NCBI GenBank assembly: GCA_964589445.1 | Contig: CAZPQX010000002.1 | Location: 352-64,351 of the forward strand | Length of the DNA: 64,000 nucleotides | Reading direction: 5' to 3' | From: an uncultured Candidatus Saccharibacteria bacterium | GTDB lineage: Bacteria > Patescibacteriota > Minisyncoccia > Phycocordibacterales > WO2-35-19 | Part shown: one piece after another, positions 1-64,000 of the stretch | Position numbering within the stretch: position 1 is the first letter of the stretch | Layout: every line of letters starts with the position of its first letter | Notes under the pieces: model-generated | Databases searched by the model: none | Seen by the model: only the letters and a program-made list of their open reading frames with translations | What the model was told of the DNA's origin: nothing | Translations under genes and position numbers: made by a program

Positions 1-117
1 ATGAGAAGCGGATTGAAACACTATATTGGTGCAACAGCAGCCTCTCCCCGTTAGGTTCTCTTGAAGAAATTCAGGAACTGCACCAGCTTGTTGCTGGATG
101 AGAGCCACTTTATTTTA

Positions 118-170
118 GCTCGCCGTGTGTTATCGGGAACTCCCGATCGTACTCGGCGGGTTTTCGTTTT
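118..170 (+). terminator. Rho-independent terminator after the partial upstream ORF
   Basis: Nested GC hairpin (cgccg...atcggg aact cccgat...cggcgg) followed by tttcgtttt. Confidence 0.5.
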
Positions 171-221
171 ATGTTATATTAAGCTCATAATGATAAATTG
201 TTGATTTGGGTTATTTAATTT

Positions 222-947
222 ATGCAAACAGAAATAAAGATAAAAACGGCGGATAAGAAAACCATTTATGGGACTTTTGTACCTGGTGACAAAAAGGCAG
301 AAAAATTGGTGGTTTTTGTACATGGATTTACTGGAAATCAAAATGAGCACATTTTTTTCAACGGAGCCAAATTTTTCTCATCGAACGGTTTTGATACTTT
401 TAGATTCAATCTTTATGCAGGAGGAAAGGGGAGTAGAAACTTCCGTGATACAAAGATAAGTTTGCACGGGCAAGACATAAGTACTGTAGTTAAATACTTC
501 AGGAAAAAATATCAAAAAATATTTGTGGTCGGGCACAGCTATGGGGGCACCTCACTCCTTTTCACTGACCAAAGTTTGGTTGACGGTTTTGTATTTTGGG
601 ACGCTTCTTATATCACCTCTAAAGATGCAAGTGCTCAAATGAAATACAATAAAGTTTTAGATGAATATATTCTGGATTGGGGGATAGAGATAATAGTTGG
701 TAAAAGCTTTGTGGAAGAGCTAAAGAACTTTCCTGATTGTGGAAAATTAATTAAACAAATCAACAAGCCTGTTTTGTTCATCTCGGCTGGAGAAAAAGGT
801 AATGCAAAACCAGGGGAAAAATATTTCAAACAGGCCAATAATCCTAAAAAACTGGTAAACCTAAAAACGGCAACTCACTGCTTTGATGATTTTAAAGACG
901 AGGAGAAATTGTTTGAAGAAACTTTCTCGTTTCTCAGAGACTTGTAA
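222..947 (+). CDS. alpha/beta hydrolase (dienelactone-hydrolase-like serine hydrolase)
   Basis: 241-aa ORF. GHSYGG nucleophile elbow (GxSxG), HGFTGN oxyanion region, C-terminal His. Confidence 0.6.
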   Translation: MQTEIKIKTADKKTIYGTFVPGDKKAEKLVVFVHGFTGNQNEHIFFNGAKFFSSNGFDTFRFNLYAGGKGSRNFRDTKISLHGQDISTVVKYFRKKYQKIFVVGHSYGGTSLLFTDQSLVDGFVFWDASYITSKDASAQMKYNKVLDEYILDWGIEIIVGKSFVEELKNFPDCGKLIKQINKPVLFISAGEKGNAKPGEKYFKQANNPKKLVNLKTATHCFDDFKDEEKLFEETFSFLRDL

Positions 948-986
948 TTTTTTCTAAGTGGTGTAGATTGTTTGCGGAGGTTAGCC

Positions 987-1178
987 GTGGGCAACTTTTT
1001 CTTTGTGGCTGGAGTTGTGTTTATCGTTTTGGCTGTGGTAGAGGCAGTACTCCATCCATTTAAAGCCGCAGTCATGTTGATGGAGGCGAAAGCCCGATAC
1101 TGGCAGGCGCGGGCTGCTTTAGAAGAACACCGGCTCTACTGCTTGGAAAAAGATTTACAGAAAGGAGGTGGGGCGTAA
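987..1178 (+). CDS. small GC-rich membrane protein (hypothetical)
   Basis: GTG start preceded by GGAGG SD (977-981). One hydrophobic helix then an amphipathic tail. GC-rich relative to surroundings. Followed by a terminator. Confidence 0.4.
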   Translation: MGNFFFVAGVVFIVLAVVEAVLHPFKAAVMLMEAKARYWQARAALEEHRLYCLEKDLQKGGGA

Positions 1179-1200
1179 CAACGCCCGCCTTTTCTTTTTT
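1163..1200 (+). terminator. intrinsic terminator
   Basis: gggcg-taacaa-cgccc hairpin plus ttttcttttttg. Confidence 0.6.
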
Positions 1201-1285
1201 GTAATTTTTTGCAAAGATTATTTTTAAATTTTTATTTCATTTGTAATTTTTGCGGAAAGGAGTTAGATTTTTGGGGGAGATAAGC

Positions 1286-1438
1286 ATGAGAACCGTGCTG
1301 AAACTTGCCCTGATTTGTCTTGCCGCTTTTGCGGCAGCAAAATTTGGCTTTTGGTTTTTCAGAAGCACCGAGGCCTTTGTCTGCCTCGGAGTCATGGGTG
1401 GAGGAGCTACTCTCCTCATAACAACCCCAAACCTTTAG
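1286..1438 (+). CDS. small hydrophobic peptide (50 aa, two predicted TM segments)
   Basis: ATG with GGGGAG SD 6 nt upstream. MRTVLKLALICLAAFAAAKFGFWFF... Followed by a hairpin plus T-run at 1460-1497. Confidence 0.4.
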   Translation: MRTVLKLALICLAAFAAAKFGFWFFRSTEAFVCLGVMGGGATLLITTPNL

Positions 1439-1528
1439 TTCAAGCGGCATGTTGTACCAGAAGCCCCCGCGACTACGGCGGGCTTTTGCTTTTGCAAAGA
1501 GGGTCTTGGCTAGGTAGAATGGGTTGAA

Positions 1529-2536
1529 ATGATATCTTCTGAGGCAATCCAAAAGATTTGTTCTGAATATGGGATCGGAAATTATATTTCTCTTGATAAA
1601 ATCAATCAGGGAGTTTTGAATGATAATTATCTTTTGGAGACCTCAATGGGAAAATATTTTATCAAATCAGTCAGGGAAAAGGCCAAAGATAGAATTGATA
1701 ATATTTATAGTGTGGAATCTTTTATGAAAGAAAAAGATATTCCGGCTATTGTAATGATGAAAACAAAATCTGGAAATATTTTTTTGGAGGATGAAAATAG
1801 TGTTTATACGGTGTATCCATTTTTGGAAGCTGACACCAGTCTCAAATATTCAAAGTCCGAATATTCTACTGTGGGAGAAATGCTTGGGAAAATACATGTT
1901 GCAGGGGGTGGAGATATTACTGGGATTACGGATGTAAAAAAATTTAAAAGACAAAATGATGAAGTCATCCTAGAAAGATTGGAAGGCCACAAGGATTTTA
2001 TTGAAGGTAAAAGTAGTTTAGATGAGACTGATAAACAATTTTTGGAATACATAGATTTTAAATTAAAAATTTATCCTAAAATTAAAAAAACAGAACTGCA
2101 GAGCGATACTCTAATTCATGGAGATTATCATCGAGGCAACTTACTTTTTGATAAAAAAACTAGGGAAATTATAGGTGTCTGCGATTGGGAAAAGACCGAA
2201 TTTGCTCCTCGATCTTATGAATTGTCGCGTTCAATATTCTATTCTTGCTTGCAAGATGAAGAGAATTTTGAAGACGGACTTGATAACGCAAAATCATTTC
2301 TTAATGGATACCTCTCTGTTTATCCAATGCAAAAAAGTGAAGTAATTGATGGTATGAATATGCGCGTTCATCGCATGGCTTTGTCGGGCTGGATTGAAGA
2401 GAAGTATTATAAAAATAATGACGACAGAGCAAATAAGTTTATAAGTAAAGAAATGAGAATGCTTGATAATTTGATAAATAGGGGATTGTTAGAGCGGATA
2501 AAAGAAATATTAAATACGGAGACATCACTGAAATAA
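1529..2536 (+). CDS. aminoglycoside/choline-kinase-like phosphotransferase (APH family)
   Basis: HGDYHRGNLLFD Brenner motif and DWE downstream motif of protein-kinase-like phosphotransferases. Confidence 0.65.
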   Translation: MISSEAIQKICSEYGIGNYISLDKINQGVLNDNYLLETSMGKYFIKSVREKAKDRIDNIYSVESFMKEKDIPAIVMMKTKSGNIFLEDENSVYTVYPFLEADTSLKYSKSEYSTVGEMLGKIHVAGGGDITGITDVKKFKRQNDEVILERLEGHKDFIEGKSSLDETDKQFLEYIDFKLKIYPKIKKTELQSDTLIHGDYHRGNLLFDKKTREIIGVCDWEKTEFAPRSYELSRSIFYSCLQDEENFEDGLDNAKSFLNGYLSVYPMQKSEVIDGMNMRVHRMALSGWIEEKYYKNNDDRANKFISKEMRMLDNLINRGLLERIKEILNTETSLK

Positions 2537-2577
2537 AATTGATTGACCCAAAAGACTATAAAGAATATTTTGGATGG

Positions 2578-2972
2578 GGTGAAATAGGGGATAGGATAAT
2601 GCAGCGGGCTTTGGAGTTGAAGGAAAATTCGGGTAAATGAAAAGGCTCGGAGAAATCTGTTGATCCTCCGAGCCGAACTTTAGAAGAGTGGTACTTCCTC
2701 TTACGGATGAGGTTAATAAACCTCTGCTCTCCGTAGCTAACCAAACTCGAGTGTTTGGCCAGCCGACCTCCTCCCTCGTACCCACCATTGGGTCGTTTGG
2801 GTTTAGAGCGAGTCGTCTCCAGTGGTGAACTGCGCGCTAACGCGTATAGGGCGACGAAGAACGAACGAGCCCGTGAACGCGCCGCAGCCACCATGCACTA
2901 CCACTCTTCTGTCTATAAGTATAGCATACATGCATAAAAAGTCAAGTGTGTTGTGACTTTGTTTGCTGAAGT
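2578..2972 (+). ncRNA. candidate structured ncRNA (unclassified; RNase P RNA, tmRNA or SRP RNA not resolved)
   Basis: About 390-nt GC-rich island (about 55% GC) in an AT-rich genome, with no SD-led ORF. TTGACC-N17-TATTTT promoter puts the transcript start near GGGGUGAAAUAGGGG. Multiple perfect hairpins (ggctcggag-N13-ctccgagcc; ccaaac-tcgagt-gtttgg). A 7-bp hairpin plus T-run sits at 2938-2970. Confidence 0.35.
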
Positions 2973-3044
2973 GCCCAAAAATGGCTTCTAATATGGCTAT
3001 TTAAAAAATGTGATAAAATTACCCCACGAAAACAATAAGATAAT

Positions 3045-3380
3045 ATGTTTGAAAAATTTTTTAGACCGAAAGTTGAAAAAGAGAGAGATGAAGAGGAAAT
3101 AGAAAAGCATTTGTTTGACCTATGTTCGTGGGAGTTTTCGGAAGTGGGGGTAAATATCATAACTATGAAAAGGGCTTTTACCGTCTTGAGGGAAGAAAAC
3201 AAAAATAAAAAATACGGGTTTACCAATAATAGGCTTTTAAATATTGTAAGGGATTGTGCTTCTCTCCATGCATGGCCTATACAAAATGCAGATGGGTCGT
3301 ATGAGTATCCAGATGAAAAAATAAAAGAAGAGATAGAAAAGATTCGTCTTAGTTTGCCGGAAGAAGAAAGAGGGATTTAG
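3045..3380 (+). CDS. hypothetical protein
   Basis: 111-aa acidic ORF downstream of the ncRNA candidate. No recognisable motif. Confidence 0.4.
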   Translation: MFEKFFRPKVEKERDEEEIEKHLFDLCSWEFSEVGVNIITMKRAFTVLREENKNKKYGFTNNRLLNIVRDCASLHAWPIQNADGSYEYPDEKIKEEIEKIRLSLPEEERGI

Positions 3381-3427
3381 TCTTATCTATTGCTTTTTTT
3401 ATAAAACATGCTATAATTATAAATAGC

Positions 3428-3724
3428 ATGAACTTTCTGATACTTTGCGTGTTGTTACTCGCTCCTCTTTGGGGTGAGGATAAGAAGCCGGTGGATGTGC
3501 CGGCAAAGAAGGAGGTCGTGGCGCCTCCCAAAAAAGATCCCCGCAACGTGAGGCAGTATGACTTTGAGACATACTGCAAAATGAATTGGTATTACTTTGA
3601 TCATCCTCAAGGGATGATCAGGTATTACCCTGAAATTTTCAAAGGGGTGGCACCGGACATCGCGGCTGGGTTTGTGCAGCAGAAGATGCTGCACAACCTA
3701 GCTGTCGCAGGGTGCGAGTGGTAG
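3428..3724 (+). CDS. small secreted protein (signal peptide)
   Basis: N-terminal MNFLILCVLLLAPLWG signal. GC-rich. Strong terminator immediately downstream. Confidence 0.5.
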   Translation: MNFLILCVLLLAPLWGEDKKPVDVPAKKEVVAPPKKDPRNVRQYDFETYCKMNWYYFDHPQGMIRYYPEIFKGVAPDIAAGFVQQKMLHNLAVAGCEW

Positions 3725-3732
3725 GTGGGCGA

Positions 3733-3772
3733 TGCCCGCGAGCCGTAAGGCTCGCGGGCAGTTTCTTTTTTA
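3733..3772 (+). terminator. intrinsic terminator
   Basis: cccgcgagcc-gtaa-ggctcgcggg 10-bp stem plus tttctttttt. Confidence 0.8.
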
Positions 3773-3780
3773 TATTTTTT

Positions 3781-3818
3781 ACAAAAGACAAAGGGCGCGG
3801 GTCGGAGACTCGCGCCCT
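3781..3818 (-). terminator. intrinsic terminator for the minus-strand membrane-protein gene
   Basis: gggcgcg...cgcgccc hairpin with a T-run on the minus strand. Confidence 0.6.
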
Positions 3819-3889
3819 CTAACGGGGAGATGGTCAGAAAGGAACGACATTTATAATATTACCATACTCCCACAAACACGCAAGTATTC

Positions 3890-4234
3890 CTATTTCTTAA
3901 ACAAATCTCCTGTCTTGAGTTTGAGTATGGCGAAGAGGTAGACTATCTCCAAGATGCCGATAGAGTTTATAATAAGTAGACCTATAAACCACTTTTCGTC
4001 TGCCCTCCTTGCCGCATGCCACAGCGCCAAACCCTTCCAAAAAAGAGACCAAATCATGACAGGGAAAAGCCACGCAAACGATCCAATCCCCAAATAAGAT
4101 CCTACGTTTATCATATAAATAAAATTACTTCTTAATTTAAGTATTTTATAATACTTTTTAGATTTAAAGTAGATTGGGTAATGAGTTTGTAAAATTCTCC
4201 AACTTAGTGTATAATTGAGATTAATAGGTCCCAT
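3890..4234 (-). CDS. small integral membrane protein (hypothetical; start uncertain)
   Basis: Three hydrophobic segments. Only minus-strand gene in this block. Own terminator. Confidence 0.45.
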   Translation of the reverse strand: MGPINLNYTLSWRILQTHYPIYFKSKKYYKILKLRSNFIYMINVGSYLGIGSFAWLFPVMIWSLFWKGLALWHAARRADEKWFIGLLIINSIGILEIVYLFAILKLKTGDLFKK

Positions 4235-4330
4235 ATAGGGATTTTGTTTTAATAATTATCGATCTAACGATTTAAATAGTGGCTTTCCAAAAAAGTAATG
4301 CCATTTTTTAGTGACTGGATTTAATAAAGA

Positions 4331-6119
4331 AATGGAAATAAGAAACATAGCTATAATCGCACACGTCGACCACGGGAAAACATCTCTTACAGATGCTATT
4401 TTGAAACAAACAGGCTCTAGTGCCGAAGGATTTTCAATGGACTCAAATGCACTCGAAAAAGAGCGTGGTATTACTATTTACTCCAAAAATGCTTCTGTTT
4501 CTTATAAGGGTACCAAAATAAATATCATAGACACTCCGGGCCACGCAGACTTCGGGTCAGAAGTAGAGCGTATACTTCGCTCTATAGACTCTGTGCTTTT
4601 GGTGGTGGACGCTCAGGAGGGCCCAATGCCTCAGACTCGTTTCGTGCTCAAAAAATCTCTTGAGATCGGACACAAGCCAATTGTAATTTTGAATAAAATA
4701 GACAAGCCAGCTGCAGACCCAGAGAGGGCACACAACGATGTGTTTGAGCTTTTCTTTGAACTAGAAGCTACCGAAGAACAGCTCAACTTCGAGACTGTTT
4801 ATGCTATAGGTAAATCTGGTATTGCTATCAGGAAGCTTGAAGATGAAAAGAAAGACATGACGCCTCTCCTCGATGTGATACTTGAGAGAGTGCCACCAGC
4901 AAAAAATGACAAAGATTTGCCACTCAAGGCACAGCCTTTCAACCTTGCTTATGACAACTTCCTCGGGAGGATGGCCATCCTCAGAGTTTATGAAGGTTCA
5001 ATCAAAAATGGACAAAAAGTTTTCTTCAAGAAATCAAACGGTGAAATAAAAGAAGGTAGGATAACCAAAATCTTTAATTTTGAAGGTATAGTCAGGAAAG
5101 AAGTAGATGTAGTAGAAGCAGGGGACGTGGCTATCATCGCCGGACTTCCTGATATTTATATCGGCGACACTATCGTCGACAATCCAGAGACAGAGAGCTT
5201 GCCTGCTATCAGTGTGGACGAGCCTACTATCGCAGTCGACTTTTTGGTCAACAATTCTCCTTTTGCGGGTAGGGAAGGTAAGTTTGTGACAAGCAGACAG
5301 ATAAAAGAGAGGCTTGAAAAAGAGCTCGAGATAAATGTGGGACTAAAAGTAGATTTCAATCCTCAAGCACAAGAAGGTAGCCAAAATAATGGTGGTCAGG
5401 ACTTCGTGAAAGTATATGGTAGAGGTGAGCTTCACATTTCAATACTAGTAGAAAATATGAGAAGAGAAGGCTTCGAGCTTCAAGTTTCTCAGCCTCAGGT
5501 GATCATAAAAGAAATTGATGGGGTAAAGTGTGAACCGTTTGAAGAAGTGACTATCGACGTGCCAGAAGAAATGCAGGGTGCAGTCATAGAGAAGCTCGGC
5601 AAGAGAGCTGCAGTGATGACAGACATGAAGCACCATGGTGGACGCCTCAGACTCACCTTCATCGGTCCAACAAGAGGCTTGCTCGGATACCGCGGACAGT
5701 TCGTCGTAGACACAAAAGGTGAGGGAATATTTTCAAGCAGAGTGGTCGGGTTCAAGCCTTATGCTGGTGAAATACAAAAGAAGCAGACTGGTGCTATGGT
5801 TTCTATGGCCAAGGGCAAGGCTTTGGCTTTCGCCCTAGACAACTTACAGACAAGAGGAACTTTGTATATCGAGCCTGGGGTTGAAGTTTATGAAGGTATG
5901 GTAGTAGGCGACACAGCAAAGGGCGACGACATGACGGTCAACCCAACTAAAGGCAAACAACTTACAAACATGCGCGCAAGCGGAAGCGATGACAAAGTGT
6001 ACCTCGCACCGGCTTTCAAACTTGGTATAGAAACTGGTCTCGAGATAATGTCAGGAGACGAATATCTAGAAATAACTCCAAAAAGCGTAAGGCTCAGGAA
6101 GAAAGTTTTTGTTTCCTAA
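4331..6119 (+). CDS. typA: translational GTPase TypA/BipA
   Basis: AHVDHGKTSLTD G1, DTPGHADF G3, NKIDK G4, and the TypA-specific C-terminal domain. Confidence 0.92.
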
Positions 6120-6120
6120 T

Positions 6121-6858
6121 TTACATCAAAGCCTCGACTCCGTCCCAGAGGCCGTCACCATCGCTATCTCTTTTGTTTGGATCTGTCTTTGTGCAGTTGG
6201 CTTTATTTTTATCTAAACATTTTTCTTCAAAGTCGCTTATGCCGTCTAGGTCGGAGTCTTCGGAGCGCACCATCGCCTGGTTTTCTGCATCTTCTTTAAA
6301 TTCTTTGGTTGTAGTGATGCTGCCTTTGAACGGGCTAAATGAAAGCATCTTCCAATTTCCACTTTGGTCTTTTACGAAAAATATAATTGCTCTGAACCTG
6401 CCATAAGCTCCCATCTCTGCTGAGTTTTCGGTCCAAAAATCTGTAGAGATAATTATTTGTTTTTCGTCGTACCAAACATTTTTGAACTCTTCTTTCTTGA
6501 GTACGCTGCCGTATGAGTACGCGCTCTGCATCCTATCTTTACATTCTTGGTTGGCTACTTCCATATCGCAAACTTCTGAAATTTTGTATACAGAAGATTT
6601 GACTCCGGACAAGTCACTCGCCTTGTTGTACGAAAGGTATTTTTGGAAAAGGTCCCAGGCTAGGGTTTTTGTAGCTTCTTTTCCTGAAGTGGTGGGGGTG
6701 GTGCTTGTGCTTTGTGTATTTTGCACTATTTGCTCACTTGTTTGCTCCGAAGTGACTAAGGGAGTATCTACAGGGGCAGCCTTTTTGGAATTTATAAAAT
6801 AAACACTTCCGGCTACTAATATAAGAGCTATTAAACTGAAAATTATTTTTTTGTTCAT
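6121..6858 (-). CDS. secreted protein with C-terminal Asp-rich calcium-binding-like (DxDGDG) motif
   Basis: Signal/TM MNKKIIFSLIALILVAGS, Thr/Ser linker, C-terminal DSDGDGLWDG. Convergent with typA. Confidence 0.5.
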   Translation of the reverse strand: MNKKIIFSLIALILVAGSVYFINSKKAAPVDTPLVTSEQTSEQIVQNTQSTSTTPTTSGKEATKTLAWDLFQKYLSYNKASDLSGVKSSVYKISEVCDMEVANQECKDRMQSAYSYGSVLKKEEFKNVWYDEKQIIISTDFWTENSAEMGAYGRFRAIIFFVKDQSGNWKMLSFSPFKGSITTTKEFKEDAENQAMVRSEDSDLDGISDFEEKCLDKNKANCTKTDPNKRDSDGDGLWDGVEALM

Positions 6859-6894
6859 GCAAACAAGTATAATTAAAGTATTGCTTAAATCAAC

Positions 6895-7500
6895 ATGCAA
6901 AGTTTTAAAAAAGTTTTAAAAAAGCTAAATACTCCTGTCAAAGTGCAAAACTTTTTGGATACCCTACCTTTCAATTTTGAAAAGCAGGGAGCTACTTATC
7001 TTTCACCAAAAATGGTGCTTGAGCAAAAAACAGCACACTGCTTTGAAGGCGCTCTCTTTGCGGCTGCCTGCTTCAAGGAGGTGGGGGTAGAGCATTACCT
7101 ACTTGATTTGAAGGTGAAGGATTTGAAGAAAGATAGTGACCACTGTGTTTGTGCTTTTAAAATAAATGGATATTGGGGTGCAATCTCAAAGACCAATCAC
7201 TCTGTGCTCCGATATCGCGACCCGATTTATAAAACTCCTCGCGAGCTGGCTCTCTCATACTTCCATGAATACTTTTTGGATACAGGCCAAAAGACCCTCA
7301 TCTCTTTTTCAAAGCCTTTTGATGTGTGGAAAAAGTTTGGCGAGACTTGGGTGGAGAGTGAGGAAGACCTAGATGAGATAGCCGAAGCACTCGATACCTC
7401 TCCGCACATCAACTTCGTACCAGAAGAAAACAAAAAGATGATAAGAAAGGCGGGGAAGACAGAAATAGCTGGTGCGGCAGTGGTGGAGTGGCAAAAATAA
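6895..7500 (+). CDS. transglutaminase-like (TGc) cysteine-peptidase-fold protein (putative)
   Basis: TAHCFEGALFAAACFKEVG resembles the TGc Cys motif. Downstream His/Asp candidates. Confidence 0.35.
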   Translation: MQSFKKVLKKLNTPVKVQNFLDTLPFNFEKQGATYLSPKMVLEQKTAHCFEGALFAAACFKEVGVEHYLLDLKVKDLKKDSDHCVCAFKINGYWGAISKTNHSVLRYRDPIYKTPRELALSYFHEYFLDTGQKTLISFSKPFDVWKKFGETWVESEEDLDEIAEALDTSPHINFVPEENKKMIRKAGKTEIAGAAVVEWQK

Positions 7501-7517
7501 TCCACAGATTTCACTTG

Positions 7518-7545
7518 TTGACTTTTTTAATTTTGAGTGTAGACT
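7518..7545 (+). promoter_or_regulatory. sigma70-like promoter for the GC-rich cassette
   Basis: TTGACT-N16-TAGACT. Confidence 0.35.
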
Positions 7546-7585
7546 AAAAAACCAGTTGTTCCAAATTTCCTTTCGAGGAGTTTCT

Positions 7586-7888
7586 GTGTCCCACGTTTAT
7601 CGGAAAGAGTCCCAGAAGAAACCATTCTTCCGGGAGGTTGCGTCTGTTGGGCAGGTGCGGAATGCGCTTGTTTACAACGGTCTTCCTGTTGTTGTGGAAG
7701 ATCTGCAGGGCGTTGATGATTGTGCGCTGCGGGCAGAGATCCGGAGGCGTTTCGGGGTCGAGGATTTAGCGATCCCGATCCGGATTGTGGACATGTCTAA
7801 GGTGAAGAATGGTGGATATCTGGCGATCCATCTTGCGAGGTCCAAGGAAGATCCTCGTTCGATGAGGTTTGACATGGAGATCCACTAG
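7586..7888 (+). CDS. GC-rich small hypothetical protein (100 aa)
   Basis: GTG start with GAGGAG SD 5 nt upstream. About 55% GC against about 38% background. Protein-like composition. Strong terminator downstream. Confidence 0.45.
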   Translation: MSHVYRKESQKKPFFREVASVGQVRNALVYNGLPVVVEDLQGVDDCALRAEIRRRFGVEDLAIPIRIVDMSKVKNGGYLAIHLARSKEDPRSMRFDMEIH

Positions 7889-7917
7889 GTCTCGGAATTT
7901 TACCCTTGTTTAAGGGA

Positions 7918-7950
7918 GGCTGCACACTCGCGAGCGTGCGGCCTTTTTTG
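7918..7950 (+). terminator. intrinsic terminator
   Basis: ggctgcacactcgcgagcgtgcggcc near-perfect palindrome plus tttttt. Confidence 0.75.
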
Positions 7951-8052
7951 TTTTCTCATTTTTCATCAATTCTTCATCTTTTGACTTGACAGGTTTTTCG
8001 TGGGGGAGTACGCTGTTGGGAGTAGTAAAAATCCCACCGTGGAAACGGTTTT

Positions 8053-8265
8053 TTGGAAAGTGTGTTCAAGATGGCATTGTATCCGAGCAAGAGTCAGATT
8101 GATAAGAAGAAGCCGGCGTCGTGGGGTCTTGATAACAAGTACCCTGGCTATACGCCAGATGGTCTGGGTGGGGGTATTTTGTTGACACAGCCACCCACTC
8201 CACGGCAGCAGCCGAGGCAGATGGTGGTCGGGAGTGGGAAGGTCGTGAAGATTCCCAAAGAGTGA
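8053..8265 (+). CDS. GC-rich Pro/Gly-rich small ORF (TTG start; doubtful)
   Basis: Second GC-rich unit with TTGACA-like -35 and a terminator at 8326-8362. Weak RBS. Confidence 0.25.
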   Translation: MESVFKMALYPSKSQIDKKKPASWGLDNKYPGYTPDGLGGGILLTQPPTPRQQPRQMVVGSGKVVKIPKE

Positions 8266-8325
8266 GCCGTTTGTTTGCGGCGCTCGCTTCGGGGGGTCTA
8301 AAATTGACCGTTTGGTCGAATAAAT

Positions 8326-8362
8326 CCGGTGGGCGCGTTGTCGTCCGGGCCGGTTTTTTTTG
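8326..8362 (+). terminator. intrinsic terminator
   Basis: GC hairpin (ccggtgggcgcg...ccgggccgg) plus T8. Confidence 0.6.
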
Positions 8363-8406
8363 CCCAAAAAATTTTTGTAAACACGAGAGAGTGATATAAT
8401 TGAATC

Positions 8407-9435
8407 ATGGAATTTGACTCTCTCTTTAAATTTAAAAACTCAAAATACATTTTCATCGTTGGTATCGGTGGCTCGAACCTCGCTTCCAAGGCAGTGTGGA
8501 GCGCACTCTCTTCTCATAATCCATTTTTAAATAAAAAAGTTTTTTTTATCGAGTCTCTCTCTGAATCACAAAGGCAAGAGATCATGTACATAGCCAAGAA
8601 TGAAGTTGGTTTACCTGAAGATATTTGCATCTTTGTCATAAGTAAGTCGGGGGAGACAAGGGAGACACTCATAAGTTTTAGTGGCCTGATTTCTATTTTT
8701 AAAAATATTTTGGGTACTAATATTTTTGAAAGGGTGGTGTGCATTTCGGAAAGAGACTCGAGGCTCTTTGTTGAGTCGCAGAAAGAAGGTGCATTATGCC
8801 TACCTTGGCAGCAGCAAGTGGGCGGCAGGTGGAGTGCTTTCACTACTGCACACACAGCAGTACTCTTTGTGCTTGGGGTGGATATAAACTCGTATTTGGC
8901 GGGGGAGAGGGAAATGATAGAGGTGTGTAGAGAAAAGGGCTACCACAAAGGGCTCGCAGAAAATATTTTTGAAAATTATAAAAATGGGAAGATAGTTTTG
9001 GATTTCTTTTTGTTTGATGCGCGGCTCGAGACTTTGGGCAAGTGGCTGAGGCAGCTCTTTGCAGAAAGTTTGGGCAAGCAAGGGATAACGGGTGAGAGGG
9101 TAGGGCTTTTGCCTACAGTTTCTCTCGGCCCTACTGACCTACACTCGATGCTGCAGCTATATCTTGGCGGACCGAATAATAGGTTTACCATTTTTGTAAA
9201 AAATGAAAGCGAGCAGGGGTTTGACTATGGTGCGTGCCTCGAGACAGAAGCGGCTTATCAAAATGCGAGTCTGCCTTTTACTGACTACAAACTGTCGGGA
9301 GTAAACGAAAAGGAAATTGCTAAGTTTATGAGATTTTTTATGAATGTGGTGCTCGAGCTTGCTACTCTTTTCAAAGTCGACCCATACGGCCAACCGGAGG
9401 TAGAAAAATATAAACAGCAGATAAAAAATAAATAA
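8407..9435 (+). CDS. pgi: glucose-6-phosphate isomerase (short archaeal/CPR-type)
   Basis: IGIGGSNLASKAVW and FVISKSGETRETL PGI signatures. Confidence 0.8.
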   Translation: MEFDSLFKFKNSKYIFIVGIGGSNLASKAVWSALSSHNPFLNKKVFFIESLSESQRQEIMYIAKNEVGLPEDICIFVISKSGETRETLISFSGLISIFKNILGTNIFERVVCISERDSRLFVESQKEGALCLPWQQQVGGRWSAFTTAHTAVLFVLGVDINSYLAGEREMIEVCREKGYHKGLAENIFENYKNGKIVLDFFLFDARLETLGKWLRQLFAESLGKQGITGERVGLLPTVSLGPTDLHSMLQLYLGGPNNRFTIFVKNESEQGFDYGACLETEAAYQNASLPFTDYKLSGVNEKEIAKFMRFFMNVVLELATLFKVDPYGQPEVEKYKQQIKNK

Positions 9436-9493
9436 CTTGTAACAAAACTAAATAACAGGTAATTTATAACTAATAACAAGTAACGAGAAAATC

Positions 9494-10330
9494 ATGTACA
9501 TACTATTTGACATCGGAGGGACGAAGATGAGGATTGCATATTCGGAAAACGGAGAATATTTTGAAGAGCCGAGGGTGGTGGAGACTCCGCATACTTACGA
9601 AGAAGGCAGGAATCTTTTTATAGAGACTGCAAAAGCAGCCGCAAAAGGGAGGGGTATAAAAATGCTTTGTGGAGGTATCGCTGGGCCTTTTGACGAAAAA
9701 AAGAGGTCTCTCGTGGGTAGCCCAAATCTCAAGGATTGGATAGGCAAACCTTTTCTCTCTGAAATATCGAGAGAGTTTGCTGCTCCTGTAAAGATAGAAA
9801 ATGACTCGGCTTTGGTTGGGCTCGGCGAGGCAAAGTTTGGTGCGGGTAGAGAAGACAAAATAGTTGCTTACATCACAATCTCAACTGGTTTTGGTGGTGT
9901 GAGGATTGTAAATCAGAAAATAGATAATAAATCGGTAGGTTTCGAGCCAGGGCACCAGATCATAGATGCAGACAAAACTTTGGTGCCGGATGTGAGTGGG
10001 CTAAGTGCAGACTATATACTTTCTGGTAAAGAAGTTGAAAAAAGAATGGGTGTGAAGCCAAGAGAAATAACCGACCCAGAATTTTGGGAAAGGATGGCGA
10101 AGTATTTGGCATTTGCTTTAAACAATGTAGCTGTCTTTTGGTCGCCTGACTCTATCGTGCTCGGGGGCTCGATGATCACAGGTAGTCCTGCAATATCTGT
10201 TGAAAGGACAGAAGAATATCTCAAAGAAATCTTAAAAATTTATCCTGAGATTCCAAAAATAAAGAAGGCAGAGCTCGGTGACTTTGGGGGGCTGTATGGG
10301 GCTCTAGCGATGCTTTCTTCTGTCTCATAA
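9494..10330 (+). CDS. sugar kinase, ROK/BadF-type ATPase fold (putative glucokinase)
   Basis: MYILFDIGGTKMRIAY phosphate-1 motif. GG...GG dimer/ATP motifs. Adjacent to pgi. Confidence 0.6.
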   Translation: MYILFDIGGTKMRIAYSENGEYFEEPRVVETPHTYEEGRNLFIETAKAAAKGRGIKMLCGGIAGPFDEKKRSLVGSPNLKDWIGKPFLSEISREFAAPVKIENDSALVGLGEAKFGAGREDKIVAYITISTGFGGVRIVNQKIDNKSVGFEPGHQIIDADKTLVPDVSGLSADYILSGKEVEKRMGVKPREITDPEFWERMAKYLAFALNNVAVFWSPDSIVLGGSMITGSPAISVERTEEYLKEILKIYPEIPKIKKAELGDFGGLYGALAMLSSVS

Positions 10331-10488
10331 ATCACCTAGCTTTCTCTCGATTAATTCAAAAATCTTACTCGGTATGTTCTTCGAAAAGCACTTTTAGCCC
10401 GGGAGTGACCATTTTTACTTCTTTGGTTCAAGGCTTTTCTCAGAATCATACCTCAACGATTTTTGAAATTTTTATAAAATGATAATAA

Positions 10489-10526
10489 GGGGTAGGGGTA
10501 GGGGTGGGGCTTTCTTGTGATATAAT
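10489..10526 (+). promoter_or_regulatory. G-quadruplex-capable motif overlapping a TATAAT promoter
   Basis: GGGGTAGGGGTAGGGGTGGGG at 10489-10509, then TATAAT at 10521-10526. Confidence 0.4.
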
Positions 10527-10545
10527 CTGCTGGTTAGTAAAAAAT

Positions 10546-10650
10546 TAAGATCTTCGCAAAATAAATTTTCTCTCGATACGTAAATTTCTTGCTAGAAATT
10601 TTACTTGTCCTCGCGCCAGTCGCGCTGCGGAATCTCGCGAAAAATTATTT
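10546..10650 (+). repeat. conserved intergenic element, copy 1 (second copy at 45573-45685)
   Basis: About 80% identity over about 100 nt with the grpE-upstream region. Shared CTCGATACG-AAATTT-TTGCTA-AAATTT and GCGCCAGTCGCGCTSCGGAATCTCGC core. Confidence 0.6.
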
Positions 10651-10677
10651 TGCTTAAGATCTACTAAAAAATAAAAA

Positions 10678-10908
10678 ATGGGAATAAAAAATTTTTTGAT
10701 GCGGAAAATGATGGAAAGTAAGATGAAGGGTATACCACAAGACCAACAGGAAAAAATGATAGCAATGATAGAGAAGAACCCAGAGCTTTTCCAAAAGATA
10801 GCTATTGAAATGCAAGAAGAAATGAAAAAAGGCAAAAGTGAGATGGACGCAGCTATGGCTGTGATGCCAAAGTATAAGGATGAATTACAAAAATTAAACT
10901 TAAACTAA
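10678..10908 (+). CDS. small helical charged protein (hypothetical)
   Basis: 76-aa Lys/Glu/Met-rich ORF immediately downstream of the conserved element. Adjacent to the NQO gene. Confidence 0.45.
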   Translation: MGIKNFLMRKMMESKMKGIPQDQQEKMIAMIEKNPELFQKIAIEMQEEMKKGKSEMDAAMAVMPKYKDELQKLNLN

Positions 10909-10911
10909 AGA

Positions 10912-11484
10912 ATGAAGAAAATTTTTATTTTTGTTGGGCACCCGGATACAGAGAGCTTTAATAGGCAGCTTGCATACTCATATGCAGATGGGGCTAGGGA
11001 AGCGGGGCATGAGGTAAGGATAAAAAATTTGAGTGAGCTAAAGTTTGACCCGATACTTCACCGTGGATACAGGGAGATACAAGAGCTCGAGCCAGACCTA
11101 AAAGCCGTACAAGAAGATATAAAGTGGTGCGAACATTTCGTGATCATTTACCCTTCGTGGTGGTCTACTATGCCAGCACTACTCAAAGGATTTTTTGACA
11201 GAGTGTGGCTGCCTGGCTTTGCATTCAAATTCCGCCCCAATGGTCTGTGGTGGGACGGTTTGCTCAAGGGTAGGACTGCAAGAGTCTTTGTCACATCTGA
11301 TGCGCCACCTTTCTTTACTCGTATAATCTTTGGTGACACTACAAACGAAATACGCAAAGGGATACTCTGGTTTGGAGGTCTTTCGGTATCTGTCAAAAAG
11401 ATCGGTCCATTAAAAAGGATAAGTGAAGAAAAGAAACAAAAATGGCTAAATAAGCTAAGGGGTTGGGGCAAAAAAGCTTACTAA
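10912..11484 (+). CDS. NAD(P)H dehydrogenase (quinone), flavodoxin-like fold (MdaB/KefF family)
   Basis: MKKIFIFVGHPDTESFN...FVIIYPSWW, typical of Flavodoxin_2. Confidence 0.75.
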   Translation: MKKIFIFVGHPDTESFNRQLAYSYADGAREAGHEVRIKNLSELKFDPILHRGYREIQELEPDLKAVQEDIKWCEHFVIIYPSWWSTMPALLKGFFDRVWLPGFAFKFRPNGLWWDGLLKGRTARVFVTSDAPPFFTRIIFGDTTNEIRKGILWFGGLSVSVKKIGPLKRISEEKKQKWLNKLRGWGKKAY

Positions 11485-11554
11485 TTTTTTTGGTTTATTT
11501 TACAAAACAGTGCTCACTTCTGAGCACTGTTTTGTTTTGTGATATATTTGCAAT

Positions 11555-12064
11555 GTGGAAAGTAAAAAGTTCGAAAATTATGTAAATCAAAATATTGGTG
11601 CCGTTTATAACTTTTGTTTCAGAATGCTTCAAGATGGGGGCTTGGCTGAAGATGCAACGCAAGAAGTATTTATAAAGGTTTGGAAGAACTTTTCAAAGGT
11701 AGACGAACAATTTAATCCAAAAGCTTGGCTATTTAAAATTGCCAGGAATACGACAATTGATATTTTGAGAAAGAAAAAGAATATTACATTTTCAATGATG
11801 GAAACTGAGGAGCAGACTTTTGCTGAAACTATAAAAGATGATGAGCCTCTTGCATATGAGGTATTTGAAAATAAAGAGAAGCTCTTAGAAATAGAAAATA
11901 TATTGTCACAGATTGACCCAGAGCTGAAAGAAATAATTATTTTGCACGACACGGAGGGTCTGACTTTTAAAGAATTATCTGAGGTGTTGGGCAGGCCGCT
12001 CAATACAATAAAAAGCCAATATAGGCGAGTTTTGCACCAAATCCGCTCAAAGCTTCGTATATAG
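11555..12064 (+). CDS. ECF-type RNA polymerase sigma factor
   Basis: Sigma70 region 2 (FIKVW, DATQEVF) and region 4 HTH (LTFKELSEVLGRPLNTIKSQYRR). Confidence 0.8.
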   Translation: MESKKFENYVNQNIGAVYNFCFRMLQDGGLAEDATQEVFIKVWKNFSKVDEQFNPKAWLFKIARNTTIDILRKKKNITFSMMETEEQTFAETIKDDEPLAYEVFENKEKLLEIENILSQIDPELKEIIILHDTEGLTFKELSEVLGRPLNTIKSQYRRVLHQIRSKLRI

Positions 12065-12067
12065 AGT

Positions 12068-12460
12068 ATGGAGTATAGATTTTTTTCCAAATTAGCCAGG
12101 GCAGAAGTGCCAAATGGCTTAAACGAACGTGTTTTGAATAACGTGTATCAGAGGGCTCAATTTTTAGAAAAAAGGAATTTCAAAATTTTTGCCTTTGCTG
12201 GTGCTACCTCTTTTTTAGCAATGGTACTTTCTCTATATCAACTTTTTGAAAATGCTAAACAAAGTGGATTTTTCAGTTATCTATCATTGCTTCTGTCAGA
12301 GAGGATAAACATTGTATATTATTGGAAAGAATTATCTTTTTCTCTCGTTGAGTCTATGCCTCTCCTATCTTCCTTGTTTCTCCTTGCTTCTCTCGGGTCT
12401 ACTCTTTTGTGGGTTTCAAAAATATTTGCGGATACAAAGCAGCTTAAAATAGTAATTTAA
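12068..12460 (+). CDS. membrane protein, putative anti-sigma factor
   Basis: Position directly after the ECF sigma. Two or three TM segments. Confidence 0.4.
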   Translation: MEYRFFSKLARAEVPNGLNERVLNNVYQRAQFLEKRNFKIFAFAGATSFLAMVLSLYQLFENAKQSGFFSYLSLLLSERINIVYYWKELSFSLVESMPLLSSLFLLASLGSTLLWVSKIFADTKQLKIVI

Positions 12461-12465
12461 AAAAA

Positions 12466-12942
12466 ATGGATACAGAAAAAATATTAAAATCGAAGGCACT
12501 CAAAAAAGTATTGATAGGATTTTCTTTGGTGGTTTTGCTCTTCGTGGCTTTGAGAGTTGGTGTAGCTATCGGTTATCACAAAGCGAGGTTTGCTGGTAAT
12601 TTCAATCATAACTTTGAAAGAAATTTCATGGGGCAAAGAGGTGGGATGAAAATGATTTTTAGTGATAGGGCGCCGGGTGGGCATGGGGCTGTGGGTAAGG
12701 TAGTAAGTATAAACCTGCCTGAGATAGTCGTAGCTGGACCAGACAATTTTGAAAAGACTGTAGTTTTCGGTACTACTACTTTGTTTAGAAAGTTTCAAGA
12801 AGAAATAACATCTTCAGAAATAAAAGAGGGTGATTTTGTGGTGGTGCTGGGGAACCCGAATGAAGATGGTAAGGTAGAAGCTTCTTTGTTGAGGATAATG
12901 CCAGAGCCAGAAAGAAGAGTTAAAAGAATAATGCCTAGATAA
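12466..12942 (+). CDS. membrane-anchored protein (hypothetical)
   Basis: N-terminal TM helix plus soluble domain. In-operon. Confidence 0.4.
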   Translation: MDTEKILKSKALKKVLIGFSLVVLLFVALRVGVAIGYHKARFAGNFNHNFERNFMGQRGGMKMIFSDRAPGGHGAVGKVVSINLPEIVVAGPDNFEKTVVFGTTTLFRKFQEEITSSEIKEGDFVVVLGNPNEDGKVEASLLRIMPEPERRVKRIMPR

Positions 12943-12943
12943 T

Positions 12944-14575
12944 ATGTTTTTTATAAAAATAAAAAAGTGGATTTTTTCACACAAGAAAATTAGTTTGTTT
13001 TTAATCATTGCCCTTGTTTTTGGTGGCTACAAGGTTTGGGCTAGTTTCAATCAAGACGAAGGCACTACAGAGTACCTGACTGCTATTGCTGAAAAAGGGG
13101 AAATAGTTTCTTCGGTGACTGGTACTGGGCAGGTTTCTGCATCAAACAGAGTTGATGTGGTGGCTGAAGTTTCAGGAGATGTGGTCTCTGTGCCTGTAAA
13201 GCTCGGAAACCCAGTAAGTAAAGGTGCTACTCTTGCGTATCTTGATTCGCGTGATGCTAGTAGGGCTGTTGAAAATGCAGAACTTTCTTTAGAGAATGCA
13301 AAAATATCTTATGAAAAAGCAAAAAAACAAGCAGCTGACCAGACTGAAGGCTCATCTATATCTGACATAAATAAATCATACGAAGATGGCTATACCGCCG
13401 TTTCAAATGCAATGATAGATATCCCCGACATTGTTTCTGGAACTGATGATATTTTTTATAACCCGTCACACTCTGCATATTTCGGAGATGTAAATATAAG
13501 ATCAACGGCTGGGGAGACTGCTATAACTTATAAATACGAAGCAGGTAGGATGTTTGATCGTACAAAAGCTGATTATCAAAAAATATTTCTTGATTATAAA
13601 AAGGTAAAAGTTTCTAATAGAGAAGATTTGGTAGCGTTGATTGAAGATACTTATAGTGCTGTCAAAGCTCTCCACTCCTCTCTTGTTTCTACATATAACA
13701 CCATAGACTATATTAAACAGAGGACGGATGCAGAAAATGTGCCAGCCGAGATAGCAACTGATAAAAATTATTTAAACTCAGCGATAGCTGAACTTAGTGG
13801 ACATATGACTTCTCTTTCAAATGCCCTCACTGATATAGAGGATGCAAAGGATAGCTCCACAGAAGCCACACTTGATCTAAAGTCGGCCGAGCTCGCTGTA
13901 AGTAAAGCGGAAGATGATTTGAGAAATGCTAAAGAAGATCTCGCAAACCATGCTATTAGAGCTCCTTTTTCAGGTGTCGTAGGTAAGGTTGATGTAGAGG
14001 TGGGTGATAAGATTTCTTCAAATGGGGCGGTCGCAACTATCATCACTGATGAAAAACTTGCCGAAGTCTCCTTAAATGAAGTAGACATAGCCAAAATAGA
14101 AAATGGACAGAAGGCTAGTGTCACTTTTGACGCTATCGATGATCTTAAAATCAGTGGCACTGTGAGTGAAATCGACTTGCTGGGGACTGTAAACCAGGGA
14201 GTGGTCAGTTATACTGTAAAAATTGCTTTTGATTCTAATGATGATCGTATAAAAACAGGGATGAGTCTTTCGGCTTCTATTTTTACAGAAAAAAAGGAGG
14301 GTGTAGTGCGTGTACCAAACTCGGCTGTCAAATCAAGGGCTGGGATGAGTTATGTTGAGAGGAAAAATGTTGATGGGTCTATCGTGCAGATACCTGTAAG
14401 GGTAGGTATCTCAAATGATGAATTTTCAGAAATAGTTTCTGGTTTGAATGAGGGTGAGAGTTTTGTGGTAAGGACGATCTCGGGTTCTTCAAATGCGTCT
14501 GCCACTCAGGCACCAAGTATATTTGGGGGTACGAGAGGCGCGGGCACAGGAGGTGCTAGATTTCAAGCAAGATAA
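12944..14575 (+). CDS. efflux periplasmic adaptor (HlyD/MacA-like membrane fusion protein)
   Basis: N-terminal TM, long coiled-coil region, C-terminal beta-barrel motifs (RAPFSGVVGKVDVEVGD). Confidence 0.75.
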   Translation: MFFIKIKKWIFSHKKISLFLIIALVFGGYKVWASFNQDEGTTEYLTAIAEKGEIVSSVTGTGQVSASNRVDVVAEVSGDVVSVPVKLGNPVSKGATLAYLDSRDASRAVENAELSLENAKISYEKAKKQAADQTEGSSISDINKSYEDGYTAVSNAMIDIPDIVSGTDDIFYNPSHSAYFGDVNIRSTAGETAITYKYEAGRMFDRTKADYQKIFLDYKKVKVSNREDLVALIEDTYSAVKALHSSLVSTYNTIDYIKQRTDAENVPAEIATDKNYLNSAIAELSGHMTSLSNALTDIEDAKDSSTEATLDLKSAELAVSKAEDDLRNAKEDLANHAIRAPFSGVVGKVDVEVGDKISSNGAVATIITDEKLAEVSLNEVDIAKIENGQKASVTFDAIDDLKISGTVSEIDLLGTVNQGVVSYTVKIAFDSNDDRIKTGMSLSASIFTEKKEGVVRVPNSAVKSRAGMSYVERKNVDGSIVQIPVRVGISNDEFSEIVSGLNEGESFVVRTISGSSNASATQAPSIFGGTRGAGTGGARFQAR

Positions 14576-15265
14576 ATGATTGAAATAAAAAACATAACCA
14601 AAACTTACAAGACGGGTGACATAGAGTTCGAGGCTCTTCGTGGTGTTAGTTTTAAAATAGAAGATGGAGAGTTTGTGGCTATCATGGGACCTTCTGGTTC
14701 GGGCAAGTCGACACTCATGCATATACTCGGAGCACTCGATACTCCTACATCTGGTACCTATCTTTTAGACGACAAAGATGTCTCGAGTTTTAGTGACGAT
14801 GATCTTGCTGAAATAAGAAAAAATAAAATTGGTTTTGTTTTCCAATCTTTCAATTTGCTGCCGAGGACTACTGTACTTAGAAATGTGATGTTGCCTCTCG
14901 TGTATTCTGGGGTTGGAGAGGAGGAGAGGGAGGCGAGAGCTAGGGCTTCTTTGATTTCTGCTGGACTTGATGAGGCTCACTTTTTTCATAAATCAAATGA
15001 ACTCTCTGGTGGTCAGATACAGCGTGTCGCTATCGCTCGCGCCCTTGTGAATGAGCCGTCTCTAATACTGGCGGACGAGCCTACGGGAAATTTGGATTCT
15101 AAGACAGGTGAAATAGTCCTGGGGACTTTTGAAGAGCTCAATAAAAAATTTGGTAGGACTATCATACTCATCACTCATGAGCAGGATGTAGCACTGCACG
15201 CAGACAGGATAATTTTTATAAAAGATGGACTGATAGTTGAAGACAGACTCAATAATAAAAAATAA
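14576..15265 (+). CDS. ABC transporter ATP-binding protein (MacB/LolD/FtsE family)
   Basis: GPSGSGKST Walker A, LSGGQIQRVAIARAL signature, ILADEPTGNLD Walker B. Confidence 0.9.
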   Translation: MIEIKNITKTYKTGDIEFEALRGVSFKIEDGEFVAIMGPSGSGKSTLMHILGALDTPTSGTYLLDDKDVSSFSDDDLAEIRKNKIGFVFQSFNLLPRTTVLRNVMLPLVYSGVGEEEREARARASLISAGLDEAHFFHKSNELSGGQIQRVAIARALVNEPSLILADEPTGNLDSKTGEIVLGTFEELNKKFGRTIILITHEQDVALHADRIIFIKDGLIVEDRLNNKK

Positions 15266-15271
15266 AATTAA

Positions 15272-16495
15272 ATGAAAATATCTGATGTCATAGATGAAAC
15301 ATATTCGGCTCTACTCGCAAATAAAGTAAGGACTGGGCTAACGATACTCGGTATAGTGATAGGTATTGCCTCTGTCATTGCTATGGTCTCCATTGGTGCT
15401 GGGGCACAAGGAGCTATAGAGTCTAGTATCCAATCCATCGGCTCGAACCTTGTCACTGTTTACCCAGGTGCTCAGGCTGGCGTGGGTAGTCAGGTGAGCT
15501 CAGGTAGGGGCTCGGCGAGGACCCTCACTAAAGAAGACGCCGACGCTATATTGGGAGAAGTCGTCAATGTCAGTGCAGTTTCTCCTGAAATTTCAGGAAG
15601 GTATCAGGTGACGGCAAAGGGATCAAACACCAACACATCTGTCATTGGTGTGACAGATGCTTATGCATCAGTGAGGAACCTCGAAGTAGAAGAAGGTGTA
15701 TTTGTATCTTCTCAAAATGTAAATAACTATTCTAAAGTTGCTGTTATAGGTCCTGCTGTCAGGGATGATCTTTTTGGTGAAGATGTTTATGTTATAGGTA
15801 AAGCCATAAGGATCAAGAATGTTCAGTTTACTATCGTGGGTGTGACAAAAGAGAAAGGTGGCAGTGGATTTTCAAATACTGATGATATGATATTTGTACC
15901 CCTCTCAAGCGCCCAAAGATTTTTGCTTGGTGATAATTATGTTTCAACTATCGGTGTGCAAGCTTCTGATTCGAAAGTGATGGAGCAAGTCGAAACCGAT
16001 ATCACCACTCTTTTACTCGAAAGGCACAAGATTTCTGACCCTGAGGCTGCTGACTTTAGTACTCTAAACCAAGCTGACATATTGGCTACCGCGTCTTCTG
16101 TGACTGATACATTTACTATACTTCTCGGGTCTGTGGCAGGTATTTCTCTTTTGGTTGGAGGTATCGGTATCATGAATATGATGCTGACTACTGTTACTGA
16201 AAGGACTAAAGAAATAGGTTTGCGTAAAGCTATTGGTGCCAAGTCGCGAGATATAAATTTTCAGTTTTTGACCGAAGCCGTGATGCTCACTTTTAGCGGG
16301 GGAGCTATAGGTGTGGCTTTGGGGTGGCTGACCTCGTTTCTGATCACATATTCGGGCGTACTACAAACAGAAGTGACTTTGAACTCCGTGCTCTTGGCTT
16401 TCGGTATCTCGGCTCTGATAGGGATAGTTTTTGGATACTACCCGGCACAAAGAGCAGCCAAGCTGAACCCAATAGAGGCATTGAGGTATGAGTAG
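15272..16495 (+). CDS. ABC transporter permease (FtsX/MacB-type)
   Basis: N-terminal TM, large periplasmic domain, C-terminal FtsX 3-TM module. Confidence 0.8.
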   Translation: MKISDVIDETYSALLANKVRTGLTILGIVIGIASVIAMVSIGAGAQGAIESSIQSIGSNLVTVYPGAQAGVGSQVSSGRGSARTLTKEDADAILGEVVNVSAVSPEISGRYQVTAKGSNTNTSVIGVTDAYASVRNLEVEEGVFVSSQNVNNYSKVAVIGPAVRDDLFGEDVYVIGKAIRIKNVQFTIVGVTKEKGGSGFSNTDDMIFVPLSSAQRFLLGDNYVSTIGVQASDSKVMEQVETDITTLLLERHKISDPEAADFSTLNQADILATASSVTDTFTILLGSVAGISLLVGGIGIMNMMLTTVTERTKEIGLRKAIGAKSRDINFQFLTEAVMLTFSGGAIGVALGWLTSFLITYSGVLQTEVTLNSVLLAFGISALIGIVFGYYPAQRAAKLNPIEALRYE

Positions 16496-16593
16496 ATTTT
16501 TCTCAAGCCTCTCATTTTGATATCTACAACCAACTCTGGATATTTTGGAAATAGGGAATACAATATTGTGTAATTAATATTTTCCCTAAGGGA

Positions 16594-19500
16594 ATGAAAA
16601 AAGTAACAATAAGTTTGTTGTTTGTGCTCTCTCTATTTGGTTTATTTTCTCCAAATTTTGCAAGTGCGGAGAATGTTTTTGTGTCAGGTGCTATCACTTC
16701 TGATACGACCTGGGTGTCTTCAAATGTGTATGTGATCAATAGTAGTTTTTCTGTGGACCTTGGGGTCACTTTGACCATAAGCCCGGGGACTGTGATAAAG
16801 GCTAGGAACACAGGTGCTGGAGGTCCTAGTATTTACGGCAGTTTGATTGCTTTGGGTACAGAAGAGAGCCCGATAATTTTTACTTCTTCAAATGATGACA
16901 GTTTCTCTGGAAGCTTAGATGAATACGAGAGTGTGGGTAGCCCCGGTGATTGGCAGGGTTTGTATTTTAAGCCTGGCTCTACTGGGAAATTTGACCATGT
17001 CCATCTTTCGTATGGTGGGTACGGCGGCTCGGGGTACGGTAATTTTGTAGGTATAGAAAATGATGGTGGAAATGTAGAAATCAAAAATTCTAAGATTTTT
17101 GATAATCACAAAATAGTCTCAAACGGAGCCGGAGGTGTGATGACTGCAGGAAGTGGAGTTTCCAATAAATCAGGAGATCTTTCTATTCAAAATTCTGTGA
17201 TTGAAAATAGTATGGTTGGGGTGAGGGTCAGCGCAGGCAATATTTCTATATCCGGAACTACTTTTAGAAATAATGTTGATAGTACGGGCCAGGGAAATGG
17301 GTATGGTATTTATACTTCTGGGTCTGATTCTCTAACTCTTTTGAATAATGTTTTTGAAGGCAATAAAAGAACTGCTCATATCCGTGTTGCACCCAACTTT
17401 GTGCATGGTGGGAATATGAGTAATGATCAGACTAACAGAGGTTTTGAGATAGACGGTGATTTGTCCGGGGAGGTCGTTCTGTCTAGTGGAGATATCCCTT
17501 ATATAGTGGGACATCTGATCATAAATCCTTCTGGCAAAATGGTCGTTGAACCAGGGGCAATTTTGAAGATGAATGATTTTGTCGCTTCGGGTGCGATTTA
17601 TGTGAACGGGGGAATTTTAGAATTTCGCGGTACTCCAGAAAATAAAATTTACATTACATCACTCCGAGACGATACTATTGGAGGGGACACAAATGGGGAC
17701 GGTGACCTCACTCTTCCTGCTCTCAAAAATTGGGCTTCTATATTTTTAGAAAATGGCTCGAATGCTTTGTTTGAAAATGTGGAGCTTGGTTATGGAGGGT
17801 ACAATTGGAATGGTGAATATTTAAATATTGGTGCTGCTATATATCAAAGAGGTGCTGAACTTTCTATAAAGAATTCTGTTTTTCATCACAATAGGACAGC
17901 GGATATTTTTACAGATGGAGGAAATACACAAATTTTTGGTAGCGAATTTGAGGGTAGTGATTATGGTATTTGGTCGCGAGGCGGCAGTACCACTGTATCA
18001 AACTCTAGCTTTACAAATCATGTTGGCCTTGGTGTTTATGGCGAGTCGGGGCCACAAGTGGATGCCAGGAATAATTGGTGGGGGAGTATTGATGGGCCGA
18101 AAGATACTTCAGATCCAAATCCGACGGGCAACGGAGATAAAATCCAGGGTAATGTAAATTACGCACCATTTCTCACTTCATGGCCCCCTTCGACAGAAAA
18201 AGTTATCAACCCGGTGATTATTGTTCCGGGGATTATGGGGTCTGCTTACAAAAATGGAAATTGGGTGATAGATCCTGTTTTTCATGTTTATGACAATTTG
18301 ATCGAAACGTTAGAGAAAAATGGATACACAAAAGGAGAAAATCTGTTCCCTTGGGGGTACGATTGGAAAAATTCAAATACAGAAAGTGCGTTACTCTTGA
18401 AGCAAAAAATTGATGAGATAAAAAATATATGTGGTTGTGAAGAAGTTGATATTGTCGCTCACTCTATGGGCGGTCTTGTAACTAGGGCATATGTCCAATC
18501 TGAAAATTATGAAAACGATATTGATCAAATTATTTTCTTAGGCACTCCACATAGAGGGGCGCCGAAAGATTATTTAACTTGGGAAGCGGCAGAACTTTCA
18601 CCGGATGCTTTTAATTTTTTTATAGAATCTCATTATAAGAAAGAAGCCAAAAAGTTAGGGTACAGTAACCTTTTCGAATATATCCATGATTGGCCTATAA
18701 AATCTGTGGAGGAACTCTTGTCGACTTCAAATTACTTGTACAGTGCTACTAGCAGCCAAACCTTAATTTATCCAATGGGCTACCCACGCAACATATTTCT
18801 GGAAAATTTAAACCAAGGGATTGTTGCTTTTCTTGAAGAAGATATTGATATTGCAAATATAATATCTAAAGCAAAGGACACTATAACGGGACTGAGGGTT
18901 GTTAATTCAAACAAACTTCCTTTGTGGCAACATGGCTACCCAGAAAATTATGACAGTAATACGGGAGACAAGGGTCTTATATTCGGTCTAGGTGATGGTA
19001 CTGTACCAGAGATAAATGCTTCTTTGGGCGAAAGAGTGGATATTTTTATATCCTCTGATCATGTTAATCTTCCTACAGATGCGATGGAAGAAATATTTGA
19101 TGAAATACATGGGGGAGAATTGGTAGACCCCGTAAAAACTTCTTTGCCACTTAAAATTTTGTTTGCCAAGATATTTTCACCAGCTGATTTTGTAATAATT
19201 GCTCCTGATGGGAAGAAGGTTGGAAAGAACTTCTCGACTGGACAGGAAATAAATGAAATACCAGGATCTTTCTACTCTGGATTTGACGGAGATGATGAAT
19301 ACGTGACCATCCCCGACCCAATGGACGGGGAATATAAAATTGAGCTTCAGGGAACTGGCTCGGGAGGGTCTTATCGTTTTGAGACTACCTACATAACAGA
19401 AGCTACTTCTACAACTGCCGAAGTTTCGGGGGTTACTGCACCAAATCAAATTACCAATCTTAAGGTTGGTATTGATAGTGAAAAACCAAATCAAACAAAA

Positions 19501-19785
19501 ATTGAAAAAGAAGTGACTTTGGATGTTTTGATATCTGACATAAATATGGCGTACAATTTGGGTTGGATAAAGGATGTAAAAGTAAAAAATGATTTGGTAA
19601 AAAAAGCTAAACTTCTTATAAAATTTGAAAAAAGAAGGAATGGAAAGTACGAAAAAGTGGTAGATAAATTGACAGTCATACTAGTTGATTTGGAGCTGGA
19701 TTTACTTCTTAAAAAAGGAAAGATAAATAAAGATGCTAGAGATTTATTAAGAAAAGATTTAAAATACATTATCAATAACAATTAA
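16594..19785 (+). CDS. large secreted multidomain protein: parallel beta-helix repeats, lipase/esterase domain and PPC-like domain
   Basis: Signal peptide. PbH1 repeats (NSKIFDNH..., NSVIENS...). VAHSMGGLV GxSxG lipase motif. Beta-sandwich-like C-terminal region. Confidence 0.7.
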   Translation: MKKVTISLLFVLSLFGLFSPNFASAENVFVSGAITSDTTWVSSNVYVINSSFSVDLGVTLTISPGTVIKARNTGAGGPSIYGSLIALGTEESPIIFTSSNDDSFSGSLDEYESVGSPGDWQGLYFKPGSTGKFDHVHLSYGGYGGSGYGNFVGIENDGGNVEIKNSKIFDNHKIVSNGAGGVMTAGSGVSNKSGDLSIQNSVIENSMVGVRVSAGNISISGTTFRNNVDSTGQGNGYGIYTSGSDSLTLLNNVFEGNKRTAHIRVAPNFVHGGNMSNDQTNRGFEIDGDLSGEVVLSSGDIPYIVGHLIINPSGKMVVEPGAILKMNDFVASGAIYVNGGILEFRGTPENKIYITSLRDDTIGGDTNGDGDLTLPALKNWASIFLENGSNALFENVELGYGGYNWNGEYLNIGAAIYQRGAELSIKNSVFHHNRTADIFTDGGNTQIFGSEFEGSDYGIWSRGGSTTVSNSSFTNHVGLGVYGESGPQVDARNNWWGSIDGPKDTSDPNPTGNGDKIQGNVNYAPFLTSWPPSTEKVINPVIIVPGIMGSAYKNGNWVIDPVFHVYDNLIETLEKNGYTKGENLFPWGYDWKNSNTESALLLKQKIDEIKNICGCEEVDIVAHSMGGLVTRAYVQSENYENDIDQIIFLGTPHRGAPKDYLTWEAAELSPDAFNFFIESHYKKEAKKLGYSNLFEYIHDWPIKSVEELLSTSNYLYSATSSQTLIYPMGYPRNIFLENLNQGIVAFLEEDIDIANIISKAKDTITGLRVVNSNKLPLWQHGYPENYDSNTGDKGLIFGLGDGTVPEINASLGERVDIFISSDHVNLPTDAMEEIFDEIHGGELVDPVKTSLPLKILFAKIFSPADFVIIAPDGKKVGKNFSTGQEINEIPGSFYSGFDGDDEYVTIPDPMDGEYKIELQGTGSGGSYRFETTYITEATSTTAEVSGVTAPNQITNLKVGIDSEKPNQTKIEKEVTLDVLISDINMAYNLGWIKDVKVKNDLVKKAKLLIKFEKRRNGKYEKVVDKLTVILVDLELDLLLKKGKINKDARDLLRKDLKYIINNN

Positions 19786-19788
19786 TTT

Positions 19789-20154
19789 ATGAAAAGAAAT
19801 TTATTACTATTTTTGGCTCTAGTATCAAGTTCTTCCTTAATTTCAATATTTCTAGGAGAAAAAATCAGTACCAGTTTGTTTCCTTTTGCTGGAAGTTGGA
19901 TTGTTCCATTTGAAATAATACATTTCGTAAACAGTTTTCCATTTGTCTATTATTTCCTGGCACCATTTTTGTTTTTATCTTGGGGGGAGGGTAAAAAATG
20001 GGTTTGGATAATCGTTTCTGTTTTGCCACTTGTTATTATAGAGATTTATATAGGCGCTTTTGTAGAATTTTTGAGTTTAAATCTAACCTTCTTTATTTCT
20101 GGAGTCTTCTTGTCGTTTATCACTAAATTCACAGTAGGTAAAATAAAAAAATAA
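19789..20154 (+). CDS. small multi-TM membrane protein
   Basis: 121 aa, four hydrophobic segments. Confidence 0.45.
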   Translation: MKRNLLLFLALVSSSSLISIFLGEKISTSLFPFAGSWIVPFEIIHFVNSFPFVYYFLAPFLFLSWGEGKKWVWIIVSVLPLVIIEIYIGAFVEFLSLNLTFFISGVFLSFITKFTVGKIKK

Positions 20155-20170
20155 TTGATTTTTATCTAGC

Positions 20171-20207
20171 GAAAAACCCGAGGAGTGTGTACTCGACTCG
20201 GGTCTTT
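20171..20207. terminator. bidirectional intrinsic terminator
   Basis: cccgag-gagtgtgtactcgact-cgggt with A-run upstream and T-run downstream. Confidence 0.6.
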
Positions 20208-20516
20208 GGACTATCGGGGGACGAGCTGGTTTGCGTCAAACTCAGCCAAATTTGCGCTTGCACTACTCATCACTGCGTTTGCGGTGTTGAGTGTGTTTAC
20301 AAGCAAATTTTCGCCCGCCACGAATACTTCTGACATAAGGAACTTGAGGATAATTATCGTTAACCCAAGTCCCAACGCTTTTCTCATATTATTAAAAATT
20401 GCGGGGGCTAGGTGCAAAGCTGACGAAGCTTTGCACGAGAGCTAACGACTCTCCTCCCTCCGGAGACTAGGCGCGCTTTTCGCGACCACTCTCCGGAGGC
20501 TTTCCTTATGTACCTG
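20203..20516 (-). ncRNA. candidate structured ncRNA on the minus strand (unclassified)
   Basis: Minus-strand TTGACA-N17-TATAGT promoter (20522-20550) and terminator at 20177-20202. Transcript has consecutive perfect hairpins (GCCUCCGGAGA...UCUCCGGAGG with GAAAA-looped inner stem; GUGCAAAGCU-UCGUC-AGCUUUGCAC; GAGAG-UCGUUAG-CUCUC). No downstream gene. No credible ORF. Confidence 0.4.
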
Positions 20517-20521
20517 CTTTT

Positions 20522-20550
20522 ACTATATAAGTACTTCATCTTCGTGTCAA
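20522..20550 (-). promoter_or_regulatory. near-consensus sigma70 promoter (minus strand)
   Basis: TTGACA (20545-20550 complement), 17-nt spacer, TATAGT (20522-20527 complement). Confidence 0.55.
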
Positions 20551-20617
20551 GTGGAAGTCAGTTGGATCTATCGGGCCGCTTTCTTTTTATATAAATTTTA
20601 ATTAAACTGATTTCAAT

Positions 20618-21010
20618 ATGGCTTGGGAAGACAGACCTCAAATAATTAAAGATGTTGGTTTTGACTTTAGGTGGGACTCGAAAAAGGTCTGGTCTTTAGA
20701 TGTGTCAGCTGAGAAAATGGATATGCAAGATTTGATTTGGCACTTCGACATCCCATTTTGGGAAGTGGAGGGGACAGACGACTATAATCTTAAACCCTGG
20801 GAAGTAATCGAGAACCCTGACAAACACTCTATTCACTACAAAAAGGTCCAAGAAGCCGATTTGAAATACCCGATTGATATTATGGAAAACAAAGGCAGGT
20901 GGCTTATTCTCGATGGTCTTCATCGTTTAGTAAAAGCTCATATGCAAGGACTCAAAAAAGTAATGGTCCGCAAGATCCCGAGAGAAAAAATTCCTGAAAT
21001 TTTGAAATAA
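20618..21010 (+). CDS. ParB/sulfiredoxin-like nuclease-domain protein (putative)
   Basis: YPIDIME...LILDGLHRLVKA resembles the ParB-like DGxHR motif. Confidence 0.4.
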   Translation: MAWEDRPQIIKDVGFDFRWDSKKVWSLDVSAEKMDMQDLIWHFDIPFWEVEGTDDYNLKPWEVIENPDKHSIHYKKVQEADLKYPIDIMENKGRWLILDGLHRLVKAHMQGLKKVMVRKIPREKIPEILK

Positions 21011-21053
21011 AATAAAAAAAATATAAACAAAAGCCCCGCGTATTCTGCGGGGC
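21011..21053 (-). terminator. intrinsic terminator for the 128-aa minus-strand gene
   Basis: gccccgcg-tattct-gcggggc hairpin with a long T-run on the minus strand. Confidence 0.7.
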
Positions 21054-21061
21054 CTGTATAC

Positions 21062-21448
21062 CTAGCGGCGAAAGCTGTTCCAAAGAGACGGTGCTCCGAA
21101 GGGTGGCTCCTTCTTCCACTTGATCGTCTTCCGGTTTGTAATCCAGTGAGGACGATCTGGGCGACCAAAGCCACAACCATCGAAATCTGGTGCGAGACCG
21201 TGAGTGTTCCTCGGTTGCTCCACCTTTCCTTCACGGAAGAACTTTCGTGCGATCCGAGACGCTTTACCACGAATCTCTCGTGGCCAGCGATAATCTCGGT
21301 ATTCCTTGAGAAGCTTGTCGATCTGCTCCGGTGTGCTGGCCGATGTGCCGGCGATGATGAGTTTTACATCCTTCGGGTCCACCTTCCCCTCAGCCATTTC
21401 TTCACAGCATTTGCCGAGGCTCAAACCGATCAGTCTAGTTTTACGCAT
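21062..21448 (-). CDS. GC-rich hypothetical protein (128 aa)
   Basis: AAGGAG SD 7 nt upstream of ATG. About 52% GC. Isolated on the minus strand between + strand genes. Confidence 0.5.
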   Translation of the reverse strand: MRKTRLIGLSLGKCCEEMAEGKVDPKDVKLIIAGTSASTPEQIDKLLKEYRDYRWPREIRGKASRIARKFFREGKVEQPRNTHGLAPDFDGCGFGRPDRPHWITNRKTIKWKKEPPFGAPSLWNSFRR

Positions 21449-21718
21449 ATCAATCTCCTTTGACTTTTTGTTAGAGGGTTGGGTGTTTCGAACACCCTTA
21501 CCTCAGTCTCTAGAGACCAACACGCTTACAGTAGAGGTGTTCGTTGAAAGAAAAAAATCGTCTTTGCTAGGTCATGTTAAAGAACTCCTTTCTGGGGCTA
21601 ACTAATAAACAGTATACCAAATTATATACTAAAAGTCAATATGTGTAAAGGGTAAGTAAAATAAAGATTTTTTGGCGAAAAAGTGGAGAAAAACTTTAAA
21701 ATAAAGTAGATTGTAGGA

Positions 21719-22747
21719 ATGGCAAATATCACTGTCGGGATTGTCGGGCTACCAAATGTGGGCAAATCCACTCTTTTCAACGCACTTACAAAAAAGTCGG
21801 TGCCGGCGGAGAATTACCCTTTTTGTACGATTGACCCCTCGGTGGGTATCGTGCCTGTGCCTGACGAAAGGCTCGAAAAACTAAATGAATTTTCTAAATC
21901 AGCAAAAAAGGTGCCAGCAGTGGTGGAGTTTACTGACATCGCAGGGCTAGTGAAAGGGGCTTCGGAAGGAGAAGGTTTGGGCAATAAGTTCCTCTCTCAC
22001 ATCAGAGAAGTTGACGCTATCGCGCAGGTTGTCCGAATTTTTGAAGACAAAGATATCATACATGTGAATAACAAAGTTGATCCACTTTCAGATATCGAAA
22101 CCATAAACCTCGAACTCATCTTGGCAGACTTGCAGGTCGTCGAAAAAAGGCTTGGCTCTCTCGAAAAAGAAGCAAGGTCTGGAAAGAAAGAAGCAATCAT
22201 AGAAAAAAGTGGTTTGGAAAAGGTGAAGAAAGTTTTGGAAGAAGGTAAGCTTGCAAGTAGTGCAAAGGGAGAGCTTGATGAAAAGGAGGCGCCCCTCGTC
22301 AAAAATTTGCAGCTTCTCAGCATGAAGCCGATATTTTATGTACTCAACAATTCAGAAGCGGCCCAGCCCGCCTCGCAAGCGAGAGCGTTGCTGGCGGGAG
22401 AAAACAGTATGGTTAGAAATAATTTTGTTGAGGTTGACGCAATTTTTGAAAAAGGTTTTGATGATCTGATAAAAAAAGCTTACGAAACTCTCGACCTTGT
22501 CACCTTCTTTACTACCGGGGAAGACGAGACAAGAGGCTGGACTACCCGCCGCGGAGCTACCGCACCGCAGGCGGGCAGGTCAATTCACGGCGACTTTGAG
22601 GAGAAGTTTATACGAGCCGAGGTGATAGCTTGGGACAAACTTTTGGAAGCAGGCAGCTATGCTGCTGCTCGTGAAAAGGGCTGGCTCCGCACAGAAGGTA
22701 AAGAATATATAGTCCAAGACGGGGATGTGATTGAGTTTAAAATTTAG
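21719..22747 (+). CDS. ychF: ribosome-binding ATPase YchF (Obg-like)
   Basis: [19 protein letters not shown]-loop and C-terminal TGS domain. Confidence 0.9.
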
Positions 22748-22772
22748 CCTAAAAATGGTATAATTAGGCGTA

Positions 22773-23711
22773 ATGGTTTTTGTGGGTTTATTTATTTTTG
22801 CCTTATTAATCCTAACTTTTATTTTTATGGAAAATTCTCGTACATCTGCTAAAGACTTCTTTTTGCATCTCGGAATGATGGTTTCTCTTTATGCTGTGAC
22901 TATCGCCTTTATCAATCTTGTTTTTAGTGTCATTGGTCGCGCTTTCCCTGACATGATCACAAACGGCTACTATTGGTCGCAAGGTTCAGAGATAAGCATG
23001 CCCGTGGCTACTCTCATCATCGTCTTTCCTATATTTTTGATACTTTCAAGATTTGTATATAAGTCATATATAGAGAGTCCTGACAAAAAGAACTTGAGCA
23101 TAAGAAAGTGGCTCACTTACATCACTCTGTTTATCGCAGGGGTAATACTCGCGGGCGACCTCGTGACTGTGCTTTATAAATTCCTTGATGGGCAAGATTT
23201 GACCACAGCATTTTTGCTCAAGGCTTTGACAGTCCTCCTAGTATCTGGGTTTGTGTTTGGGTATTATCTTCAAGATATAAGAGAAAGGGTTTCTAGTAAT
23301 CAGAGAAAGTTTTGGGCAATGGGTGTGGCTCTCATAATTTTAATTTCTATTATCCTTGGCTTTGCAGTGATCGGTAGCCCAAGGACTCAAAGGCAGCTTC
23401 GTATGGATCAGGAGACTGTTTATTCACTCGACAATGCGAATTGGCAGGTGATCAACTATTGGCAGGTGAACGGCATGATACCAGACTCCATACCAAGTCT
23501 TACTCCAGAAATAGATTATAAAAAGACGGGAAATATGACCTATGAACTCTGTGCTACATTTAACCATTCAAATCAATATAGGGGTGGAAATATGGGATGG
23601 GTTGTGGGCCCAAAAATGCCTGGAGTGGTGGACTGGTCTCATAATGTAGGATACCACTGCTTTGAAATGCAGATTGACCCAGTCATGTACCCAACTCAGG
23701 TGAGAGGGTAG
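22773..23711 (+). CDS. integral membrane protein (hypothetical)
   Basis: Six or more predicted TM helices. No motif recognised. Confidence 0.45.
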   Translation: MVFVGLFIFALLILTFIFMENSRTSAKDFFLHLGMMVSLYAVTIAFINLVFSVIGRAFPDMITNGYYWSQGSEISMPVATLIIVFPIFLILSRFVYKSYIESPDKKNLSIRKWLTYITLFIAGVILAGDLVTVLYKFLDGQDLTTAFLLKALTVLLVSGFVFGYYLQDIRERVSSNQRKFWAMGVALIILISIILGFAVIGSPRTQRQLRMDQETVYSLDNANWQVINYWQVNGMIPDSIPSLTPEIDYKKTGNMTYELCATFNHSNQYRGGNMGWVVGPKMPGVVDWSHNVGYHCFEMQIDPVMYPTQVRG

Positions 23712-23784
23712 ATCAAATATCTTTAGGGGAATACATTATTTTGTATTATGAAAAAAAGATTTTTCATTGTATATTGTTTTATAA

Positions 23785-26718
23785 ATGAATAATTATGATC
23801 ACAAAGAAATAGATAAGAAGTGGCCCCACTCCGCTGAAGCTTCGCGGGGCAAGCAAGAGTATAATCATCGAGAGATTGAGTCTAAATGGCAAGAAGTTTG
23901 GAATAAAAATAAACTTTATAAAACAGAGGAAGATCCAAGTAAACCCAAGTCTTTTGTTTTGGACATGTTCCCTTATCCTTCTGGAGAGGGCTTGCATGTC
24001 GGTCACCCCAAGGGCTACATCGCTACTGACATTTATTCCCGTATGAAAAAAATGCAAGGGCACAATGTCTTGCACCCAATGGGATGGGATGCTTTTGGAT
24101 TGCCTGCGGAGAACTTTGCTATAAAACATAAAATTCACCCAAGAGTTGCAGTAGAAAAAAATATTCAAAGATTTAAAGAGCAGCTTTCAAAAATTGGTTT
24201 TAACTATGATTGGGGCAGGGAAATAAATACTACAGATCCAGAATACTATAAATGGACACAGTGGATATTTTTGAAGATGCTCGAAAAAGGTTTGGCTTAT
24301 GAATCTTATGAACCGATAAACTGGTGCCCTTCTTGCCAGACTGGTCTTGCAAATGAAGATTTGGAGTCAGATGGTACTTGTGAACGCTGTGGCTCTGTCG
24401 TAGAAAAGCGCCCAATGCGACAGTGGGTTTTGAAAATAACAGAATACGCAGACAGGATGCTTGAAGATTTGAAACTTTTGGATTGGCCTGAATATATAAA
24501 GGAGGCTCAGAGGAATTGGATAGGTAGGAGTGAGGGGATGCTCTTCAGTGCTCCAGTAAAAGATACTGACTTAAAAATTCAAACATTTTCAGCGCATTTC
24601 GAAGGTTTTGCTGCAGATACTTTTGTTGTAATCGCACCAGATCATCCGTTTTTGCCACAGTTGGTAAAAGGGACTGAAAAAGAAAAAGAAGTTTTGGAAT
24701 TTGCTCAAAAGCTCGTGGAAAAAAGATTGGCTCAAGGGTTTGCTGCCGAAAAAGAGTCAGAAGGGATTTTCACTGGTCGTTATATTGTTGATCCGGTGGG
24801 TAATGGAGATTTGCCAATTTGGGTGGCGAGTTATGCGCTCGCTGATTATGGTACGGGTATAGTGAAATGTTCTGCTCATGATGAGCGAGATTTCGCCTTT
24901 GCGAAAAAATACAATGTTCCCTTGAAAGAAGTTTTGATCCCAAGGATGATTGACTATACCAACCCTCATGTTGAAGGTAAAAAGGTAGTTTTTCGAAAAG
25001 CTGTTATTGTACTTCTCAAAAATCCAAAAACTGGTGAAATATTGACTTTGAAATGGAAGAAGCAGCCCTGGGTCACTTTTGTCATGGGAGGAATTGAAGA
25101 AGGGGAAACTCCAGAACAGGCGGCAGAAAGGGAAATAAAAGAAGAAACTGGTTATCAAAATATAAAAAATATAAAAATTTTGGGTGGTCCGACCCAGGCA
25201 GAATTTTTTGCAGCTCACAAGGATGAAAATCGCATCACCAACTCGTGGCTTGCGGTCGCTGAGCTTGCTGATGAAACTCAAGAAAGTTTGTCCGATGAAG
25301 AAGCTGCGATACATGAACTTGAATGGGTTGATCCAGAAAAAATAGATCCTAAAAAAATCCAGCATAGCGAGGCTGCACTTATCTTGGATAGGATGAAAAA
25401 TGGAGTGAAGGCTTGGACTGATATGAAAAACAGTGTACTTTTGGCACCAGAGCAGTTTAAAGGAAAGATTGCGGGAGAAGTACGACAAGAAATAATCGAA
25501 TATTTAGAAAAAAATAAATTAGCTGAAAAAAAGACCACATATAAAATAAAAGATTGGGTGTTTAGTAGGCAGAGATATTGGGGAGAGCCAATACCTGTGA
25601 TCCATTGCGAAGAGTGTGGGGTCGTAGGCGTGCCCGAAAAAGATTTGCCGGTGAGACTTCCTGATGTTGAAAATTATCAGCCGACAGGTACTGGTGAGTC
25701 TCCGCTTGCCAACATTGAGAATTGGGTAAATACAACTTGTCCTAAGTGTGGTGGTGCTGCAAGGCGCGAGACAAACACGATGCCTCAGTGGGCAGGGTCT
25801 TCTTGGTATTATTTGCGCTTCATGGATCCAAAAAATAGTGAGAAACTTGTCGACCCCAAAAAAGAAAAATACTGGGCGCCTGTTGATGTGTATGTCGGGG
25901 GGGACCATGCGGTGAGACATCTTATATATGCTAGGTTTTGGCATAAGTTTTTGTTTGACATTGGCTCTGTGAGTACCGAAGAGCCTTTTGCTAGATTGGA
26001 ATTCTTGGGATTTATTTTGGCAAAAGACGGAAGGAAGATGAGTAAGAGATGGGGGAATGTGATAAATCCTGACGATATAGTTGATTTGTGGGGAGCAGAT
26101 ACCTTGAGGCTCTATGAGATGTTTATGGGCCCATTTGAAAACACGATTGCTTGGAAAGATGAAAGTCTTATAGGTGTCAGGAGATTTTTAGAAAGGTCTT
26201 GGAAATTTGCGCATGGCAATTTTGTAGATCAAGATTCTCAAGAAAAAAATCAAAAAATAGAGTCATTACTACACAAAACAATCAAAAAAGTAACTGAAGA
26301 CATAGAAGGTTTCAAATTCAATACCGCCATTTCTACGATGATGATCTTGCTCAATGAATTTGAGGCGAATAAAGATTTGGTTTCTAAAGAATATGTCGAG
26401 GTATTTTTGAAACTTTTGGCCCCTTTTGCTCCTCATATGGCCGAAGAGATATGGTCTGGTTTTGGAAACCAAAAATCAATACATTTGGAAGAATGGCCAA
26501 AGTTTGACGAGTTAAAAACCAAGGAGACAGAGGTAAAAATTATGGTGCAGGTAAACGGCAGAGTGAGGGCAAATTTCGTTGCAAATGCTGGTATTTCTGA
26601 AGAAGAAGCCAAAAAACAGGCCCTCGCCATGCCAGAAGTTCAGAAGTGGATTCAAGGTCTTAGCATAGAGAAGACAATCTTTGTTGTGGATAAGCTTCTG
26701 AATATCGTTGTAAAATAG
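23785..26718 (+). CDS. leuS: leucyl-tRNA synthetase with an embedded Nudix hydrolase domain
   Basis: HVGHPKGY (HIGH), KMSKRWGN (KMSKS) and a LeuRS-specific anticodon-binding C-terminus. A GGIEEGETPEQAAEREIKEETG Nudix box lies within an insertion of about 150 aa (about nt 24940-25420). Confidence 0.9.
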   Translation: MNNYDHKEIDKKWPHSAEASRGKQEYNHREIESKWQEVWNKNKLYKTEEDPSKPKSFVLDMFPYPSGEGLHVGHPKGYIATDIYSRMKKMQGHNVLHPMGWDAFGLPAENFAIKHKIHPRVAVEKNIQRFKEQLSKIGFNYDWGREINTTDPEYYKWTQWIFLKMLEKGLAYESYEPINWCPSCQTGLANEDLESDGTCERCGSVVEKRPMRQWVLKITEYADRMLEDLKLLDWPEYIKEAQRNWIGRSEGMLFSAPVKDTDLKIQTFSAHFEGFAADTFVVIAPDHPFLPQLVKGTEKEKEVLEFAQKLVEKRLAQGFAAEKESEGIFTGRYIVDPVGNGDLPIWVASYALADYGTGIVKCSAHDERDFAFAKKYNVPLKEVLIPRMIDYTNPHVEGKKVVFRKAVIVLLKNPKTGEILTLKWKKQPWVTFVMGGIEEGETPEQAAEREIKEETGYQNIKNIKILGGPTQAEFFAAHKDENRITNSWLAVAELADETQESLSDEEAAIHELEWVDPEKIDPKKIQHSEAALILDRMKNGVKAWTDMKNSVLLAPEQFKGKIAGEVRQEIIEYLEKNKLAEKKTTYKIKDWVFSRQRYWGEPIPVIHCEECGVVGVPEKDLPVRLPDVENYQPTGTGESPLANIENWVNTTCPKCGGAARRETNTMPQWAGSSWYYLRFMDPKNSEKLVDPKKEKYWAPVDVYVGGDHAVRHLIYARFWHKFLFDIGSVSTEEPFARLEFLGFILAKDGRKMSKRWGNVINPDDIVDLWGADTLRLYEMFMGPFENTIAWKDESLIGVRRFLERSWKFAHGNFVDQDSQEKNQKIESLLHKTIKKVTEDIEGFKFNTAISTMMILLNEFEANKDLVSKEYVEVFLKLLAPFAPHMAEEIWSGFGNQKSIHLEEWPKFDELKTKETEVKIMVQVNGRVRANFVANAGISEEEAKKQALAMPEVQKWIQGLSIEKTIFVVDKLLNIVVK

Positions 26719-26799
26719 GACCACTTCAAAGATTTGACATATATTGTATAATTTGTTACAACTATATAGCTAATGTTGCATAATAATTTTTAATCTTTT

Positions 26800-27855
26800 A
26801 TGAAAAATAATCCTTCAAAAAACAAACAAATACCACTTTCGTTCAACCCTAAACAGGTAGTGAAGAAGCTTTTGAATTCACTTCCTTCTAGAGCTCAGGA
26901 CATCATAGTGGGTAGGTTTGGTCTTTCTGGGGGAGGTGAAGAGATGACTCTTGAGTCTATCGGTAAGAAATATGGTATCACAAGAGAGAGAGTCAGGCAG
27001 ATAGAAAATTATGCAATCAATCATATAAGAAAGTCTGATACTTACGAAAAAGAAAAAGTTTCTTTTGAGGAATTGTTTAAGGTTATAAAAGGTATGGGCG
27101 GCATAGTTTCTGAAGAGGACTTACTAGAAAGCCTAGGTAAAGATGCTACTACAAGAAAAAATGTTCACTTCCTTTTGGTGGTGGGTGACAGCTTCAGTAA
27201 AGTAAAAGAAGATGTCGAATTCAAACACAGGTGGCACATAGACAAAGAGCTTGCAGACAGGATACACGAAGCTATCCAAAAACTTTATTCAGGTCTCAAA
27301 GATGATGAGATCGTACCAGAGTCTGAAATAGTGGCTTCATTCTTAGAGCATCTTAAGGGTGTATCAGACGAATACAAAAATGATGAGATACTCACAAGAT
27401 GGCTTTCAATTTCTAAAAATATTTCCAAAAATCCTCTTGGTGAATGGGGTAGATCAAAATCTTCAAATATAAAGACAAAGGGTGTTAGAGACTACGCATA
27501 CTTGATACTCAGAAAGCATGGTTCACCTATACACTTTAGAGAAGTGGCTAAACTCATAGGAGAAATCTTCAATAAGAAGGCTCATGTCGCTACTACTCAC
27601 AACGAACTTATAAAAGACCCAAGATTTGTACTTGTAGGCAGAGGTCTTTATGCTCTTAAGGAGTGGGGCTACTCTACTGGTGTGGTAAAAGATGTCATAA
27701 AAGATATTTTGAAAAGAGAAGGTCCTCTATCAAAGGGCGATATTCTAGAAAGGGTTTTGAAGGAAAGATATGTCAAAGAAAATACAGTTTTGGTAAATCT
27801 ACAGAATCCAAAATTCTTCAAGAAAAACAAGCAAGGTCTCTACGTTGTCGCTTAA
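26800..27855 (+). CDS. sigma-70 region 4 domain-containing DNA-binding protein
   Basis: LESIGKKYGITRERVRQIENYAINHIRK matches the region-4 HTH. Remainder unknown. Confidence 0.5.
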   Translation: MKNNPSKNKQIPLSFNPKQVVKKLLNSLPSRAQDIIVGRFGLSGGGEEMTLESIGKKYGITRERVRQIENYAINHIRKSDTYEKEKVSFEELFKVIKGMGGIVSEEDLLESLGKDATTRKNVHFLLVVGDSFSKVKEDVEFKHRWHIDKELADRIHEAIQKLYSGLKDDEIVPESEIVASFLEHLKGVSDEYKNDEILTRWLSISKNISKNPLGEWGRSKSSNIKTKGVRDYAYLILRKHGSPIHFREVAKLIGEIFNKKAHVATTHNELIKDPRFVLVGRGLYALKEWGYSTGVVKDVIKDILKREGPLSKGDILERVLKERYVKENTVLVNLQNPKFFKKNKQGLYVVA

Positions 27856-27866
27856 ACTAAGTCACG

Positions 27867-27905
27867 AAAATCACAATTAAAAAATTATTTAATTGTGATT
27901 TTTTA
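27867..27905 (+). terminator. intrinsic terminator
   Basis: aaaatcacaattaaa / tttaattgtgatttt perfect palindrome plus T-run. Confidence 0.6.
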
Positions 27906-27920
27906 GTACTCAAGTTATCA

Positions 27921-27990
27921 AAACCCAAAAAGTGCAAAAACAAAAAGCGAGATTTATCTGCCGTTTTTTGTTTTTGCACTTTTTGGGTTT
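27921..27990. repeat. 26-bp perfect inverted repeat with 18-nt spacer
   Basis: aaacccaaaaagtgcaaaaacaaaaa ... tttttgtttttgcactttttgggttt. Confidence 0.7.
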
Positions 27991-28061
27991 TACTGTTTAT
28001 ATAGAAACTTTTACAACTTTTTCTCTTGGCACTTTAGTCTCTGGACTATATAATTGTAAAT

Positions 28062-29294
28062 ATGTCTGGTTTTTTTGATAGCGAACTGTGGGATTTATTT
28101 TTAGTTGCTCTAAAGTACGCATATCGTTTTATGCCACTTTGGCTTCCTCTTATACTTTTGTATTTGCTTTTTAATGCTTGGATTTATTACAAAAGGACAA
28201 AATACTTGAGCTCTCTCGGGTATAAACTTCTCGAAATAAAACTACCAAGAGAAATACTCAAATCTCCTGCTGCTATGGAAATAGTGCTAGGTACTTTTTC
28301 TCAGGGCGGAGGAGAGAGTACTTGGATAGATAGGATCTGGAATGGTAAGACGAGGGATTGGTTTTCTCTTGAGATAGTCTCAAGAGAGGGCGAAGTGCAT
28401 TTTTATATTTGGACAAGACCGAAGTACAAAAAGGTTATAGAAACACAAATATATTCTCAGTATCCAGGAGTCGAGATTTACGAAGTGCCTGACTACACAC
28501 TTCCTTTTTATTATGACAAAGAAAAAATAGAAATTTGGGGGGCTGATTTTGTGCTTACCAAAGCCGACCCATACCCAATAAAAACCTATGTTGACTACGG
28601 ACTAGATAAAGACCCCAAGGAGGAATTTAAAATTGATCCGATGACTCCGCTTGTAGAATTTATGGGTTCTATCACCCAAGGTCAGCATATATGGGTGCAA
28701 ATAATGATCAGGGCGCATAAGAAGAGGAGAATCTGGGATCTTTTTGATGAAAAAGAAGATGCTTGGGTAGAGGAAGCCAAAACAGAAAAAGAAAAGATAC
28801 TTGCTAAGTTGAAGTCTGATAAGGATGCTGGGTTTCCTAGGATACCTACTAAAATTGAAGGGGACACCATAGCAGCCCTCGAAAGAAGTGTCACCAAGCT
28901 TCCTTTTGATTGCGGTATAAGGGCCATTTATATAGCAGACAAAGATAAATTTAGTTCTTCAAACATAGGTGGTATCACTGGCGCTTGGAAGCAGTATGGC
29001 TCTGCAAACCTAAATGGCTTCAAACCAGCTGGTTGGATGACTATATTTGACTACCCTTGGCAAGAATGGGGAGGCAAAAAAGATGCACTTAAACCTATAT
29101 TGCTAGAAGAGTATAAGCTACGTCGTTACTTTCATTCTACAAATATGGGCGCTGATTTTTATAGCAAACCTTTTGTACTCAATGTTGAAGAGCTTGCCAC
29201 TATATTTCACTTCCCAGGCGCAGTACTCGCTACACCTACATTTACTAGACTTCCATCCAAGAAATCCAATGCACCTTCTAATCTTCCAATATGA
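28062..29294 (+). CDS. hypothetical membrane-anchored protein, translationally coupled to mltG
   Basis: N-terminal TM. 410 aa. Stop overlaps the mltG start (ATGA). Confidence 0.5.
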   Translation: MSGFFDSELWDLFLVALKYAYRFMPLWLPLILLYLLFNAWIYYKRTKYLSSLGYKLLEIKLPREILKSPAAMEIVLGTFSQGGGESTWIDRIWNGKTRDWFSLEIVSREGEVHFYIWTRPKYKKVIETQIYSQYPGVEIYEVPDYTLPFYYDKEKIEIWGADFVLTKADPYPIKTYVDYGLDKDPKEEFKIDPMTPLVEFMGSITQGQHIWVQIMIRAHKKRRIWDLFDEKEDAWVEEAKTEKEKILAKLKSDKDAGFPRIPTKIEGDTIAALERSVTKLPFDCGIRAIYIADKDKFSSSNIGGITGAWKQYGSANLNGFKPAGWMTIFDYPWQEWGGKKDALKPILLEEYKLRRYFHSTNMGADFYSKPFVLNVEELATIFHFPGAVLATPTFTRLPSKKSNAPSNLPI

Positions 29295-30409
29295 TGAAAT
29301 TGAAAGTTTTATTTGAAAAGATTTTTTCTAAATTTGGCAATACATACGAATGGCTCAGGTACAAACTTGAATTGTTGCGTTTGGCTATAAGTACACACCC
29401 GAGATTTATCATTTTTAGGCTAGAACTCTTTAGATGGTTTCCGTTTCTCTCTAAAAATATTTTTAAGGTTATCTCTGTTTCTTTTGTCGCTGTTTTTTTC
29501 TTTCTGATTTTTTATGTTATCAGTTGGCGCTCTCCGTCTCCATTTCCTGATCATGTGCTCGTGACAGTGGAAAGAGGTGAGTCTTTGGGGCAGATAGCTA
29601 CACACTTGAAAGAAAAGCGGGTGATAAGGTCGGAGTTTTGGCTCAAAGTTTTTGTAACCCTGATGGGTGGTCAAAATAAAGTGATAGCGGGTGACTACTA
29701 CTTCCCAGACCCTAAAAATATCTTTGAGGTTTCGAGCACTTTGCGTAGGGGGAGGTTTGGCCTTATCTCAGTCAGGGTCACTTTGCATGAAGGCTTGTCT
29801 TCTATTGAAATGGCAGACATTTTAGAAAAGGAACTGCCGGCATTTAGCAAAGAAGATTTTATTTCTGAAGTCGAGAGCTCTGGATTTGAGGGTTATCTTT
29901 TCCCTGACACTTACTTCTTTTTGCCAAATACAAAAGCAAGTGACGTGATACTCACCATGCGTGAAAATTTCGCAAGACAAGTCGCCCCTTTTGAGGAAGA
30001 TATTTTAAATTCAGGCAAGTCAATGAACGACCTCGTGATCATGGCATCGATCGTTGAAGATGAGGCAAATAGTGCTATAGATACAAAGAGGATAGTCGCA
30101 GGTATTCTTTGGAAAAGATTGCGTATAGAAATGCCGCTACAGGTTGACGCACCATTTGTCTACTATAATGGCAAAAATAGCTACACTTTGAGTCTAGAAG
30201 ATTTGAAGGAAGACCATCCTTATAACACTTATGTAAATAAGGGGCTGCCTCCGACTGCTATCACCAACCCAGGGATTGATTCGATAAGGGCGGCTATCGC
30301 TCCTACCAATACCGACTATTTATTTTTTATGTCAGACAAGAGTGGCAATATGTACTACGCAGCAGATTTTGACGGACATCAGCACAACAGAGAGAGGTAT
30401 TTGAGGTAG
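29291..30409 (+). CDS. mltG: endolytic murein transglycosylase MltG (YceG family)
   Basis: N-terminal TM, LysM-like region, YceG motifs (LQVDAPFVYY, GLPPTAITNPG). Confidence 0.8.
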   Translation: MMKLKVLFEKIFSKFGNTYEWLRYKLELLRLAISTHPRFIIFRLELFRWFPFLSKNIFKVISVSFVAVFFFLIFYVISWRSPSPFPDHVLVTVERGESLGQIATHLKEKRVIRSEFWLKVFVTLMGGQNKVIAGDYYFPDPKNIFEVSSTLRRGRFGLISVRVTLHEGLSSIEMADILEKELPAFSKEDFISEVESSGFEGYLFPDTYFFLPNTKASDVILTMRENFARQVAPFEEDILNSGKSMNDLVIMASIVEDEANSAIDTKRIVAGILWKRLRIEMPLQVDAPFVYYNGKNSYTLSLEDLKEDHPYNTYVNKGLPPTAITNPGIDSIRAAIAPTNTDYLFFMSDKSGNMYYAADFDGHQHNRERYLR

Positions 30410-30422
30410 TGTCGGATGTAAA

Positions 30423-30541
30423 CCCAAAAAACCAAAAACACTACTCCTTCTGCGTTAGGTCATAAGCCTGCCCGCCATGCTTCGCAAGGCGATGCGGGCG
30501 GGGTTTTAGGCTCTTGAAGAAGTGTGTTTTTGGTTTTTTGG
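30423..30541. repeat. 19-bp perfect inverted repeat (cccaaaaaaccaaaaacac) flanking an 81-nt spacer with an inner GC hairpin
   Basis: Arms 30423-30441 and 30523-30541. Inner cctgcccgcc...gcgggcgggg hairpin. Confidence 0.6.
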
Positions 30542-30552
30542 GAAATAAAATA

Positions 30553-30591
30553 TAAAAAGTTGCGCTCCGCTCGTTCTTCACGAGCGGAGCG
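30553..30591 (-). terminator. intrinsic terminator for the minus-strand 130-aa gene
   Basis: gcgctccgctcg-ttcttca-cgagcggagcg 11-bp stem with a T-run on the minus strand. Confidence 0.7.
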
Positions 30592-30600
30592 GTTTCAGTG

Positions 30601-30993
30601 TTAGGCCGGGATCTGGGCTGGGGCGAATAATTGCTCGAATATCTCATCTGACGGGCATGGTGACATGCCGTTCAGGGAGAGGAATGGGGTGCTCCCTGCA
30701 AATACAGGTCGCAGCCAGTAAAACACGATGCTCCTGGGGAGCACACTTGCTCCATCTTCTAAAGTCGTCACCAGCCTTACTTGCCACATTTCAGCCGGGG
30801 GTTTTGGTGACACCCGACTAGTTCCGGTAGCCTCTATTCGGGCCACTATATTCTTTTTTGAGATGTGGTTGCCATAGTAACTTTGCACAGACATTAGCAG
30901 ATTTGTACCTGCTCCGTGCAACGCATCATTTGCGATATACCAGGTTCCCAAGGGTTCCCCAGGGAAAGTGATCCCTGATTCGATTCTGAACAT
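30601..30993 (-). CDS. GC-rich hypothetical protein (130 aa)
   Basis: AGGAGG SD 6 nt upstream of ATG. About 52% GC. Lone minus-strand gene. Confidence 0.5.
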   Translation of the reverse strand: MFRIESGITFPGEPLGTWYIANDALHGAGTNLLMSVQSYYGNHISKKNIVARIEATGTSRVSPKPPAEMWQVRLVTTLEDGASVLPRSIVFYWLRPVFAGSTPFLSLNGMSPCPSDEIFEQLFAPAQIPA

Positions 30994-31030
30994 GTTGCCA
31001 ACCTCCTGTTTTTAGATTAAAATAGAAATA

Positions 31031-32284
31031 ATGAAAAGTCAAGGAAAAAAAGTCATAGATCCTGAGCGAAGTCGAAGGGTTTTTGTAGGCCTTTCGGGCG
31101 GGGTGGACTCGGCTGTTTCTGCTGCACTCCTCAAGAGCCAGGGTTTTGATGTGACTGGAGTTTTTATCAAGGCTTGGTCACCTCCTGGCTTCGTCTGTAC
31201 ATGGAAAGAAGACAGAAGGAGCGCCATGAGAGCGGCGGCTGTTTTGGATATCCCATTTCTCACTCTTGATTTGGAAAAGGAATACAAAAAGGATGTTGTG
31301 GACTATATGATACGAGAATATAGAGAAGGCAAGACTCCCAACCCTGACGTAATGTGCAATAAGGAAATAAAGTTTGGGCACTTTTTGAAATTTGCTCTCG
31401 AAAATGGCGCTGACTACGTGGCGACGGGGCATTACGCTCGAGTCCATGCAAGTCAGGAGTTGCGAGGAGAAGGTTCTCTCAAAAAGTCCTCGGGTTCCTT
31501 CCCTTCGGTCGGCCAGACTTTTATCGAGAACTTTTCTGTCCTGTTGCTTGAGGGAAAAGATAAGAACAAAGACCAATCATATTTTCTCTGGACACTAACA
31601 CAAGATCAGCTAAAGCACACACTTTTCCCGATTGGGCACTTGGAAAAGTCAGAAGTAAGGAAGCTTGCTCACAAATTTGGTTTGCCTCAAGAAACACGCA
31701 AAGACAGTCAAGGACTCTGCTTCCTCGGCAAGATAGACATGAAAGAATTCTTGAAGGAATATCTCGATGTTAAAAAAGGGGATGTATTGAATGAAAACGG
31801 TGAGGTGATAGGTGAGCATGATGGTGCAGAGCTTTTCACTTTAGGAGAAAGGCACGGGTTTAGTATTTTTAAACAAACAGGTGAGCCAATGTATGTGGTG
31901 AGCAAGGATGTTGAAAAAAATACTATTACGATTGCAGTGAAATATAATTTTGATGAGAAAAATGAGACGGCAGAGCAGGAAAGCTCCTCCTCAAAAAGTC
32001 CTCGGTCCCTCGCCCAGGGCTCAGCCAGACTTTTTTCAGAGGACTTTCCTGCTCTGCCTAGGCGAATTTATTCACAAAACTGGATTTCGGGCGAGGAACC
32101 GAAGGAAGAAATCGAGTGCAGGCTTCGTTATAGGCAGACAAAAATAAAGTGCAGGGTAGAGGGGGATAATTTATTTTTGACAGATGGGGAAATAGTGGCT
32201 CCTGGTCAATCAGTTGTTTTTTATGGGCCTGCCTCTTCGGCGGAAATAAGTGAAATTTGCCTTGGTGGTGCTATAATAGCCTAG
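31031..32284 (+). CDS. mnmA: tRNA-specific 2-thiouridylase MnmA (with two in-frame palindromic insertions)
   Basis: VGLSGGVDSAVSA PP-loop, KDQSYFL, C-terminal PGQSVVFY...CLGGAII. Two insert regions relative to canonical MnmA. Confidence 0.85.
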   Translation: MKSQGKKVIDPERSRRVFVGLSGGVDSAVSAALLKSQGFDVTGVFIKAWSPPGFVCTWKEDRRSAMRAAAVLDIPFLTLDLEKEYKKDVVDYMIREYREGKTPNPDVMCNKEIKFGHFLKFALENGADYVATGHYARVHASQELRGEGSLKKSSGSFPSVGQTFIENFSVLLLEGKDKNKDQSYFLWTLTQDQLKHTLFPIGHLEKSEVRKLAHKFGLPQETRKDSQGLCFLGKIDMKEFLKEYLDVKKGDVLNENGEVIGEHDGAELFTLGERHGFSIFKQTGEPMYVVSKDVEKNTITIAVKYNFDEKNETAEQESSSSKSPRSLAQGSARLFSEDFPALPRRIYSQNWISGEEPKEEIECRLRYRQTKIKCRVEGDNLFLTDGEIVAPGQSVVFYGPASSAEISEICLGGAIIA

Positions 32285-32304
32285 TAAATTAGGCATTATA
32301 GATT

Positions 32305-33141
32305 ATGAAAGAAAAAATATTAATTACAAAAGCGACAGGCGAAAGGGAAAATTTTGATTCAAATAAACTCAGGAGTTCTCTTCTTAGATCGAGGGCTGAG
32401 CCAAATATCGTAGATGATATTATAGGTAGGGTAGAGCTTGAGCTTAGAGACGGCATGACTACTGCCGAAATATACAGGAATGCTTTTGCCTTACTTAAAG
32501 AAAAACACGTAAAAGCATCTGTTAGGTATTCACTTCGTAACGCGGTGATGGACATGGGGCCGACTGGTTTCCCATTTGAGAAACTTATAGCAGAGATTTG
32601 GCGAGCAAAAGGTTTTGAAAGTACTACTGACTATATAGCAAAGGGTAAATGTGTCGACCATGAGATAGATGTGGCTGCTTGGAATAATGAAAAGCTCATC
32701 ATGATAGAAGCTAAATTTCATAATGAGTTTGGTATAAAGTCTGATCTCAAAACTGTTTTGTATGTAAACTCGAGATGGGCTGATCTGGAAGGCGAAGTTT
32801 TTGACGGGATTTTGGGAGGCAGGAAACTTAGTGAAGGTTGGCTTATCACAAATACAAAATTTACTGAGCAGGCTATAAAATATGCGCAGTGTAGAAAAAT
32901 GAATTTGATTGGTTGGAATTACCCAGAGACAGGCAATTTGCAGGATTTGATAGAAGATAGCGGCATGCACCCGATCACTTCTTTGAAAAGTATTGGTCCG
33001 AGAGAAGAGAGGCTCCTCATGGAGGCGGGTATCGTGCTTTGCAACCAAGCAAAAGAAAATCAAGATGTGGTAAGACAGGCAGGTATCACGGGTGAAAAAT
33101 TTGTAGAAATGATGCAAGAAATAGATTTGATACAGCAATGA
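32305..33141 (+). CDS. ATP-cone domain fused to Mrr-like restriction-endonuclease fold with C-terminal HhH
   Basis: N-terminal ATP-cone (KILITKATGERENFDSNKL). FEKLIAEIW...DHEIDVAAW...IEAK PD-(D/E)xK. LKSIGPREERLLMEAGI HhH. Confidence 0.6.
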   Translation: MKEKILITKATGERENFDSNKLRSSLLRSRAEPNIVDDIIGRVELELRDGMTTAEIYRNAFALLKEKHVKASVRYSLRNAVMDMGPTGFPFEKLIAEIWRAKGFESTTDYIAKGKCVDHEIDVAAWNNEKLIMIEAKFHNEFGIKSDLKTVLYVNSRWADLEGEVFDGILGGRKLSEGWLITNTKFTEQAIKYAQCRKMNLIGWNYPETGNLQDLIEDSGMHPITSLKSIGPREERLLMEAGIVLCNQAKENQDVVRQAGITGEKFVEMMQEIDLIQQ

Positions 33142-33866
33142 GTTTTTATAAAAAAAAGTTATATGAGCCTGATTCTAAGGAATATTTCAAAGTAAGTCGA
33201 TCAAAAATCGATTTATTTGTTGAGTGTCCGAGGTGTTTTTATTTGGATAGAAGGGTGGGGGTGTCGAGGCCCCAAGGCTTTCCTTTCAACTTAAACAGTG
33301 CCGTCGACCTACTTCTTAAAAAAGAATTTGATATTCATAGAAAGCAAAAAACTCCTCATCCACTCATGGATAGCTACGGTATAGAAGCCGTGCCTTTTGA
33401 AGATAAGAGGATGGATGAATGGAGGGAAAACTTTGTCGGGGTCCAGGCTTTTCATAAACCAACAAACTTTTTGGTTTTTGGTGCCGTGGATGATTTGTGG
33501 GTAAACAAGCAGGGAGAAATTATGGTTGTCGACTACAAGGCGACCAGCAAAGATGGGGAAGTGGGGCTCGACGCTGAGTGGCAGGGAGGGTACAAGAGGC
33601 AGATGGAGGTGTACCAGTGGCTCCTCCGGGGCAATGATTTGAAAGTTTCTGACACTGGGTATTTTGTTTATGCAAACGGCAAGAGAGATAGGGAGGCTTT
33701 CGAGGGTAAGCTCGAGTTTGATATAAAGATAATTTCTTATACTGGTAGTACTGAATGGGTAGAAGAAACTTTGGAAAAAATGAAAAAGTGTTTGGATGGT
33801 GACCTGCCAAAATGCTCACCAAATTGTGAGTATTGTAAGTATGTTTCCGAGGCTGCAAAGTCATAA
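33138..33866 (+). CDS. PD-(D/E)XK nuclease, Cas4/RecB-like with four-Cys (Fe-S) cluster
   Basis: N-terminal CPRC. VVDYKAT (D..K), QMEVYQW (QxxxY), C-terminal CLDGDLPKCSPNCEYC. Start overlaps the upstream gene. Confidence 0.65.
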   Translation: MSFYKKKLYEPDSKEYFKVSRSKIDLFVECPRCFYLDRRVGVSRPQGFPFNLNSAVDLLLKKEFDIHRKQKTPHPLMDSYGIEAVPFEDKRMDEWRENFVGVQAFHKPTNFLVFGAVDDLWVNKQGEIMVVDYKATSKDGEVGLDAEWQGGYKRQMEVYQWLLRGNDLKVSDTGYFVYANGKRDREAFEGKLEFDIKIISYTGSTEWVEETLEKMKKCLDGDLPKCSPNCEYCKYVSEAAKS

Positions 33867-33883
33867 AAAACCAGAAAAGAAAA

Positions 33884-33960
33884 AACCTGAAGTAAAATTT
33901 TGATCTCCGTGGGAACCCTTTAGGGAGGAGGAGTCAGAATTTTACTTCAGGTTTTTTTTG
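33884..33960 (+). terminator. long-armed hairpin terminator
   Basis: 16-bp arms aacctgaagtaaaatt / aattttacttcaggtt, about 37-nt spacer, T8. Confidence 0.6.
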
Positions 33961-34232
33961 GAAATTTGGATAAAAAAAGGCGGACCAACTGCGTCCGCTC
34001 TCATGTCTTGTTAGGCGTGCTTTTTGGGACGGACCCTCTTCTTTCTCTCCTCTTCCTCTTTGTTGTCTTGCGCTGTTTCTCGCGCAAGGAGTTCTGTAAG
34101 GGGAAAAGAGTTGAAGGGTCTCTGGTGGGGAGCACGCCTACCGTATACGACTTGGCTTTTGTACAGCCTATCCAACCCTTTAAGAGTGTGCATGTCTACT
34201 CCTACCAAAATGCTATAATTTTTGAAACTAAA

Positions 34233-34493
34233 ATGCAAAGGAAAACTTTTAAACAAAAAGTACTGGAGGTAGTGAGTAAAATTCCAAAAGGAAAAATCAT
34301 GACTTACAAAGAAGTCGCCAAGAAGGCAGGCAGCCCCAATGCGAGTCGTGCTGTAGGTAGTGTTTTGAAGACCAATTTTGACCCTAGCATCCCATGCCAC
34401 AGGGTCATAAGGAGTGATGGTGTCACGGGCGAGTACAATAGGGGGCGAGAAAATAAAATCAAACTATTAAAAGCAGAAGGGGCGCTACTCTAA
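34233..34493 (+). CDS. ogt: methylated-DNA-protein-cysteine methyltransferase, stand-alone catalytic/DNA-binding domain
   Basis: IPCHRVI active-site motif. TATAAT at 34214-34219 just upstream. The longer ORF upstream has a non-protein-like N-terminus. Confidence 0.7.
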   Translation: MQRKTFKQKVLEVVSKIPKGKIMTYKEVAKKAGSPNASRAVGSVLKTNFDPSIPCHRVIRSDGVTGEYNRGRENKIKLLKAEGALL

Positions 34494-34641
34494 GTGTGCG
34501 TCCCTGTCACGAATTCGAATATTACTCCAAAAATACTCAAAACAATAATTATAATCAGCATCAAGGATGCGAAACTGACCTGCGGTTCCTTGAGATTTTT
34601 TTCATGTTGCACCTCTTTTTCTTTTATAACATAATTTCCAC

Positions 34642-35247
34642 ATGACTAATACTACAGAAGATAGGAAAGAGCTCATGAAGCAAATAAGGGACGAGGTGGT
34701 GGCTCTCAAAAATTCTCCGCTATACAAATTTCGTATTGAAAATAAAAACTTGCCGGTGATTGGCGAGGGTAGCCACTCGGCCAAAATCATGTTTATAGGT
34801 GAAGCCCCAGGGAGGAACGAAGCCAAAACGGGGCGGCCTTTTTGCGGTAGAGCAGGCGAAATATTCAACAAACTTTTAGAAAGTGTCGGTATTAAAAGAG
34901 AAGATGTGTATGTGACAAATATTGTTAAGGATAGGCCGCCACAAAATAGGGATCCACTTCCAGAAGAAATAAAAATATATGGGCCATTTCTCGATAGGCA
35001 GATAGAGATAGTGAGGCCGGAAGTTATCGCCACGCTTGGCCGCTATGCGATGGGCTATGTCATGCCCAAATTTGATCTTGGTTCGGAACTTGAACCGATA
35101 GGCAAAGCTCACGGCAAAACATACGAAGCGGAGGCAAGCTATGGGAAAATAAAAATCATACCTCTCTATCACCCAGCCGTGGCTGTCTACAACTCCCACA
35201 CTCTCGATATTCTAAAAAAAGATTTTGAAGTTTTGAAAGGGATTTGA
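34642..35247 (+). CDS. udg: uracil-DNA glycosylase, family 4
   Basis: GEGSHSAKIMFIGEAPGRNE motif A. Cys residues. HPA motif near the C-terminus. Confidence 0.8.
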   Translation: MTNTTEDRKELMKQIRDEVVALKNSPLYKFRIENKNLPVIGEGSHSAKIMFIGEAPGRNEAKTGRPFCGRAGEIFNKLLESVGIKREDVYVTNIVKDRPPQNRDPLPEEIKIYGPFLDRQIEIVRPEVIATLGRYAMGYVMPKFDLGSELEPIGKAHGKTYEAEASYGKIKIIPLYHPAVAVYNSHTLDILKKDFEVLKGI

Positions 35248-35259
35248 TTAATACTCGAT

Positions 35260-35389
35260 AAATCTGATGTTCTTTTTCGACATAAGTTTTGTAGTCCACG
35301 GATAAAATTTTGCTAAATTTTTCCTCGTGTTCGGTTCAGTCAACCTCACAAGGGACTCCAAAACTCATGCCTCAACAAACATCAGATTT
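35260..35389. repeat. 12-bp perfect inverted repeat pair flanking 106 nt, upstream of pepF
   Basis: aaatctgatgtt (35260-35271) and aacatcagattt (35378-35389). Confidence 0.4.
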
Positions 35390-35430
35390 GCAAGTTTTGA
35401 GAAAAGGTTAATTTGGAGTAAGATAACAAA

Positions 35431-37206
35431 ATGAACCACAAAACAGAATGGGATTTTTCCCTTATTTACAAAGGAGAGGTAGAGCCTCAAGTTAAAAAAG
35501 ATTTAAGCAATATCAAAAAGGCATATCTTGGCTTTATAAAAAAATACAGCAAAGATAAAAAATATTTGAAAAATGATAAAGCTCTTCGAAAAGCTCTTGA
35601 GGATTATGAGTCGATAGGAAAAAACCCAGCAGGAGAGAGACCATACCTTTATTTTAACTATAAAAGAGCACTCAATTCCTCTGACAACGAATCCCAAGCT
35701 GAGCTTATGAAGCTCTCCAACTTTTTCACCGAGCTATCAAACCAGATGGAGTTCTTTATGCTTGATATCGCTAAAATACCTGCACCAATCCAGAAAAAGT
35801 TTTTGAAGTCCAAGGAGCTTGCTCCTTTCAAATATTTTCTTAAGAAAATATTTGAAAATGCAAAACACAATCTCTCTGAGCCGGAAGAAAAGATAATGAA
35901 TCTCAAGGGTCTCCCTTCTCATGGCATGTGGACTTCAGGTTTCGGAAGAGTCTTAAATAAACAGACTGTAAATTTTGATGGCAAAGATTTGCCGGTATCT
36001 GAAGCGAGCTCTCTCATCCCGACTCTCCCAAAAGAAAAGCGGCACGAATTGCACCAGAAGCTCATGCAAGTTTATAAAGGAGTCTCTGATTTTGCAGAGA
36101 GTGAGATGAATGCGATTGTTACAAACAAGAAAATAAACGACAAACTTCGCGGCTATAAAGTGCCTTTTGAGGCGACTGTTAAGTCTTACGAAAATGATAT
36201 GAAGACTGTGAAGGATTTGGTAGCATCTGTCACCAAAAATTTCTACATTGCTCACAAGTTTTTCAAAATAAAAGCTGAGATGCTTGGCGAGGAGAAACTT
36301 TTTTATCCTGACAGAGCTGCCAAGGTGGGGGACGTAAGTATAAAAATGTCATTTGAAGAAACTGCTTCAAAAACAATTTCTGCCTTCAATTCTGCTGACC
36401 CTGAATTTGGTGCTTTCGTAGAAGAGATGTTTCAAAACGGACAAGTAGATGTCTTCCCAAAAAGAGGGAAGACAGGCGGAGCTTTTTGTTCCTCGAGCTC
36501 TACCCAGCCTATCTTTGTATTACTCAACCATGTAGACGACTTTAGGTCTCTCACCACCTTGGCTCACGAGATGGGCCACGCTTTGCACAGTAAATATTCT
36601 AAAAATCAGAGACCTATTTATGAAGACTACACCATTGCAGTCGCGGAAGTTGCTAGTACATTTTTTGAAAATCTTGTTTTTGAAGACGCTATGCAGGGTC
36701 TCGACGATAAGCAAAAAATGGTCTTGCTGCATGACAAGATAAACGACGACATCTCTACTATATTTCGCCAAATAGCTTGTTTCAATTTTGAAAATGAGCT
36801 GCATGAGACTGTGAGGAAAGAAGGCTTTTTGCCCAAAGAAAAAATAGCTGAGCTCATGAATAAGCACATGGCTAGCTACCTTGGAAATAAGTTTGAAATG
36901 AAAGAAGATGATGGATATTTCTTTGTCTCTTGGTCTCACATAAGAAACTTCTTTTATGTCTACTCATATGCTTTCGGACAGCTTGTCTCAGATAGCCTCT
37001 ATGAAATGTATAAACAAGACAAGTCAAACATTGTAAAAATAAAGAAGTTTCTCTCTGCTGGAGGTTCGGATAGTCCAGAAAATATATTCAAAGCAATCGG
37101 CATAAACCCCGACAAAAAGTTTTTCGAAAAAGGTTTGAAGAAGATCGAACGCAACATCGCTACCCTCGAAAAACTCTGGATATTAAACAGGAGATCATTT
37201 AAGTAA
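35431..37206 (+). CDS. pepF: oligoendopeptidase F (M3 family)
   Basis: HEMGHALH zinc motif and overall M3B architecture. Confidence 0.85.
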   Translation: MNHKTEWDFSLIYKGEVEPQVKKDLSNIKKAYLGFIKKYSKDKKYLKNDKALRKALEDYESIGKNPAGERPYLYFNYKRALNSSDNESQAELMKLSNFFTELSNQMEFFMLDIAKIPAPIQKKFLKSKELAPFKYFLKKIFENAKHNLSEPEEKIMNLKGLPSHGMWTSGFGRVLNKQTVNFDGKDLPVSEASSLIPTLPKEKRHELHQKLMQVYKGVSDFAESEMNAIVTNKKINDKLRGYKVPFEATVKSYENDMKTVKDLVASVTKNFYIAHKFFKIKAEMLGEEKLFYPDRAAKVGDVSIKMSFEETASKTISAFNSADPEFGAFVEEMFQNGQVDVFPKRGKTGGAFCSSSSTQPIFVLLNHVDDFRSLTTLAHEMGHALHSKYSKNQRPIYEDYTIAVAEVASTFFENLVFEDAMQGLDDKQKMVLLHDKINDDISTIFRQIACFNFENELHETVRKEGFLPKEKIAELMNKHMASYLGNKFEMKEDDGYFFVSWSHIRNFFYVYSYAFGQLVSDSLYEMYKQDKSNIVKIKKFLSAGGSDSPENIFKAIGINPDKKFFEKGLKKIERNIATLEKLWILNRRSFK

Positions 37207-37207
37207 G

Positions 37208-37942
37208 ATGAAAATAATAACATTAAATATTTGGGGAGGTAGGGTTTATGAACCATTAATTAAATTTCTGGAAGATAATAAAAATATTGATGTTTTTTGT
37301 TTTCAAGAAGTCTATCATGAGGCAAATGGTAAGGAAGTTTTGTATACAGATGCTTCTCTAGATATTTTTAAAAAAATTAAGGATGTATTACCAGAATACA
37401 ATTCTTTCTATAGACCTTGTTTAGATGATTACTATGGTTTGGCTGCTTTTACCAAGAAAAGCTTAAATATTTTGGAGGAAGAAGAAATTTATGTCCATAA
37501 ACATAAGGGTTATAAACCAAGTGATCATGTTGGATTTCATGCTAAAAATGTTCAATATATAAAAATACTTAACAACGGAAAAGAAGTTAGCATTTTTAAT
37601 TTTCATGGTCTTTGGAATGGCCAGGGAAAAACTGATACAGAAGACAGGATTAATCAATCCCAGAATGTTAAGAAATTTATGGATTCAAAGACTGGAGAAA
37701 AAATACTTTGCGGTGATTTTAATCTTTTACCAGATACCAAAAGCCTTTCAATTCTGGAAAATGGCATGAGAAATCTAATAAAAGATTATGGTATAGAATC
37801 AACAAGAACCAGTTTTTATCCAAAACCAATTAAGTTTGCCGATTATGTTTTGGTTTCTCCAGGAATAGAAGTCAAGGATTTTAAAGTTTTACCTGAGGAA
37901 GTTTCCGACCACTCCGCTCTGTATTTAGAATTTTCAAATTGA
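37208..37942 (+). CDS. endonuclease/exonuclease/phosphatase (EEP) family protein
   Basis: MKIITLNIWGG, FCFQEV, C-terminal SDHSALY, typical of EEP. Confidence 0.75.
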   Translation: MKIITLNIWGGRVYEPLIKFLEDNKNIDVFCFQEVYHEANGKEVLYTDASLDIFKKIKDVLPEYNSFYRPCLDDYYGLAAFTKKSLNILEEEEIYVHKHKGYKPSDHVGFHAKNVQYIKILNNGKEVSIFNFHGLWNGQGKTDTEDRINQSQNVKKFMDSKTGEKILCGDFNLLPDTKSLSILENGMRNLIKDYGIESTRTSFYPKPIKFADYVLVSPGIEVKDFKVLPEEVSDHSALYLEFSN

Positions 37943-37985
37943 TATTTTTGTCTCTTTTTGATAACTTTTTTTAGGAGGTGTTGTC

Positions 37986-38192
37986 TTGGCGTGGGCACAA
38001 ATTGTTAAAAAAAGTGAACGGGAGAAAAAGTTGGAAGCCGTTCTCAAAGCTCTACTGAAGGAGCCGTCTATAGTACAGGCTTCCAAAATAGCTTTAGTAG
38101 GCAGGATTGCTAAAGAGTCCGGTGTTTCGGAAGAGGATGTCTGGTGGCTTACAGGTTTAGACAAGCCTGGGCCGCCTGTGCCTCAGGATTGA
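37986..38192 (+). CDS. small hypothetical protein (TTG start)
   Basis: AGGAGG SD upstream. Terminator at 38205-38228. Confidence 0.4.
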   Translation: MAWAQIVKKSEREKKLEAVLKALLKEPSIVQASKIALVGRIAKESGVSEEDVWWLTGLDKPGPPVPQD

Positions 38193-38278
38193 TTGCCCAA
38201 GAAAGGGCTCGCTTGGCGGGCCCTTTTGCATATCAAAATACAGAAAGAAAAATTGGCAAAATATGATATATTGAAATC

Positions 38279-40039
38279 ATGAAATCCGAAGAAATACGAA
38301 AGAGGTTTTTGGAGTTTTTTAGAGAAAGAGGGCACACTATTTTGCCTAGCAGTTCGCTTTTGCCTGAAAACGACCCTTCAGTCCTATTTACTACAGCCGG
38401 CATGCAGCCACTAGTACCGTACCTTTTGGGTGAAAAACATCCAGGCGGAAAGAGGCTCGCCAATATCCAAAAATGCGTTCGCACGGGAGATATCGATGAA
38501 ATAGGTGACAACACTCACCTCACTTTTTTTGAAATGATGGGCAACTGGTCGCTTGGAGATTACTTTAAAAAAGAAGCCATCGAGTGGAGTTTTGAGCTTT
38601 TGACTAGCAAAGAAAAAGGTTTTGGTCTCGACCCGAGGAGGCTCTACGTCACCTGTTTTGAAGGTAACGATGACGCTCCGAGGGACGAAGAGTCTGCAAA
38701 TATTTGGAAAGAAATTTTTGAAAAAAATGGCATAGGTGGTGAGAGGATATATTTCATGCCAGCCAAAAACAATTGGTGGCAGCCTGGGCCAAATGGGCCT
38801 TGCGGACCAGACACCGAAATGTTTTACGACCTTACGGGCGTGATTACGGACGGAATGACGAAGGAAGAATATTTAAAGGCAGATGACGCACAAAAAGTAG
38901 TTGAAATCTGGAACGACGTCTTCATGGAATTTTTGAAAAAAGATGACAAAGTGGTTGGGAAGCTTGAAGCCAAAAATGTAGATACAGGATCGGGGCTAGA
39001 GAGGATTTGCGCTGTACTCCAAGGAAAGACAAATGTTTTCGAGACAGATCTTTTTGAAAATATAATCGGGAAAATAAAAGAGATTGCCACCTCTTCTAAC
39101 TTAAAATCAGAGAGAGTGGTCGCTGACCATGTGAGGAGCTCTGTATTTATGATAGGAGACGGAGTAATCCCATCAAACACTGACCAGGGATATATATTGC
39201 GTAGGCTATTGCGTAGAGCGGTGCGACACGCAGATATTTTGGGAATTGAAAAAATGAAATTGTCAGAGATTGCATTGGTCGTGATAGACAAATACAAAGC
39301 TACTTACCCAAACCTCGAAGATAAGAGAAGTGAAATTGAAAGTGGAATAAAGGTAGAAGAAGAAAAGTTTAGGAAGACTTTAGAAAATGGTATGAAGGAG
39401 TTTGAGAAAGGAACTGACCCATTTGTTTTGTTCTCTTCTTATGGTTTCCCATTTGAGCTCACCAAGGAGCTTGCAAATGAAAAGGGTATTGAGGTAGACG
39501 AGGAAGATTTTAAAAAGAAATTTGAAAGTCATCAGGAGCTCAGTCGCTCTGGTGCTGAACAGAAATTCAAAGGGGGCTTAGGTGACACTAGTGAGATGAG
39601 TATCAAATACCACACCACTACGCACTTGTTGCATCAGGCGCTCCGAGAAGTACTCGGTACTCATGTAGAGCAGAAGGGTAGCAACATCACACCTGAGAGA
39701 CTGAGGTTTGACTTTGCCCACCCTCAAAAAATGACAGAAGAAGAAAAGAGTAGAGTCGAGCAAATCGTAAATCAAAAAATACAGGAAGATCTTCCTGTAA
39801 ATAAGGTGGTAATGAAAAAGGAAGAAGCAGAAAAGATTGGCGCACTTCATTTTTTCGGTGATAAGTACGGTGACGAAGTCTCCGTATATTTCATCGGCGA
39901 CTCTATCGAAAATGCTTATTCAAAAGAATTTTGCGGAGGCCCGCACATCGAACATACGGGCAGTCTTGGTAAATTTAAAATCTCAAAAGAAGAATCGGTG
40001 GCAGCGGGAATCCGCCGCATCAAAGCTATCCTCGAATAA
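38279..40039 (+). CDS. alaS: alanyl-tRNA synthetase, truncated form (catalytic plus editing domain, no C-Ala)
   Basis: N-terminal class II AlaRS motifs (FTTAGMQP, RTGD). Editing HxxxH...CGGPH. 586 aa. Confidence 0.85.
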   Translation: MKSEEIRKRFLEFFRERGHTILPSSSLLPENDPSVLFTTAGMQPLVPYLLGEKHPGGKRLANIQKCVRTGDIDEIGDNTHLTFFEMMGNWSLGDYFKKEAIEWSFELLTSKEKGFGLDPRRLYVTCFEGNDDAPRDEESANIWKEIFEKNGIGGERIYFMPAKNNWWQPGPNGPCGPDTEMFYDLTGVITDGMTKEEYLKADDAQKVVEIWNDVFMEFLKKDDKVVGKLEAKNVDTGSGLERICAVLQGKTNVFETDLFENIIGKIKEIATSSNLKSERVVADHVRSSVFMIGDGVIPSNTDQGYILRRLLRRAVRHADILGIEKMKLSEIALVVIDKYKATYPNLEDKRSEIESGIKVEEEKFRKTLENGMKEFEKGTDPFVLFSSYGFPFELTKELANEKGIEVDEEDFKKKFESHQELSRSGAEQKFKGGLGDTSEMSIKYHTTTHLLHQALREVLGTHVEQKGSNITPERLRFDFAHPQKMTEEEKSRVEQIVNQKIQEDLPVNKVVMKKEEAEKIGALHFFGDKYGDEVSVYFIGDSIENAYSKEFCGGPHIEHTGSLGKFKISKEESVAAGIRRIKAILE

Positions 40040-40060
40040 TTTTCCACAAAATATTTTATT

Positions 40061-41491
40061 TTGTGGGTGAAGAGCTGTATAATTAAAAGTATGGTAAAAG
40101 TTCAGTTTAGTGATGTACTTCCTCCTGACAAGAGGAGCATCCGCAACATATCAATCTCAAGACCAAACAAGAGAAGGAATATTGAAGTTGTAGAGACAGC
40201 AGGCTCAATGGATAAAGTAAATATCTCTCAACAAAGAGATGTTTACCCTAAGGCTCCTGTAGCTTCAATTCCTTCTGTAACAAGAGAGGTGCCTGAGACA
40301 AAAAGCAACCCTGCTTACGAATTTTATTATCCAAAGAAAGATAATCTAGGTTCGGGGGGAGGCGATGGCAGAAGAAAGACCTTTATAATAGGAGGTTTGG
40401 TCGTAGCTGCTTGTCTCATTTTTGTATTTTCCATGATGACAGTATTTTCTTCGGCTACTGTTTTGCTTAATCCCAAAAATCAAGATCTACAGGTGTCTCT
40501 CGATTTTACTGCTAGCAAAGACCCTATAGCTACGAGTACAGTGAGGTACGAGGTATTGAAGCTCACCAAGTCTGACAGTACTTCTGTTGAAGCTACAGGC
40601 GAAGAGTTTGTCGAAGAGAAGGCAAGTGGCAAAATAGTTATATACAATAATTTTTCTTCTGAACCTCAGAGACTCATAATCAGGACAAGGTTTGAGAGTG
40701 CACAAGGGCTTATATATCGTATACCTGAGTCTATAGTAGTGCCGGGTAAAACATCGCAAGGCCCGGGTAGTATAGAGGTGACGGTTTTCGCAGATGAAGC
40801 AGGAGAGAAATATAATATAGAAAAGACAGATTTTACAGTGCCAGGATTTAAGAGTGATGCAGAAAGGTACAAGGGTTTTTATGCTAGATCTGCTACAGAT
40901 ATGAGTGGAGGATTTTCGGGCAAAAGGAAAACCGTAGCCGCGGCTGACAAGAGTACAGCACTCGGCCTTTTGGATGCCAATCTTACTGAGGCGGTTTCAA
41001 AAGAATTTGATTCAAAAGTTCCAGAAGGGCTGGTATTGCTAAAAGATTCAATAGTTTTTGATTATAGGGAAACAGCTCAAAATGAGGATTCCTCAAGGGT
41101 GACTATAGGAAGAGAGGTGGATGCATATGCCATACTTCTAAACAAAGACGATCTTTCTAAAATGATATCGGCTAAGTATCTGGAGGGTAACCCGGAGTGG
41201 CAAAATATGCCTTCAATGATAAAAGATTTCTCTGGTCTAAGGGTGTCTAAAAAACCAAACGCAGTACCAAGTAATGGTAATATAAATTTAGGCATAGAAG
41301 GTGGTGCTACTATATTTGCTCATGTTGATGTAGATGCTATAGTAGCTAAGCTCTCTGGTATAGAGAAGAAAAACATAAATTCTCTTATCGAGAGCATGCC
41401 AAATGTATCAAGTATGAAGGTCACACTAAGGCCAATTTGGAAGCAGTCTTTCCCAGAAAACCCTTCAAAAATAGAGGTAAAACTGGAATGA
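40061..41491 (+). CDS. hypothetical membrane-anchored protein (start uncertain)
   Basis: One TM (IIGGLVVAACLIFVFSMMTVF) then a large extracytoplasmic domain. No motif recognised. Confidence 0.45.
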   Translation: MWVKSCIIKSMVKVQFSDVLPPDKRSIRNISISRPNKRRNIEVVETAGSMDKVNISQQRDVYPKAPVASIPSVTREVPETKSNPAYEFYYPKKDNLGSGGGDGRRKTFIIGGLVVAACLIFVFSMMTVFSSATVLLNPKNQDLQVSLDFTASKDPIATSTVRYEVLKLTKSDSTSVEATGEEFVEEKASGKIVIYNNFSSEPQRLIIRTRFESAQGLIYRIPESIVVPGKTSQGPGSIEVTVFADEAGEKYNIEKTDFTVPGFKSDAERYKGFYARSATDMSGGFSGKRKTVAAADKSTALGLLDANLTEAVSKEFDSKVPEGLVLLKDSIVFDYRETAQNEDSSRVTIGREVDAYAILLNKDDLSKMISAKYLEGNPEWQNMPSMIKDFSGLRVSKKPNAVPSNGNINLGIEGGATIFAHVDVDAIVAKLSGIEKKNINSLIESMPNVSSMKVTLRPIWKQSFPENPSKIEVKLE

Positions 41492-41563
41492 AGACAGAAT
41501 TAAGCCCATCTATTGACCTTATTATCCTTTTGTGATAACCTTCGACATTGTTGTTTCAATTTG

Positions 41564-41809
41564 ATGACAGAAAAAACAAGCCGAGCAAATAGTGTAGGAG
41601 TGGTGACGGAAAGTCTCCCAAATGCCCTTTTTCGCGTGTTACTCGAAAAAGAGCAAAAAGAAGTGCTTGCTTATCTTTCTGGAAAGATGCGACTCAACAG
41701 AATTAAGGTAATAATAGGTGATTCTGTGGAAATGGTGCTCGACCCTTACGGGGGTAAGGCAAGGATAGTCCGCAGGGTTGACGGTTATAGGCCACCAGCT
41801 GTATCGTAA
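41564..41809 (+). CDS. infA: translation initiation factor IF-1
   Basis: [42 protein letters not shown]1-like fold. Confidence 0.85.
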
Positions 41810-41821
41810 AATATATTTAAT

Positions 41822-41938
41822 ATGAAGGTCAAAGCCTCTATAAAGAAAATGTGTACAAAGTGTAAGCTCGTAAGGCGAGGAGGTATTCTCTTTGTTATTT
41901 GCTCGGGCAACCCAAAGCACAAGCAGAGGCAGGGATAA
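41822..41938 (+). CDS. rpmJ: 50S ribosomal protein L36
   Basis: [38 protein letters not shown] (38 aa; below the ORF-track cutoff). Confidence 0.9.
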
Positions 41939-41949
41939 TTTTAATACAA

Positions 41950-42330
41950 ATGAGAGTTTTAGGAATCACAATACCAGATGAAAAAAGATTAGAGATAGGA
42001 CTCACCGCTCTTTTCGGTATGGGTAGATCAAGAGCTCAGAGCGTACTTGATCAGGCTGGTGTGGATTGGGGCAAGAAAGCTAAAGACTTGAGCGACGAAG
42101 AAGAAAACAAAATAAAAAAAATAATTGAAAGCTACAAAATAGAAGGCGACCTAAAAAGAGAGGTGGCTGGAAACATAAAAAGACTGAAAGACATCAAAGC
42201 TTACAGAGGTATCCGCCACATGAGGTCCCTCCCAGCTAGAGGTCAAAGGACAAAAACAAATTCTAGGACCAGAAGAGGAAATGTAAGGAAGACAATGGGT
42301 ACTGGAAGAAGAGCCGTTGAGAAGAAGTAA
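41950..42330 (+). CDS. rpsM: 30S ribosomal protein S13
   Basis: MRVLGITIPDEKRLEIGLTALFGMGRSRAQ... Confidence 0.9.
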   Translation: MRVLGITIPDEKRLEIGLTALFGMGRSRAQSVLDQAGVDWGKKAKDLSDEEENKIKKIIESYKIEGDLKREVAGNIKRLKDIKAYRGIRHMRSLPARGQRTKTNSRTRRGNVRKTMGTGRRAVEKK

Positions 42331-42339
42331 TATAAAATT

Positions 42340-42768
42340 ATGGGAAAGAAAAGAATTGTAAAAACAGAAGAAGTGGCAGAGTCAAAAGTAGAGGGGGATG
42401 TTAAGGCTGGCTCAAAGAAAAGATTTGAGTCTGGTATTCTTTTTGTAAGATCTACTTACAACAACACATTGCTTACAATAGCTGACAAGAAGGGTAATGT
42501 ACTCGCATCTTCTTCGAGCGGTGCCTTAGGATTTAAGGGTGCCAAGAAGGGAACACCATTTGCTGCTGCAAAGGTAGGCGAGACTTTAGCTCTCAAAGCT
42601 CAGACACTAGGCCTTAAGGAAATTTCTGTAGTTGTGAAGGGCGTAGGATTAGGAAGAGAGTCTGGTATCAGGGGTTTTATTTCTAAAGGTATAAATATAT
42701 CTTCTATAAAGGACGAGACACCTGTGCCTCATAATGGTCCAAAACCTAAGAAACCAAGAAGGGTATAA
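42340..42768 (+). CDS. rpsK: 30S ribosomal protein S11
   Basis: ILFVRSTYNNTLLTIADKKGNVLASSSSGALGFKGAKK... Confidence 0.9.
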   Translation: MGKKRIVKTEEVAESKVEGDVKAGSKKRFESGILFVRSTYNNTLLTIADKKGNVLASSSSGALGFKGAKKGTPFAAAKVGETLALKAQTLGLKEISVVVKGVGLGRESGIRGFISKGINISSIKDETPVPHNGPKPKKPRRV

Positions 42769-42794
42769 TATTTAAATATTGAAACTAAAAGATT

Positions 42795-43400
42795 ATGAAA
42801 ATTGGTCCAAAATACAAAATAGCAAGAAAACTTCGAAGCAAAATATTTGAGAAAACTCAAACTCAAAAATATGCTGTGAGAGAAGAGAGGAAGCTCAAGC
42901 ACAAGCCATGGAGGCCAAAGACAGACTTCGGAAACCAGCTAAATGAAAAGCAGAAGGCAAGAATGTTTTATGTTGTTTCTGAAAAGCAGTTTAGAAATTA
43001 TGTCACAAAGGCTCTCTCTGATAAGGGTGGCTCTCCTGCATCAAACTTGCTCGGTCTTCTTGAAAAGAGGCTTGATAATGTAGTTTGGAGATCTGGTATA
43101 TTGCCTACTCACCTAAATGCAAGACAGGCTGTAGCTCACGGACACTTCTTGGTAAATGGTAGGAAAGTTTACACTCCTTCATATCACCTAAGAGAGGGAG
43201 ACAAGGTTTCAATAAGAGAAGGAAGCAAGAACAGTAAATTGTTTGGAGATTTTGAAGCAAAAGCAGCATCATTGCAGTTCCCTGGTTGGATGACTGTGAA
43301 TGCAAAAGATAAGGAGATAGTAGTAAAGTCAGACACTGTGACAGTAGACGGAGAACTCCTTTTCGATTTGGGCCAAGTTATAGAGTATTACCAAAGATAA
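42795..43400 (+). CDS. rpsD: 30S ribosomal protein S4
   Basis: N-terminal KYKIARKLRSKIF. S4 RNA-binding domain (LDNVVWRSGI). Confidence 0.9.
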   Translation: MKIGPKYKIARKLRSKIFEKTQTQKYAVREERKLKHKPWRPKTDFGNQLNEKQKARMFYVVSEKQFRNYVTKALSDKGGSPASNLLGLLEKRLDNVVWRSGILPTHLNARQAVAHGHFLVNGRKVYTPSYHLREGDKVSIREGSKNSKLFGDFEAKAASLQFPGWMTVNAKDKEIVVKSDTVTVDGELLFDLGQVIEYYQR

Positions 43401-43433
43401 TTATAAAAAATAAGAGCTTAATTTTTCAATAAA

Positions 43434-44414
43434 ATGACAACAGATAACTTTGAAAAATCCATAGTTTTGCCTTCAAAACCTAAAATCGTCTCCGAAGATG
43501 GCAACAAGGGTGTTTATGAGATAGACGGATTTTACCCAGGCTATGGTTTTACTATAGGAAATAGTTTGAGGAGGATCATCCTCTCTTCTCTTCCTGGTGC
43601 TGCTATCACATCTATAAAAATAAATGGTGTTGATCACGAATTTTCTTCTATCAAAGGAGTTAGGGAAGATGTGATCCTTATCATGCTAAATATGAAGAAG
43701 CTTAGAGTAAAGCTCCTTTCAAACGAACCTCAGACTTTGACTTTGAAAAAGAAGGGTATTGGACTCGTCACAGCTAAAGACATAGAAGCTCCTGGACAAG
43801 TTGAAATAGTAAATCCAGAACTAGAAATCGCAACTATCACTGACAAAGACACAGAGCTCTCAATTGAAATGACAGTTGAGCAAGGTTTGGGATTTGTAAG
43901 TAAAGATAGAGTTGCTAAGGACAGAGTGGATATAGGTACAATAGTTTTGGATGCAAACTTCACTCCAATAAGAAGAGTTAGCTACGAAGTTGAAAATATG
44001 AGAGTTGGAGACAGGACTGATTTCAACAGACTCAGGATTTCTATCGAGACAGATGGTAGCATCACAGCTACTGAGGCACTTGTAAGGTCTATCAATATTA
44101 TGATAGAACAGTTGCAGGCAATAACAGACTTTAAACCAGAGAAAGAAGTGGTAGAAGCGCAAGTTTTTGAAGCAGAAGAGAGTGAGGAGGATAAATCTAT
44201 GAAGAAGATTGACCTTGAATCTCTAAAGACAAGAATAGAGGACTTGAATCTTGGAGCAAGGACACTCAATGCTCTTGCTGGCGCAAACATCAGGACTTTG
44301 GGAGGTTTGGCAAGAAAGAAAGAGAAAGACATTTTAGAAATAGAAGGTCTAGGAGCTAAAGGAGTAGCTGAGATAAAGAGAGTTTTAGGAGAGAATGGCA
44401 TAACACTTAAATAA
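43434..44414 (+). CDS. rpoA: DNA-directed RNA polymerase subunit alpha
   Basis: N-terminal dimerisation domain (GYGFTIGNSLRRILLSSLPG) and C-terminal alpha-CTD. Confidence 0.92.
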   Translation: MTTDNFEKSIVLPSKPKIVSEDGNKGVYEIDGFYPGYGFTIGNSLRRIILSSLPGAAITSIKINGVDHEFSSIKGVREDVILIMLNMKKLRVKLLSNEPQTLTLKKKGIGLVTAKDIEAPGQVEIVNPELEIATITDKDTELSIEMTVEQGLGFVSKDRVAKDRVDIGTIVLDANFTPIRRVSYEVENMRVGDRTDFNRLRISIETDGSITATEALVRSINIMIEQLQAITDFKPEKEVVEAQVFEAEESEEDKSMKKIDLESLKTRIEDLNLGARTLNALAGANIRTLGGLARKKEKDILEIEGLGAKGVAEIKRVLGENGITLK

Positions 44415-44439
44415 GTTAGAAAAAGAGAATTAAAAAACA

Positions 44440-44790
44440 ATGAGGCATCACAACCAAAACAGAAAATTGGGAAGGGTCAGGAAGGTAAGGAGAGCGCTTT
44501 TGAATTCGCTCGCTAGGTCTTTGGTGCTTCACGAAAAAATAGAAACTACAGAAGCTAAAGCAAAAGAGCTAAGACCTTTCGTAGAAAAGTTGGTTACTAA
44601 GGCCAAGCTTGGTACAGTAGCTGCAAGAAGAGCTGTTTCAATAAAACTTGGTAAAGATGCTGGTAAGATTTTGGTTGACACTCTTTCAAAGCAGTATCAA
44701 GATAGGAAAGGAGGCTTTGTCAGGATAATAAAGAACAAGAGAAGGCTTTCTGATGGTAGTAAAATGGCTATAATAGAATTTGTAAAATAA
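44440..44790 (+). CDS. rplQ: 50S ribosomal protein L17
   Basis: MRHHNQNRKLGRVRKVRRALLNSLARSLV... Confidence 0.9.
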   Translation: MRHHNQNRKLGRVRKVRRALLNSLARSLVLHEKIETTEAKAKELRPFVEKLVTKAKLGTVAARRAVSIKLGKDAGKILVDTLSKQYQDRKGGFVRIIKNKRRLSDGSKMAIIEFVK

Positions 44791-44795
44791 AGAAA

Positions 44796-45140
44796 ATGGA
44801 ATACACAGTAGACGCACAAAATAAGAAATTGGGAAGAGTGGCAACTGAGATAGCTGTTTTGCTCATGGGCAAAAAGACTCCTGACTTCACTAAAAACGCA
44901 ATACCAAGTACTAAGGTCACTGTTTTGAATGCTTCAAAAATAGAAGTTACAACTAAAAAGATGCTTGAGAAGACATACAAAAACTATTCTGGTTACCCAG
45001 GAGGTTTAAAGGAGACTGTCATGAAAAAGGTTGTAGCAGATAAGGGTATGAAAGAGACTCTTAAAATCGCAGTAAAGGGCATGCTTCCTAAGAATAAACT
45101 TAGAGACAGGATGATGAAAAATTTAACAATCACAGAATAA
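44796..45140 (+). CDS. rplM: 50S ribosomal protein L13
   Basis: VDAQNKKLGRVATEIAVLLMGK...YKNYSGYPGG. Confidence 0.85.
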   Translation: MEYTVDAQNKKLGRVATEIAVLLMGKKTPDFTKNAIPSTKVTVLNASKIEVTTKKMLEKTYKNYSGYPGGLKETVMKKVVADKGMKETLKIAVKGMLPKNKLRDRMMKNLTITE

Positions 45141-45141
45141 A

Positions 45142-45552
45142 ATGACTACCAAGAAAACAGAAAAATACTTTGAAGGTGTAGGCAGAAGGAAGACTTCTGT
45201 AGCTAGAGTGAGGATAACTCCTTCTTCAAAAAATGTTTTTGAAATAAACGGTAAACCTCTCGTAGAATATTTCCCTACAAAAGAAATGCAGAGAGTGGTG
45301 GCCGATGCTATCCAAAACTTAAAAACACCTTCTACTTGGTCTGTATCAGCTAAACTTTCTGGTGGTGGTATACATTCTCAGTCAGAAGCTCTCCGTCACG
45401 GACTCTCAAGAGCTCTTCTCAAATTTGATGAAAGATCAACAAAAGAATCTTTAAAACCACTAGGTTTCCTAAAGAGAGATCCAAGAGCAAAAGAAAGAAG
45501 GAAATTCGGTCTCAAGAAAGCTAGAAAGGCTCCACAGTGGAGCAAACGTTAG
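45142..45552 (+). CDS. rpsI: 30S ribosomal protein S9
   Basis: GGGIHSQSEALRHGLSRAL...KKARKAPQWSKR. Confidence 0.9.
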   Translation: MTTKKTEKYFEGVGRRKTSVARVRITPSSKNVFEINGKPLVEYFPTKEMQRVVADAIQNLKTPSTWSVSAKLSGGGIHSQSEALRHGLSRALLKFDERSTKESLKPLGFLKRDPRAKERRKFGLKKARKAPQWSKR

Positions 45553-45572
45553 AGACTACCGAGGATTAGGGA

Positions 45573-45685
45573 GCAAAATAGCTTCCTTTGCTCGATACGG
45601 AAATTTTTTGCTAAAAATTTGCCTCTGTCTAGCGCCAGTCGCGCTCCGGAATCTCGCTCAGGAACTATTTTGCTCCCTAATCTGA
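45573..45685 (+). repeat. conserved intergenic element, copy 2 (upstream of grpE-dnaK-dnaJ)
   Basis: Homologous to 10546-10650. Core GCGCCAGTCGCGCTCCGGAATCTCGC at 45632-45657. Confidence 0.6.
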
Positions 45686-45740
45686 AAAATTAAAGAGGTT
45701 TAATTTATATAATTATTAAAATTAAGCTAAAATATTTACT

Positions 45741-46289
45741 ATGGAACACGAAGATGATATCCAATTTGATGAAAATATAGACGAAGAGGGGAACCACGAC
45801 CAATCTTCTTTGGTCAAAAAACTTCGTGAAAAGATTAAAAACTTAGAAGGGAAAAATCAGGAATATCTGACTGGTTGGCAGAAAGAGAGAGCTGAAGGAG
45901 TGAATTTGCGGAAGAGGCTCGAAGAAGAAAAAAAGGAATTCGCCAAATTTGCTAAAGAAGATATCGCGACAGAAATAATCCCCGTACTCGACTCGTTTGA
46001 ATCTGCATTTAAAAACAAAGAAGCATGGGAGAAGGTAGATAAAAATTGGAGGGTGGGCGTCGAGTATATACATACACAGCTCGTCAACGTCCTTTCTAAT
46101 CATGGAGTCGCGACGGTGAGCCCACTCGGTCAAACTTTTGACCCGCAGAGGGATGAGGCAATAGAAATGGTAGAAGTGGAGGATAAAAAAGACGACCACA
46201 AGATAATTGAGGTGCTTAGTGTGGGCTACAAAATAGGAGACAGGATAATCCGCGCACCGAAGGTAAGGGTAGGGGAATATAAAGGTTAA
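45741..46289 (+). CDS. grpE: nucleotide exchange factor GrpE
   Basis: Coiled-coil N-terminus and C-terminal beta domain (VLSVGYKIGDRIIRAPKV). Confidence 0.88.
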   Translation: MEHEDDIQFDENIDEEGNHDQSSLVKKLREKIKNLEGKNQEYLTGWQKERAEGVNLRKRLEEEKKEFAKFAKEDIATEIIPVLDSFESAFKNKEAWEKVDKNWRVGVEYIHTQLVNVLSNHGVATVSPLGQTFDPQRDEAIEMVEVEDKKDDHKIIEVLSVGYKIGDRIIRAPKVRVGEYKG

Positions 46290-46401
46290 CAATCTATATT
46301 ATACCAAATTTTGAAAAGACAGTCAAGTTAACAGAGTGTTGTATGAAGGGTATAATTTTAGCCGCAAATACTTTTAATTTATAAACTAACTTTAAATTCA
46401 C

Positions 46402-48270
46402 ATGTCAAAAATCATAGGAATAGATCTTGGTACTACAAACTCAGCAGTGGCTGTCATGGAGTCGGGAAACCCAAAGATAATTGAAAACAGCGAAGGTGCT
46501 CGTACCACTCCATCTATCGTCGCTGTTTCGAAGACTGGAGAGAGGCTCGTAGGGCTCCTTGCTCGTAGGCAAGCGGTGACCAATCCGAAGAATACTGTTT
46601 TTGGCATAAAGAGATTTATCGGTCACAACTTTGATGAGGAAGCAGTACAGAAAGACAAAAACACAGTTCCATTTGAAATGTCAAAGTCTGACGCCGGTGG
46701 GGTCAGTGTAAAAATAGGTGACAAAGACTACATGCCAGAAGAGATTTCAGCCATGATTCTCTCCAAGATAAAAGCTGATGCAGAAGCAAAGCTCGGTGAG
46801 AAGGTAACAGAGGCTATCATCACAGTACCTGCATACTTCAATGACGCTCAGAGGAAGGCTACTAAGGACGCAGGCGCTATCGCGGGTCTTGATGTGAAGA
46901 GGATTATAAACGAGCCTACTGCAGCAGCTCTCGCATATGGTTTTAACAAAAAGAAAGACGAACAGATCGCGGTCTTCGACTTCGGAGGAGGAACATTTGA
47001 TATTTCTATTTTGGAAGTTGGTGAGGATATCGTCGAAGTGAAATCAACCGACGGAGACAGCCACCTTGGTGGTAAAGACATAGACCAGAAGATAATTCAC
47101 TGGCTTGCGGATGAGTTTAAAAAGGAGAGCGGTATAGATATCACCAAAGACCCCCTTGCTCTACAGAGGCTCGATGAGGCTGCTGAGAAGGCTAAGATTG
47201 AGCTTTCTACTGCAATGGATACAGAAATCAATATCCCATTCATAACTTCAGATTCTTCTGGTCCTCGCCACTTGCTCATAAAGATGACTCGCGCAAAGCT
47301 CGAGGAAATCGCAGATGAGTTCATAAAGAGGTCAATCGAAATCACTAAGAGGGCGATAGAAGCTTCACCATTTAAGGTGGAAGATATAGATGAAGTGGTA
47401 CTCGTAGGAGGTCAGACAAGAATGCCAAAGATTATCGAAGAGGTGAAAAAGTTTTTTGGTAAGGAACCAAACAAATCTATCAACCCAGATGAGGTGGTGG
47501 CTCTCGGAGCTGCTATCCAGGGAGGTATCATCGCAGGGGACGTCAAAGATATATTGCTTCTCGATGTCATCCCTCTTTCACTTGGTATCGAGACTATGGG
47601 TGGAGTAGCTACTAAACTTATAGAAAGAAACACCACAGTGCCTGCTTCTCGCTCACAGGTATTTTCTACAGCGGCAGACAATCAGACAAGTGTAGAGATA
47701 CACGTGGTGCAGGGTGAGAGGCCTCTAGCTAGCGATAACAGGTCCTTGGGTAGGTTTATTCTCGATGGTATACCACCTGCTCCTCGTGGAGTGCCACAGG
47801 TGGAAGTGACTTTTGATATCGATGCAAACGGTATATTGAATGTTAAAGCAAAAGATAAAACTTCTGGCAAAGAGCAGTCTATAAAAATAGAAGGTAGCTC
47901 AGGTCTTTCAAAAGAAGAAATAGAAAAAATGCAGAAGGAGGCTGAAATGCACGCAGCCGATGACTTGAAGAAAAAAGAGGCTGCTGAATCAAGGAATATT
48001 GCTGAGCAGCTTATATACACAGCTGAAAAGTCACTTAAAGATGCTGAGGGAAAAATATCTGATGAAATAAAGAGCGGAGTAAATGTAAAGATTGATGATC
48101 TCCGTAAGGTAAAGGATGGATCGGATGTGGATGCTATAAAGAAGGCAACAGAAGATCTTTCAAAAGAAATGCAAAAGATAGGCGAGCATATGCAAAAAAG
48201 TAGTAATGAGCAGCCAGCATCTGGTAGCGAGGACAAAAAAGAAGAGGATAAGGGTGAAAATCCACAATAA
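46402..48270 (+). CDS. dnaK: molecular chaperone DnaK (Hsp70)
   Basis: [32 protein letters not shown]. Confidence 0.95.
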
Positions 48271-48326
48271 AAAACGCCACTGAGTCTAATAGCCAAAAGC
48301 TTAAAAATCTGATATAATCAATAGTA

Positions 48327-49406
48327 ATGAAGAATTACTACGAAATCTTGGGAGTGACCAAAAATGCCTCAAAAGAGGAGATAAAGAAGGCTTTTAGGGC
48401 ACTCGCACATAAGTATCACCCTGATAAAAAAGGGGGGGATGCTGAAAAGTTTAAAGAAGTAAATGAAGCTTACTCTGTGCTTTCTGACGACCAAAAAAGA
48501 GCTCAATATGATACTTATGGGCAGACATTTTCAGGTAATGGAGGGGCTGGGCAGAGTGGCTTCGGAGGTTTCCAGGGCAATTGGGGTGATTTCGGTTTCG
48601 ACTTTTCTCAGGGAGGTTTCGATCAAGAGTTTGATCTCGGTGATATATTTGGAGAATTTTTCGGCGGTGGCAGGTCAAAGGTTAAGAGGGGTAGGGATAT
48701 ATCGATAGATGTCGAGCTTTCATTTGAAGAGGCTGTTTTTGGTGTTGAGAGAGTTTTTCTTATAAACAAAATTTCGACCTGTAGTGTTTGTAGTGGCTCT
48801 GGAGCTAAAAAGGGCAGTGATATGGTTTCTTGTACCACATGTAATGGCAAGGGAAAAATAAGAGAAGTAAAGAGGTCAATTTTTGGATCAATAGAGGTTT
48901 CAAAAGTATGTGAAATTTGTAGTGGTTCAGGCAAGATGCCAAAAGAAAAGTGTGAAAATTGTCATGGGGTGGGTGTGCTCAAAAATCAGGAAGAAGTAAA
49001 AATAAAAATACCTTCTGGTATAGATGACGGCGAAATGATACGCATGTCGGGCGCTGGCGAAGCTGTGAAGGGTGGCCAAAATGGTGACTTATATGTCAAA
49101 GTCCACACCAAGAAGCATAAGATTTTCAAAAAAGAAGGTGCTGATCTGATAATGAACTTAGATGTGAAGCTCTCAGACGCTTTGCTTGGAGCCTTATATA
49201 GCATAGAGACACTCGATGGAGCGGCTGATCTCAAAATACCAGAAGGTGTAAACACGGGAGAAATTTTACGAATAGGAGGTAAGGGTGTGCCAACTCAAGG
49301 TAAGTCAAGAGGAGATATCCTTGTAAATATAAAAGTAGTTTTGCCAAAAAAACTTTCCAAATCTCAAAAAGAGACAATCAAAAAACTCCAAGAAGAAGGT
49401 CTGTAA
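48327..49406 (+). CDS. dnaJ: molecular chaperone DnaJ
   Basis: J-domain HPD (YHPDKK). G/F-rich linker. Four CxxCxGxG zinc-finger repeats. Confidence 0.92.
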
Positions 49407-49465
49407 TTTAAAAATATTTTTGAGTTTTCCCCTCTATTTCTAATAGAAGGGTTTTTGAGTTTTGT

Positions 49466-51439
49466 TTGTGTGATAAAATATTTTTATATATGGCACGCTC
49501 TATGGTTTTAGGAAATGGCAACATGATGGTTTGTCTCGATAAATTCGGGCAGGTCAGAGATTTGTATTTTCCTTACGTAGGAAGTGAAAATCACATTGGT
49601 CAAAATCAGACACACAAAATAGGTGTTTTTGTTGATGGGAGTATCAGTTGGCTCGACAGTGGTGAGTGGCAGACTAAGATTGACTATGAAAATAACTCAA
49701 TGGTCGGCAATATAAAAGCAGGCAATAATAACAAAGGTTTATTTATTGAAACACAAGATGTCGTATACAATGAAAAAAATATTTTTTTGAGAAAAATAAC
49801 TCTAAAAAATACAAGTAACAGGCAGCGCAAAATAAAACTATTTTTGAATCAACAGTTTAAGATAAGTGACAACAATCATGCTGACACCGCTTATTTTTCT
49901 GGTGGCATACAGTCTATTATCCATTACAAAGGCAGACGAGTTTTTTTGGTGGGTGGTTTGTGTGAAGACAAACCATTTGAACAGTACAGCATCGGATTTT
50001 GTGGTATAGAAGGTAAGGAGGGTACTTGGAAGGATGCAGAAGACGGCATATTGTCTCTCAACCCTATCGAGCATGGCGTGGTGGACTCTGTAGTGGGTTG
50101 GGAAAGGGATTTGGATCCGGAAGGAGTGATGGTCGTTTATTATTTTGTAGCCGCTGGGGAGACATATAAGGACTCTCTCGCACTAACGGAATACTTTTTT
50201 CAGAAGGGTGGTGAACATCTGATTGGGTCAACAAGAGATTTTTGGAAGGCTTGGCTCGGACAGGTGCCTATATATTTCCCTAAGCTTTCAGAATCTGTAA
50301 GAAATCTTTTTTACAGCTCTCTTTTGGTCATGAGAGCGCACTCAGATAACAGAGGAGGTATCTTGGCGTCAGCTGACTCCGGTAATGTCCAGTATGGAGG
50401 TGATACTTATGGTTATGTGTGGCCTAGAGACGCGTGTTTTACAGCCTGGAGCTTTGATTTGGCAGGTTTTTTTGATGTGTCTAAGAGGTTTTATGGGTTT
50501 GCTAGTGATGTTTTGACCGAAGAAGGGTATGTACTTCATAAGTATCAGCCAGACCATTCACTTGGAAGTTCCTGGCACCCTTGGGTGAGGGATGGTAAGA
50601 GGCAACTCGCTATACAAGAAGACGAAACAGCCATTTTACTTGTCGGTCTTTGGGAGCATTATGTGAGAGCTAAGGATCTTGAGTTTATCGAAAATATTTA
50701 TAACGATTTTATAAAAAGGGCGGCTGATTTTCTTATAAGGTATAAAAATGTGCATACAGGTTTGCCTCTGCCTACTTATGATTTGTGGGAGGAGGTTTAT
50801 TGTGTCTCTCCTTTTACTGCTTCTGTCGTCTATGCTGGGCTTATGTCGGCTGGTCATTTTGCCAAGACTTTGGGTAAAGAAGATGACGCTGAACTTTTTT
50901 ATGGTGAGGCAGAAAAGGTAAGGAAGGGCATAATGTCTGTCCTTTGGGATGAAAAGGAGAGATATTTTTTCAAAATATTTGGAGATACAGGTGAGATGGA
51001 TATGAGAGTTGATTCGAGTAGTTTTTATGGCCTGTTTAGGTTTGGGGTGCTTTCGCCTGATGACCCTCGCATGAAAGAAGCTTTTTCTGTAGCAAGCAGA
51101 CGTCTTTCTGGTGGTATAAAAATCGGAGGACTGGCTAGGTATGAGGGTGATAGCTACTCAAAAGTCTCTGAAGAGGCTACAGGCAACCCTTGGTTTGTTA
51201 CTACTTTATGGTTTACTCAATATAAAATATCAATTGCTTCTTCTCTTTTGGACATGGAAGCAATAGCAAATGACCTTGAGTGGGTAGCCAAATTTGCAGT
51301 ATCTGGCATGCTTTCTGAGCAGCTTAATCCCCACACAGGCGAGCCTTTGTCAGCCACTCCTCTAACTTGGAGCCACTCTGAATTTGTGCGAACCGTCATA
51401 GAATATTATAAAAAAATGCAATCTTTAGGCTTTGCATAA
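49466..51439 (+). CDS. glycoside hydrolase family 15 (glucoamylase/glucodextranase-like)
   Basis: YVWPRDACFTAW and LWEE motifs of the GH15 (alpha/alpha)6 barrel. N-terminal beta domain. Confidence 0.75.
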   Translation: MCDKIFLYMARSMVLGNGNMMVCLDKFGQVRDLYFPYVGSENHIGQNQTHKIGVFVDGSISWLDSGEWQTKIDYENNSMVGNIKAGNNNKGLFIETQDVVYNEKNIFLRKITLKNTSNRQRKIKLFLNQQFKISDNNHADTAYFSGGIQSIIHYKGRRVFLVGGLCEDKPFEQYSIGFCGIEGKEGTWKDAEDGILSLNPIEHGVVDSVVGWERDLDPEGVMVVYYFVAAGETYKDSLALTEYFFQKGGEHLIGSTRDFWKAWLGQVPIYFPKLSESVRNLFYSSLLVMRAHSDNRGGILASADSGNVQYGGDTYGYVWPRDACFTAWSFDLAGFFDVSKRFYGFASDVLTEEGYVLHKYQPDHSLGSSWHPWVRDGKRQLAIQEDETAILLVGLWEHYVRAKDLEFIENIYNDFIKRAADFLIRYKNVHTGLPLPTYDLWEEVYCVSPFTASVVYAGLMSAGHFAKTLGKEDDAELFYGEAEKVRKGIMSVLWDEKERYFFKIFGDTGEMDMRVDSSSFYGLFRFGVLSPDDPRMKEAFSVASRRLSGGIKIGGLARYEGDSYSKVSEEATGNPWFVTTLWFTQYKISIASSLLDMEAIANDLEWVAKFAVSGMLSEQLNPHTGEPLSATPLTWSHSEFVRTVIEYYKKMQSLGFA

Positions 51440-51466
51440 TCCTAGCTTGTAGTTTATATTTCTTCT

Positions 51467-52858
51467 ATGGATTATAAGCTCACTATAGGCCTCGAAATTC
51501 ATGCCGAATTAAAGACACAGAGCAAAATGTTTTGCTCGTGTAAAAATGACCCTGATGAAAAAAGGCCTAATTTTAATATTTGTCCCGTATGTCTGGCTCA
51601 CCCAGGGACACTGCCTGTGATCAATAAGGAGGCGGTAAAGAATGTGCTCAAGGTGGGGCTAGCTCTCGGAGGCACGCTGGCTGATGAAACAGAGTTTGAT
51701 AGGAAGAATTATTTTTATCCAGATATACCAAAGGGTTATCAAATAAGTCAGTACAAGTATCCTCTTGTCTCAGGAGGAGAGCTCCTCGGGGTGAAGCTAA
51801 CCAGGATCCATCTAGAGGAGGACACGGGCAAATCTAGTCATGAGGGAGACGTGAGCCTTGTTGACTTTAATAGAGCTGGGCTCCCTCTTATGGAGCTAGT
51901 GACAGAGCCATGTATACATAGCAGTAAGGATGCCGCTCTTTTTGCCATGGAGCTACAGAAGGTTTTGCAATACTTAGGGGTATCTTCTGCAAATATGGAG
52001 AAGGGTGAGATGAGACTCGAGGCTAATATATCTGTAAGCAAAGATGGCACTCTTGGTACAAAGGTAGAAGTCAAGAATCTAAACTCATTTAAATCGGTTG
52101 AAAAGGCAATAGAGCACGAACTAAAAAGGCAGGTAGAGCTGATAGAGGGAGGTGGTCAGGTGATCCAGGAGACAAGGGGTTGGAATGACTCAAGCGGCAC
52201 CACCTTCTCTCAAAGGGCCAAAGAGACCTCCAAAGATTATAGATATTTCCCAGATCCTGACCTTCCAAAACTTAAAATAAGTGAAATACCCGAGTTTTCT
52301 GTGGAATCTTTAAGGCAAAGTGTCGGTGAAATACCAAGTGAAAAAAGAGAAAGGTTTAAGAAGGATTATGGTCTTAAAGACGCTGATGTTGAATTTTATA
52401 TACAAAATTCCTCCCTTACTCGCTTTTTTGAAGAGTGTGCGAGCCTACTTATAGATAAAAAGGGTTTCCAGACCTTATCTAATCTTGTGGTCACTGATAT
52501 AGCATCTATGGGGGAAGGGTATAAGGATTTAAATACTAAAAATGTGGCTGAACTCGTGGATATGTTTTTGAAGGGCGATATATCGTCTAGGGTAATGAAA
52601 GACATCTTGCCTAAGATAAGCAACGAATCCCCTAGAGCACTAGCTGATAGGGAGGGTTTGTTACAAAAAAGTGATGGCGCGGAGGTAGAGAAGGTGGCAC
52701 AAAGGATCATAGAGGCCAATCCCTCTGTCGTCGAGGAGTACAAATCAGGTAAGGTTTCTAGTATCCAATTTTTACTCGGGCAAGCCATGAAAGAGACCAA
52801 GGGGTCTATAAATCCTCAGGTTCTGAGGTCTACTTTTGAGAAACTTCTTTCTGACTAA
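51467..52858 (+). CDS. gatB: aspartyl/glutamyl-tRNA amidotransferase subunit B
   Basis: MDYKLTIGLEIHAEL...MFCSC and C-terminal YqeY-like domain. Confidence 0.9.
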   Translation: MDYKLTIGLEIHAELKTQSKMFCSCKNDPDEKRPNFNICPVCLAHPGTLPVINKEAVKNVLKVGLALGGTLADETEFDRKNYFYPDIPKGYQISQYKYPLVSGGELLGVKLTRIHLEEDTGKSSHEGDVSLVDFNRAGLPLMELVTEPCIHSSKDAALFAMELQKVLQYLGVSSANMEKGEMRLEANISVSKDGTLGTKVEVKNLNSFKSVEKAIEHELKRQVELIEGGGQVIQETRGWNDSSGTTFSQRAKETSKDYRYFPDPDLPKLKISEIPEFSVESLRQSVGEIPSEKRERFKKDYGLKDADVEFYIQNSSLTRFFEECASLLIDKKGFQTLSNLVVTDIASMGEGYKDLNTKNVAELVDMFLKGDISSRVMKDILPKISNESPRALADREGLLQKSDGAEVEKVAQRIIEANPSVVEEYKSGKVSSIQFLLGQAMKETKGSINPQVLRSTFEKLLSD

Positions 52859-53450
52859 TATTTTTTTCTAGAAATTCTTTGTATTTTAAAGGTCCTCCAA
52901 TAGGCTCAAGTATTTCTTCTGTATTTAAAAGTTCACCAAACCTGTTGGTTTTTAGATAGTCATATTTGCTTGACCATGTATCTTTTTCTGTATTTTGGTG
53001 TAGTGTGCAGGATGTTTTGGCTAGGTCTATTTGAAGTATTAAATCAGCACTAAAAGGTCCATTAAATACGTGACCTTTCTTTGAGTATTTAGAATTAAAG
53101 TATTTGCTGTAGGCGGTAGATATGCGATGCATATATACAGAAAGGATTGATTCTTGTATGTTTTTTATAAGTAGAGAGAAGCTATTTTTTTGGACTGAGA
53201 AGGCTAGTAGACTTATGCTGCGGTCCTCTAGTATAGGGTCTAATTTAGCTTGGGTGGTGGTGAATTTACCCTTGCGTAGGTACATCCGTGTAGACCAAGA
53301 GCTATTGTGTATAGGGGTAGGGGACTGGAAGTGGGTGATCAGAAATAGAAAGCGGGCCACATCTTCTTCGTCTATAAAAATATTTTCTTTGTTTAAACCA
53401 AGGTTTGATATTAGGTAGTATTTATCTTTTTCAAAAACTTCGTAACGCAT
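52830..53450 (-). CDS. IS200/IS605-like Y1 (HUH) transposase homolog (REP-associated tyrosine transposase-like), probably catalytically degenerate
   Basis: YYLISNLG...IFIDEEDVARFL (compare YHIxxRG...IF.DD.DR..FL). KKGHVFNGPFSADLI (compare GHLFQGRFKS.L). HUH His residues and C-terminal catalytic Tyr motif not conserved. Convergent 29-nt overlap with gatB. Confidence 0.55.
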   Translation of the reverse strand: MRYEVFEKDKYYLISNLGLNKENIFIDEEDVARFLFLITHFQSPTPIHNSSWSTRMYLRKGKFTTTQAKLDPILEDRSISLLAFSVQKNSFSLLIKNIQESILSVYMHRISTAYSKYFNSKYSKKGHVFNGPFSADLILQIDLAKTSCTLHQNTEKDTWSSKYDYLKTNRFGELLNTEEILEPIGGPLKYKEFLEKNISQKEVSQK

Positions 53451-53699
53451 CTTATTATTTGTTCTCCCATGTCGGAAGCCTCATTTTTATCTTGTATGAT
53501 TTCATTATAACTTATTCTCACTCACTGTTATTTTAGAGTGTGGATAAGTATCTAAAGCTCGGGTTTGAATATCTAACGCTGAGCGTTTGATATAGATTTT
53601 AGTATAAAAATATTGTAAAAAAGGGTTTTTCGAGAGGCTTGAAAATAGGGGTAAGCTCAGTTTGGGGTGGGGCCAAAATAGCCAATCTCGCCTGGACCT

Positions 53700-54100
53700 A
53701 CCTTCGGAAGGGAGAGGAGTGGTATTTTATGATATATTTTTTGACTTTTTACAAAATAAATTATAAAAACAAAAATTATTATTTAGTCTAATTTTCTACT
53801 AAATAATTTTTGAGATACAAAAATTATATTTTTTTCATCTTATATTCTTTGAAGAGTTTTATTTTATTTTTAAATTTTATTCTTTTTAAAAAATTTGAAT
53901 AATTATCTGTATTAAAAAAATTATTTTAAATATAAAAATATTTTATTATTTAAATTTTTATATTTAGGAAGTGTCAAAAATATTTTAAAATTTAAAAAAA
54001 GATAGTATCTATTTTCGTTTATGGTAAATAGGACAATAGGGGACTCATAAAATTTTAATTTATATTTTTTAATAAAAATTAATTTTTATTATTTATCATT
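53700..54100. other. extreme AT-rich non-coding tract (about 85-90% AT)
   Basis: About 400 nt of A/T runs with no ORF, flanked by DnaA-box-like 9-mers. Confidence 0.7.
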
Positions 54101-54102
54101 TT

Positions 54103-54417
54103 TTAATGAAGAGTGTTGTTGTCTGGTGCGCTATCACTTTCTGATTTTATGTCTCTATCATCCTCTTCACTTTCTTCATTTTCAAGGTGCTGTACAACTA
54201 GCTTTCTTACGAGAGACTTTTTCTCTTTTATTAAGAATGGACTGGTTTCTATAAGATCAATCACTTGGTCTATATCTTCTACTCTATATATACGGTAGTT
54301 ATTGAATGGATGTCTGTATGCTTTGAGCTTACCGTTCTTGTCCCAATTGCGCAAGGTGAGCTTAGATACTCCAAGGATAGATGCTGCGTCTTTTATGGTT
54401 ATGTATTTATTGCTCAT
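54103..54417 (-). CDS. excisionase/MerR-family HTH DNA-binding protein (HTH_17-like)
   Basis: YITIKDAASILGVSKLTLRNWDKNGKLKAYR...YRIYRVEDI, with an acidic C-terminal tail. Confidence 0.65.
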   Translation of the reverse strand: MSNKYITIKDAASILGVSKLTLRNWDKNGKLKAYRHPFNNYRIYRVEDIDQVIDLIETSPFLIKEKKSLVRKLVVQHLENEESEEDDRDIKSESDSAPDNNTLH

Positions 54418-54902
54418 TGTATTTAAAGGTTATTTTATATAAAAATAAACATATATAAACCTTAATAAACATTATAAACTTATATTAATAAATATTAAAG
54501 TTTATATATGTGGAAAACTAAAAATATATCAATATAGATATTGCTTACCATGACATTCTGTAGTGGGGTTTACTTGGTTTAGGTCTTGTCTTTCTGCATT
54601 AAGGGCGACAACCTGATTTTCCTTGTGAAGCCCGATAGACTCTTGTGTGCGTAAAATCCAAATAAAATGGGTAATCTGTATATTTAAGTCGCTGACCAAG
54701 GGGCTTCTAGTTCTGAGAGGTGTTTTTTTGCGACTTTGAGGGCAATATTTTGTACTTCATGAGTCATTATGCGATGTTTGGGTATATTCTAAAAAAATAA
54801 AAAATGTGAAAAAATTTTGAAAAAATATCGGTTGACTTTTTTAAAAAAAATGGAGATATGTCTCGGATGAATGAAGAAATACTTTTTTCAAATAACACTT
54901 AA

Positions 54903-54911
54903 TTATCCACA
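54903..54911 (+). promoter_or_regulatory. consensus DnaA box TTATCCACA
   Basis: Perfect 9-mer. A second perfect copy lies in reverse orientation at 53539-53547. Relaxed matches at 54509-54517 and 54805-54813. Confidence 0.45.
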
Positions 54912-54954
54912 CTTTTTTCTTTATCTCGTCTTCACGAGATATTAAAATAAATAG

Positions 54955-57900
54955 GTGCAAGGATCTCTGAATTTTGAAGGCAAAAAATATATATCAGCAA
55001 AAGATGCTGCTAAGCAATTTGGCTATACAAGTGACTACATTGGTCAGCTTTGTCGTGGTGGTAAAATAAAATCAAAGCTTGTGGGTAGGGTGTGGTATGT
55101 ACTCGAATCAGAAATATCTTCTTACAAAAAAGTTCATCTCGCTCCAGGTAGACCATCTAAAAAAAATCTTTCAAACAAAAAAACACTACACTCATCTTCA
55201 TTTAAGAAAACAAAAAAAATTGCAGATTCAAAAGAAGATGTTTTGTTAGAAAATAAAAAAGAAATTTATTTAAATTTAGAAACACCTAAAGAATCACCAA
55301 AATACAACGTATTTCCTGAAATATCTCGGGTTGCCGAGATTGATTCAAAAAAAGTCTTATATATAGAAGACAATTCAGAGCTATTCCCAACACTCAAAAG
55401 AAACATAGACCTCGAATACATAAAAAGACATGCTTTTGATAACCTAGAAAAGGCAAAAAGCGGCAAATATAAAGCGACCAAATTTGATAAAACAGTCGCT
55501 TCTTCGCTTGTGGCAGTAGTCGTACTTTCTTTGGGCACTTTTGGTCTTTTTGAAGGGTCAAATTTCATAAACAGACTAAAGACAGAGTCTCGAGGTTCTG
55601 CTTTTGAAGAAGTTTCGCTGCTCTATTCTCCTCTCGTTAGAGATATAAACAGATCTGTGGCTCAAATTTCAGAAAAAACAGGAGTTTCTAGTTCACAGTT
55701 GGCTCTCTCTGTCGCATCAGATAGCAATACAAAATTAGTTTTTGATTTTGTAAGGAATATTGGAGAAAAAGTATTTGGCAGGTTCTTTGGCAAAGAGACT
55801 GTTTTGGTGGATTCTGGCGAATCAAACACGGTAAAAACAATAGTTATAAAAGAGACTTCTTATCCTTCTGCTGCTCCCGCACAAAATACAGTATCTACCC
55901 AAGCAAAGACAGTCTTCTTACCTTCTTTTGATAAGGAATACATAAACTCACTCATCGAAGAAAAATTTGTGGCTCTCAAAAACAATTTCCTCACTAGCAC
56001 CATTGCTCCAAATGTAAACAGGTACTATGTGTCAAGACAAAATGATGAAATAGTCGGCAATATAGGAAGTGTGGTTGCCAATCTCGAAGACAGGATAGAC
56101 GATGCAATCTCAAATATATCACTCACTGACCTCAATCTTTCTACTCTTTCAGTATCAGGTACCTCTATATTCTCTGGAAATGTGTCTCTAAATGGCTCGA
56201 CCACAGCAAGCACACTCTCTGCCACGGATTGGCTTTCTGTAGGTACTACCACAAATCATGCCACTCTCACAGTGGATGGTGCTTTTTACTTGGCGCAAGT
56301 TACCCCTCCGGGAGACACATCAAACAGGCTTTACAATGACGGAGGTGATTTGTATTGGAATGGCTCTATACTCGCTGGCTCCGGAGTGGGCAATTGGTCT
56401 ACAGATGGCACTAGTGTATGGAGAGCTTCAGGAAAAGTGGGTATAGGTACATCTACTCCTTCAACAGCTTTAGTTGTTCAAGGAAATGGTCTGACTTATG
56501 TAAATACAAATACAAATGCAGGAAGTTCTACAATATCTTTTGGAGGAGGCAACAATAATCGCCCTGTCTTTAATATGGGCCCCTTGGGTACTCCAGATGA
56601 ATTTAAAATATGGAACCTTGGATATTACCAGATGGGCGCTACAAATTCACAAGGATTAGCTCTTATGACCAACAATACCAATCGCTTGTATATAACAAGT
56701 GCTGGAAATGTAGGTATTGGAACAACAAGTCCAGGTAGTTTACTACAAATAGAAGGGAACCCATCTGGAGCAATACTTACTCTAAGGAGGGCTTCAACTG
56801 CAGGGGATTTGCCAATTTACTTTACAAAATCAAATGGTGGGCTCCAGGGAGCCATAGTTTCTTATAATGCAGGAGATATTTCTCTACATACAACTGATGG
56901 GGCAGAAAAAGTCAGATTGTTAAATAATGGAAATTTGGGTATTGGCACCACATCACCATTTGCAAAACTTTCTGTCGAGTCGACTGCGGGGGCTGCACAG
57001 TTTGCTATTGGCTCATCAACCGCCACTTCTTTTATTGTCGACAAAAATGGAAATGTTGGGATTGGTATAGTGACCCCTACACAAGCATTGGATGTAGTGG
57101 GAAGCGTACAAGCTTCAGGTAGTTTCTATTCTGGAAATGGTATAGGCATATCTCCAACTCAAACTACCATGTATAGTGGCTACAATTTTGGTTGGAATGC
57201 AAACGCTACTCGCGCAGGAAGCCCTGATGTAAATCTTTCAAGGGGTGGTGTATCAAAATTGTATTTAGGCAACGGCACATTAGGTGACTTTACTGGTACT
57301 TTGATTGCGGGAAACATAGGAGTCGCTACTACTTCTCCCTCTGCAAAACTTTCTATAAAGGCGGATGGTACTGGTACTGGCAGAGCATTTACTATTTCTG
57401 ACTCTGCTGATGCCGAGAAACTCACTGTACTTGATAATGGAAGTTTGCTCTTAGGTACTGGCTCACAGCTAGCAAGCTCGGGCAAGATAAGATTGACGCT
57501 TGGTGATGGTATCAGGTGGAGGAGAAATGATTTGGTAAATGATATGGGCATTACATACGATGCATCAGGTTCTTTTTGGTACGGTACAGCATCTTCTTCA
57601 TCTGCTCCTTTCCTTATAAATTCAAGCGGAAATATAGGGGTGGGTATATCTAGTCCTACAAGCCTTTTGACCTTGTATGGTGCGAGCCAGACCATCACAC
57701 TTCAAAATCCAACTACAGGTAGTACTGTAAGTGATGGCTACTACTTGGGGCTAGGTGCCGGCACCACAGATATGTATTTGTGGAATAGAGAGAGTGGTGC
57801 TGTCTATTTTGGTCAAAACAATGGTACTGTTATGACTTTAAATAATGGGAATGTCGGTATTGGTACTACGACTCCAGTGACCAAACTTACAGTTTATGGT

Positions 57901-60900
57901 ACTTCAGCTGATGCTTCTGCTTTGCTTGATAACGGCATATTTACAGTAAGAGGAAGCAACGGAGCTTATCTCCAAATTGGATCACAGACTGGCGAGCCTT
58001 ACGGTCTATATTTGCAGGGTAAAGATAGGACAAACAATGGTACTACATACCCTATCTTATTAAATCCAGTTGGAGGAAATGTGGGTGTTGGTACCACTAC
58101 TCCTTGGGGTAAGCTTTCGATCACAAATACGGGTAGCGGCCCAAGTTTTATCGTCGAAGACAGCACATCTCCTGATGCTTCTCCTTTTGTAATAGATGCG
58201 AGTGGGAATGTGGGGGTGGGGACGGTTGTTGCAGATAACAAGCTTCATATTGTTGATACACTGGCTAGCAATTTGCGCTACGGACTTAAATTAAGCAATT
58301 CGGCAGACGGAGTAGGTGCTGCAACTGGAATTTTATTTGAAGTTCAAGGTGGTGCAGCTGGAAGAGGAAAAGGTGGTCTTATATATCAAAATGATACTTC
58401 TTTAGGTTGGAATAGAGGAGATTTTATGTTTCTACAGAATTCAACAGCTGACGCCACAAACCCTACTGCTTCTAATGCAGTACTTACTATAAAAAATAAT
58501 GGTAATGTCGGTATTGGTTCGACCTCACCATTTGCAAAACTTTCTGTTGAATCGACTGCGGGAGCATCACAGTTTGTGGTCGGGTCATCGACTGCAACGC
58601 AATTCATTGTCGACAAGAATGGGAATGTGGGAGTGGGGACTGCGAATCCAACTTCCTTGTTACAAATATACGGTCAGGGCGTTGACATTTTGCAAGTTGG
58701 TAATGGTGTAGATACAAATACAAGTTTGAATGTACAAAATAGAGCTTTGTTTGGTTATAACCAAACAAGAGCGGCTGCTACTATACAAGGCATATCAGGT
58801 AGGGGTATAGATTTTAATGTTAATAACAATACATTTGGTTCGGGTCAGGCTATGGTAATCACAAGTGCTGGTAACGTCGGAGTCGGTACCACATCTCCTT
58901 TGGGCTTGCTCTCAGTAAACGCAAATGGCCTTGCGAGCGGCGCACCTCAGTTTGTCGTCGGCTCAAGCACGGCGACAAACCTTATAGTGGCTAATGATGG
59001 AAATGTGGGCGTAGGTATGACAAGTCCTTCATACAAGCTGGATGTGAATGGAGACATAAGATACGGTGCAAACGGTACTTTGAGGATAAATGGTGCCGGA
59101 AACTTTAAATTAGATAGCGATGAACTTTTCTTTGGTGGAGGCTCTCTTGGGACGATAAAAACAAACTGGGGTGGTGGAGGCCTAAGTTTGATAGCTGGAG
59201 GCAACAATCAGACAAGTGGCGATATCTCTTTGATAACAAATACAGCTTCTGGTGATGTGACAAGACTTATAATAAAAAGTGATGGAAATGTCGGCATCGG
59301 CACCACATCACCATACGCAAAGCTCTCTGTAGTAGGAGATGCAGCAATCACTGGCAATGTGAGAGTGGCTGGGCTCACTGCTACAGGCACAGTCACTTTC
59401 TCCGGTATCACTGGCTCTGACCAGTGTCTCCAAGTAGACGCAAACGGAGTAGTCGCTGGTACAGGAAGTGCTTGCGGCTCTAGTAGTGGTGGGTCAGCTG
59501 GCGGCACATGGGCGACTACCACATCACAAGTTGCGGGTAGGTTTGTAAACTATTCACTCAACTCTACTGACCTGGTAGCGATAGGCAGCAACTCGACCAC
59601 CACAGCAGAATTTTGGTTCGACCCAAACACTTCGACTTCATATCTTTCTGGAAATGTGGGTATCGGGGTTACATCTCCAGGAAATAAATTACATATAACA
59701 GGTGGAGGTATTTCTATAGGTAACAATGCGGCTCTAACAGACAGAGGTTTGATAAGTGTACATGATTCTTCAGATGCAAGAATAAATATTACTAAGGCAG
59801 GTGTGGATGGTTATAGATTGGAAACAAATGGAACTGCTGGTTCTTCTTATTTCACTATTGGAAGGGATAATGGAAGCTCTGATACTGGTAGTACTAATGC
59901 ATTTTTGAATATAACTCAGGCAGGCAATGTGGGCGTTGGCTCTACCACTCCAATGGATAAATTAACTGTTGTGGGAGGGGACATAAGTCTTTCAAGAAAT
60001 CAATACATTAGATTTAGATCTGAATCCTCTTCTATACAATCAGCAGCTATAGGTGGCACTTCTAGCAACGATCTTGCTTTTTACACAAATGGCCTAGCTG
60101 AAGGTATGAGACTTACTTCTTCTGGATATTTGGGTATTGCCTCTACTTCTCCTTGGGGGCTCCTATCCGTTAACCCAAATGGACTTTCAAGCGGCGCACC
60201 ACAATTCGTCGTCGGCTCAAGCACAGCTACCAACTTCATTATTGCGAATAATGGAAATGTGGGTGTGGGTATCACAAACCCAACTGCAAAATTAGATGTG
60301 AACGGTTCAATCTATTTGAGAACCGGGAGTTTTTTCTCAGATACTTATAGTGGTTATTCTGGAGGTGCTGTTACTCACAATATTCCATCAAGTTCATATT
60401 TGAGGTTTGTTATGGGTTCTCCAACTTCCTCTTTCCAAATACAAGATTCTTCTGCTGTGCCTCTATTAAAAATGGAAGCAAACGGAAGATTGGGGCTTGG
60501 AAGCAGCACCCCTTGGGCACAACTTTCAGTCCACCGAAATACTTCTGACACATCATACTCTCCACTCTTCGCTATCGCTTCTTCGACTGCTAGCGGCACG
60601 ACGACAAACTTCATTGTGGCAAATAATGGGAATGTCGGCATCGGGACTACTAATCTAACTGATAACTTAACCCTTAAACCATCATCAGCAGGTAAGGGAA
60701 TGGTGGTAAGGGAATCAGACGATGGTAATGAAGCAATTAGACTACTTGGTTTTTCTGGTGGTGGAAATCTAAGCCTCCAAACTGGAGGAGTAAATACAAT
60801 TAGCTTTGATGCCACAAGTGCCTCAGGGATATCATATTTTAATGCTGGGAATGTCGGCATCGGCACTACTACACCAAATAGGAAACTAACTGTATTTTCT

Positions 60901-63900
60901 GATTCTACAGTAGGGCAATCTCAATTAAGACTTGGTTTTAGTGATCAATTCTCTTGGGATATAGGAAGAGACAACGGTTCTTCTGATGGTAGATTGATGT
61001 TTACAAGTAATCACAATGGTACAACAGCAGAAAGAATGTCAATTTTATCAAACACCGGCAATGTAGGTATTGGTACTACATCCCCTTGGGGCTTGCTATC
61101 CGTAAATGCAAACGGACTTTCAAGCGGTGTGCCTCAATTTGTAGTCGGCTCATCTACAGCGACAAACTTCATTGTGGCGAATGGTGGGAATGTAGGTATA
61201 GGTACAGCAGAACCTACAGAAAAATTATCAGTAAATGGCAATATTCAAATTCCTTCAGGTAGTGCTATTCGTCTTTCGTCACTAGCAGGAAGCCCCCAAA
61301 TATTCTCATCTGGTTCCACAAATATTAGTATCAGCCCTGCCTCAAATGGAACTGTGGTACTTGGCTCTGTTGCGGGTATAAAAGCAGGAGTTGGTACTAC
61401 AACGCCATTTGGTGCACTTGCAGTTAACAGTATTGCTGGTGTGCCTGGATTTACTGTTGGCTCATCAACAGGAACATACTTTATTGTCGACAAGAATGGA
61501 AATGTGGGTGTGGGGACGACGAGTCCATTCAGTCATTTTGAGGTTCAAGGTTCCGGGATATATGACGCATACAATACTATTACCGCATCAGGAGGGAATC
61601 AGGCGGCATTATATATCAGACGTGTACAATCGGGAGGTTCGTATAACAACGGCTGGACTTGGTATATTCCTGCTTCATCTAAAGATTTGCGGCTTTATGG
61701 CGACGCGGGCGGGGATTTGTTAACGGTGCAATCAACTACCGGTAACGTGGGTATTGGTACTACAAGTCCTTCGTCGGCTTTGCATGTTTCTAACTCAAGT
61801 GCCAATCCTCTGCTAACATTTGAGAGGCCTGGTGTTTCGACTGTTAATTTTGGGAATTCTGGTTCTGTTTGGACATGGTCTTCAAGTGCGGCATCTGCAA
61901 ACCACTTTGCATTTGCGCCAGCTGGAGTAGAGGCGATGAGGATACAAAATGGTGGCAACGTCGGTATCGGTACTACAGCTCCAGGAGACAAGCTTGAAGT
62001 TTCTGGAAATGTTTTTGCTTCAGCCTTCAACTCTACAAGTACTGTCTCTAGGTATAATTCAATTGGTGGAGTATTTATGGCAGGAAATGGTGGAAGTTCT
62101 TATGCTGAAATACGAGCCTACTCAGATGTTGCTGGTACTGGAAAGATTTTGTCTCTAAATTCAAATGGTGGCAATGTCGGTATTGGTACTACAAGTCCAA
62201 CCAATACACTAGCTATTTCAGGTATTGGTCTTGATATAAATCGTGATGGTGCAGAGCCTAATGTTGTATTTAGATCAACTGGGGCACAAGTTTCTCAGAT
62301 TAGAGGACTAGTCGGTGGTGGTTTGAGATTTACAAACGGTAATTCAAGTTCTGAATGGGCAAAAATTGATTCTAGTGGAAATTTTGGTGTTGGTTCTTCT
62401 ACTCCTTGGGGACTCCTCTCTGTAAATGCAAATGGGCTATCTAGTGGCGCACCACAATTCGTAGTCGGTTCATCTACAGCAACCAACTTTATCGTGGCGA
62501 ATGGTGGAAACGTTGGTGTAGGATTGCTCAGCCCAAGTTCAAGACTTGATGTCCAAGGTGTGGCTGGTGCAACTAATATATTTAGAGTTGCCTCTTCTAC
62601 TGGCTCTGATCTCCTCACTGTAGATAAGGCGGGAAACGTTTGGATAGGTACGACAGTTGTAGAACAAAGGACTCTTACTCTCCAAGCTACTGACCCTGTA
62701 TTTTATTTGAAATCATATGGAGGTTCTTCTGCACAAATTAAATATGACGGGGGATCTACTTTCACTTTGACTGACGGAACAACAAACATTTTGCAATTTA
62801 ATAATTCTGGAAGCGGTAATGATATTGATATTGTCGCTAGAAACAGTTCTGATTCTGATATTGGTTTTAATACAGGAAATGGGCAAAGAAGAATGACTGT
62901 AAAATATGATGGAAATGTCGGCATCGGTACTACTACACCACAAACCAAGCTTGTTATTTACGATACTGATTATGCGACAAACAACAGAGCCAACTTAGAG
63001 ATAATGACTTCTTCTAGTCAGGCGGCTGGCGTAGGAGGTTCGATTGCTTTTGGTGGCAGAAATGATCAGGGTACTTCTCCTTCAAATAGTCCATATATTT
63101 TTGGAAAAATAGAAGGTATAAGTGAGGGCTCAACTGGCTGGGCTGGTGCACTTGCATTTTCTACTACAGAAGGAAGTTCGGGTATTACAGAAAAATTGAG
63201 AATAACTAGTGCAGGTTATACAGGTGTGGGTTCTTCTACACCTTGGGGACTCCTCTCCGTCAATGCAAATGGACTATCTAGCGGAGCTCCTCAGTTTGTC
63301 GTGGGCTCATCTACAGCAACCAACTTTATCGTGGCGAATAATGGAAATGTGGGAGTAGGGACTGCTAGCCCATCTCATAAGTTAACTTTGGCCAGTGGAA
63401 ATTTTGCAGTCGAAACCGGAAACATGTATTTAGCTTCTGGTAATAGTATTCATTTTGATTATGGTTCAAGTAATAGTTATTACATCCAAAAGAATGGAAC
63501 TAACTTATATCTTGGTACTGGCGGAAGTTTTGCAATGATGAATGGTAATGTAGGTGTCGGCACCACAACACCAGGTGACTTACTTACACTCTCATCTCTA
63601 AACCCAAGAATTGATTTGTGGGCAAATACTTCTACTTCAACTAGAGTGGCTTTGACTTCTTATGGAAACCTAGGATTTGCAACTTTGCAAACTAGAGGTG
63701 CTTTTGGTTTGAGACTCGGTACAAATAGTGGTGAACATTTGAATATAGATACTTCAGGTAATGTAGGTATTGGGACGTCATCACCAACTTACTTGTTAAA
63801 TGTTGTAGGTGCTACTGGTGGAGTTTCTGGAATCACTACACAAAATACCAGTGCCTCATCGTATGGTATGCTTAATGTCTTTAACAAAGGAGCAAAGGGT

Positions 63901-64000
63901 TTAAATGTTTACGCTCTCGGTTCTACATACGGCAACACCTTCTTTGGTGGGGTTACTGGGAATAACCAATTGGTACTTGAGGCAAATTCAGGAACTAGTA
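54955..64000 (+). CDS. giant cell-surface protein (>3,015 aa, 3' partial): N-terminal excisionase-like HTH, single TM, then about 30 tail-fibre-like G-N-V-G-I-G-T-T-S-P repeats
   Basis: Uninterrupted frame from GTG 54955 (in-frame TAG at 54952) to the window end, verified codon by codon for the first 700 nt and spot-checked downstream. Not in the ORF track because no stop falls within the window. All listed minus-strand ORFs from 55266 to 62948 are its antisense shadows. Confidence 0.8.
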   Translation, partial: MQGSLNFEGKKYISAKDAAKQFGYTSDYIGQLCRGGKIKSKLVGRVWYVLESEISSYKKVHLAPGRPSKKNLSNKKTLHSSSFKKTKKIADSKEDVLLENKKEIYLNLETPKESPKYNVFPEISRVAEIDSKKVLYIEDNSELFPTLKRNIDLEYIKRHAFDNLEKAKSGKYKATKFDKTVASSLVAVVVLSLGTFGLFEGSNFINRLKTESRGSAFEEVSLLYSPLVRDINRSVAQISEKTGVSSSQLALSVASDSNTKLVFDFVRNIGEKVFGRFFGKETVLVDSGESNTVKTIVIKETSYPSAAPAQNTVSTQAKTVFLPSFDKEYINSLIEEKFVALKNNFLTSTIAPNVNRYYVSRQNDEIVGNIGSVVANLEDRIDDAISNISLTDLNLSTLSVSGTSIFSGNVSLNGSTTASTLSATDWLSVGTTTNHATLTVDGAFYLAQVTPPGDTSNRLYNDGGDLYWNGSILAGSGVGNWSTDGTSVWRASGKVGIGTSTPSTALVVQGNGLTYVNTNTNAGSSTISFGGGNNNRPVFNMGPLGTPDEFKIWNLGYYQMGATNSQGLALMTNNTNRLYITSAGNVGIGTTSPGSLLQIEGNPSGAILTLRRASTAGDLPIYFTKSNGGLQGAIVSYNAGDISLHTTDGAEKVRLLNNGNLGIGTTSPFAKLSVESTAGAAQFAIGSSTATSFIVDKNGNVGIGIVTPTQALDVVGSVQASGSFYSGNGIGISPTQTTMYSGYNFGWNANATRAGSPDVNLSRGGVSKLYLGNGTLGDFTGTLIAGNIGVATTSPSAKLSIKADGTGTGRAFTISDSADAEKLTVLDNGSLLLGTGSQLASSGKIRLTLGDGIRWRRNDLVNDMGITYDASGSFWYGTASSSSAPFLINSSGNIGVGISSPTSLLTLYGASQTITLQNPTTGSTVSDGYYLGLGAGTTDMYLWNRESGAVYFGQNNGTVMTLNNGNVGIGTTTPVTKLTVYGTSADASALLDNGIFTVRGSNGAYLQIGSQTGEPYGLYLQGKDRTNNGTTYPILLNPVGGNVGVGTTTPWGKLSITNTGSGPSFIVEDSTSPDASPFVIDASGNVGVGTVVADNKLHIVDTLASNLRYGLKLSNSADGVGAATGILFEVQGGAAGRGKGGLIYQNDTSLGWNRGDFMFLQNSTADATNPTASNAVLTIKNNGNVGIGSTSPFAKLSVESTAGASQFVVGSSTATQFIVDKNGNVGVGTANPTSLLQIYGQGVDILQVGNGVDTNTSLNVQNRALFGYNQTRAAATIQGISGRGIDFNVNNNTFGSGQAMVITSAGNVGVGTTSPLGLLSVNANGLASGAPQFVVGSSTATNLIVANDGNVGVGMTSPSYKLDVNGDIRYGANGTLRINGAGNFKLDSDELFFGGGSLGTIKTNWGGGGLSLIAGGNNQTSGDISLITNTASGDVTRLIIKSDGNVGIGTTSPYAKLSVVGDAAITGNVRVAGLTATGTVTFSGITGSDQCLQVDANGVVAGTGSACGSSSGGSAGGTWATTTSQVAGRFVNYSLNSTDLVAIGSNSTTTAEFWFDPNTSTSYLSGNVGIGVTSPGNKLHITGGGISIGNNAALTDRGLISVHDSSDARINITKAGVDGYRLETNGTAGSSYFTIGRDNGSSDTGSTNAFLNITQAGNVGVGSTTPMDKLTVVGGDISLSRNQYIRFRSESSSIQSAAIGGTSSNDLAFYTNGLAEGMRLTSSGYLGIASTSPWGLLSVNPNGLSSGAPQFVVGSSTATNFIIANNGNVGVGITNPTAKLDVNGSIYLRTGSFFSDTYSGYSGGAVTHNIPSSSYLRFVMGSPTSSFQIQDSSAVPLLKMEANGRLGLGSSTPWAQLSVHRNTSDTSYSPLFAIASSTASGTTTNFIVANNGNVGIGTTNLTDNLTLKPSSAGKGMVVRESDDGNEAIRLLGFSGGGNLSLQTGGVNTISFDATSASGISYFNAGNVGIGTTTPNRKLTVFSDSTVGQSQLRLGFSDQFSWDIGRDNGSSDGRLMFTSNHNGTTAERMSILSNTGNVGIGTTSPWGLLSVNANGLSSGVPQFVVGSSTATNFIVANGGNVGIGTAEPTEKLSVNGNIQIPSGSAIRLSSLAGSPQIFSSGSTNISISPASNGTVVLGSVAGIKAGVGTTTPFGALAVNSIAGVPGFTVGSSTGTYFIVDKNGNVGVGTTSPFSHFEVQGSGIYDAYNTITASGGNQAALYIRRVQSGGSYNNGWTWYIPASSKDLRLYGDAGGDLLTVQSTTGNVGIGTTSPSSALHVSNSSANPLLTFERPGVSTVNFGNSGSVWTWSSSAASANHFAFAPAGVEAMRIQNGGNVGIGTTAPGDKLEVSGNVFASAFNSTSTVSRYNSIGGVFMAGNGGSSYAEIRAYSDVAGTGKILSLNSNGGNVGIGTTSPTNTLAISGIGLDINRDGAEPNVVFRSTGAQVSQIRGLVGGGLRFTNGNSSSEWAKIDSSGNFGVGSSTPWGLLSVNANGLSSGAPQFVVGSSTATNFIVANGGNVGVGLLSPSSRLDVQGVAGATNIFRVASSTGSDLLTVDKAGNVWIGTTVVEQRTLTLQATDPVFYLKSYGGSSAQIKYDGGSTFTLTDGTTNILQFNNSGSGNDIDIVARNSSDSDIGFNTGNGQRRMTVKYDGNVGIGTTTPQTKLVIYDTDYATNNRANLEIMTSSSQAAGVGGSIAFGGRNDQGTSPSNSPYIFGKIEGISEGSTGWAGALAFSTTEGSSGITEKLRITSAGYTGVGSSTPWGLLSVNANGLSSGAPQFVVGSSTATNFIVANNGNVGVGTASPSHKLTLASGNFAVETGNMYLASGNSIHFDYGSSNSYYIQKNGTNLYLGTGGSFAMMNGNVGVGTTTPGDLLTLSSLNPRIDLWANTSTSTRVALTSYGNLGFATLQTRGAFGLRLGTNSGEHLNIDTSGNVGIGTSSPTYLLNVVGATGGVSGITTQNTSASSYGMLNVFNKGAKGLNVYALGSTYGNTFFGGVTGNNQLVLEANSGTS

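Follow-up and report, generated by a model that had tools for sequence, protein, structure and literature searches.

A candidate minus-strand orphan gene for a highly structured non-coding RNA in Patescibacteria

The window considered here, i.e. the whole 64-kb stretch of DNA that was analysed, is, judging from its gene content, an ordinary piece of Patescibacteria (Paceibacteria/Taylorbacteria-like) chromosome carrying housekeeping genes. A Pfam scan of its genes identified BipA, YchF, LeuRS, AlaRS, MnmA, ribosomal proteins, RpoA, GrpE-DnaK-DnaJ and GatB, together with DUF5652 and DUF5671 family members; the genes scanned include no transposase, integrase, reverse transcriptase or Cas protein. 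The locus of interest is an intergenic gap of 508 nt (2537-3044). Its upstream edge is a plus-strand gene encoding an APH-family kinase (1529-2536) and its downstream edge is a plus-strand gene (3045-3380) encoding a 111-aa protein with no assigned function. Among named relatives, those closest to the neighbouring proteins come from Taylorbacteria and Paceibacterota assembled genomes. The predicted structure of the 111-aa protein is uninformative, as its pLDDT is 67 and it has no fold match in the PDB at E<=0.001.

This gap ranks third by length among the gaps of the window and its GC peak is the highest of all. The original prediction had described a 390-nt island of about 55% GC. The island is real, but this GC content is that of its core only (55.5% over 2682-2910), the span 2578-2972 having 49.6% and the 64-kb window 40.3%. 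Every base of the gap is the same in the other assemblies of this organism; as the same island is carried by four independent assemblies, it is not a chimera. Direct repeats occur nearby (the 11-mer AAATAGGGGAT at 2476 and 2582; AATkTGATAAA at 2468 and 3007) and are unconvincing as insertion scars, being AT-rich and having a frequency near that expected by chance.

Several other parts of the window deserve mention in their own right. Another GC-rich gap (7966-8370, 62% GC at its peak) has a hairpin followed by a T-run at its end and may hold a 64-aa ORF or a structured transcript. Two copies (10557-10660 and 45573-45680, ~83% identical) of a ~100-nt element with a long closing stem differ by five base pairs that are changed on both sides and still paired. 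This element, one copy of which lies directly upstream of grpE-dnaK-dnaJ, has no Rfam match and may correspond to a regulatory element, a mini-repeat or a small structured RNA. Two long gaps beside a MerR-family gene (53451-55265) have only 23-30% GC, with a minimum of 14% in 53701-54000, and hold many A/T inverted repeats. The leucyl-tRNA synthetase (23785-26718) has a NUDIX domain inserted after its editing domain (residues 403-529, according to Pfam), and a huge repetitive ORF (~55600-64000), made of many diverged GNVGIGTTxP-type repeats (families D1-D7), leaves the window.

The best promoter match of the region 2300-3300 lies on the minus strand (TTGACT-N16-TGcTATACT, 2945-2918). Its -35 box TTGACT (2940-2945) and the extended -10 box TGcTATACT (2918-2926), separated by a 16-nt spacer, give a 10/12 match plus the TG; six distinct sites reach this level in 64 kb, versus 1.8 expected. 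From the geometry of this promoter, transcription is predicted to start at 2910-2913, where purines (G2913, A2912 and A2910) are found 5-8 nt past the -10 box. A near-twin of this promoter (TTGACT-N17-TGgTATACT, 21611-21639, minus strand) precedes a minus-strand gene (21062-21448) that carries a ribosome-binding site and a terminator, and an extended -10 box of the TGnTATAAT type likewise precedes the neighbouring gene at 3428. The transcription unit at 21062-21639 consists of a strong promoter, a ~150-nt leader with a ribosome-binding site, a GC-rich 128-aa gene and a terminator, all on the minus strand; nearly every other gene of the window is a plus-strand gene. Of the promoter-like sites of the window, the strongest (TTGACT-N17-TGgTATAAT, 11/12 plus TG, 46298-46326, minus strand) is located between grpE and dnaK and is directed antisense into the 3' end of grpE.

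At the other end of the island, a hairpin with a 9-bp GC stem (ggctcggag/ctccgagcc, 2644-2674; -21.2 kcal/mol, z = -5.0) is directly followed, in 3', by the U-tract UUUUCAUUU (2635-2643) on the minus strand. Read on the plus strand, the same hairpin (GGCUCGGAG/CUCCGAGCC) is followed by GAACTTTAG, which lacks a T-run. The stem and the tract that follows it on the minus strand therefore constitute a canonical intrinsic terminator. The perfect stem-loops on which the original prediction relied are present (GGCTCGGAG/CTCCGAGCC at 2644/2666; CCAAAC/GTTTGG at 2741/2753), as are the other motifs that it listed (GGGGTGAAATAGGGG at 2576 and GCCACCA at 2887). The end that it proposed for the transcript, a 7-bp hairpin with a U-run, had to be abandoned: the hairpin in question (2932-2966) has an A/U-rich stem, its T-run is poor, the terminator scan does not report it and it shares positions with the -35 box of the minus-strand promoter, the stronger of the two.

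The RNA predicted from the fold of 2630-2915 would be ~275 nt long (2635-2912, minus strand) and would comprise a 229-nt core followed by the terminator. The original prediction had found no P1 pairing, but a perfect 12-bp inverted repeat closes the structure: the 5' strand of P1, AGAAGAGUGGUA (2899-2910), is the exact complement of its 3' strand, UACCACUCUUCU (2682-2693), with a pair probability of 0.99. The -10 box ends 8 nt before this helix and the terminator hairpin begins 8 nt after it. Within the 64 kb, the 12-mer is found only at the two ends of the island; allowing at most one mismatch, there are three matches versus 0.32 expected.

P1 would enclose four arms. Arm 1 (2820-2895) is irregular, a hairpin of 76 nt interrupted by several internal loops, with a C/U-rich apical loop and two G·U pairs; its helices have mean pair probabilities of 0.59-1.0. 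Arm 2 (2764-2815), which includes the purine-rich strand GGGAGGAGGUCG, is the least certain one (helix probabilities 0.44-0.73), its centroid and minimum-energy structures being in disagreement. Arm 3 (2736-2763), predicted with a probability of 1.0, is an 11-bp hairpin (GCUGGCCAAAC/GUUUGGUUAGC) with a 6-nt loop; it incorporates the ccaaac/gtttgg stem and contains two adjacent G·U pairs, the plus-strand equivalents of which are A·C. Arm 4 (2702-2735; UACGGA..GAGGUU UAUU AACCUC..UCCGUA) is a hairpin with an internal loop and probabilities of 0.63 and, for its apical helix, 0.97. P1, Arm 3 and most of Arm 1 have helix probabilities of 0.9-1.0. The predicted RNA is nearly all helical, its longest single-stranded stretch being ~9 nt. 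A six-pair contact between UUCUUC in the apical loop of Arm 1 (2856-2861) and GAGGAA in the junction before P1 (2695-2700) is possible; this pairing was found by inspection and could be due to chance.

The folding of the island exceeds chance. The whole unit on the minus strand (2630-2915, 286 nt) has an energy of -122.4 kcal/mol (z = -6.1), which none of 200 shuffled sequences equals, and a 233-nt core reaches -101.2 kcal/mol (z = -5.9), the mean of its shuffled versions being -75.6 kcal/mol. The general idea of the original prediction, i.e. that this GC-rich region devoid of ORF is a candidate gene for a structured RNA, is borne out, with z scores of -5.9 to -6.1 on the minus strand. It should be considered, however, that GC-rich DNA laden with inverted repeats gives strong z scores on both strands (here, z = -4.8 on the plus strand), which counts against reading the fold as that of an sRNA gene.

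Taken together, these data point to an independent minus-strand gene whose product would be a stable and highly structured non-coding RNA, a reading to which we give a probability of roughly 0.55 from the signals and the modelled fold. By prediction only, the island has the generic attributes of an independent sRNA gene, namely its own promoter, its own intrinsic terminator and the lack of coding capacity, and a strongly folded core with paired ends, framed by both signals on a single strand, has, somewhat more probably than otherwise, the look of a dedicated stable-RNA gene. The proposed process can be viewed as follows. Transcription of the minus strand would be driven by a promoter of the sigma-70 type that has an extended -10 box (2945-2918), and the first base transcribed would also be that with which the closing helix begins. 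The 5' end of the RNA would pair with 2682-2693 to form this 12-bp helix, within which a four-arm multi-helix junction would fold, and the hairpin and U-tract would terminate transcription 8 nt past the helix. The paired ends and compact fold would give a stable RNA acting in its own right. As it offers almost no long single-stranded segment, it would more likely serve as a protein-binding scaffold or decoy than as an antisense regulator; matches to possible antisense targets in the window are chance matches of at most 12 nt. Since it matches no known family and no relative was found, any function proposed for this RNA is a guess. The gene would have been acquired with, or as, a small insertion at a variable spot between the kinase gene and the gene of the 111-aa protein.

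The same features could be those of a non-functional GC-rich insert, either decayed foreign DNA or a small mobile element, that folds by virtue of its inverted repeats and whose promoter-like and terminator-like sites are fortuitous or leftover. This is the alternative that best withstands the data, although we consider it unlikely. Its GC content is foreign to the genome and its GC-rich core is bounded by the 12-bp inverted repeat in the manner of terminal inverted repeats. Furthermore, the island is known from a single organism, none of the searches that were run found a homologue, and the content of the spot differs between relatives. The contigs with kinase homologues (L004-L011, 57-68% identity) do not have the island; in the one encoding the closest kinase (L004, 68% identical), a NUDIX gene takes its place. 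Contigs carrying homologues of the gene of the 111-aa protein (L052-L056, L067 and L068; 49-82% identity) show no similarity to the island either. Upstream of this homologue are found coding sequence (L053 and L068), an unrelated GC-rich stretch (L056), a PemK toxin gene (L055) or, directly upstream, a tRNA-like gene (L067, 873-945; assigned to Gln by eye from its UUG anticodon loop), and one contig (L052) ends 37 nt upstream of it. The presence of PemK and of a tRNA-like gene at the position of the island fits an insertion hot spot.

The search for relatives was also negative in 40 BipA loci from species genomes (L012-L051, one of them 79% identical), whether by nhmmer, by blastn or with a covariance model. 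This model, built from the single sequence of the island, retrieved only the source copy and generic hairpins. Two pattern scans of metagenomes gave, for one, no match and, for the other, eight chance matches that were rejected by the covariance model. Five scans of viral sequences returned nothing relevant to the island, blastn against phage and plasmid collections gave no match and an exact look-up of the DUF5652 neighbour led to the same contigs only. One sequence from the viral scans (L065) was discarded, as it is an unrelated perfect palindrome of 220 nt whose 11-mer ends are shared with the island by chance. In the sets searched, all known copies are thus 100% identical and belong to one organism, and no divergent homologue was found. 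As it is known from one organism and occupies a spot that is variable among relatives, the island is, within these DNA sets, probably a lineage-specific acquisition, and an RNA restricted to a single species could be young and devoid of function. As a separate observation, the closest species genome (L012, BipA 79% identical) contains a GC-rich gene of 224 aa whose 3' end is repeated ~450 bp downstream (7890-7990 and 8340-8445); the two copies differ mainly at adenines of the second one, a pattern that matches the variable and template repeats of diversity-generating retroelements.

Other data argue against a non-functional insert. No second copy was found in the 64 kb or in ~1 Mb of related loci, there is no target-site duplication (the flanks, ACTTT and GTCTA, differ) and the genes scanned in the window include neither a transposase nor an integrase. 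Moreover, a promoter ending 8 nt before the repeat and a terminator beginning 8 nt after it are not expected of random decay. A miniature element of the MITE type was specifically rejected, because neither the 12-mer search in 64 kb nor the covariance model revealed multiple copies and because of the lack of target-site duplication. The candidate RNA gene is thus still preferred, probably as a credible but orphan structured sRNA gene that is lineage-specific and acquired, the last point being suggested by its restriction to one lineage and by the variability of its spot.

A structured RNA could also be read from the plus strand, as first proposed, either as an independent transcript starting near 2578 or as a structured 3' UTR of the kinase gene. 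The promoter then put forward, TTGACC-N17-TATTTT, does exist (2543-2571), and read-through is likely, as no terminator separates the kinase gene from the island. The plus strand also folds well, its own best fold of the core reaching -90.2 kcal/mol (z = -4.8). However, this promoter is weaker, as it is only a 9/12 match and lacks the TG found at real promoters here. No convincing plus-strand terminator was found by the scan. The core is 11 kcal/mol less stable than on the minus strand because five G·U pairs of the minus-strand fold have A·C as their plus-strand counterparts; the mirror image of the minus-strand fold, placed on the plus strand, has only -84.1 kcal/mol. Over 2575-2975, z is just -2.2 on the plus strand versus -4.7 on the minus strand. 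With its better promoter, canonical terminator, lower energy and five G·U pairs, the minus strand is that to which the sequence and the modelled folds point for the structured RNA, and the plus-strand alternative appears very improbable.

Could the minus-strand RNA belong to a universal family (RNase P, 6S, tmRNA or SRP) and be so divergent that the Rfam models miss it? Its architecture, i.e. a GC-rich island with its own promoter, paired ends and a terminator, is typical of such RNAs, none of which is found elsewhere in the 64-kb window, and the sequence of 6S RNA is known to diverge strongly. Nevertheless, comparison with Rfam 15 revealed no family match at the gathering threshold in the whole window. 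At E<=10, the region 2300-3200 (901 nt) gave five unrelated chance matches, none of them to RNase P, tmRNA, SRP or 6S, an outcome that the original prediction had itself named, together with a lack of covariation, as speaking against it, and the 286-nt unit (2630-2915) gave zero matches on both strands. Related Paceibacteria loci (~270 kb) yielded only tRNAs with Rfam, a result that is uninformative on how the RNase P, SRP and tmRNA models perform in this clade; a universal RNA would be expected in relatives, and that none was seen in the related DNA, which covers 10-20 kb per genome, is a weak argument against the same explanation. A literature search on RNase P, 6S or non-coding RNA in Patescibacteria/CPR found nothing relevant.

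Each family was also considered on its own features. The original prediction had seen resemblances to RNase P RNA, which do not stand: RNaseP_bact_a/b do not reach their gathering threshold, CR-I (GAGGAAAGUCC) needs at least three mismatches on either strand and CR-V (ACAGAANNCGGCUUA) has no match with up to three, so that the strands of the P4 pseudoknot are not found. The ends paired by P1 (12-bp helix) are a trait of RNase P RNA that is common to many RNAs and not diagnostic. The tmRNA-like ends fared hardly better: GCCACCA is present, but it lies inside Arm 1 and not at a 3' end. ARAGORN detects no tRNA or tmRNA gene in the 64 kb, Rfam is negative and the T-loop motif GGUUCGAAUCC is unmatched with up to three mismatches. 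For SRP RNA, there is no Rfam match, and the motifs of helix 8, those of its conserved GGAA-tetraloop region and symmetric loop, need at least three mismatches or are not found, on both strands. For 6S RNA, there is no match to RF00013, and the best rod-like fold (-67.2 kcal/mol) is 34 kcal/mol worse than the branched one (-101.2 kcal/mol) and even worse than the shuffled mean (-75.6 kcal/mol); the branched fold, compared with the rod, contains Arm 3 with a probability of 1.0 and the apical helix of Arm 4 with 0.97. A divergent member of these universal families is thus highly improbable. Other identities were rejected as well: a template repeat of a diversity-generating retroelement, a retron or a guide RNA or array, as there is no repeat partner in the window, there are no tandem units and the genes scanned encode neither a reverse transcriptase nor a Cas protein or transposase, and a type I toxin-antitoxin system, as the opposite strand has no small hydrophobic ORF.

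As to coding potential, the absence of a credible ORF and the nonsense-like, Arg/Ser-rich translations reported by the original prediction were both confirmed. The longest ORF of the gap encodes 112 aa (2556-2894, minus strand) and another one encodes 87 aa (2525-2788, minus strand). An exhaustive phmmer search with the former found no relative among 1.84 billion representative proteins, a concatenated query of the six frames had no match at E<=10 among 5.8 billion clusters and the frames of the gap have no match in Pfam. As no frame has a protein relative, the gap is probably not coding. That one of these two ORFs would be a small protein gene is hardly credible, even though the GC-rich gene at 21062-21448 offers a minus-strand precedent with the same type of promoter: besides having no homologue in any frame and an Arg/Ser-rich, nonsense-like composition, both ORFs extend across the hairpin and the U-tract of the terminator, the ATG is not preceded by an AGGAG-type ribosome-binding site and, in three independent assemblies, no gene was called in the gap.

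Patescibacteria have tiny genomes. To our knowledge, their non-coding RNAs other than the universal ones have hardly been described at all, and clade-specific structured RNAs are essentially uncharted. If the reading as an RNA gene is true, a genome of this kind would be devoting considerable resources to a 230-nt four-arm RNA equipped with a promoter and terminator of its own. On a more speculative level, the island RNA might be the first member of a new class of stable, horizontally mobile, four-arm structured RNAs of ~230 nt in Patescibacteria; they would act as ribonucleoprotein scaffolds, protein decoys or ribozymes and would have relatives in the Logan, ENA and NCBI WGS assemblies. Such a class is a long shot; if relatives exist and covary, they would establish a new class of RNA in a lineage that is symbiotic and uncultivated. 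The practical value lies for now in the corrected strand and the exact boundaries, which make the candidate directly testable. By its kind, an independent structured sRNA gene, it would be ordinary; what is new is a member without detectable family.

The island can finally be compared with known systems. It shares with MITE-like elements a size of 200-300 bp, perfect 12-bp inverted repeats at its ends, a variable spot and its absence from relatives; unlike them, it is present as a single copy, without target-site duplication or related transposase, and a promoter and a terminator, both on the same strand, frame it exactly. Like the gene of RNase P RNA (rnpB; RF00010/RF00011), it is a stand-alone GC-rich island in an AT-rich genome, with a long P1, arms and a terminator after P1, but its core has only 229 nt and lacks CR-I, CR-V and a partner for the P4 pseudoknot, and the models remain silent at E<=10. 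The 6S RNA (ssrS; RF00013) is likewise an independent stable RNA of ~200 nt with paired ends, and it acts as a protein-binding decoy and not by antisense pairing, which is the mode of action that we consider most likely for the island RNA; 6S RNA binds the RNA polymerase holoenzyme and serves as a template for product RNAs. However, 6S RNA adopts a rod-like fold made of a closing stem, a large central bubble and a terminal stem, whereas the island RNA would have a branched four-arm fold and does not match the covariance model. Orphan large structured non-coding RNAs such as raiA and ROOL were found as GC-rich intergenic regions in AT-rich genomes, and these classes are defined by many homologues showing covariation. 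The island RNA differs from them in being a single sequence that matches no model of Rfam 15, but it resembles them in that it has no assigned function, occupies a long GC-rich gap, has its own predicted promoter and terminator and would adopt a complex multi-stem fold.

Follow-up and report, generated by a model that had tools for sequence, protein, structure and literature searches.

The element lies on the minus strand of a 64-kb window (the whole stretch of DNA analysed here) and corresponds to a stand-alone transcript of ~345 nt, with a ~125-nt leader, a 58-codon open reading frame (ORF), and an intrinsic terminator (Table 1). Its promoter matches the sigma-70 consensus at 11 of 12 positions and was the top site in a 2-kb scan, in agreement with the original prediction of a near-perfect minus-strand promoter; judging from this promoter alone, transcription would start near 20515. 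Of 18 homologous loci, 16 carry an equidistant sense promoter whose -10 box ends 134-163 nt ahead of the ATG. The terminator is also present in the other loci that were aligned or inspected, the base of its stem being kept and its apical part variable, and both hairpin and U5 run are in place here, though a simple consensus scanner did not call it. The next ORF (19789..20154) is convergent on the plus strand and no minus-strand gene lies downstream, as expected for the stand-alone transcript that had been proposed. The transcript is also as unusually structured as had been suspected, with a folding energy of -149.7 kcal/mol for the whole molecule (z -9.3 vs. shuffles) and a z of -5.5 for the leader folded alone (vs. 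shuffles), while the opposite strand folds less strongly (-140.9 kcal/mol, z -7.5).

Table 1 Features of the transcript and their coordinates in the window
Feature	Position	Strand	Description
Sigma-70-type promoter	20522..20550	-	-35 TTGACA (20550-20545), 17-nt spacer, -10 TATAGT (20527-20522)
Helix A, 5' strand	20502..20511	-	ACAUAAGGAA; partner is codons 16-19; inverted repeat, 10/10 pairs
Hairpin P1	20457..20499	-	Invariant base CCUCCGGA...UCCGGAGG, anti-SD-like arm paired to SD-like arm
Helix B, 5' strand	20452..20456	-	GAGGA; partner UCCUC (20350-20346)
Local hairpin P2	20437..20453	-	GAGAG-UCGUUAG-CUCUC
Helix C, 5' strand	20439..20449	-	GUCGUUAGCUC; within the P2 region
Hairpin P3	20412..20436	-	GUGCAAAGCU-UCGUC-AGCUUUGCAC; 10/10 pairs perfect
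Hairpin P4	20368..20408	-	Imperfect, AU-rich; start codon at the loop/3'-stem boundary
ORF	20211..20387	-	58 codons (20387-20214; ATG at 20387) + TAG stop (20213-20211); MRKALGLGLTIIILKFLMSEVFVAGENLLVNTLNTANAVMSSASANLAEFDANQLVPR
Leader-pairing ORF segment	20333..20366	-	3' strands of helices C (GGGUUAACGAU, 20366-20356), B (UCCUC, 20350-20346), and A (UUCCUUAUGU, 20342-20333)
3' ORF domain	20211..20324	-	Helix D: codons 23-26 (about 20324-20313) with last codons and stop (about 20225-20211)
Intrinsic terminator	20172..20207	-	A-tract, then stem CCCGAG...CUCGGG, then U5 run (20176-20172)

Although the transcript had originally been read as devoid of any convincing ORF, its 58-codon ORF is conserved as a protein in every relative. 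We recovered 17 homologous loci from Saccharibacteria, Zambryskiibacteria, and Paceibacteria MAGs as well as metagenomes, and protein homologs emerged from scans of genomes and of metagenomes and from searches at the protein level. The reading frame is open in 18/18 copies examined, indels across relatives are in frame, and substitutions are mainly synonymous and dominated by the third codon position (N-terminal half, 424/291/887 differences at the first, second, and third positions; C-terminal half, 1557/1168/2097). Residues A5, V22, F23, A25, V31, and A37, which are invariant, are encoded by several synonymous codons, and distant family members keep the peptide motif with different codons. 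This comparative evidence shows the ORF to be protein-coding. Other candidate frames were rejected: a 43-aa ORF (20408..20539) has its first codon within the promoter, ahead of the point where transcription is inferred to begin; a TTG-extended 68-aa version is not conserved, with indels shifting the frame upstream of the ATG; and a GUG-initiated 14-codon uORF following a GGAGG tract meets an immediate stop codon in locus L001. Gene callers often overlook the 58-codon ORF or extend it into the leader (e.g., P0007, P0017, P0018). Elsewhere in the window, the seemingly ORF-free region from 53.5 to 64 kb is a giant ORF running off the window, unrelated to the small-protein gene.

These observations bear directly on the original interpretation of the element as a structured non-coding RNA standing on its own, possibly a divergent form of RNase P RNA, tmRNA, or SRP RNA. 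The strong promoter and terminator and the exceptional folding would suit such a molecule, and it is correct that RNase P RNA, tmRNA, and SRP RNA are otherwise missing from the window, since neither Rfam nor ARAGORN detected any of them. A 64-kb window without the ubiquitous RNAs is, however, unremarkable, and the coding substitution pattern of the ORF across 18 copies is not that of a non-coding RNA. The candidate families themselves found no support: no Rfam family reached its gathering score in the whole window; at E <= 10, region 20100-20620 returned only two chance-level matches (a flavivirus repeat and WT1-AS) and no RNase P, tmRNA, or SRP RNA; Rfam, including its riboswitch and cis-regulatory leader families, gave nothing in 10 homologous loci; and ARAGORN identified no tRNA or tmRNA in the window. 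The string that had been likened to RNase P CR-II, GGGCGAAAAUUUGCUUGUAAACACACUCAACACC, is coding sequence (codons 25-36 of the ORF), and the purported echoes of CR-I and CR-II have no match in Rfam. We therefore consider a non-coding RNA to be almost certainly the wrong reading of an element that is nonetheless conserved across Patescibacteria.

The 58-aa product has basic residues at its N-terminus followed by a hydrophobic stretch, AlphaFold2 predicts one long helix across residues 2-53 (pLDDT 77), and we interpret it as a putative small single-helix membrane protein. A profile search gathered 288 protein clusters (50% identity), in which all named members belong to Patescibacteria and proteins are 47-68 aa long after leaving out mis-called N-terminal extensions. 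The motif A-[IL]-G-L-G-L-x-I-[IL]-I-L-K-x-L is strongly conserved in the family, whose C-terminal tail is patterned. No relative of the protein was found in Pfam, NCBIfam, PADLOC, or PHROGs, the single match in the PDB is a designed helical repeat and not a relative, and viral contigs yielded no member of the family. The element is single-copy in each locus, and no second copy was found in the window by BLASTN, six-frame HMM search, motif search, or covariance-model search. Flanking genes vary between loci and the promoter and terminator are retained; no constant partner gene was found, and synteny is loose and limited to the lineage level (YchF; flavodoxin_2/ROK/PGI). For the 130-aa protein encoded next to the element in the window, no identical sequence is on record. 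One homologous copy is broken by an IS3 element. Taken together, a self-contained, monocistronic small-protein gene of an uncharacterised family is the best explanation for this locus.

Analysis of the leader across relatives revealed a conserved series of hairpins, among which the three perfect ones of the original prediction (P1, P2, and P3) are all present. The apex of P1 is hypervariable in both length and sequence, while its helix is 99% paired, with covariation of outer and apical pairs (GC/CG/UA at columns 30/67; columns 38-40/57-59). With the leader folded by itself, P2 appears in 14/14 core sequences, and covariation of its two arms is independent (GAGAG/CUCUC, GAGGG/CCCUC, and GAGGU/GCCUC; A82-U93 vs. 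G82-C93). P3 stems comprise at least 8 unrelated sequences among the 14 core sequences, all of them 9-10-bp hairpins, and the P3 loop includes a conserved GUC motif. P4 contains an invariant C-rich run (CCCCC, 20407-20403), has no Shine-Dalgarno (SD) sequence adjacent to the start codon, and covaries between the leader and codons 2-3 (CUUCGUAU/AUACGAAG in L003 and UUCGAAU/AUUCGAA in L011).

Three long-range helices (A, B, and C) join the 5' end and the P2 region to codons 8-19, enclosing the AUG. Helix A starts about 4-14 nt from the inferred 5' end and covaries (AU/UA, CG/GC/UG, and UA/GC), its strand being paired through other sequences in L007 (GACAGAAGGAA/UUCCUUCUGUC) and L013 (GGUAAGGAA/UUCCUUAUC), while helix C covaries at column 87/181 (AU in 7 sequences, GC in 5). 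The 5' strand of helix B sits in an invariant purine tract, GGAGGGAGGAG (20461-20451), which is present as a single copy in the window and likewise in each of the 12 loci carrying it. Because both of their sides are invariant, helix B and the bases of helix A and P1 add no covariation evidence of their own; these segments could have a sequence-specific role, e.g., in protein or ribosome binding. Unguided RNAalifold recovered helices A, B, and C along with P1, and the minimum-energy fold of each homolog taken separately has the same architecture, with the long-range closure 5-24 kcal/mol better than the best local-only fold. Across the helices, 95.7% of cells are paired vs. 37-51% in slid controls, double changes affect 12 pairs vs. 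3-6 in slid controls, and 0/500 shuffles matched the observed pairing or covariation values. A covariance model built from 14 sequences matched the distant L008, L016, and L017 over their full length and nothing else in the window. On the coding side, codons 14-18 (ATC CTC AAG TTC CTT) show zero synonymous variation (n = 15 sequences), and amino-acid changes at codons 11 (T/M) and 20 (S/K/R/N) are accompanied by leader changes. Covariation in relatives thus indicates that the transcript structure is under selection. P2 overlaps and excludes helices B and C, and comparative and folding analyses show two competing conformations, one with local P2 and the other with helices B and C.

The remainder of the ORF is folded as well. 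Its 3' half is unusually structured in 14/18 homologs (fold z -3.9 to -5.9), and helix D, which encloses further hairpins, is 73% paired vs. 36-60% in slid controls, giving this helix moderate support from the alignment.

With an SD-like motif in only 4/37 long ORFs and several host genes that look leaderless, initiation in this nearly SD-less host should depend on an open start region. Opening the start region of the small-protein gene (-15..+15) has a predicted cost of 13.0 kcal/mol, compared with 7.0 +/- 3.0 kcal/mol for 32 other genes, i.e., about 2 SD above the mean, although three other genes are similarly high and homolog L015 requires just 4.0 kcal/mol. Helices A, B, and C start at +22 and leave the AUG itself uncovered; placed at the tip of a weak AU-rich hairpin, the AUG might be accessible.

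By analogy with type I toxin mRNAs, we think it fairly probable that the fold of this small-protein mRNA gates both its translation and its stability. The leader would make P1, P2, and P3, and the AU-rich P4 would bear the AUG. Once the first ~19 codons have been transcribed, the 5' end would pair with them (helix A), and the purine tract and P2 region would pair with codons 8-15 (helices B and C), yielding a compact, closed start domain. The remaining ORF would form a second domain shut by helix D, next to the terminator. Such a closed fold would keep an abundant, stable mRNA poorly translatable until it is remodelled, which might occur through a switch to P2, through processing away of the 5' strand of helix A, or through a trans-acting factor. 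We infer both the translational repression and the trigger relieving it.

Several of the same features would also be expected if the structure served mRNA stability and high expression only, with a 5'-terminal helix and compact folding protecting an abundant housekeeping mRNA from 5'-dependent RNases and translation left unregulated. The ompA 5' UTR and cryIIIA STAB-SD are 5' UTR mRNA stabilisers of this kind, and STAB-SD elements carry an SD-like tract far from the AUG. A near-consensus promoter, a helix A close to the inferred 5' end, an SD-like GGAGGGAGGAG tract distant from the AUG in the fashion of STAB-SD, a possibly accessible AUG at the tip of a weak hairpin, and a broad, conserved protein family are all compatible with a stabiliser. 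Yet a pure stabiliser needs neither pairing with 12 of its own codons, which every ribosome unwinds, nor a covarying alternative P2 that excludes the long-range helices; the SD-like tracts are hidden in helices rather than exposed, and the start region is less accessible than that of most genes of the genome. We accordingly view a role in stability only as unlikely. A dual-function RNA, combining a small protein with a trans riboregulator or protein sponge as in RNAIII/hld or SgrS/SgrT, would account for structure throughout the transcript, including the 3' half of the ORF, and for invariant purine- and pyrimidine-rich tracts and a GUC loop motif conserved beyond pairing needs. This is improbable in our view, since intramolecular pairing, covarying with the ORF, accounts for most conserved nucleotides, no target suggests itself, and the protein is itself under clear purifying selection, with distant members bearing the same motif in different codons. 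It is very unlikely that the leader controls the small-protein gene as a riboswitch or RNA thermometer: it is long and conserved, with several stems, two alternative conformations, and an AU-rich, weak start-codon hairpin that could melt with temperature, but it matches no Rfam family, its stems are more conserved than the junctions or loops in which a ligand pocket could form, the apex of P1 is hypervariable, and the alternative partner is the ORF itself rather than an expression platform.

A type I toxin-antitoxin module is a specific form of our preferred explanation, in which the small-protein gene would encode a membrane toxin, its primary transcript would be held inert by long-distance interactions, and a cis-antisense RNA would act as the antitoxin. 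Transcription of this RNA would begin within the ORF, pass through the start codon and leader, and stop at the antisense P1 hairpin and CUUUCCUUAU. The hallmarks described for type I toxin mRNAs include primary transcripts that cannot be translated, long-distance interactions, and metastable hairpins (PMC6733600; also PMC13000454), and the present element combines a strong promoter, a long structured 5' UTR, an interaction between 5' end and ORF, and a competing, possibly metastable hairpin with a protein of <60 aa for which one helix is predicted and whose N-terminal part includes a hydrophobic stretch. Its stand-alone locus with variable neighbours and the interruption of one copy by an IS3 element are also in keeping with such a module. 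An antisense promoter-like site (C[TG]GACA-16-AATTAT, TATTAT, or AAGAAT) occurs at +30..+33 in 11/18 loci, but it is weak (8-10/12 matches), is missing in the other 7/18, and does not constitute independent evidence by its recurrence, because coding and helix A already constrain the sequence. Sense terminators in these genomes show a clean U-run, which is missing from the antisense "terminator", and neither the window nor most loci with called neighbours offer enough space for an sRNA gene, be it divergent or downstream. The element is single-copy per locus, and its broad family, strong motif, and patterned C-terminal tail might just as well be due to a specific partner. Searches of Pfam, NCBIfam, and PADLOC revealed no homology to described toxins (Hok, Ldr/Fst, TisB, Ibs, TxpA, AapA, and others), and a TisB-like (ILILK-like) motif was not significant in an hhalign comparison with the family profile (probability 5.6%). 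We consequently regard the toxin-antitoxin version as a tentative possibility. With similar reserve, the element could represent the first such type I-like module known from the Candidate Phyla Radiation (CPR), with a peptide silenced by its mRNA architecture in organisms without SD-led initiation and an antisense antidote made from inside the ORF. A full-text literature search returned no paper joining "type I toxin-antitoxin" with Patescibacteria, and literature searches on CPR/Saccharibacteria yielded nothing about the present element.

The apparent non-coding RNA thus leads to a new and widespread small-protein family of Patescibacteria, for which the conserved mRNA structure is likewise new and missing from Rfam. 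The leader co-evolves with codons of the hydrophobic helix of the protein, providing a clear natural case of RNA and protein constraints acting on the same nucleotides. This bears on translational control in genome-reduced bacteria with non-SD initiation, where little is known. The covariance model built here could be used to annotate the small-protein gene, and, should the peptide prove toxic, type I toxin-antitoxin biology would reach the CPR.

Among known systems, bacterial RNase P RNA resembles the element only in being a GC-rich, multi-hairpin transcript of roughly 350 nt; there is no covariance-model match, neither a P4 pseudoknot nor the CR-I to CR-V core was recognised here, and half of the present molecule is conserved protein-coding sequence. 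The ompA 5' UTR and cryIIIA STAB-SD share with it a 5'-proximal helix, an upstream SD-like tract, and a monocistronic mRNA that is here predicted to be strongly expressed. They differ in that the SD-like tracts of the present leader are paired and that its pairing with the ORF is extensive and covarying; such covarying leader-ORF pairing is not known from stabilisers. The tisB/istR-1 system includes a small helical membrane peptide and a long structured 5' UTR, two characters that the element appears to share along with a short ILILK-like motif, whereas an SOS box, a processing site, and an IstR-like sRNA were not found here. Resemblance to timP/timR (PMC13000454) lies in a small, here putative, membrane protein and in rival long-range and local RNA interactions proposed to set translation with no obligatory nuclease step. 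For timP, the long-range interaction frees the SD and activates translation (PMC13000454), whereas here the start region appears to be closed by the long-range helices; the present element yielded no pseudoknot, and the sequences are unrelated. Type I toxin mRNAs with long-distance interactions and metastable hairpins are represented by hok/sok of plasmid R1 and by aapA1/IsoA1 and aapA3/IsoA3 of Helicobacter pylori (PMC6733600). Like these, the element would encode a small hydrophobic protein of <60 aa from its own promoter and terminator, in a variable neighbourhood, through a compact, presumably stable transcript that has a long and structured 5' UTR, a locking long-distance interaction, a rival local hairpin, and duplexes of anti-SD-like (CCUCC, UCCUC, UUCCUU) and SD-like (GGAGG, GAGGA, AAGGAA) segments. 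It differs from them by its lack of sequence homology to Hok, AapA, or further toxin families, its single copy per locus in a broad, well-conserved Patescibacteria family, and its candidate antitoxin RNA, for which there is a weak and non-universal antisense promoter-like site. Finally, the host is essentially SD-less, leaving no SD at the AUG to sequester, and the long-distance partner of the 5' region is a stretch of the ORF itself, codons 8-19, rather than the 3' end of the mRNA.

Sequence comparison establishes the 58-codon ORF on the minus strand as a protein-coding gene, with a leader of ~125 nt. The ORF is open in all 18 copies examined (the window and 17 homologous loci), at lengths of 51-63 codons, and the nucleotide differences among copies are concentrated at third codon positions. 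The invariant residues A5, V22, F23, A25, V31 and A37 each draw on three or four synonymous codons, indels preserve the frame, and the reading frame 5' of the ATG shows no conservation. This coding signature rules out a non-coding RNA, as which the element had been read; the string likened to CR-II of RNase P corresponds to codons 25-36. At gathering score, Rfam 15 returned no family across the entire window, the E<=10 search of the element locus gave two chance-level matches only, and ten homologous loci gave none; ARAGORN detected no tRNA or tmRNA. The original prediction was nonetheless largely right as an observation: its minus-strand promoter, string of hairpins (three, perfect or near-perfect, in 20171-20550), terminator and lack of a downstream minus-strand gene were all recovered, and its structured, stand-alone RNA stands, whereas the non-coding, RNase P-like interpretation does not.

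Features of the small-protein locus, its surroundings and the interrupted homologous locus
Feature	Position	Strand	Details
Promoter TTGACA-17-TATAGT	20550..20522	-	11/12 positions match; top site of 2-kb scan
Small-protein ORF	ATG 20387 to TAG 20213-20211	-	Product MRKALGLGLTIIILKFLMSEVFVAGENLLVNTLNTANAVMSSASANLAEFDANQLVPR
GUC in P3 apical loop	20422-20426	-	Present in all core homologs
Terminator hairpin	20207-20172	-	U5 run at its end
Neighbouring downstream ORF	19789..20154	+	Convergent
1063-aa protein	16594-19785	+	Two genes downstream of small-protein gene
GC-rich stretch	21031-21450	-	Up to 55% GC vs 40% overall
128-aa ORF in GC-rich stretch	21062..21448		No Pfam match
Terminator-like hairpin in GC-rich stretch	21055..21031
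Giant ORF	about 55500-64000	+	>about 2800 codons; stop-free past window end
IS3-family element, locus L002 (CAZVUY010000003.1)	1834-2960
L002 orfA	2655-2906	-	HTH_Tnp_1
L002 orfB	1834-2655	-	rve

The initial protein search returned a single relative (85% identity), whose contig aligns to the window through promoter, leader, ORF and terminator. Further loci were located by back-translated pattern scans of GTDB genomes (four loci, in three MAGs labelled Saccharibacteria and one Zambryskiibacteriota) and JGI metagenomes (three loci). A profile search yielded 37 protein clusters, each annotated "hypothetical" and lacking any Pfam domain, and an exhaustive HMMER search yielded 288 clusters (50% identity) at E<=1e-3 and 67 at E<=1e-10; the organisms, where sources name them, are Zambryskibacteria or Paceibacterota. 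The protein collection lacks the copy of the window itself, and the family is thus under-annotated. Three gene calls for database relatives (P0007, P0017 and P0018) reach wrongly into the leader, "VSGGRR" being the translation of GUCUCCGGAGGGAGG. Such N-terminal extensions into the structured leader are frequent in public gene calls of the family, including many HMMER matches of 80-140 aa, and the "VSGGRR..." of over-extended calls is translated UCCGGAGGGAGG. The small protein has no relative in Pfam, NCBIfam, PADLOC, PHROGs or PDB, and none was found among viral contigs. AlphaFold2 predicts one long helix (residues 2-53, pLDDT 77), and in the N-terminal half basic residues precede a hydrophobic stretch.

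The gene is autonomous: promoter and terminator move with it, while neighbours differ between loci and synteny is only loose (YchF, or flavodoxin_2/ROK/PGI genes). Each locus holds one copy. Since the downstream ORF is convergent, the transcript is monocistronic, and it would span ~345 nt from a start near 20515 to about 20171. In a Saccharibacteria MAG (L002), an IS3-family element supplants the promoter, hairpins P1 and P2 and half of P3, leaving the ORF intact. Elsewhere in the window, the GC-rich stretch adjoining the small-protein gene may be another of the "GC-rich RNA candidates" of the first reading. The N-terminus of the 1063-aa protein resembles a signal peptide, and its central domain is an alpha/beta-hydrolase of lipase/LCAT type (Pfam LCAT, 1.6e-16). 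The giant ORF is missing from the ORF list, where its stretch looked ORF-free, because the window boundary truncates it.

A common plan is kept in 17 of the 18 copies, L002 being the exception. It runs from the promoter through AUAAGGAAAG, P1, GAGGAG, P2, P3, a C-rich run, an AU-rich stretch and an AUG without adjacent SD to the ORF and terminator. Run unguided on 14 sequences, RNAalifold recovered P1, whose base (CCUCCGG/CCGGAGG) is invariant and apex hypervariable, together with three long-range leader-to-ORF pairings: helix A (5' end with codons 16-19), helix B (GAGGA with UCCUC of codons 14-15) and helix C (the P2 loop region GUCGUUAGCUC with GGGUUAACGAU of codons 8-11). Individual minimum-energy folds of each homolog, including the distant L008 and L016, give this same architecture, and the long-range closure beats the best local-only fold by 5-24 kcal/mol. 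The AUG lies at the loop/3'-stem boundary of an AU-rich hairpin, P4. The full transcript folds at -149.7 kcal/mol (z -9.3 vs dinucleotide shuffles; leader alone -5.5, remainder -5.9), and its opposite strand more weakly (-140.9 kcal/mol, z -7.5). Unusually strong structure also extends over the 3' half of the ORF (codon 21 to stop) in 14/18 homologs (z -3.9 to -5.9); this half is closed by a predicted helix D between codons 23-26 and the last codons and stop codon, for which comparison offers moderate support (73% paired vs 36-60% in slid controls). A covariance model based on these 14 sequences recovers full-length L008 at 53.7 bits and L016 and L017 at ~22.5 bits each, and neither the window nor any locus yields a second copy.

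Standard pairs fill 95.7% of cells in the RNAalifold structure, vs 37-51% when partners are slid by 1-3 columns; 12 pairs changed on both sides (3-6 in slid controls), and 0/500 shuffles matched the observed pairing values. Covariation in the alignment ties residue substitutions in the protein to leader changes. Codon 11 reads ACG (Thr) where the leader has UCGUU, and AUG (Met) where it has UCAUU (column 87/181: AU 7, GC 5). The codon following Met19 is also variable (UCA/UCC, AAA, AGA, AAU), with matching changes in outer helix A (GACAU/AUGUC, UUCAU/AUGAA, UCAU/AUGA). An AUG to CUG change in L007 is paired with leader U to G, and AUG to AUC in L013 with leader C to G. Codons 14-18 (ATC CTC AAG TTC CTT) show zero synonymous change in 15 sequences. 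P4 likewise covaries with codons 2-3 (CUUCGUAU/AUACGAAG; UUCGAAU/AUUCGAA). Local P2 forms in 14/14 leaders folded alone, and its arms covary independently (GAGAG/CUCUC, GAGGG/CCCUC, GAGGU/GCCUC); the closed fold leaves position 82 unpaired, so that local P2 alone accounts for the 82-93 covariation. Since this hairpin overlaps helices B and C, two mutually exclusive conformations are implied, both under selection. The P3 stem takes at least eight unrelated sequences, and its loop GUC is conserved despite these wholly different lineage stems; it is a possible tertiary or kissing contact, e.g. with GAC/GAU of codons 7-8.

Shine-Dalgarno sites are nearly absent from the host genome: an SD-like motif occurs at -22..-4 in 4 of the 37 window ORFs of >=180 aa. 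Several genes carry a TATAAT-like box ending 7-10 nt 5' of the ATG (e.g. ATGs 8407, 22773, 28062, 38279 and 48327), which suggests widespread leaderless mRNAs. A GC-rich leader of 125 nt is exceptional against this background, in which initiation would be expected to require an unobstructed start region. For the small-protein mRNA, the cost of opening -15..+15 is 13.0 kcal/mol, vs 7.0 +/- 3.0 (maximum 14.2) for 32 other genes; homologs mostly require 8.5-14 kcal/mol (L015, 4.0).

Taken together, these data demonstrate a covarying leader-ORF fold that encloses the start codon, a local hairpin (P2) in competition with that fold, and a structured 3' domain. In the closed fold, a strongly transcribed, stable mRNA would be poorly translatable until remodelled, whether by a switch between P2 and helices B/C, by loss of the helix A 5' strand or by a trans-acting factor. 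Rival readings, from more to less probable, are that the leader fold acts as a stabiliser only, that the mRNA is a dual-function RNA, or that the leader is a riboswitch or thermosensor.

For a translationally gated mRNA, the nearest analogues would be type I toxin mRNAs, class membership not being established. Described hallmarks of these are primary transcripts that cannot be translated, long-distance interactions and metastable hairpins (PMC6733600), and timP provides a known case of a switch that is purely structural (PMC13000454). We found no homology of the small protein to known toxins. The sole antitoxin candidate would be a weak promoter-like site on the antisense strand, located at +30..+33 in 11/18 loci, within coding- and helix A-constrained sequence; neither the window nor most of the loci whose neighbours were called leaves enough space for a flanking sRNA gene. 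Rfam, Pfam, NCBIfam and PDB contain neither this RNA structure nor this protein family. A full-text literature search found no paper pairing "type I toxin-antitoxin" with Patescibacteria, and CPR/Saccharibacteria searches likewise yielded nothing relevant to the element. We place this mRNA as a variant within a known kind, cis-acting mRNA folds gating small hydrophobic proteins; what sets it apart is that it has no evident antitoxin, an SD-less genomic background, and a leader that pairs to the codons specifying the hydrophobic helix of the protein it precedes.

Follow-up and report, generated by a model that had tools for sequence, protein, structure and literature searches.

A probable family of hairpin-forming palindromic repeats lying in frame within mnmA and other housekeeping genes of Patescibacteria

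Rickettsia palindromic elements (RPEs) are repeats of 105-146 nt whose consensus spans the entire element. The repeat described here, which occurs twice within the gene mnmA and is referred to below as the mnmA-type repeat, shares with RPEs (Ogata et al. 2000, listed in PMC3184786) the form of a short palindrome able to fold into a hairpin, residence both in intergenic DNA and, in frame, in many unrelated housekeeping genes, the addition of a probably tolerated peptide, the want of a gene of its own and of classical transposon ends, and a setting in the reduced genomes of host-dependent bacteria. It differs from RPEs in belonging to another phylum, in occurring only a few times per genome, in occupying the same linkers across a whole class, and in having a centre that is inverted between relatives; moreover, it conserves only ~23 nt and an A/T run, whereas its outer stem is site-specific and its apical stem-loop variable in length. 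We liken the two by behaviour and not by sequence, so that the likeness would be one of analogy rather than homology, and membership of the RPE family is unlikely.

Quasipalindrome template-switch mutagenesis, a process established in E. coli, makes the imperfect arms of a palindrome complementary and can extend them, in likeness to what is described below. It explains compensatory changes without selection on structure, as well as the presence of host codons in the arms; being a mutational process rather than an element, however, it leaves the conserved core and its spread unexplained. Among dispersed repeats, SPRITE, BOX and RUP of Streptococcus pneumoniae (PMC3184786) have some copies fused in frame to genes, and their intergenic positional bias is the same as that of the mnmA-type repeat, but they have a full-length consensus, RUP carries MITE ends and is linked to an insertion sequence, and insertion within genes is exceptional among them, as against ~60% of copies here. 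The REP and REPIN sequences mobilized by RAYT transposases (PMC3733652) are also dispersed palindromes, with two inverted motifs around a variable spacer and a hairpin fold. REPs, however, are tagged GTAG or CGTC, extragenic and of high copy number, none of which holds for the mnmA-type repeat, and neither tag is present in its core or at its junctions. Unlike MITEs, the repeat has neither terminal inverted repeats shared between copies nor a target-site duplication. In intragenic (recoding) invertons (PMC10028968), as here, a segment bounded by inverted repeats lies within a gene, and its inversion recodes the protein without a frameshift; invertons are nevertheless defined by orientations that coexist in a single population, with an invertase as the presumed driver, whereas the states of the mnmA-type repeat are seen only between genomes and the repeats that flank it are members of a dispersed family.

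The window, by which we mean the whole 64-kb stretch of DNA that was analysed, contains the following features at the locus of interest.

31031-32284, forward strand: mnmA coding sequence (417 aa), host of both copies, from the list of open reading frames (ORFs); Pfam PF03054, PF20259 and PF20258, and matches to MnmA structures in the PDB at E ~1e-79.
31454-31554, forward strand: copy 1, the entire imperfect palindrome, a decayed hairpin covering about residues 142-175; from the fold topology, the alignment to structure 2hma and the match to related locus L002.
31469-31480, forward strand: left outer arm of copy 1, GAAGGTTCTCTC, whose partner in both the constrained fold and the MFE structure is 31523-31535.
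31481-31522, forward strand: core of copy 1, an exact motif match, with AAAAAGTCCTCGG at 31481-31493, then a variable apical part containing C(TTCG)G, and CCAGACTTTT at 31513-31522.
31523-31535, forward strand: right outer arm of copy 1, ATCGAGAACTTTT, which encodes IENF, aligning with host MnmA residues; from the constrained fold and the structure alignment.
31969-32058, forward strand: copy 2, a near-perfect 90-nt hairpin covering about residues 314-343; from the MFE fold and the alignment to 2hma.
31969-31992, forward strand: left outer arm of copy 2, GGCAGAGCAGGAAAGCTCCTCCTC, site-specific, pairing with 32035-32058.
31993-32034, forward strand: core of copy 2, an exact motif match, with AAAAAGTCCTCGG at 31993-32005, a variable apical part, and CCAGACTTTT at 32025-32034.
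32035-32058, forward strand: right outer arm of copy 2, TTCAGAGGACTTTCCTGCTCTGCC, pairing with 31969-31992.

The initial annotation of this DNA had described two related segments within mnmA, an essential tRNA-modification gene, as insertions that preserve the reading frame, and this description is borne out. The segments form a gapless 48-nt pair (31478-31525 vs 31990-32037; family D17) of 75% identity and have an exact 16-mer, CTCAAAAAGTCCTCGG, and an exact 11-mer, GCCAGACTTTT, in common. Against solved MnmA structures they are insertions of ~24 aa for copy 1 (residues 142-166 relative to 2hma, the alignment resuming at N167 within the right arm) and ~30 aa for copy 2 (residues 314-354), and the 417-aa frame in the ORF list is uninterrupted through both. 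The location of the segments stands, with the limits better set at ~31454-31554 and ~31969-32058, and the terminal inverted repeat first proposed (aaagtcctc/gaggacttt) is free of mismatches in copy 2, has a single one in copy 1, and is only one register of a longer palindrome. Predicted MnmA peptides across the inserts include SLKKSSGSFPSVGQTFIENF and SSKSPRSLAQGSARLFSEDF, and the two copies are read in different frames, copy 1 giving KKSSGS and copy 2 KSPRSL. In the predicted structure, a moderate model with a mean pLDDT of 64.6, residues 141-169 and 307-340 have pLDDT <50 and no secondary structure; the inserts are absent from the solved structures.

Within the 64-kb window alone the evidence for a repeat is weak, because 9 of 100 shuffles of the window also give at least two matches to a 14-mer with up to two mismatches. 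Pattern, BLAST and covariance-model searches of the window returned only the two mnmA copies, which score 64.4 bits (copy 1) and 60.8 bits (copy 2) with model R1, both being training members of that model; the next-best hits, at ~20 bits, are generic AT-rich intergenic hairpins. A GC-rich motif in the N-terminal part of mnmA, CCTGAGCGAAGTCGAAGGG, was considered as a further repeat and set aside, as it is single in the window and found elsewhere only in mnmA of loci L001, L003 and L004. RecG, PolA and UvrB, sought in the window as empty-site references, are absent from it, and it contains no tRNA or tmRNA gene.

The decisive support for a repeat family comes from matches outside the window. The search motif AAAAAGTCCTCGG-N8-38-CCAGACTTTT occurs at 76 loci in 185,579 species genomes, all with Patescibacteria titles and with no more than five per genome, where our own estimate of the chance expectation is ~0.5, and at 81 further loci in metagenome contigs, giving 157 loci in total, both in frame within genes and intergenic. 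The same motif gave no hits in viral contigs, and a phage or plasmid vector was rejected on that ground. Conservation is limited to a core in two parts, AAAAAGTC-CTCGG...CC-A-GACTTTT, which encloses a GC-rich apical stem-loop that varies; 23 positions are invariant and an A/T run is kept, while arms and apical part vary among copies. The core is flanked by A5 and T4-6, and because this A-run/T-run is semi-conserved at a fixed distance from the core, part of the arm, it suggests, travels with the element. Copy number is low, with two copies in the window and ~8 further ones, outside the set of motif matches, across loci totalling 1.15 Mb, and the same few genes are struck repeatedly; low copy number and recurrent hosts also fit old insertions held intact by some constraint. 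The 23-nt core is intact in MnmA orthologues that are only 55-60% identical, where a purely neutral relic should have decayed; this calls for re-insertion or conversion that recurs, or else for selection acting on the core. We found no description of such repeats in Patescibacteria in the literature.

We favour, with a probability of about 0.6, the reading that both segments belong to a low-copy, gene-less, hairpin-forming repeat family of Patescibacteria (Paceibacteria/Parcubacteria) that is RPE-like. The resemblance to RPEs proposed at the outset holds for behaviour, in that Patescibacteria carry the same core both in frame in many unrelated housekeeping genes and between genes, and does not extend to architecture, in which a short core sits inside site-specific arms and the centre is inverted in place. 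Nor is the double strike on one gene a coincidence, true as it is of this genome, since both MnmA linkers are recurrently occupied across the clade.

Folding bears out a stable hairpin for one copy only. Copy 2 folds at -52.7 kcal/mol (z = -5.7), with none of 200 shuffles as stable, and copy 1, with the same topology, is no more stable than shuffled sequence (z = +0.7). Each copy sits in an outer stem of 10-25 bp of site-specific sequence, and terminal repeats conserved among copies are lacking: the two outer arms of a copy are complementary to each other and bear no relation to those of other copies. Scored as inverted repeats, the two flanks of one copy reach 25.4, and flanks taken from different copies 11.9; an independent metagenome set gives 26.7 and 11.6. 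All 11 pairs of the outer helix covary: double-change cells number 252, as against 84 +/- 8 in shuffles, and sliding the partners makes the signal collapse. Target-site duplication, by comparison, left no trace in the flanks: the best 7-mer direct match is 4.59 in a copy's own flanks and 4.35 across copies, and a full 7/7 match is found in none of 58 copies. A TTCGC/TCCGC-like motif noticed by eye beside some right arms was considered as a target duplication and proved not to be a copy-specific direct repeat.

The origin of the arms apparently differs between sites. In Tgt the 24-aa insertion consists of the left arm and the core, and the right arm aligns with conserved host residues; at MnmA site 1 the structure alignment likewise resumes inside the right arm, so that one arm is host sequence. 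This picture fails in some cases, because in RsmI and at MnmA site 2 the net insertion is the whole hairpin and both arms have apparently been added.

The copies that lie outside ORFs are intergenic, ~22-25 of them 18-63 nt after stop codons, with 5-6 between convergent genes and practically none between divergent ones, and none interrupts a gene out of frame. Such positions raise the alternative that the core is a selected functional cis-element, for instance a DNA or RNA hairpin bound by a host factor, a terminator, an attenuator or a stabilizer of mRNA 3'-ends, and that it occupies linkers for regulatory and not for selfish reasons. An A-run, a GC-rich hairpin and a T-run in succession do resemble a bidirectional terminator, C(UUCG)G and GNRA-like apical loops are frequent, the copies are few and their hosts recurrent, and genes whose products share only 55-65% identity still have the 23-nt motif unaltered. 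That apparent conservation is partly a product of searching with the motif, however, and the element is found in both orientations relative to the host mRNA. Selection at the level of RNA was rejected, as mismatches read in the sense of the host mRNA show no excess of G.U (24) over A.C (33), which points to symmetry at the DNA level; extra conservation of the apical stem-loop or arms at orthologous sites was rejected as well, both diverging as fast as the flanks. A simple terminator scan called neither window copy, both of which lie inside the gene, and Rfam 15, at E-value and gathering level, has no match in the window, with only sub-threshold chance hairpin hits at the two copies. Among the 120 closest MnmA homologues the element is present at site 1 in 11, at site 2 in 16 and at both in 3; because only 24 of the 120 (20%) hold the intact motif, MnmA does not require it. 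Taken with these observations, a cis-regulatory role is possible but unlikely.

Opposite orientations at one site are common in the family (150 of 381 same-site pairs). Loci L011 and L014 have their arms in the same position, with the 28-nt centre of one exactly the reverse complement of the other's, and at site 1 the window differs from L002 by an 85-nt inversion, 31454-31535 matching the reverse complement of L002 with 38 consecutive identical bases. The repeat orthologous to copy 2 is decayed in L002 and inverted in L003; a search of metagenomes for an empty site-2 allele, with the two flanks 10-40 nt apart, gave no hits. With inverted repeats around a short intragenic segment, and with either orientation found at one and the same site among related genomes, these loci could be programmed intragenic invertons, in which a site-specific recombinase reversibly flips the centre within a population and yields two isoforms per gene; other bacteria are known to have intragenic recoding invertons (PMC10028968). 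A flip would keep length and frame, and the observed classes are stop-free both ways. The two states, however, are seen only between assemblies, no recombinase was identified, and the break points between the window and L002 lie in the outer arms at no fixed site, which is better fitted by recombination across the palindrome. The flipped peptides are, in addition, low-complexity loops predicted to be disordered, in which a functional switch is hard to see, and we consider a programmed switch quite improbable.

Roughly 60% of the copies occur at inter-domain linkers of housekeeping genes, where they keep the frame and contain no stop codon: 47 of the 76 genome loci are in ORFs of at least 200 aa, and 29 of 49 independent metagenome copies are in long ORFs. 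By Pfam the hosts include RecG, PolA, MnmA, Mur ligase, UvrB, RNase R, an IleRS-type class I synthetase, Dus, Fmt and Tgt, with insertion points between or beside Pfam domains. All six combinations of frame and orientation are used by the 47 ORF copies (forward 11/10/3, reversed 5/10/8), a pattern replicated in the metagenome set. The MnmA orthologues show this at the same two sites, with KKSSG, KSPR and KVLG in forward copies and KVW, KSL and KSG in reversed ones; peptides of the intact motif are found in MnmA homologues only at the two linker sites and in several frames, and a reversed-sequence control gave none. The element thus acts at the nucleotide level and not at the protein level, and the unit is neither unique to its two sites in the window nor kept by orthologues as conserved protein sequence. 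Hairpin inserts that are GC-rich and bypassed by the ribosome are known in a yeast mitochondrion, and stable hairpins within coding sequence might likewise be removed or bypassed at the level of RNA or translation, intron-like or by translational bypassing, and contribute no residues. This is very improbable: the in-ORF copies of both sets are open and in register, neither of which a bypassed insert needs, the remainder are intergenic and never interrupt a gene out of frame, and intron and ribozyme families gave no match. Ordinary lineage-specific protein insertions, conserved as amino acids with incidental nucleotide similarity and hairpin, have in their favour only that the sites are variable linkers at which MnmA orthologues often differ in length, and are hardly credible now that the frame data refute them, the nucleotides of one site being read in three frames and both orientations, the window copies themselves differing in frame, and the core occurring in unrelated genes and between genes.

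For the RPE-like family that we prefer, the data would be accommodated as follows. An intragenic element would be translated as a disordered surface loop of 25-30 aa; the survivors would be only those copies that are in frame, free of stops and placed in tolerant linkers, and the six peptide classes would correspond to three frames in two orientations. The inverted repeats would let the centre, and sometimes the entire inner palindrome, flip in place with length and frame unchanged. Within-strand template switching at replication (quasipalindrome 'correction') would copy one flank onto the other, and would thereby extend the palindrome into host sequence and keep the arms complementary. Intergenic copies would probably be hairpins at the 3' ends of transcripts, possibly terminators. 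The core could arrive at a new site through a transposase acting in trans, or by gene conversion or template switching between copies. Mobility itself we infer, because neither a mobilizing enzyme, nor an empty/filled pair at the nucleotide level, nor a target rule was found. A bolder version, which we regard as doubtful, is that the core is the recognition site of a dedicated factor (a recombinase or hairpin-binding protein), or else that the hairpin propagates itself and grows by template switching with no transposase involved. In both cases the copies would amount to 'flip cassettes', mobile and reversible, which in ultra-small Patescibacteria recode linkers within essential genes; they would form a dispersed family of intragenic invertons rewriting neighbouring host codons into their stem.

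What is new here is the conservation of a core only, with site-specific complementary stems, no target-site duplications, inverted centres and, in some cases, host coding sequence as an arm. On the favoured reading, 'selfish DNA inside protein-coding genes', hitherto a hallmark of Rickettsia, would be extended to the candidate phyla radiation, whose genomes are tiny and thought to be repeat-poor, and a short hairpin repeat would be able to reside, flip and grow in essential genes, among them mnmA, polA, recG, uvrB and tgt, and leave them unbroken. For annotation, the family would account for odd low-complexity insertions rich in Ser, Gly, Pro and Lys, and for length variation, in many proteins of Patescibacteria. 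For evolution, it would offer a natural system in which hairpin-driven inversion and extension of a palindrome create new peptide sequence, with host codons overwritten by the neighbouring repeat, and if it is true that flipping reverses within populations, it would represent a mobile form of intragenic phase variation.

The mnmA gene of the window carries two segments that the initial annotation had described as related to each other and as insertions relative to canonical MnmA, and both parts of that description are borne out. The features concerned are as follows.

31031-32284, + strand: mnmA ORF, 417 aa (Pfam PF03054, PF20259 and PF20258; solved MnmA structures matched with E ~1e-79)
31454-31554: copy 1 of the repeat, in the first MnmA linker (site 1)
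31969-32058: copy 2 of the repeat, in the second MnmA linker (site 2)

Alignment to the solved structures reveals one insertion at residues 142-166 (~24 extra aa) and a second at residues 314-354 (~30 extra aa). The DNA beneath them is related, as 31478-31525 and 31990-32037 form a gapless 48-nt pair of 75% identity, and the two copies share a 16-mer, CTCAAAAAGTCCTCGG, and an 11-mer, GCCAGACTTTT, without mismatch. The reading frames differ, copy 1 being read as LKKSSGS and copy 2 as SKSPRSL, and in an AlphaFold model of moderate quality (mean pLDDT 64.6) residues 141-169 and 307-340 have pLDDT <50 and are devoid of secondary structure. Folding of the unit gave a divided result: copy 2 is a near-perfect 90-nt hairpin (-52.7 kcal/mol, z = -5.7 against shuffles), whereas copy 1 has the same topology but a stability not above that of shuffled sequence. 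Judged within the 64-kb window alone, the similarity of the two copies is weakly significant, and a covariance model search found no third copy there.

Elsewhere in the gene, a GC-rich motif at the N-terminus, CCTGAGCGAAGTCGAAGGG (31061-31079, peptide PERSRR), is single-copy in the window and occurs also in L003 and L004, loci from other genomes, and in several orthologues (PERSRR, PEQGRR, PKRSRR); the resembling GTCCTGAGCGGAGCGAAGGAC adjoins the inverted element at mnmA site 1 of a further locus, L002 (L002:3084-4349). Another small GC-rich stretch of differing length, the third in the gene, is found near the C-terminus (32226-32250, …YGPASSAEISEICLGG), where GGCCTGCCTCTTCGGCGGAAATAA is present in the window and L003, absent from L002 and variable among other orthologues.

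The two mnmA segments are members of a repeat family of Patescibacteria. The count of the unit in other genomes, proposed in the initial annotation, came from a scan of 185,579 species, one genome per species, with the pattern AAAAAGTCCTCGG-N8-38-CCAGACTTTT. It matched 76 genome loci, where we estimate ~0.5 by chance, with up to five copies per genome, and all 76 record titles bear Patescibacteria/CPR names (Adler-, Vogel-, Zambryski-, Ryan- and Nomurabacteria, Paceibacterota, Minisyncoccia, 'Saccharibacteria' MAGs and one Peribacteria). Metagenome contigs contributed 81 further loci and viral contigs none. A covariance model of the repeat, R1, trained on the genome copies, scores independent metagenome copies at 46-84 bits and adds ~8 non-exact copies across 1.15 Mb of loci, so that copy number in the family is low. 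In one Mur ligase gene (L044:3501-3694) two copies of the element stand back to back in opposite orientations (peptide ...SSPKVLGSLRSTRLFSK...KKVWPNSSSTNSETRGLFEESF...).

Apart from semi-conserved positions (a few junction bases and an A-run/T-run ~10 nt further out), only a two-part core is conserved across the aligned copies. The core forms an AAAAGTC/GACTTTT helix and a GG/CC pair, together with a small internal loop. At the apex is a GC-rich stem-loop of variable sequence and length (8-38 nt), often with a C(TTCG)G or GNRA-like loop. The flanks outside the core, or arms, are complementary within each copy and different between copies: the inverted-repeat score is 25.4 for own flanks and 11.9 for flanks paired across genome copies (26.7 and 11.6 in the independent metagenome set), and 61 of the 76 copies lie above the 95th percentile for the cross-copy control. 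Changes on both sides are seen at 11 of 11 pairs of the outer helix, with 252 cells of this kind, compared with 84 +/- 8 in shuffles, and the pairing collapses once partners are slid by 1-3 columns. Orthologous inserts of L006 and L065 carry compensatory changes in both arms, and at L028, L048 and L078 cores that are nearly identical within one genome nevertheless have different outer arms. No direct repeats flank the copies when their own flanks are tested, and Rfam has no matching family. In host mRNA sense the stem mismatches comprise 24 G.U and 33 A.C, and since there is no G.U excess, the pairing looks like a property of a DNA palindrome rather than of one transcript.

The best non-family matches of R1, at ~20 bits, are 27920-27991 and 33880-33957 of the window. 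Together with 30423-30542 these are long, nearly perfect AT-rich inverted repeats, intergenic and flanked by A-runs/T-runs (arms of 30 nt at 97%; 24 nt at 96%; 19 nt perfect with an 82-nt spacer), and they look like bidirectional 3'-end hairpins. The strongest terminator-like call of the region is a GC-rich hairpin of 12 bp, CGCTCCGCTCGTGAAGAACGAGCGGAGCG, with a T-rich tail after it, at 30563-30591 on the minus strand, between yceG and a small minus-strand ORF (30601-30993). Two intergenic structured elements of ~120 nt (10545-10668 and 45563-45685; fold z = -5.3 and -7.8, no Rfam match) share a 67-nt centre, 84% identical, CTCGATACG.AAATTT.TTGCTA.AAATTT...GCGCCAGTCGCGCT.CGGAATCTCGC, within long outer stems that differ at each site. 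They are a second family of the window with a conserved centre and site-specific stems, and may represent either a small RNA gene or a further hairpin repeat. The window also encodes a class I aminoacyl-tRNA synthetase with a LeuRS-type Pfam set (23785-26718), in which precomputed Pfam hits place a NUDIX domain between the two catalytic-domain halves, as in L003, and a very large ORF (54955-63999) that runs past the window end, has many diverged repeats with a GNVGIGTT.P motif (families D1-D8), and is probably a giant surface protein.

The initial annotation likened the segments to Rickettsia palindromic elements (RPE). The behaviour is indeed alike, but the short core with site-specific arms and the in-place inversions set the present repeat apart. 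Against the defining tests of MITEs, it lacks conserved terminal repeats and target-site duplications; against those of REP/REPIN, it lacks the GTAG/CGTC tag, is mostly intragenic and is low-copy. Full-text searches turned up no account of elements of this kind from Patescibacteria or Parcubacteria.

Comparison of the arms with host proteins suggests how the palindrome may grow. Compared with solved structures, Tgt of L015 has 24 inserted aa, equal to left arm plus core, and the right arm encodes KQAPAPALFG, aligned to the enzyme's conserved EQAENAALFG, so that one arm is host sequence and the other its inverted copy. At MnmA site 1 the alignment to 2hma picks up again within the right arm, and PrmC/HemK has gained only ~15 aa net, with EELVAV, its upstream arm, lying in the helix after PRPETE; in RsmI and at MnmA site 2, in contrast, the entire hairpin is gained. 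We infer template switching as the simplest common explanation: with the core in place first, within-strand switching at the hairpin would copy one flank onto the other, extending the palindrome and maintaining arm complementarity.

Whether other copies are in-frame or intergenic has a mixed answer. Within stop-free ORFs (at least 200 aa, with at least 40 aa either side of the copy) lie 47 of the 76 genome copies, and likewise 29 of 49 in the independent metagenome set. The hosts are recurrent housekeeping genes: RecG (12 times), PolA (7), Mur ligase, Dus and PrmC (3 each), MnmA (5, plus the window, L002 and L003), and further RNase R, UvrB, an IleRS-type synthetase, ArgRS, Fmt, Def, Tgt, RsmI and RseP. 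Copies are positioned between or beside Pfam domains, after the wedge in RecG, between 5'-exonuclease and polymerase in PolA, between CSD2 and RNB in RNase R, and ahead of the anticodon-binding domain in the synthetase. The other ~22-25 genome copies are intergenic, 18-63 nt downstream of a stop codon, with 5-6 between convergent genes and essentially none between divergent ones, and are reminiscent of SPRITE, terminator-like repeats (PMC3184786). A rival account that we retain, although as the less likely one, is that the repeat works as a functional hairpin, either a binding site or a 3'-end/terminator element. The apical part and arms diverge at the flank rate and the core alone stands out, a conservation partly produced within the locus set by the motif search criterion; intact cores survive in MnmA orthologues merely 55-60% identical. 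To persist in this way, the core must be re-inserted repeatedly, converted by other copies or held by selection.

Copies with shared flanking homology in different genomes form 231 same-site pairs in the same orientation and 150 flipped. Between two Adlerbacteria (L011 and L014, flanks 79% identical) the outer arms keep their positions while the 28 nt between AAAAAGTC and GACTTTTT are an exact reverse complement. L002, a relative of the window with flanks 89-92% identical, has mnmA site 1 inverted over ~85 nt, inner arms included, and 38 consecutive bases match exactly once one sequence is inverted; site 2 of L003 likewise has the orientation opposite to that in the window. A recombinase-driven intragenic inverton, for which PMC10028968 provides the comparison system, would flip sequence in this way; we retain it as an improbable rival. 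Neither a mobilising gene nor a target rule was found in the loci examined. No empty/filled pair was found at the nucleotide level either, including in a metagenome scan for an empty site 2 with flanks 10-40 nt apart (0 found).

Inversion preserves length and frame, so three frames and two orientations explain six peptide classes, and the 47 intragenic copies use all six combinations (11/10/3 forward, 5/10/8 reversed). Alignment of 34 MnmA orthologues, a check suggested at the outset, shows the two linkers occupied in different frames and orientations rather than by a conserved protein segment, with core peptides KKSSG, KSPR and KVLG forward and KVW, KSL and KSG reversed; a single Tgt site has four readings in four genomes. 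These frame data essentially exclude both amino-acid-level conservation of the inserts and their removal at the RNA level. In some orthologues (L003:7304-8587; proteins P0007, P0016, P0064 and P0109) site 1 holds an alternative palindrome, AGCAGCCAGCAGCCAGCATC...GATGCTTGATGCT..TGCTTGCTGCT (SSKQ...LMLDA.YLLLEG), whose 3' arm is the host LLLEG codons and whose 5' arm is their inverted copy, which suggests that one MnmA linker collects several hairpin families. A sample drawn independently of the motif, the 120 closest MnmA homologues, includes 24 with an intact motif-derived peptide pair (site 1 in 11, site 2 in 16, both in 3, elsewhere in 0; reversed sequences of the homologues gave none), and both sites are occupied in L079. 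The idea that the same essential gene was hit twice thus stands, both copies being real, and is widened: the clade shows such double filling of mnmA repeatedly, with 3 of 120 homologues carrying the element at both sites. Most orthologues have no intact copy, so MnmA does not need the element, which acts on the nucleotide level and not on the protein level.

Follow-up and report, generated by a model that had tools for sequence, protein, structure and literature searches.

A family of dispersed hairpin repeats in Patescibacteria with two in-frame copies in mnmA

The window, i.e. the whole stretch of 64,000 nucleotides analysed here, contains an intact open reading frame for the tRNA 2-thiouridine(34) synthase MnmA, which hosts two copies of a palindromic element (Table 1). 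The product is assigned to MnmA by the equivalog-level NCBIfam family NF001138 (364.8 bits; cutoff 284) and aligns with the solved MnmA structure 2hma with an E value of 4e-79. Three Pfam domains are recognised: the HUP domain (residues 16-234), the PRC barrel PF20259 (238-302) and the C-terminal barrel PF20258 (348-416). In an alignment with 31 MnmA homologs, the PP-loop SGGVDS as well as C109 and C230 form invariant columns. Judged from its sequence, the enzyme which carries both elements probably stays functional.

Table 1. Positions of mnmA and of the two hairpin elements, with the parts of copy 2, in the window.
Feature	Position	Strand	Description
mnmA (tRNA 2-thiouridine(34) synthase)	31031..32284	+	417 aa, intact open reading frame; hosts both elements
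Copy 1	31462..31547	+	Older, partly decayed sibling; same orientation as copy 2, other reading phase (…SLKKSSGSFPSVGQTFIENFS…)
Copy 2, full element	31969..32058	+	90-nt near-perfect hairpin; 30 in-frame codons, A314-P343: AEQESSSSKSPRSLAQGSARLFSEDFPALP
Copy 2, left outer arm	31969..31989	+	GGCAGAGCAGGAAAG-c-TCCTC; copy-specific; pairs with 32039-32058
Copy 2, conserved left core	31993..32005	+	AAAAAGTCCTCGG; its AAAAAGTC part forms the conserved 8-bp stem
Copy 2, apical stem-loop (tip)	32006..32024	+	Variable, 19 nt; folds as a small stem-loop
Copy 2, conserved right core	32025..32034	+	CCAGACTTTT
Copy 2, right outer arm	32039..32058	+	GAGGACTTTCCTGCTCTGCC; paired in the fold

Copy 2 is the strongest hairpin among those in long open reading frames of the 64-kb window. 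The minimum free energy of its RNA is -52.7 kcal/mol on the plus strand (z -6.95; none of 200 shuffled sequences was equally stable) and -59.1 kcal/mol on the opposite strand (z -7.5). At the base of the hairpin is the outer stem of 15+5 bp, in which one C is bulged; towards the tip follow an internal loop of 3 nt, an 8-bp stem (AAAAAGTC/GACTTTTT) and an apical stem-loop. A first-pass annotation of this DNA had described an in-frame palindromic repeat inside mnmA, between the central and the C-terminal domains of the enzyme. This placement is correct: the 90 nt amount to 30 codons (residues 314-343) and lie in the 45-residue gap between PF20259 and PF20258. The sequence and the peptide SKSPRSLAQGSARLFSEDFPALP which it quoted are also present. 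Its boundaries, 31985-32057, were drawn too narrowly, since the fold covers the full extent given in Table 1. The reported 9-bp inverted repeat AAAGTCCTC (31995-32003)/GAGGACTTT (32039-32047) exists, but it is not terminal and represents an internal, alternative register of the hairpin. The peptide encoded by copy 2 is probably a disordered, Ser-rich linker of 30 residues between the PRC barrel and the C-terminal barrel.

Copy 1 follows GHYAR in a HUP-domain loop (residues 145-173), and its hairpin reaches a z of just -1.3. The two copies are direct repeats, 512 nt apart. They have in common an exact 16-mer (31478 and 31990) and an exact 11-mer (31512 and 32024) at equal spacing, and 67 of 93 aligned columns are identical (72%). 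The alignment score of 33 compares with -14.6 +/- 4.7 for shuffled sequences (z 10) and with a maximum of 7 across 651 other segments of the window. The pairwise alignment proposed as a check on the claim that copy 2 repeats an element at 31478-31550 thus came out above chance, and the claim holds. A covariance model of the family (R1, built from 77 copies) finds no more than two matches in the window, copy 1 with 66.7 bits and copy 2 with 62.4 bits; the next best, at about 23 bits, is the antisense of copy 2. The DNA common to the two copies reads as …KKSSGSFPSVGQTF… and …KSPRSLAQGSARLF…, in two different phases, and the homology therefore lies at the level of DNA and not of protein. Neither copy was called in a scan for terminators and promoters; both are inside the open reading frame.

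Comparison with 2hma reveals about 25 extra residues at copy 1 and about 30 at copy 2, and the segment of copy 2 is missing in homologs without inserts. The 31 aligned MnmA homologs from Patescibacteria have variable insertions at the same two loops, and some have none. The inserted peptides in these homologs correspond to three forward and three reverse translations of a single DNA motif: forward readings are KKSSGS..QTF, KSPRS..ARLF and KVLGS.., and the reverse strand yields KVWPS..RGLF and KSLAE... Codon-level comparison with four syntenic relatives confirmed this for the DNA itself. Orthologs of mnmA have the element in a patchy manner; among 80 metagenomic mnmA loci, just 2 contain it. 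The closest of these metagenomic relatives are just 60-73% identical, so that exact insertion boundaries are not definable from them. An AF2 model of MnmA based on 31 sequences was poor (pLDDT 59), the inserts being the coils of lowest confidence.

The element is not confined to mnmA. The exact-core pattern AAAAAGTCCTCGG-N(12-40)-CCAGACTTTT was scanned through one genome per species of 185,579 species. All 76 loci retrieved come from MAGs of Patescibacteria, often several per assembly and up to 5. The lineages are Adlerbacteria, Vogelbacteria, Zambryskibacteria, Ryanbacteria, Nomurabacteria, ‘Paceibacterota’, Minisyncoccia and some MAGs labelled Saccharibacteria. The left core is exact in both window copies and in the 76 loci, a conservation which is partly ascertainment as the search used the exact core. 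A covariance-model search of 612 kb of fetched loci added 8 more diverged copies; among its finds, one Mur ligase gene holds two adjacent copies in opposite orientations. No copies were present in the viral contigs, plasmids and phages searched. Rfam searches, run with gathering as well as E-value thresholds, covered this region, the entire window and six intact copies and gave no real match, the sole hit being a chance miRNA below threshold (31.5 bits vs 90). Literature on palindromic, in-frame, MITE or hairpin elements of CPR/Patescibacteria/Parcubacteria contained no earlier description that we could find. Copy 2 belongs to a hitherto undescribed family of dispersed hairpin repeats, ~75-120 nt long, which within the scanned collection occurs in Patescibacteria only (Parcubacteria/Paceibacteria-type genomes).

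Most copies reside in genes. Open reading frames of at least 600 nt hold 58 of 81 copies; the two orientations account for 32 and 26 of these, and all three phases are used. According to Pfam, the hosts include PolA, RecG, UvrB, an IleRS-like synthetase, TGT, an M50 peptidase, Mur ligases, RNase R, a TraG-like protein and MnmA. The genic copies are mostly found between Pfam domains. In DNA polymerase I, for example, the linker 3′ of the 5′-3′ exonuclease domains is occupied in seven genomes and in both orientations, and the RecG copy follows the wedge domain. The UvrB copy (L027) can be compared with a solved structure: the chain of the latter runs unbroken from residue 428 to 429 where the query goes from 432 to 469, which is a clean 36-aa insertion exactly at the element. 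The remaining copies (18-23) lie in tight intergenic gaps directly 3′ of stop codons, some of them between convergent genes, and with their A-run, hairpin and T-run they resemble terminators.

These locations bear on the idea that the inserts are ordinary, lineage-specific protein loops, or an internal duplication of mnmA, which evolve at the protein level. MnmA homologs do differ in length at exactly the two loops, as such an origin would have it. However, the same nucleotide core is found in unrelated genes and in intergenic DNA of dozens of genomes, its three phases and two orientations produce unrelated peptides, and even the two mnmA copies are in different frames. The exact-core scan, the six-way reading and the unrelated Pfam hosts together refute this origin, to which we give practically no credence.

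Is the inserted segment present in the final protein? A strong hairpin within an open reading frame might be removed before the protein is made, as a small intron, by a translational bypass (‘hop’) or in an intein-like manner, leaving MnmA without the 30 residues. Mobile hairpin inserts which ribosomes bypass are found in yeast mitochondria, and bypassing is also the case for T4 gene 60. In the present family, however, all 58 genic copies are open and in frame with their host. Furthermore, the L002 copy has an internal frameshift whose compensation also lies inside the element, which would be pointless in an untranslated segment; we therefore argue that the segment is translated. No ribozyme or intron was matched, and 30 residues are far below the size of an intein. 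Removal is very improbable in our view, and the inserts are probably translated together with their host genes.

The fold architecture is common to all 81 copies. An outer stem of ~12-25 bp is followed by a small internal loop, by the conserved 8-bp stem, which is thus embedded in a longer stem, by a conserved asymmetric junction (CTC-GG-RTCTCC ... GG-CC-A) and by an apical stem-loop with a tip of 12-38 nt. The outer stem is copy-specific and self-complementary and follows only a loose pattern (..CAGAAAAGCTTCTCTC). Left arms of different copies share a mean pairwise identity of only 39%, and the mean duplex energy is -20.8 kcal/mol for arms of the same copy vs -8.3 kcal/mol for arms combined from different copies. 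In the RNAalifold analysis, 11 of 11 outer-stem pairs had changed on both sides, in 5 to 29 sequences per pair. The arms covary.

The two strands of the element differ in stability. The reverse-complement strand is the more stable one in 74 of 77 copies, irrespective of the orientation of the host gene (30/32, 25/26 and 23/23), a difference which stems largely from the invariant core and is not independent evidence for each copy. A modest bias is also visible in the arms alone, with 166 A:C mismatches vs 107 G:T and 42 copies vs 18 (p 4e-4). With GC skew as a guide to the direction of replication, the plus strand of the core is on the G-rich strand in a ratio of 54:27 (31:13 at |skew| >= 0.04); the orientation of genes and the non-independence of orthologous loci confound this ratio, and we do not rely on it.

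Orthologous sites illustrate how the element changes over time. In L006, whose MnmA is 79% identical, the ortholog of copy 2 is 81% identical and its central 35 nt are unchanged; the right core and part of the arms have decayed. The insertion of copy 2 is, by this comparison, old. In L004, with an MnmA of likewise 79% identity, the core in loop 2 points the opposite way from that of the window. At their outer ends, the arms of the two differ yet pair perfectly (GGCAGAGCAGG/CCTGCTCTGCC in the window, GCTGTTCAGA/TCTGAACAGC in L004), and a solo remnant of the old left arm is left upstream in L004. L003 and L002 have orthologs of copy 1, and L006 has an inverted one. In this loop 1, the cores of the window and of L006 have opposite orientations, and the right end of the L006 element is the reverse complement of the left end in the window, with an exact 33-nt arm in common (…TTGCGAGGAGAAGGTTCTCTCAAAAAGTCCTCG). 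A third case is an orthologous intergenic site in two Adlerbacteria genomes (L013 and L016), where the flanks align only as reverse complements and the two cores share one strand in the loci as stored. Flips thus occur in three orthologous pairs (mnmA loop 1, mnmA loop 2 and L013/L016) and, therefore, in-place inversion recurs. In addition, three copies of one genome (L021, L028 and L043) share their arms and not their flanks, with one compensated change in an arm; it would seem that the whole hairpin can be copied.

The observed inversion takes place inside a single element, between its own two arms, and not between the two copies of mnmA. Deletion or inversion by recombination between copy 1 and copy 2, which the first-pass annotation had raised, is unsupported. 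Recombination between these direct repeats would give a deletion, and none of the 31 aligned homologs has it. Such a deletion would take away the PRC barrel together with half of the catalytic domain, and it would be out of frame because 512 mod 3 = 2.

Structure, covariation and strand preference could also mean that the hairpin is a selected, functional nucleic acid, either an RNA or a strand-specific single-stranded DNA, which is bound by a conserved protein of the host or of the element and is actively maintained. It could then serve as a signal for processing, pausing or termination, as a site of replication or recombination, or as the substrate of an HUH-type single-strand enzyme. The heavy covariation of the stems around a conserved asymmetric junction is in line with such a role, and so are the better fold of the reverse-complement strand, with its bias in the arms alone, and the perfect yet different outer stems of the orthologous mnmA copies in the window and L004. 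The terminator-like copies directly 3′ of stops, in part between convergent genes, fit as well. However, the element is found inside mRNAs in both orientations (32:26) and its core flips in place; a cis function on the mRNA is therefore unlikely. Copies also decay, as seen for copy 1 and for the ortholog of copy 2 in L006, occurrence among mnmA orthologs is patchy and Rfam holds no matching family. The strand asymmetry comes largely from the invariant core, and recombination between the arms alone can produce changes that look compensatory. Of the competing readings, a selected function of the hairpin is the foremost one, and we regard it as unlikely.

Direct marks of transposition are faint. 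Among 122 open reading frames adjoining 23 non-coding copies, no transposase or recombinase family is enriched, there is neither a Y1 transposase nor an integrase gene nor an autonomous element with the same ends, and only housekeeping families are seen. Direct repeats at the junctions have a mean length of 1.54 nt vs 1.04 +/- 0.14 in permutations, a weak excess. The longest common substring at the junctions averages 3.97 vs 3.62 +/- 0.11, with no consistent length or motif, and no convincing target-site duplication was seen at the junctions. An origin of the arms by inverted duplication of target sequence is not supported for copy 2 and for UvrB, where the whole hairpin is extra relative to homologs. 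The element is presumably mobile.

We believe that the family is likely to consist of selfish palindromic insertions comparable to the Rickettsia palindromic elements (RPEs). In this reading, the Patescibacteria inserts are translated and tolerated in linkers, their arms evolve jointly and their core can flip in place. The element would be non-autonomous selfish DNA. It would land, or survive, in tight intergenic gaps after stop codons or in interdomain linkers and surface loops of housekeeping genes, and within genes persistence would be restricted to insertions which keep the frame and are free of stops. In mnmA, the 90 nt would be transcribed and translated as a 30-residue linker segment while the enzyme keeps working, and the insert may well be neutral. 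The likeliest cause of both the flips and the concerted change of the arms would be recombination, or template-switching during replication, between the inverted arms of the same element. Such events would homogenise the arms and mimic compensatory evolution without selection. A flip of the core would also rewrite the encoded peptide.

Apart from the faint marks of transposition, other observations count against this selfish reading. Most genomes contain copies with unrelated arms, which is unusual for a MITE that has transposed recently; the terminal repeats of a MITE are normally its most conserved part. Furthermore, a selected, structured nucleic acid would likewise have a conserved core, stems that covary and one strand that folds better. 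A bolder proposal goes beyond decaying selfish DNA: the hairpin would be a strand-specific module which is recognised by a protein and actively maintained in essential genes, its asymmetric core would be the substrate of a dedicated single-strand transposase or recombinase, and flip-flop of the core would rewrite a linker of ~30 residues. We hold this to be rather doubtful. If true, it would define a new class of invertible ‘coding palindrome’ with a maintenance mechanism of its own.

The closest parallel known to us is found in Rickettsia, where palindromic elements (RPE-1 to RPE-10) were reportedly described by Ogata and colleagues in Science in 2000. RPEs are 105-146 bp long, form stem-loops and are inserted in frame in 19 conserved genes (PMC2229807; PMC10969869). 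An RPE-bearing gmk is translated and its product is active (PMC2229807). The two families are alike in several respects. Both are small (~100 nt) dispersed repeats with a long stem-loop, both have intergenic copies and in-frame copies in housekeeping genes of a bacterium with a small genome, and for both no transposase and no clear target duplication are known. Either kind of insert is tolerated on protein surfaces or within linkers. In contrast to the alphaproteobacterial hosts of RPEs, the hosts here are Patescibacteria, and the mnmA element is not classed as an RPE member. It is also shorter (~75-120 nt vs 105-146 bp). Four traits set the present element apart from RPEs and classical MITEs: conservation is centred on an internal, asymmetric core instead of the ends, each copy has arms of its own which covary, every one of the six possible readings occurs, and the core can invert in place.

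Intragenic copies also exist for bacterial MITEs such as the 107-bp form of Correia/NEMIS, ERIC and YPAL (PMC2229807). These share with the mnmA family their non-autonomous nature, a length of ~100-170 bp, stem-loop transcripts and some in-frame fusions with open reading frames; other copies of theirs lie downstream of genes and affect the mRNA. About 70% of the copies are genic in the present family, which is far above those families. Classical MITEs have terminal inverted repeats throughout a family, target duplications (TA or other) and, in many cases, a cognate IS. No convincing target duplication, no IS among the 122 neighbouring open reading frames and no family-wide terminal repeats were found for the mnmA family, whose left arms are as divergent as described above and whose conserved part is internal.

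Other hairpin systems show partial likeness. As in REP/BIME sequences and attC sites, the hairpin structure is better conserved than the sequence, there are asymmetric or extrahelical bases and one strand is preferred for folding. However, REPs are 20-40 nt long and extragenic, start with a 5′ GTAG and flank the gene of a RAYT (IS200/IS605-like transposase), whereas the present element is ~90 nt long, mostly genic and devoid of a GTAG foot, and its neighbours include no Y1_Tnp. The attC sites of integrons carry RYYYAAC/GTTRRRY boxes at the base of the hairpin and separate gene cassettes; in the mnmA family the core AAAAAGTC/GACTTTTT is placed within a longer stem and copies are in open reading frames. 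The non-coding copies, with an A-run, hairpin and T-run after stops, recall SPRITE, the terminator-like mobile hairpin of pneumococci. The window copies differ from it in being inside an open reading frame and escaping the terminator scan.

In-frame palindromic selfish DNA in housekeeping genes has so far been essentially limited to Rickettsia. If our favoured reading is true, a second, unrelated family exists in Patescibacteria, also with small genomes, and the phenomenon recurs. It would provide one explanation for the loops of variable length in proteins of Patescibacteria (CPR), which can confuse annotation, alignment and structure prediction. Moreover, the combination of a conserved core, covarying arms and in-place inversion offers a natural system for the persistence and evolution of long palindromes in coding DNA, and the sequence motif of the family can be used to trace the mobilising activity.

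Loop 1 of mnmA is a permissive site which may be used by more than one insert family. In the relative L004 (79% identical), this loop (7711-7810) carries a different in-frame insert, …KVVSSQQPASRDKKENVETLMLDAKC…, and its hairpin potential is weak (AGCAGCCAGCAG…TGCTTGCTGCT, z -2.0). Peptides similar to this insert are present in three other sequences (P0007, P0016 and P0064), so that the insert spans several lineages. More than one copy of the mnmA element can build up in permissive linkers: in locus L046 (3499-3696), two family members adjoin each other in opposite orientations within a single Mur ligase gene.

Two further sites in MnmA vary in length (see the table). The nine-codon stretch near the N-terminus is found in the window, in L004 and in the relative L002 and is missing from two other relatives, L006 and L003; its CCTGAGCGAAGTCGAAGG motif occurs only once within the window. 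At the site preceding the E-x-CLGG motif, about one third of the aligned homologs harbor an insert, with differing sequences (PAGKAGDG, PASLEGEG and others), and the remainder have none.

The phase in which copy 1 of the mnmA element is read makes AAA-AAG (31484-31489), which lies a few nucleotides 5' of the apical stem, a pair of zero-frame codons. At the equivalent place, A-AAA-AAG occurs in many members of the family. We take this layout to resemble that of the dnaX -1 frameshift.

A second palindromic repeat family is represented twice in the window and shares its principle of construction with the mnmA element. Its branched core is conserved between the two copies (84% identity across 67 nt), with the pattern …CTCGATACG.AAATTT..TTGCTA.AAATTT……GCGCCAGTCGCGCT.CGGAATCTCGC, and is surrounded by long outer stems whose sequences are specific to each copy, with arms that nevertheless complement each other (AAGATCTTCGCAAAATAA… and GATTAGGGAGCAAAATAG…). 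This family had no match among the 162 fetched loci.

Palindromic features and additional variable MnmA sites in the window
Feature	Position	Location	Properties
Second palindromic family, first copy	10548-10662	Intergenic	Fold z -5.7
Second palindromic family, second copy	45563-45683	Intergenic	Fold z -6.9
Very long, nearly perfect A/T-rich hairpin	27920-27991	Intergenic	-43 kcal/mol; GC of the two hairpins 30-37%
Very long, nearly perfect A/T-rich hairpin	33878-33959	Intergenic	-45 kcal/mol
Nine-codon indel	31052-31078	Near MnmA N-terminus	Peptide VIDPERSRR; DNA includes CCTGAGCGAAGTCGAAGG
Third variable MnmA site	~32206-32232	Directly before C-terminal E-x-CLGG motif	9-residue insert GPASSAEIS

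The two A/T-rich hairpins are probably bidirectional terminators. They match the covariance model of the mnmA element weakly (~20 bits), owing only to a generic A-run/T-run stem.

At the scale of the whole window, the GC skew is positive in all 4-kb bins (+0.08 to +0.24), the forward strand being G-rich, and the window therefore lies on one replichore arm. Neither tRNA genes nor Rfam families at gathering score were found across the 64 kb. The end of the window (56400-64000) is occupied by one or more large genes made of many divergent repeats centred on a GGNAAYGTNGGNATHGGNAC (G-N-V-G-I-G-T) motif, of which there are at least 19 copies with irregular spacing (~120-1100 nt). Among the loci fetched for other reasons, L080 contains a group I intron (701-996, 79 bits) and L023 a tmRNA gene (1-369).
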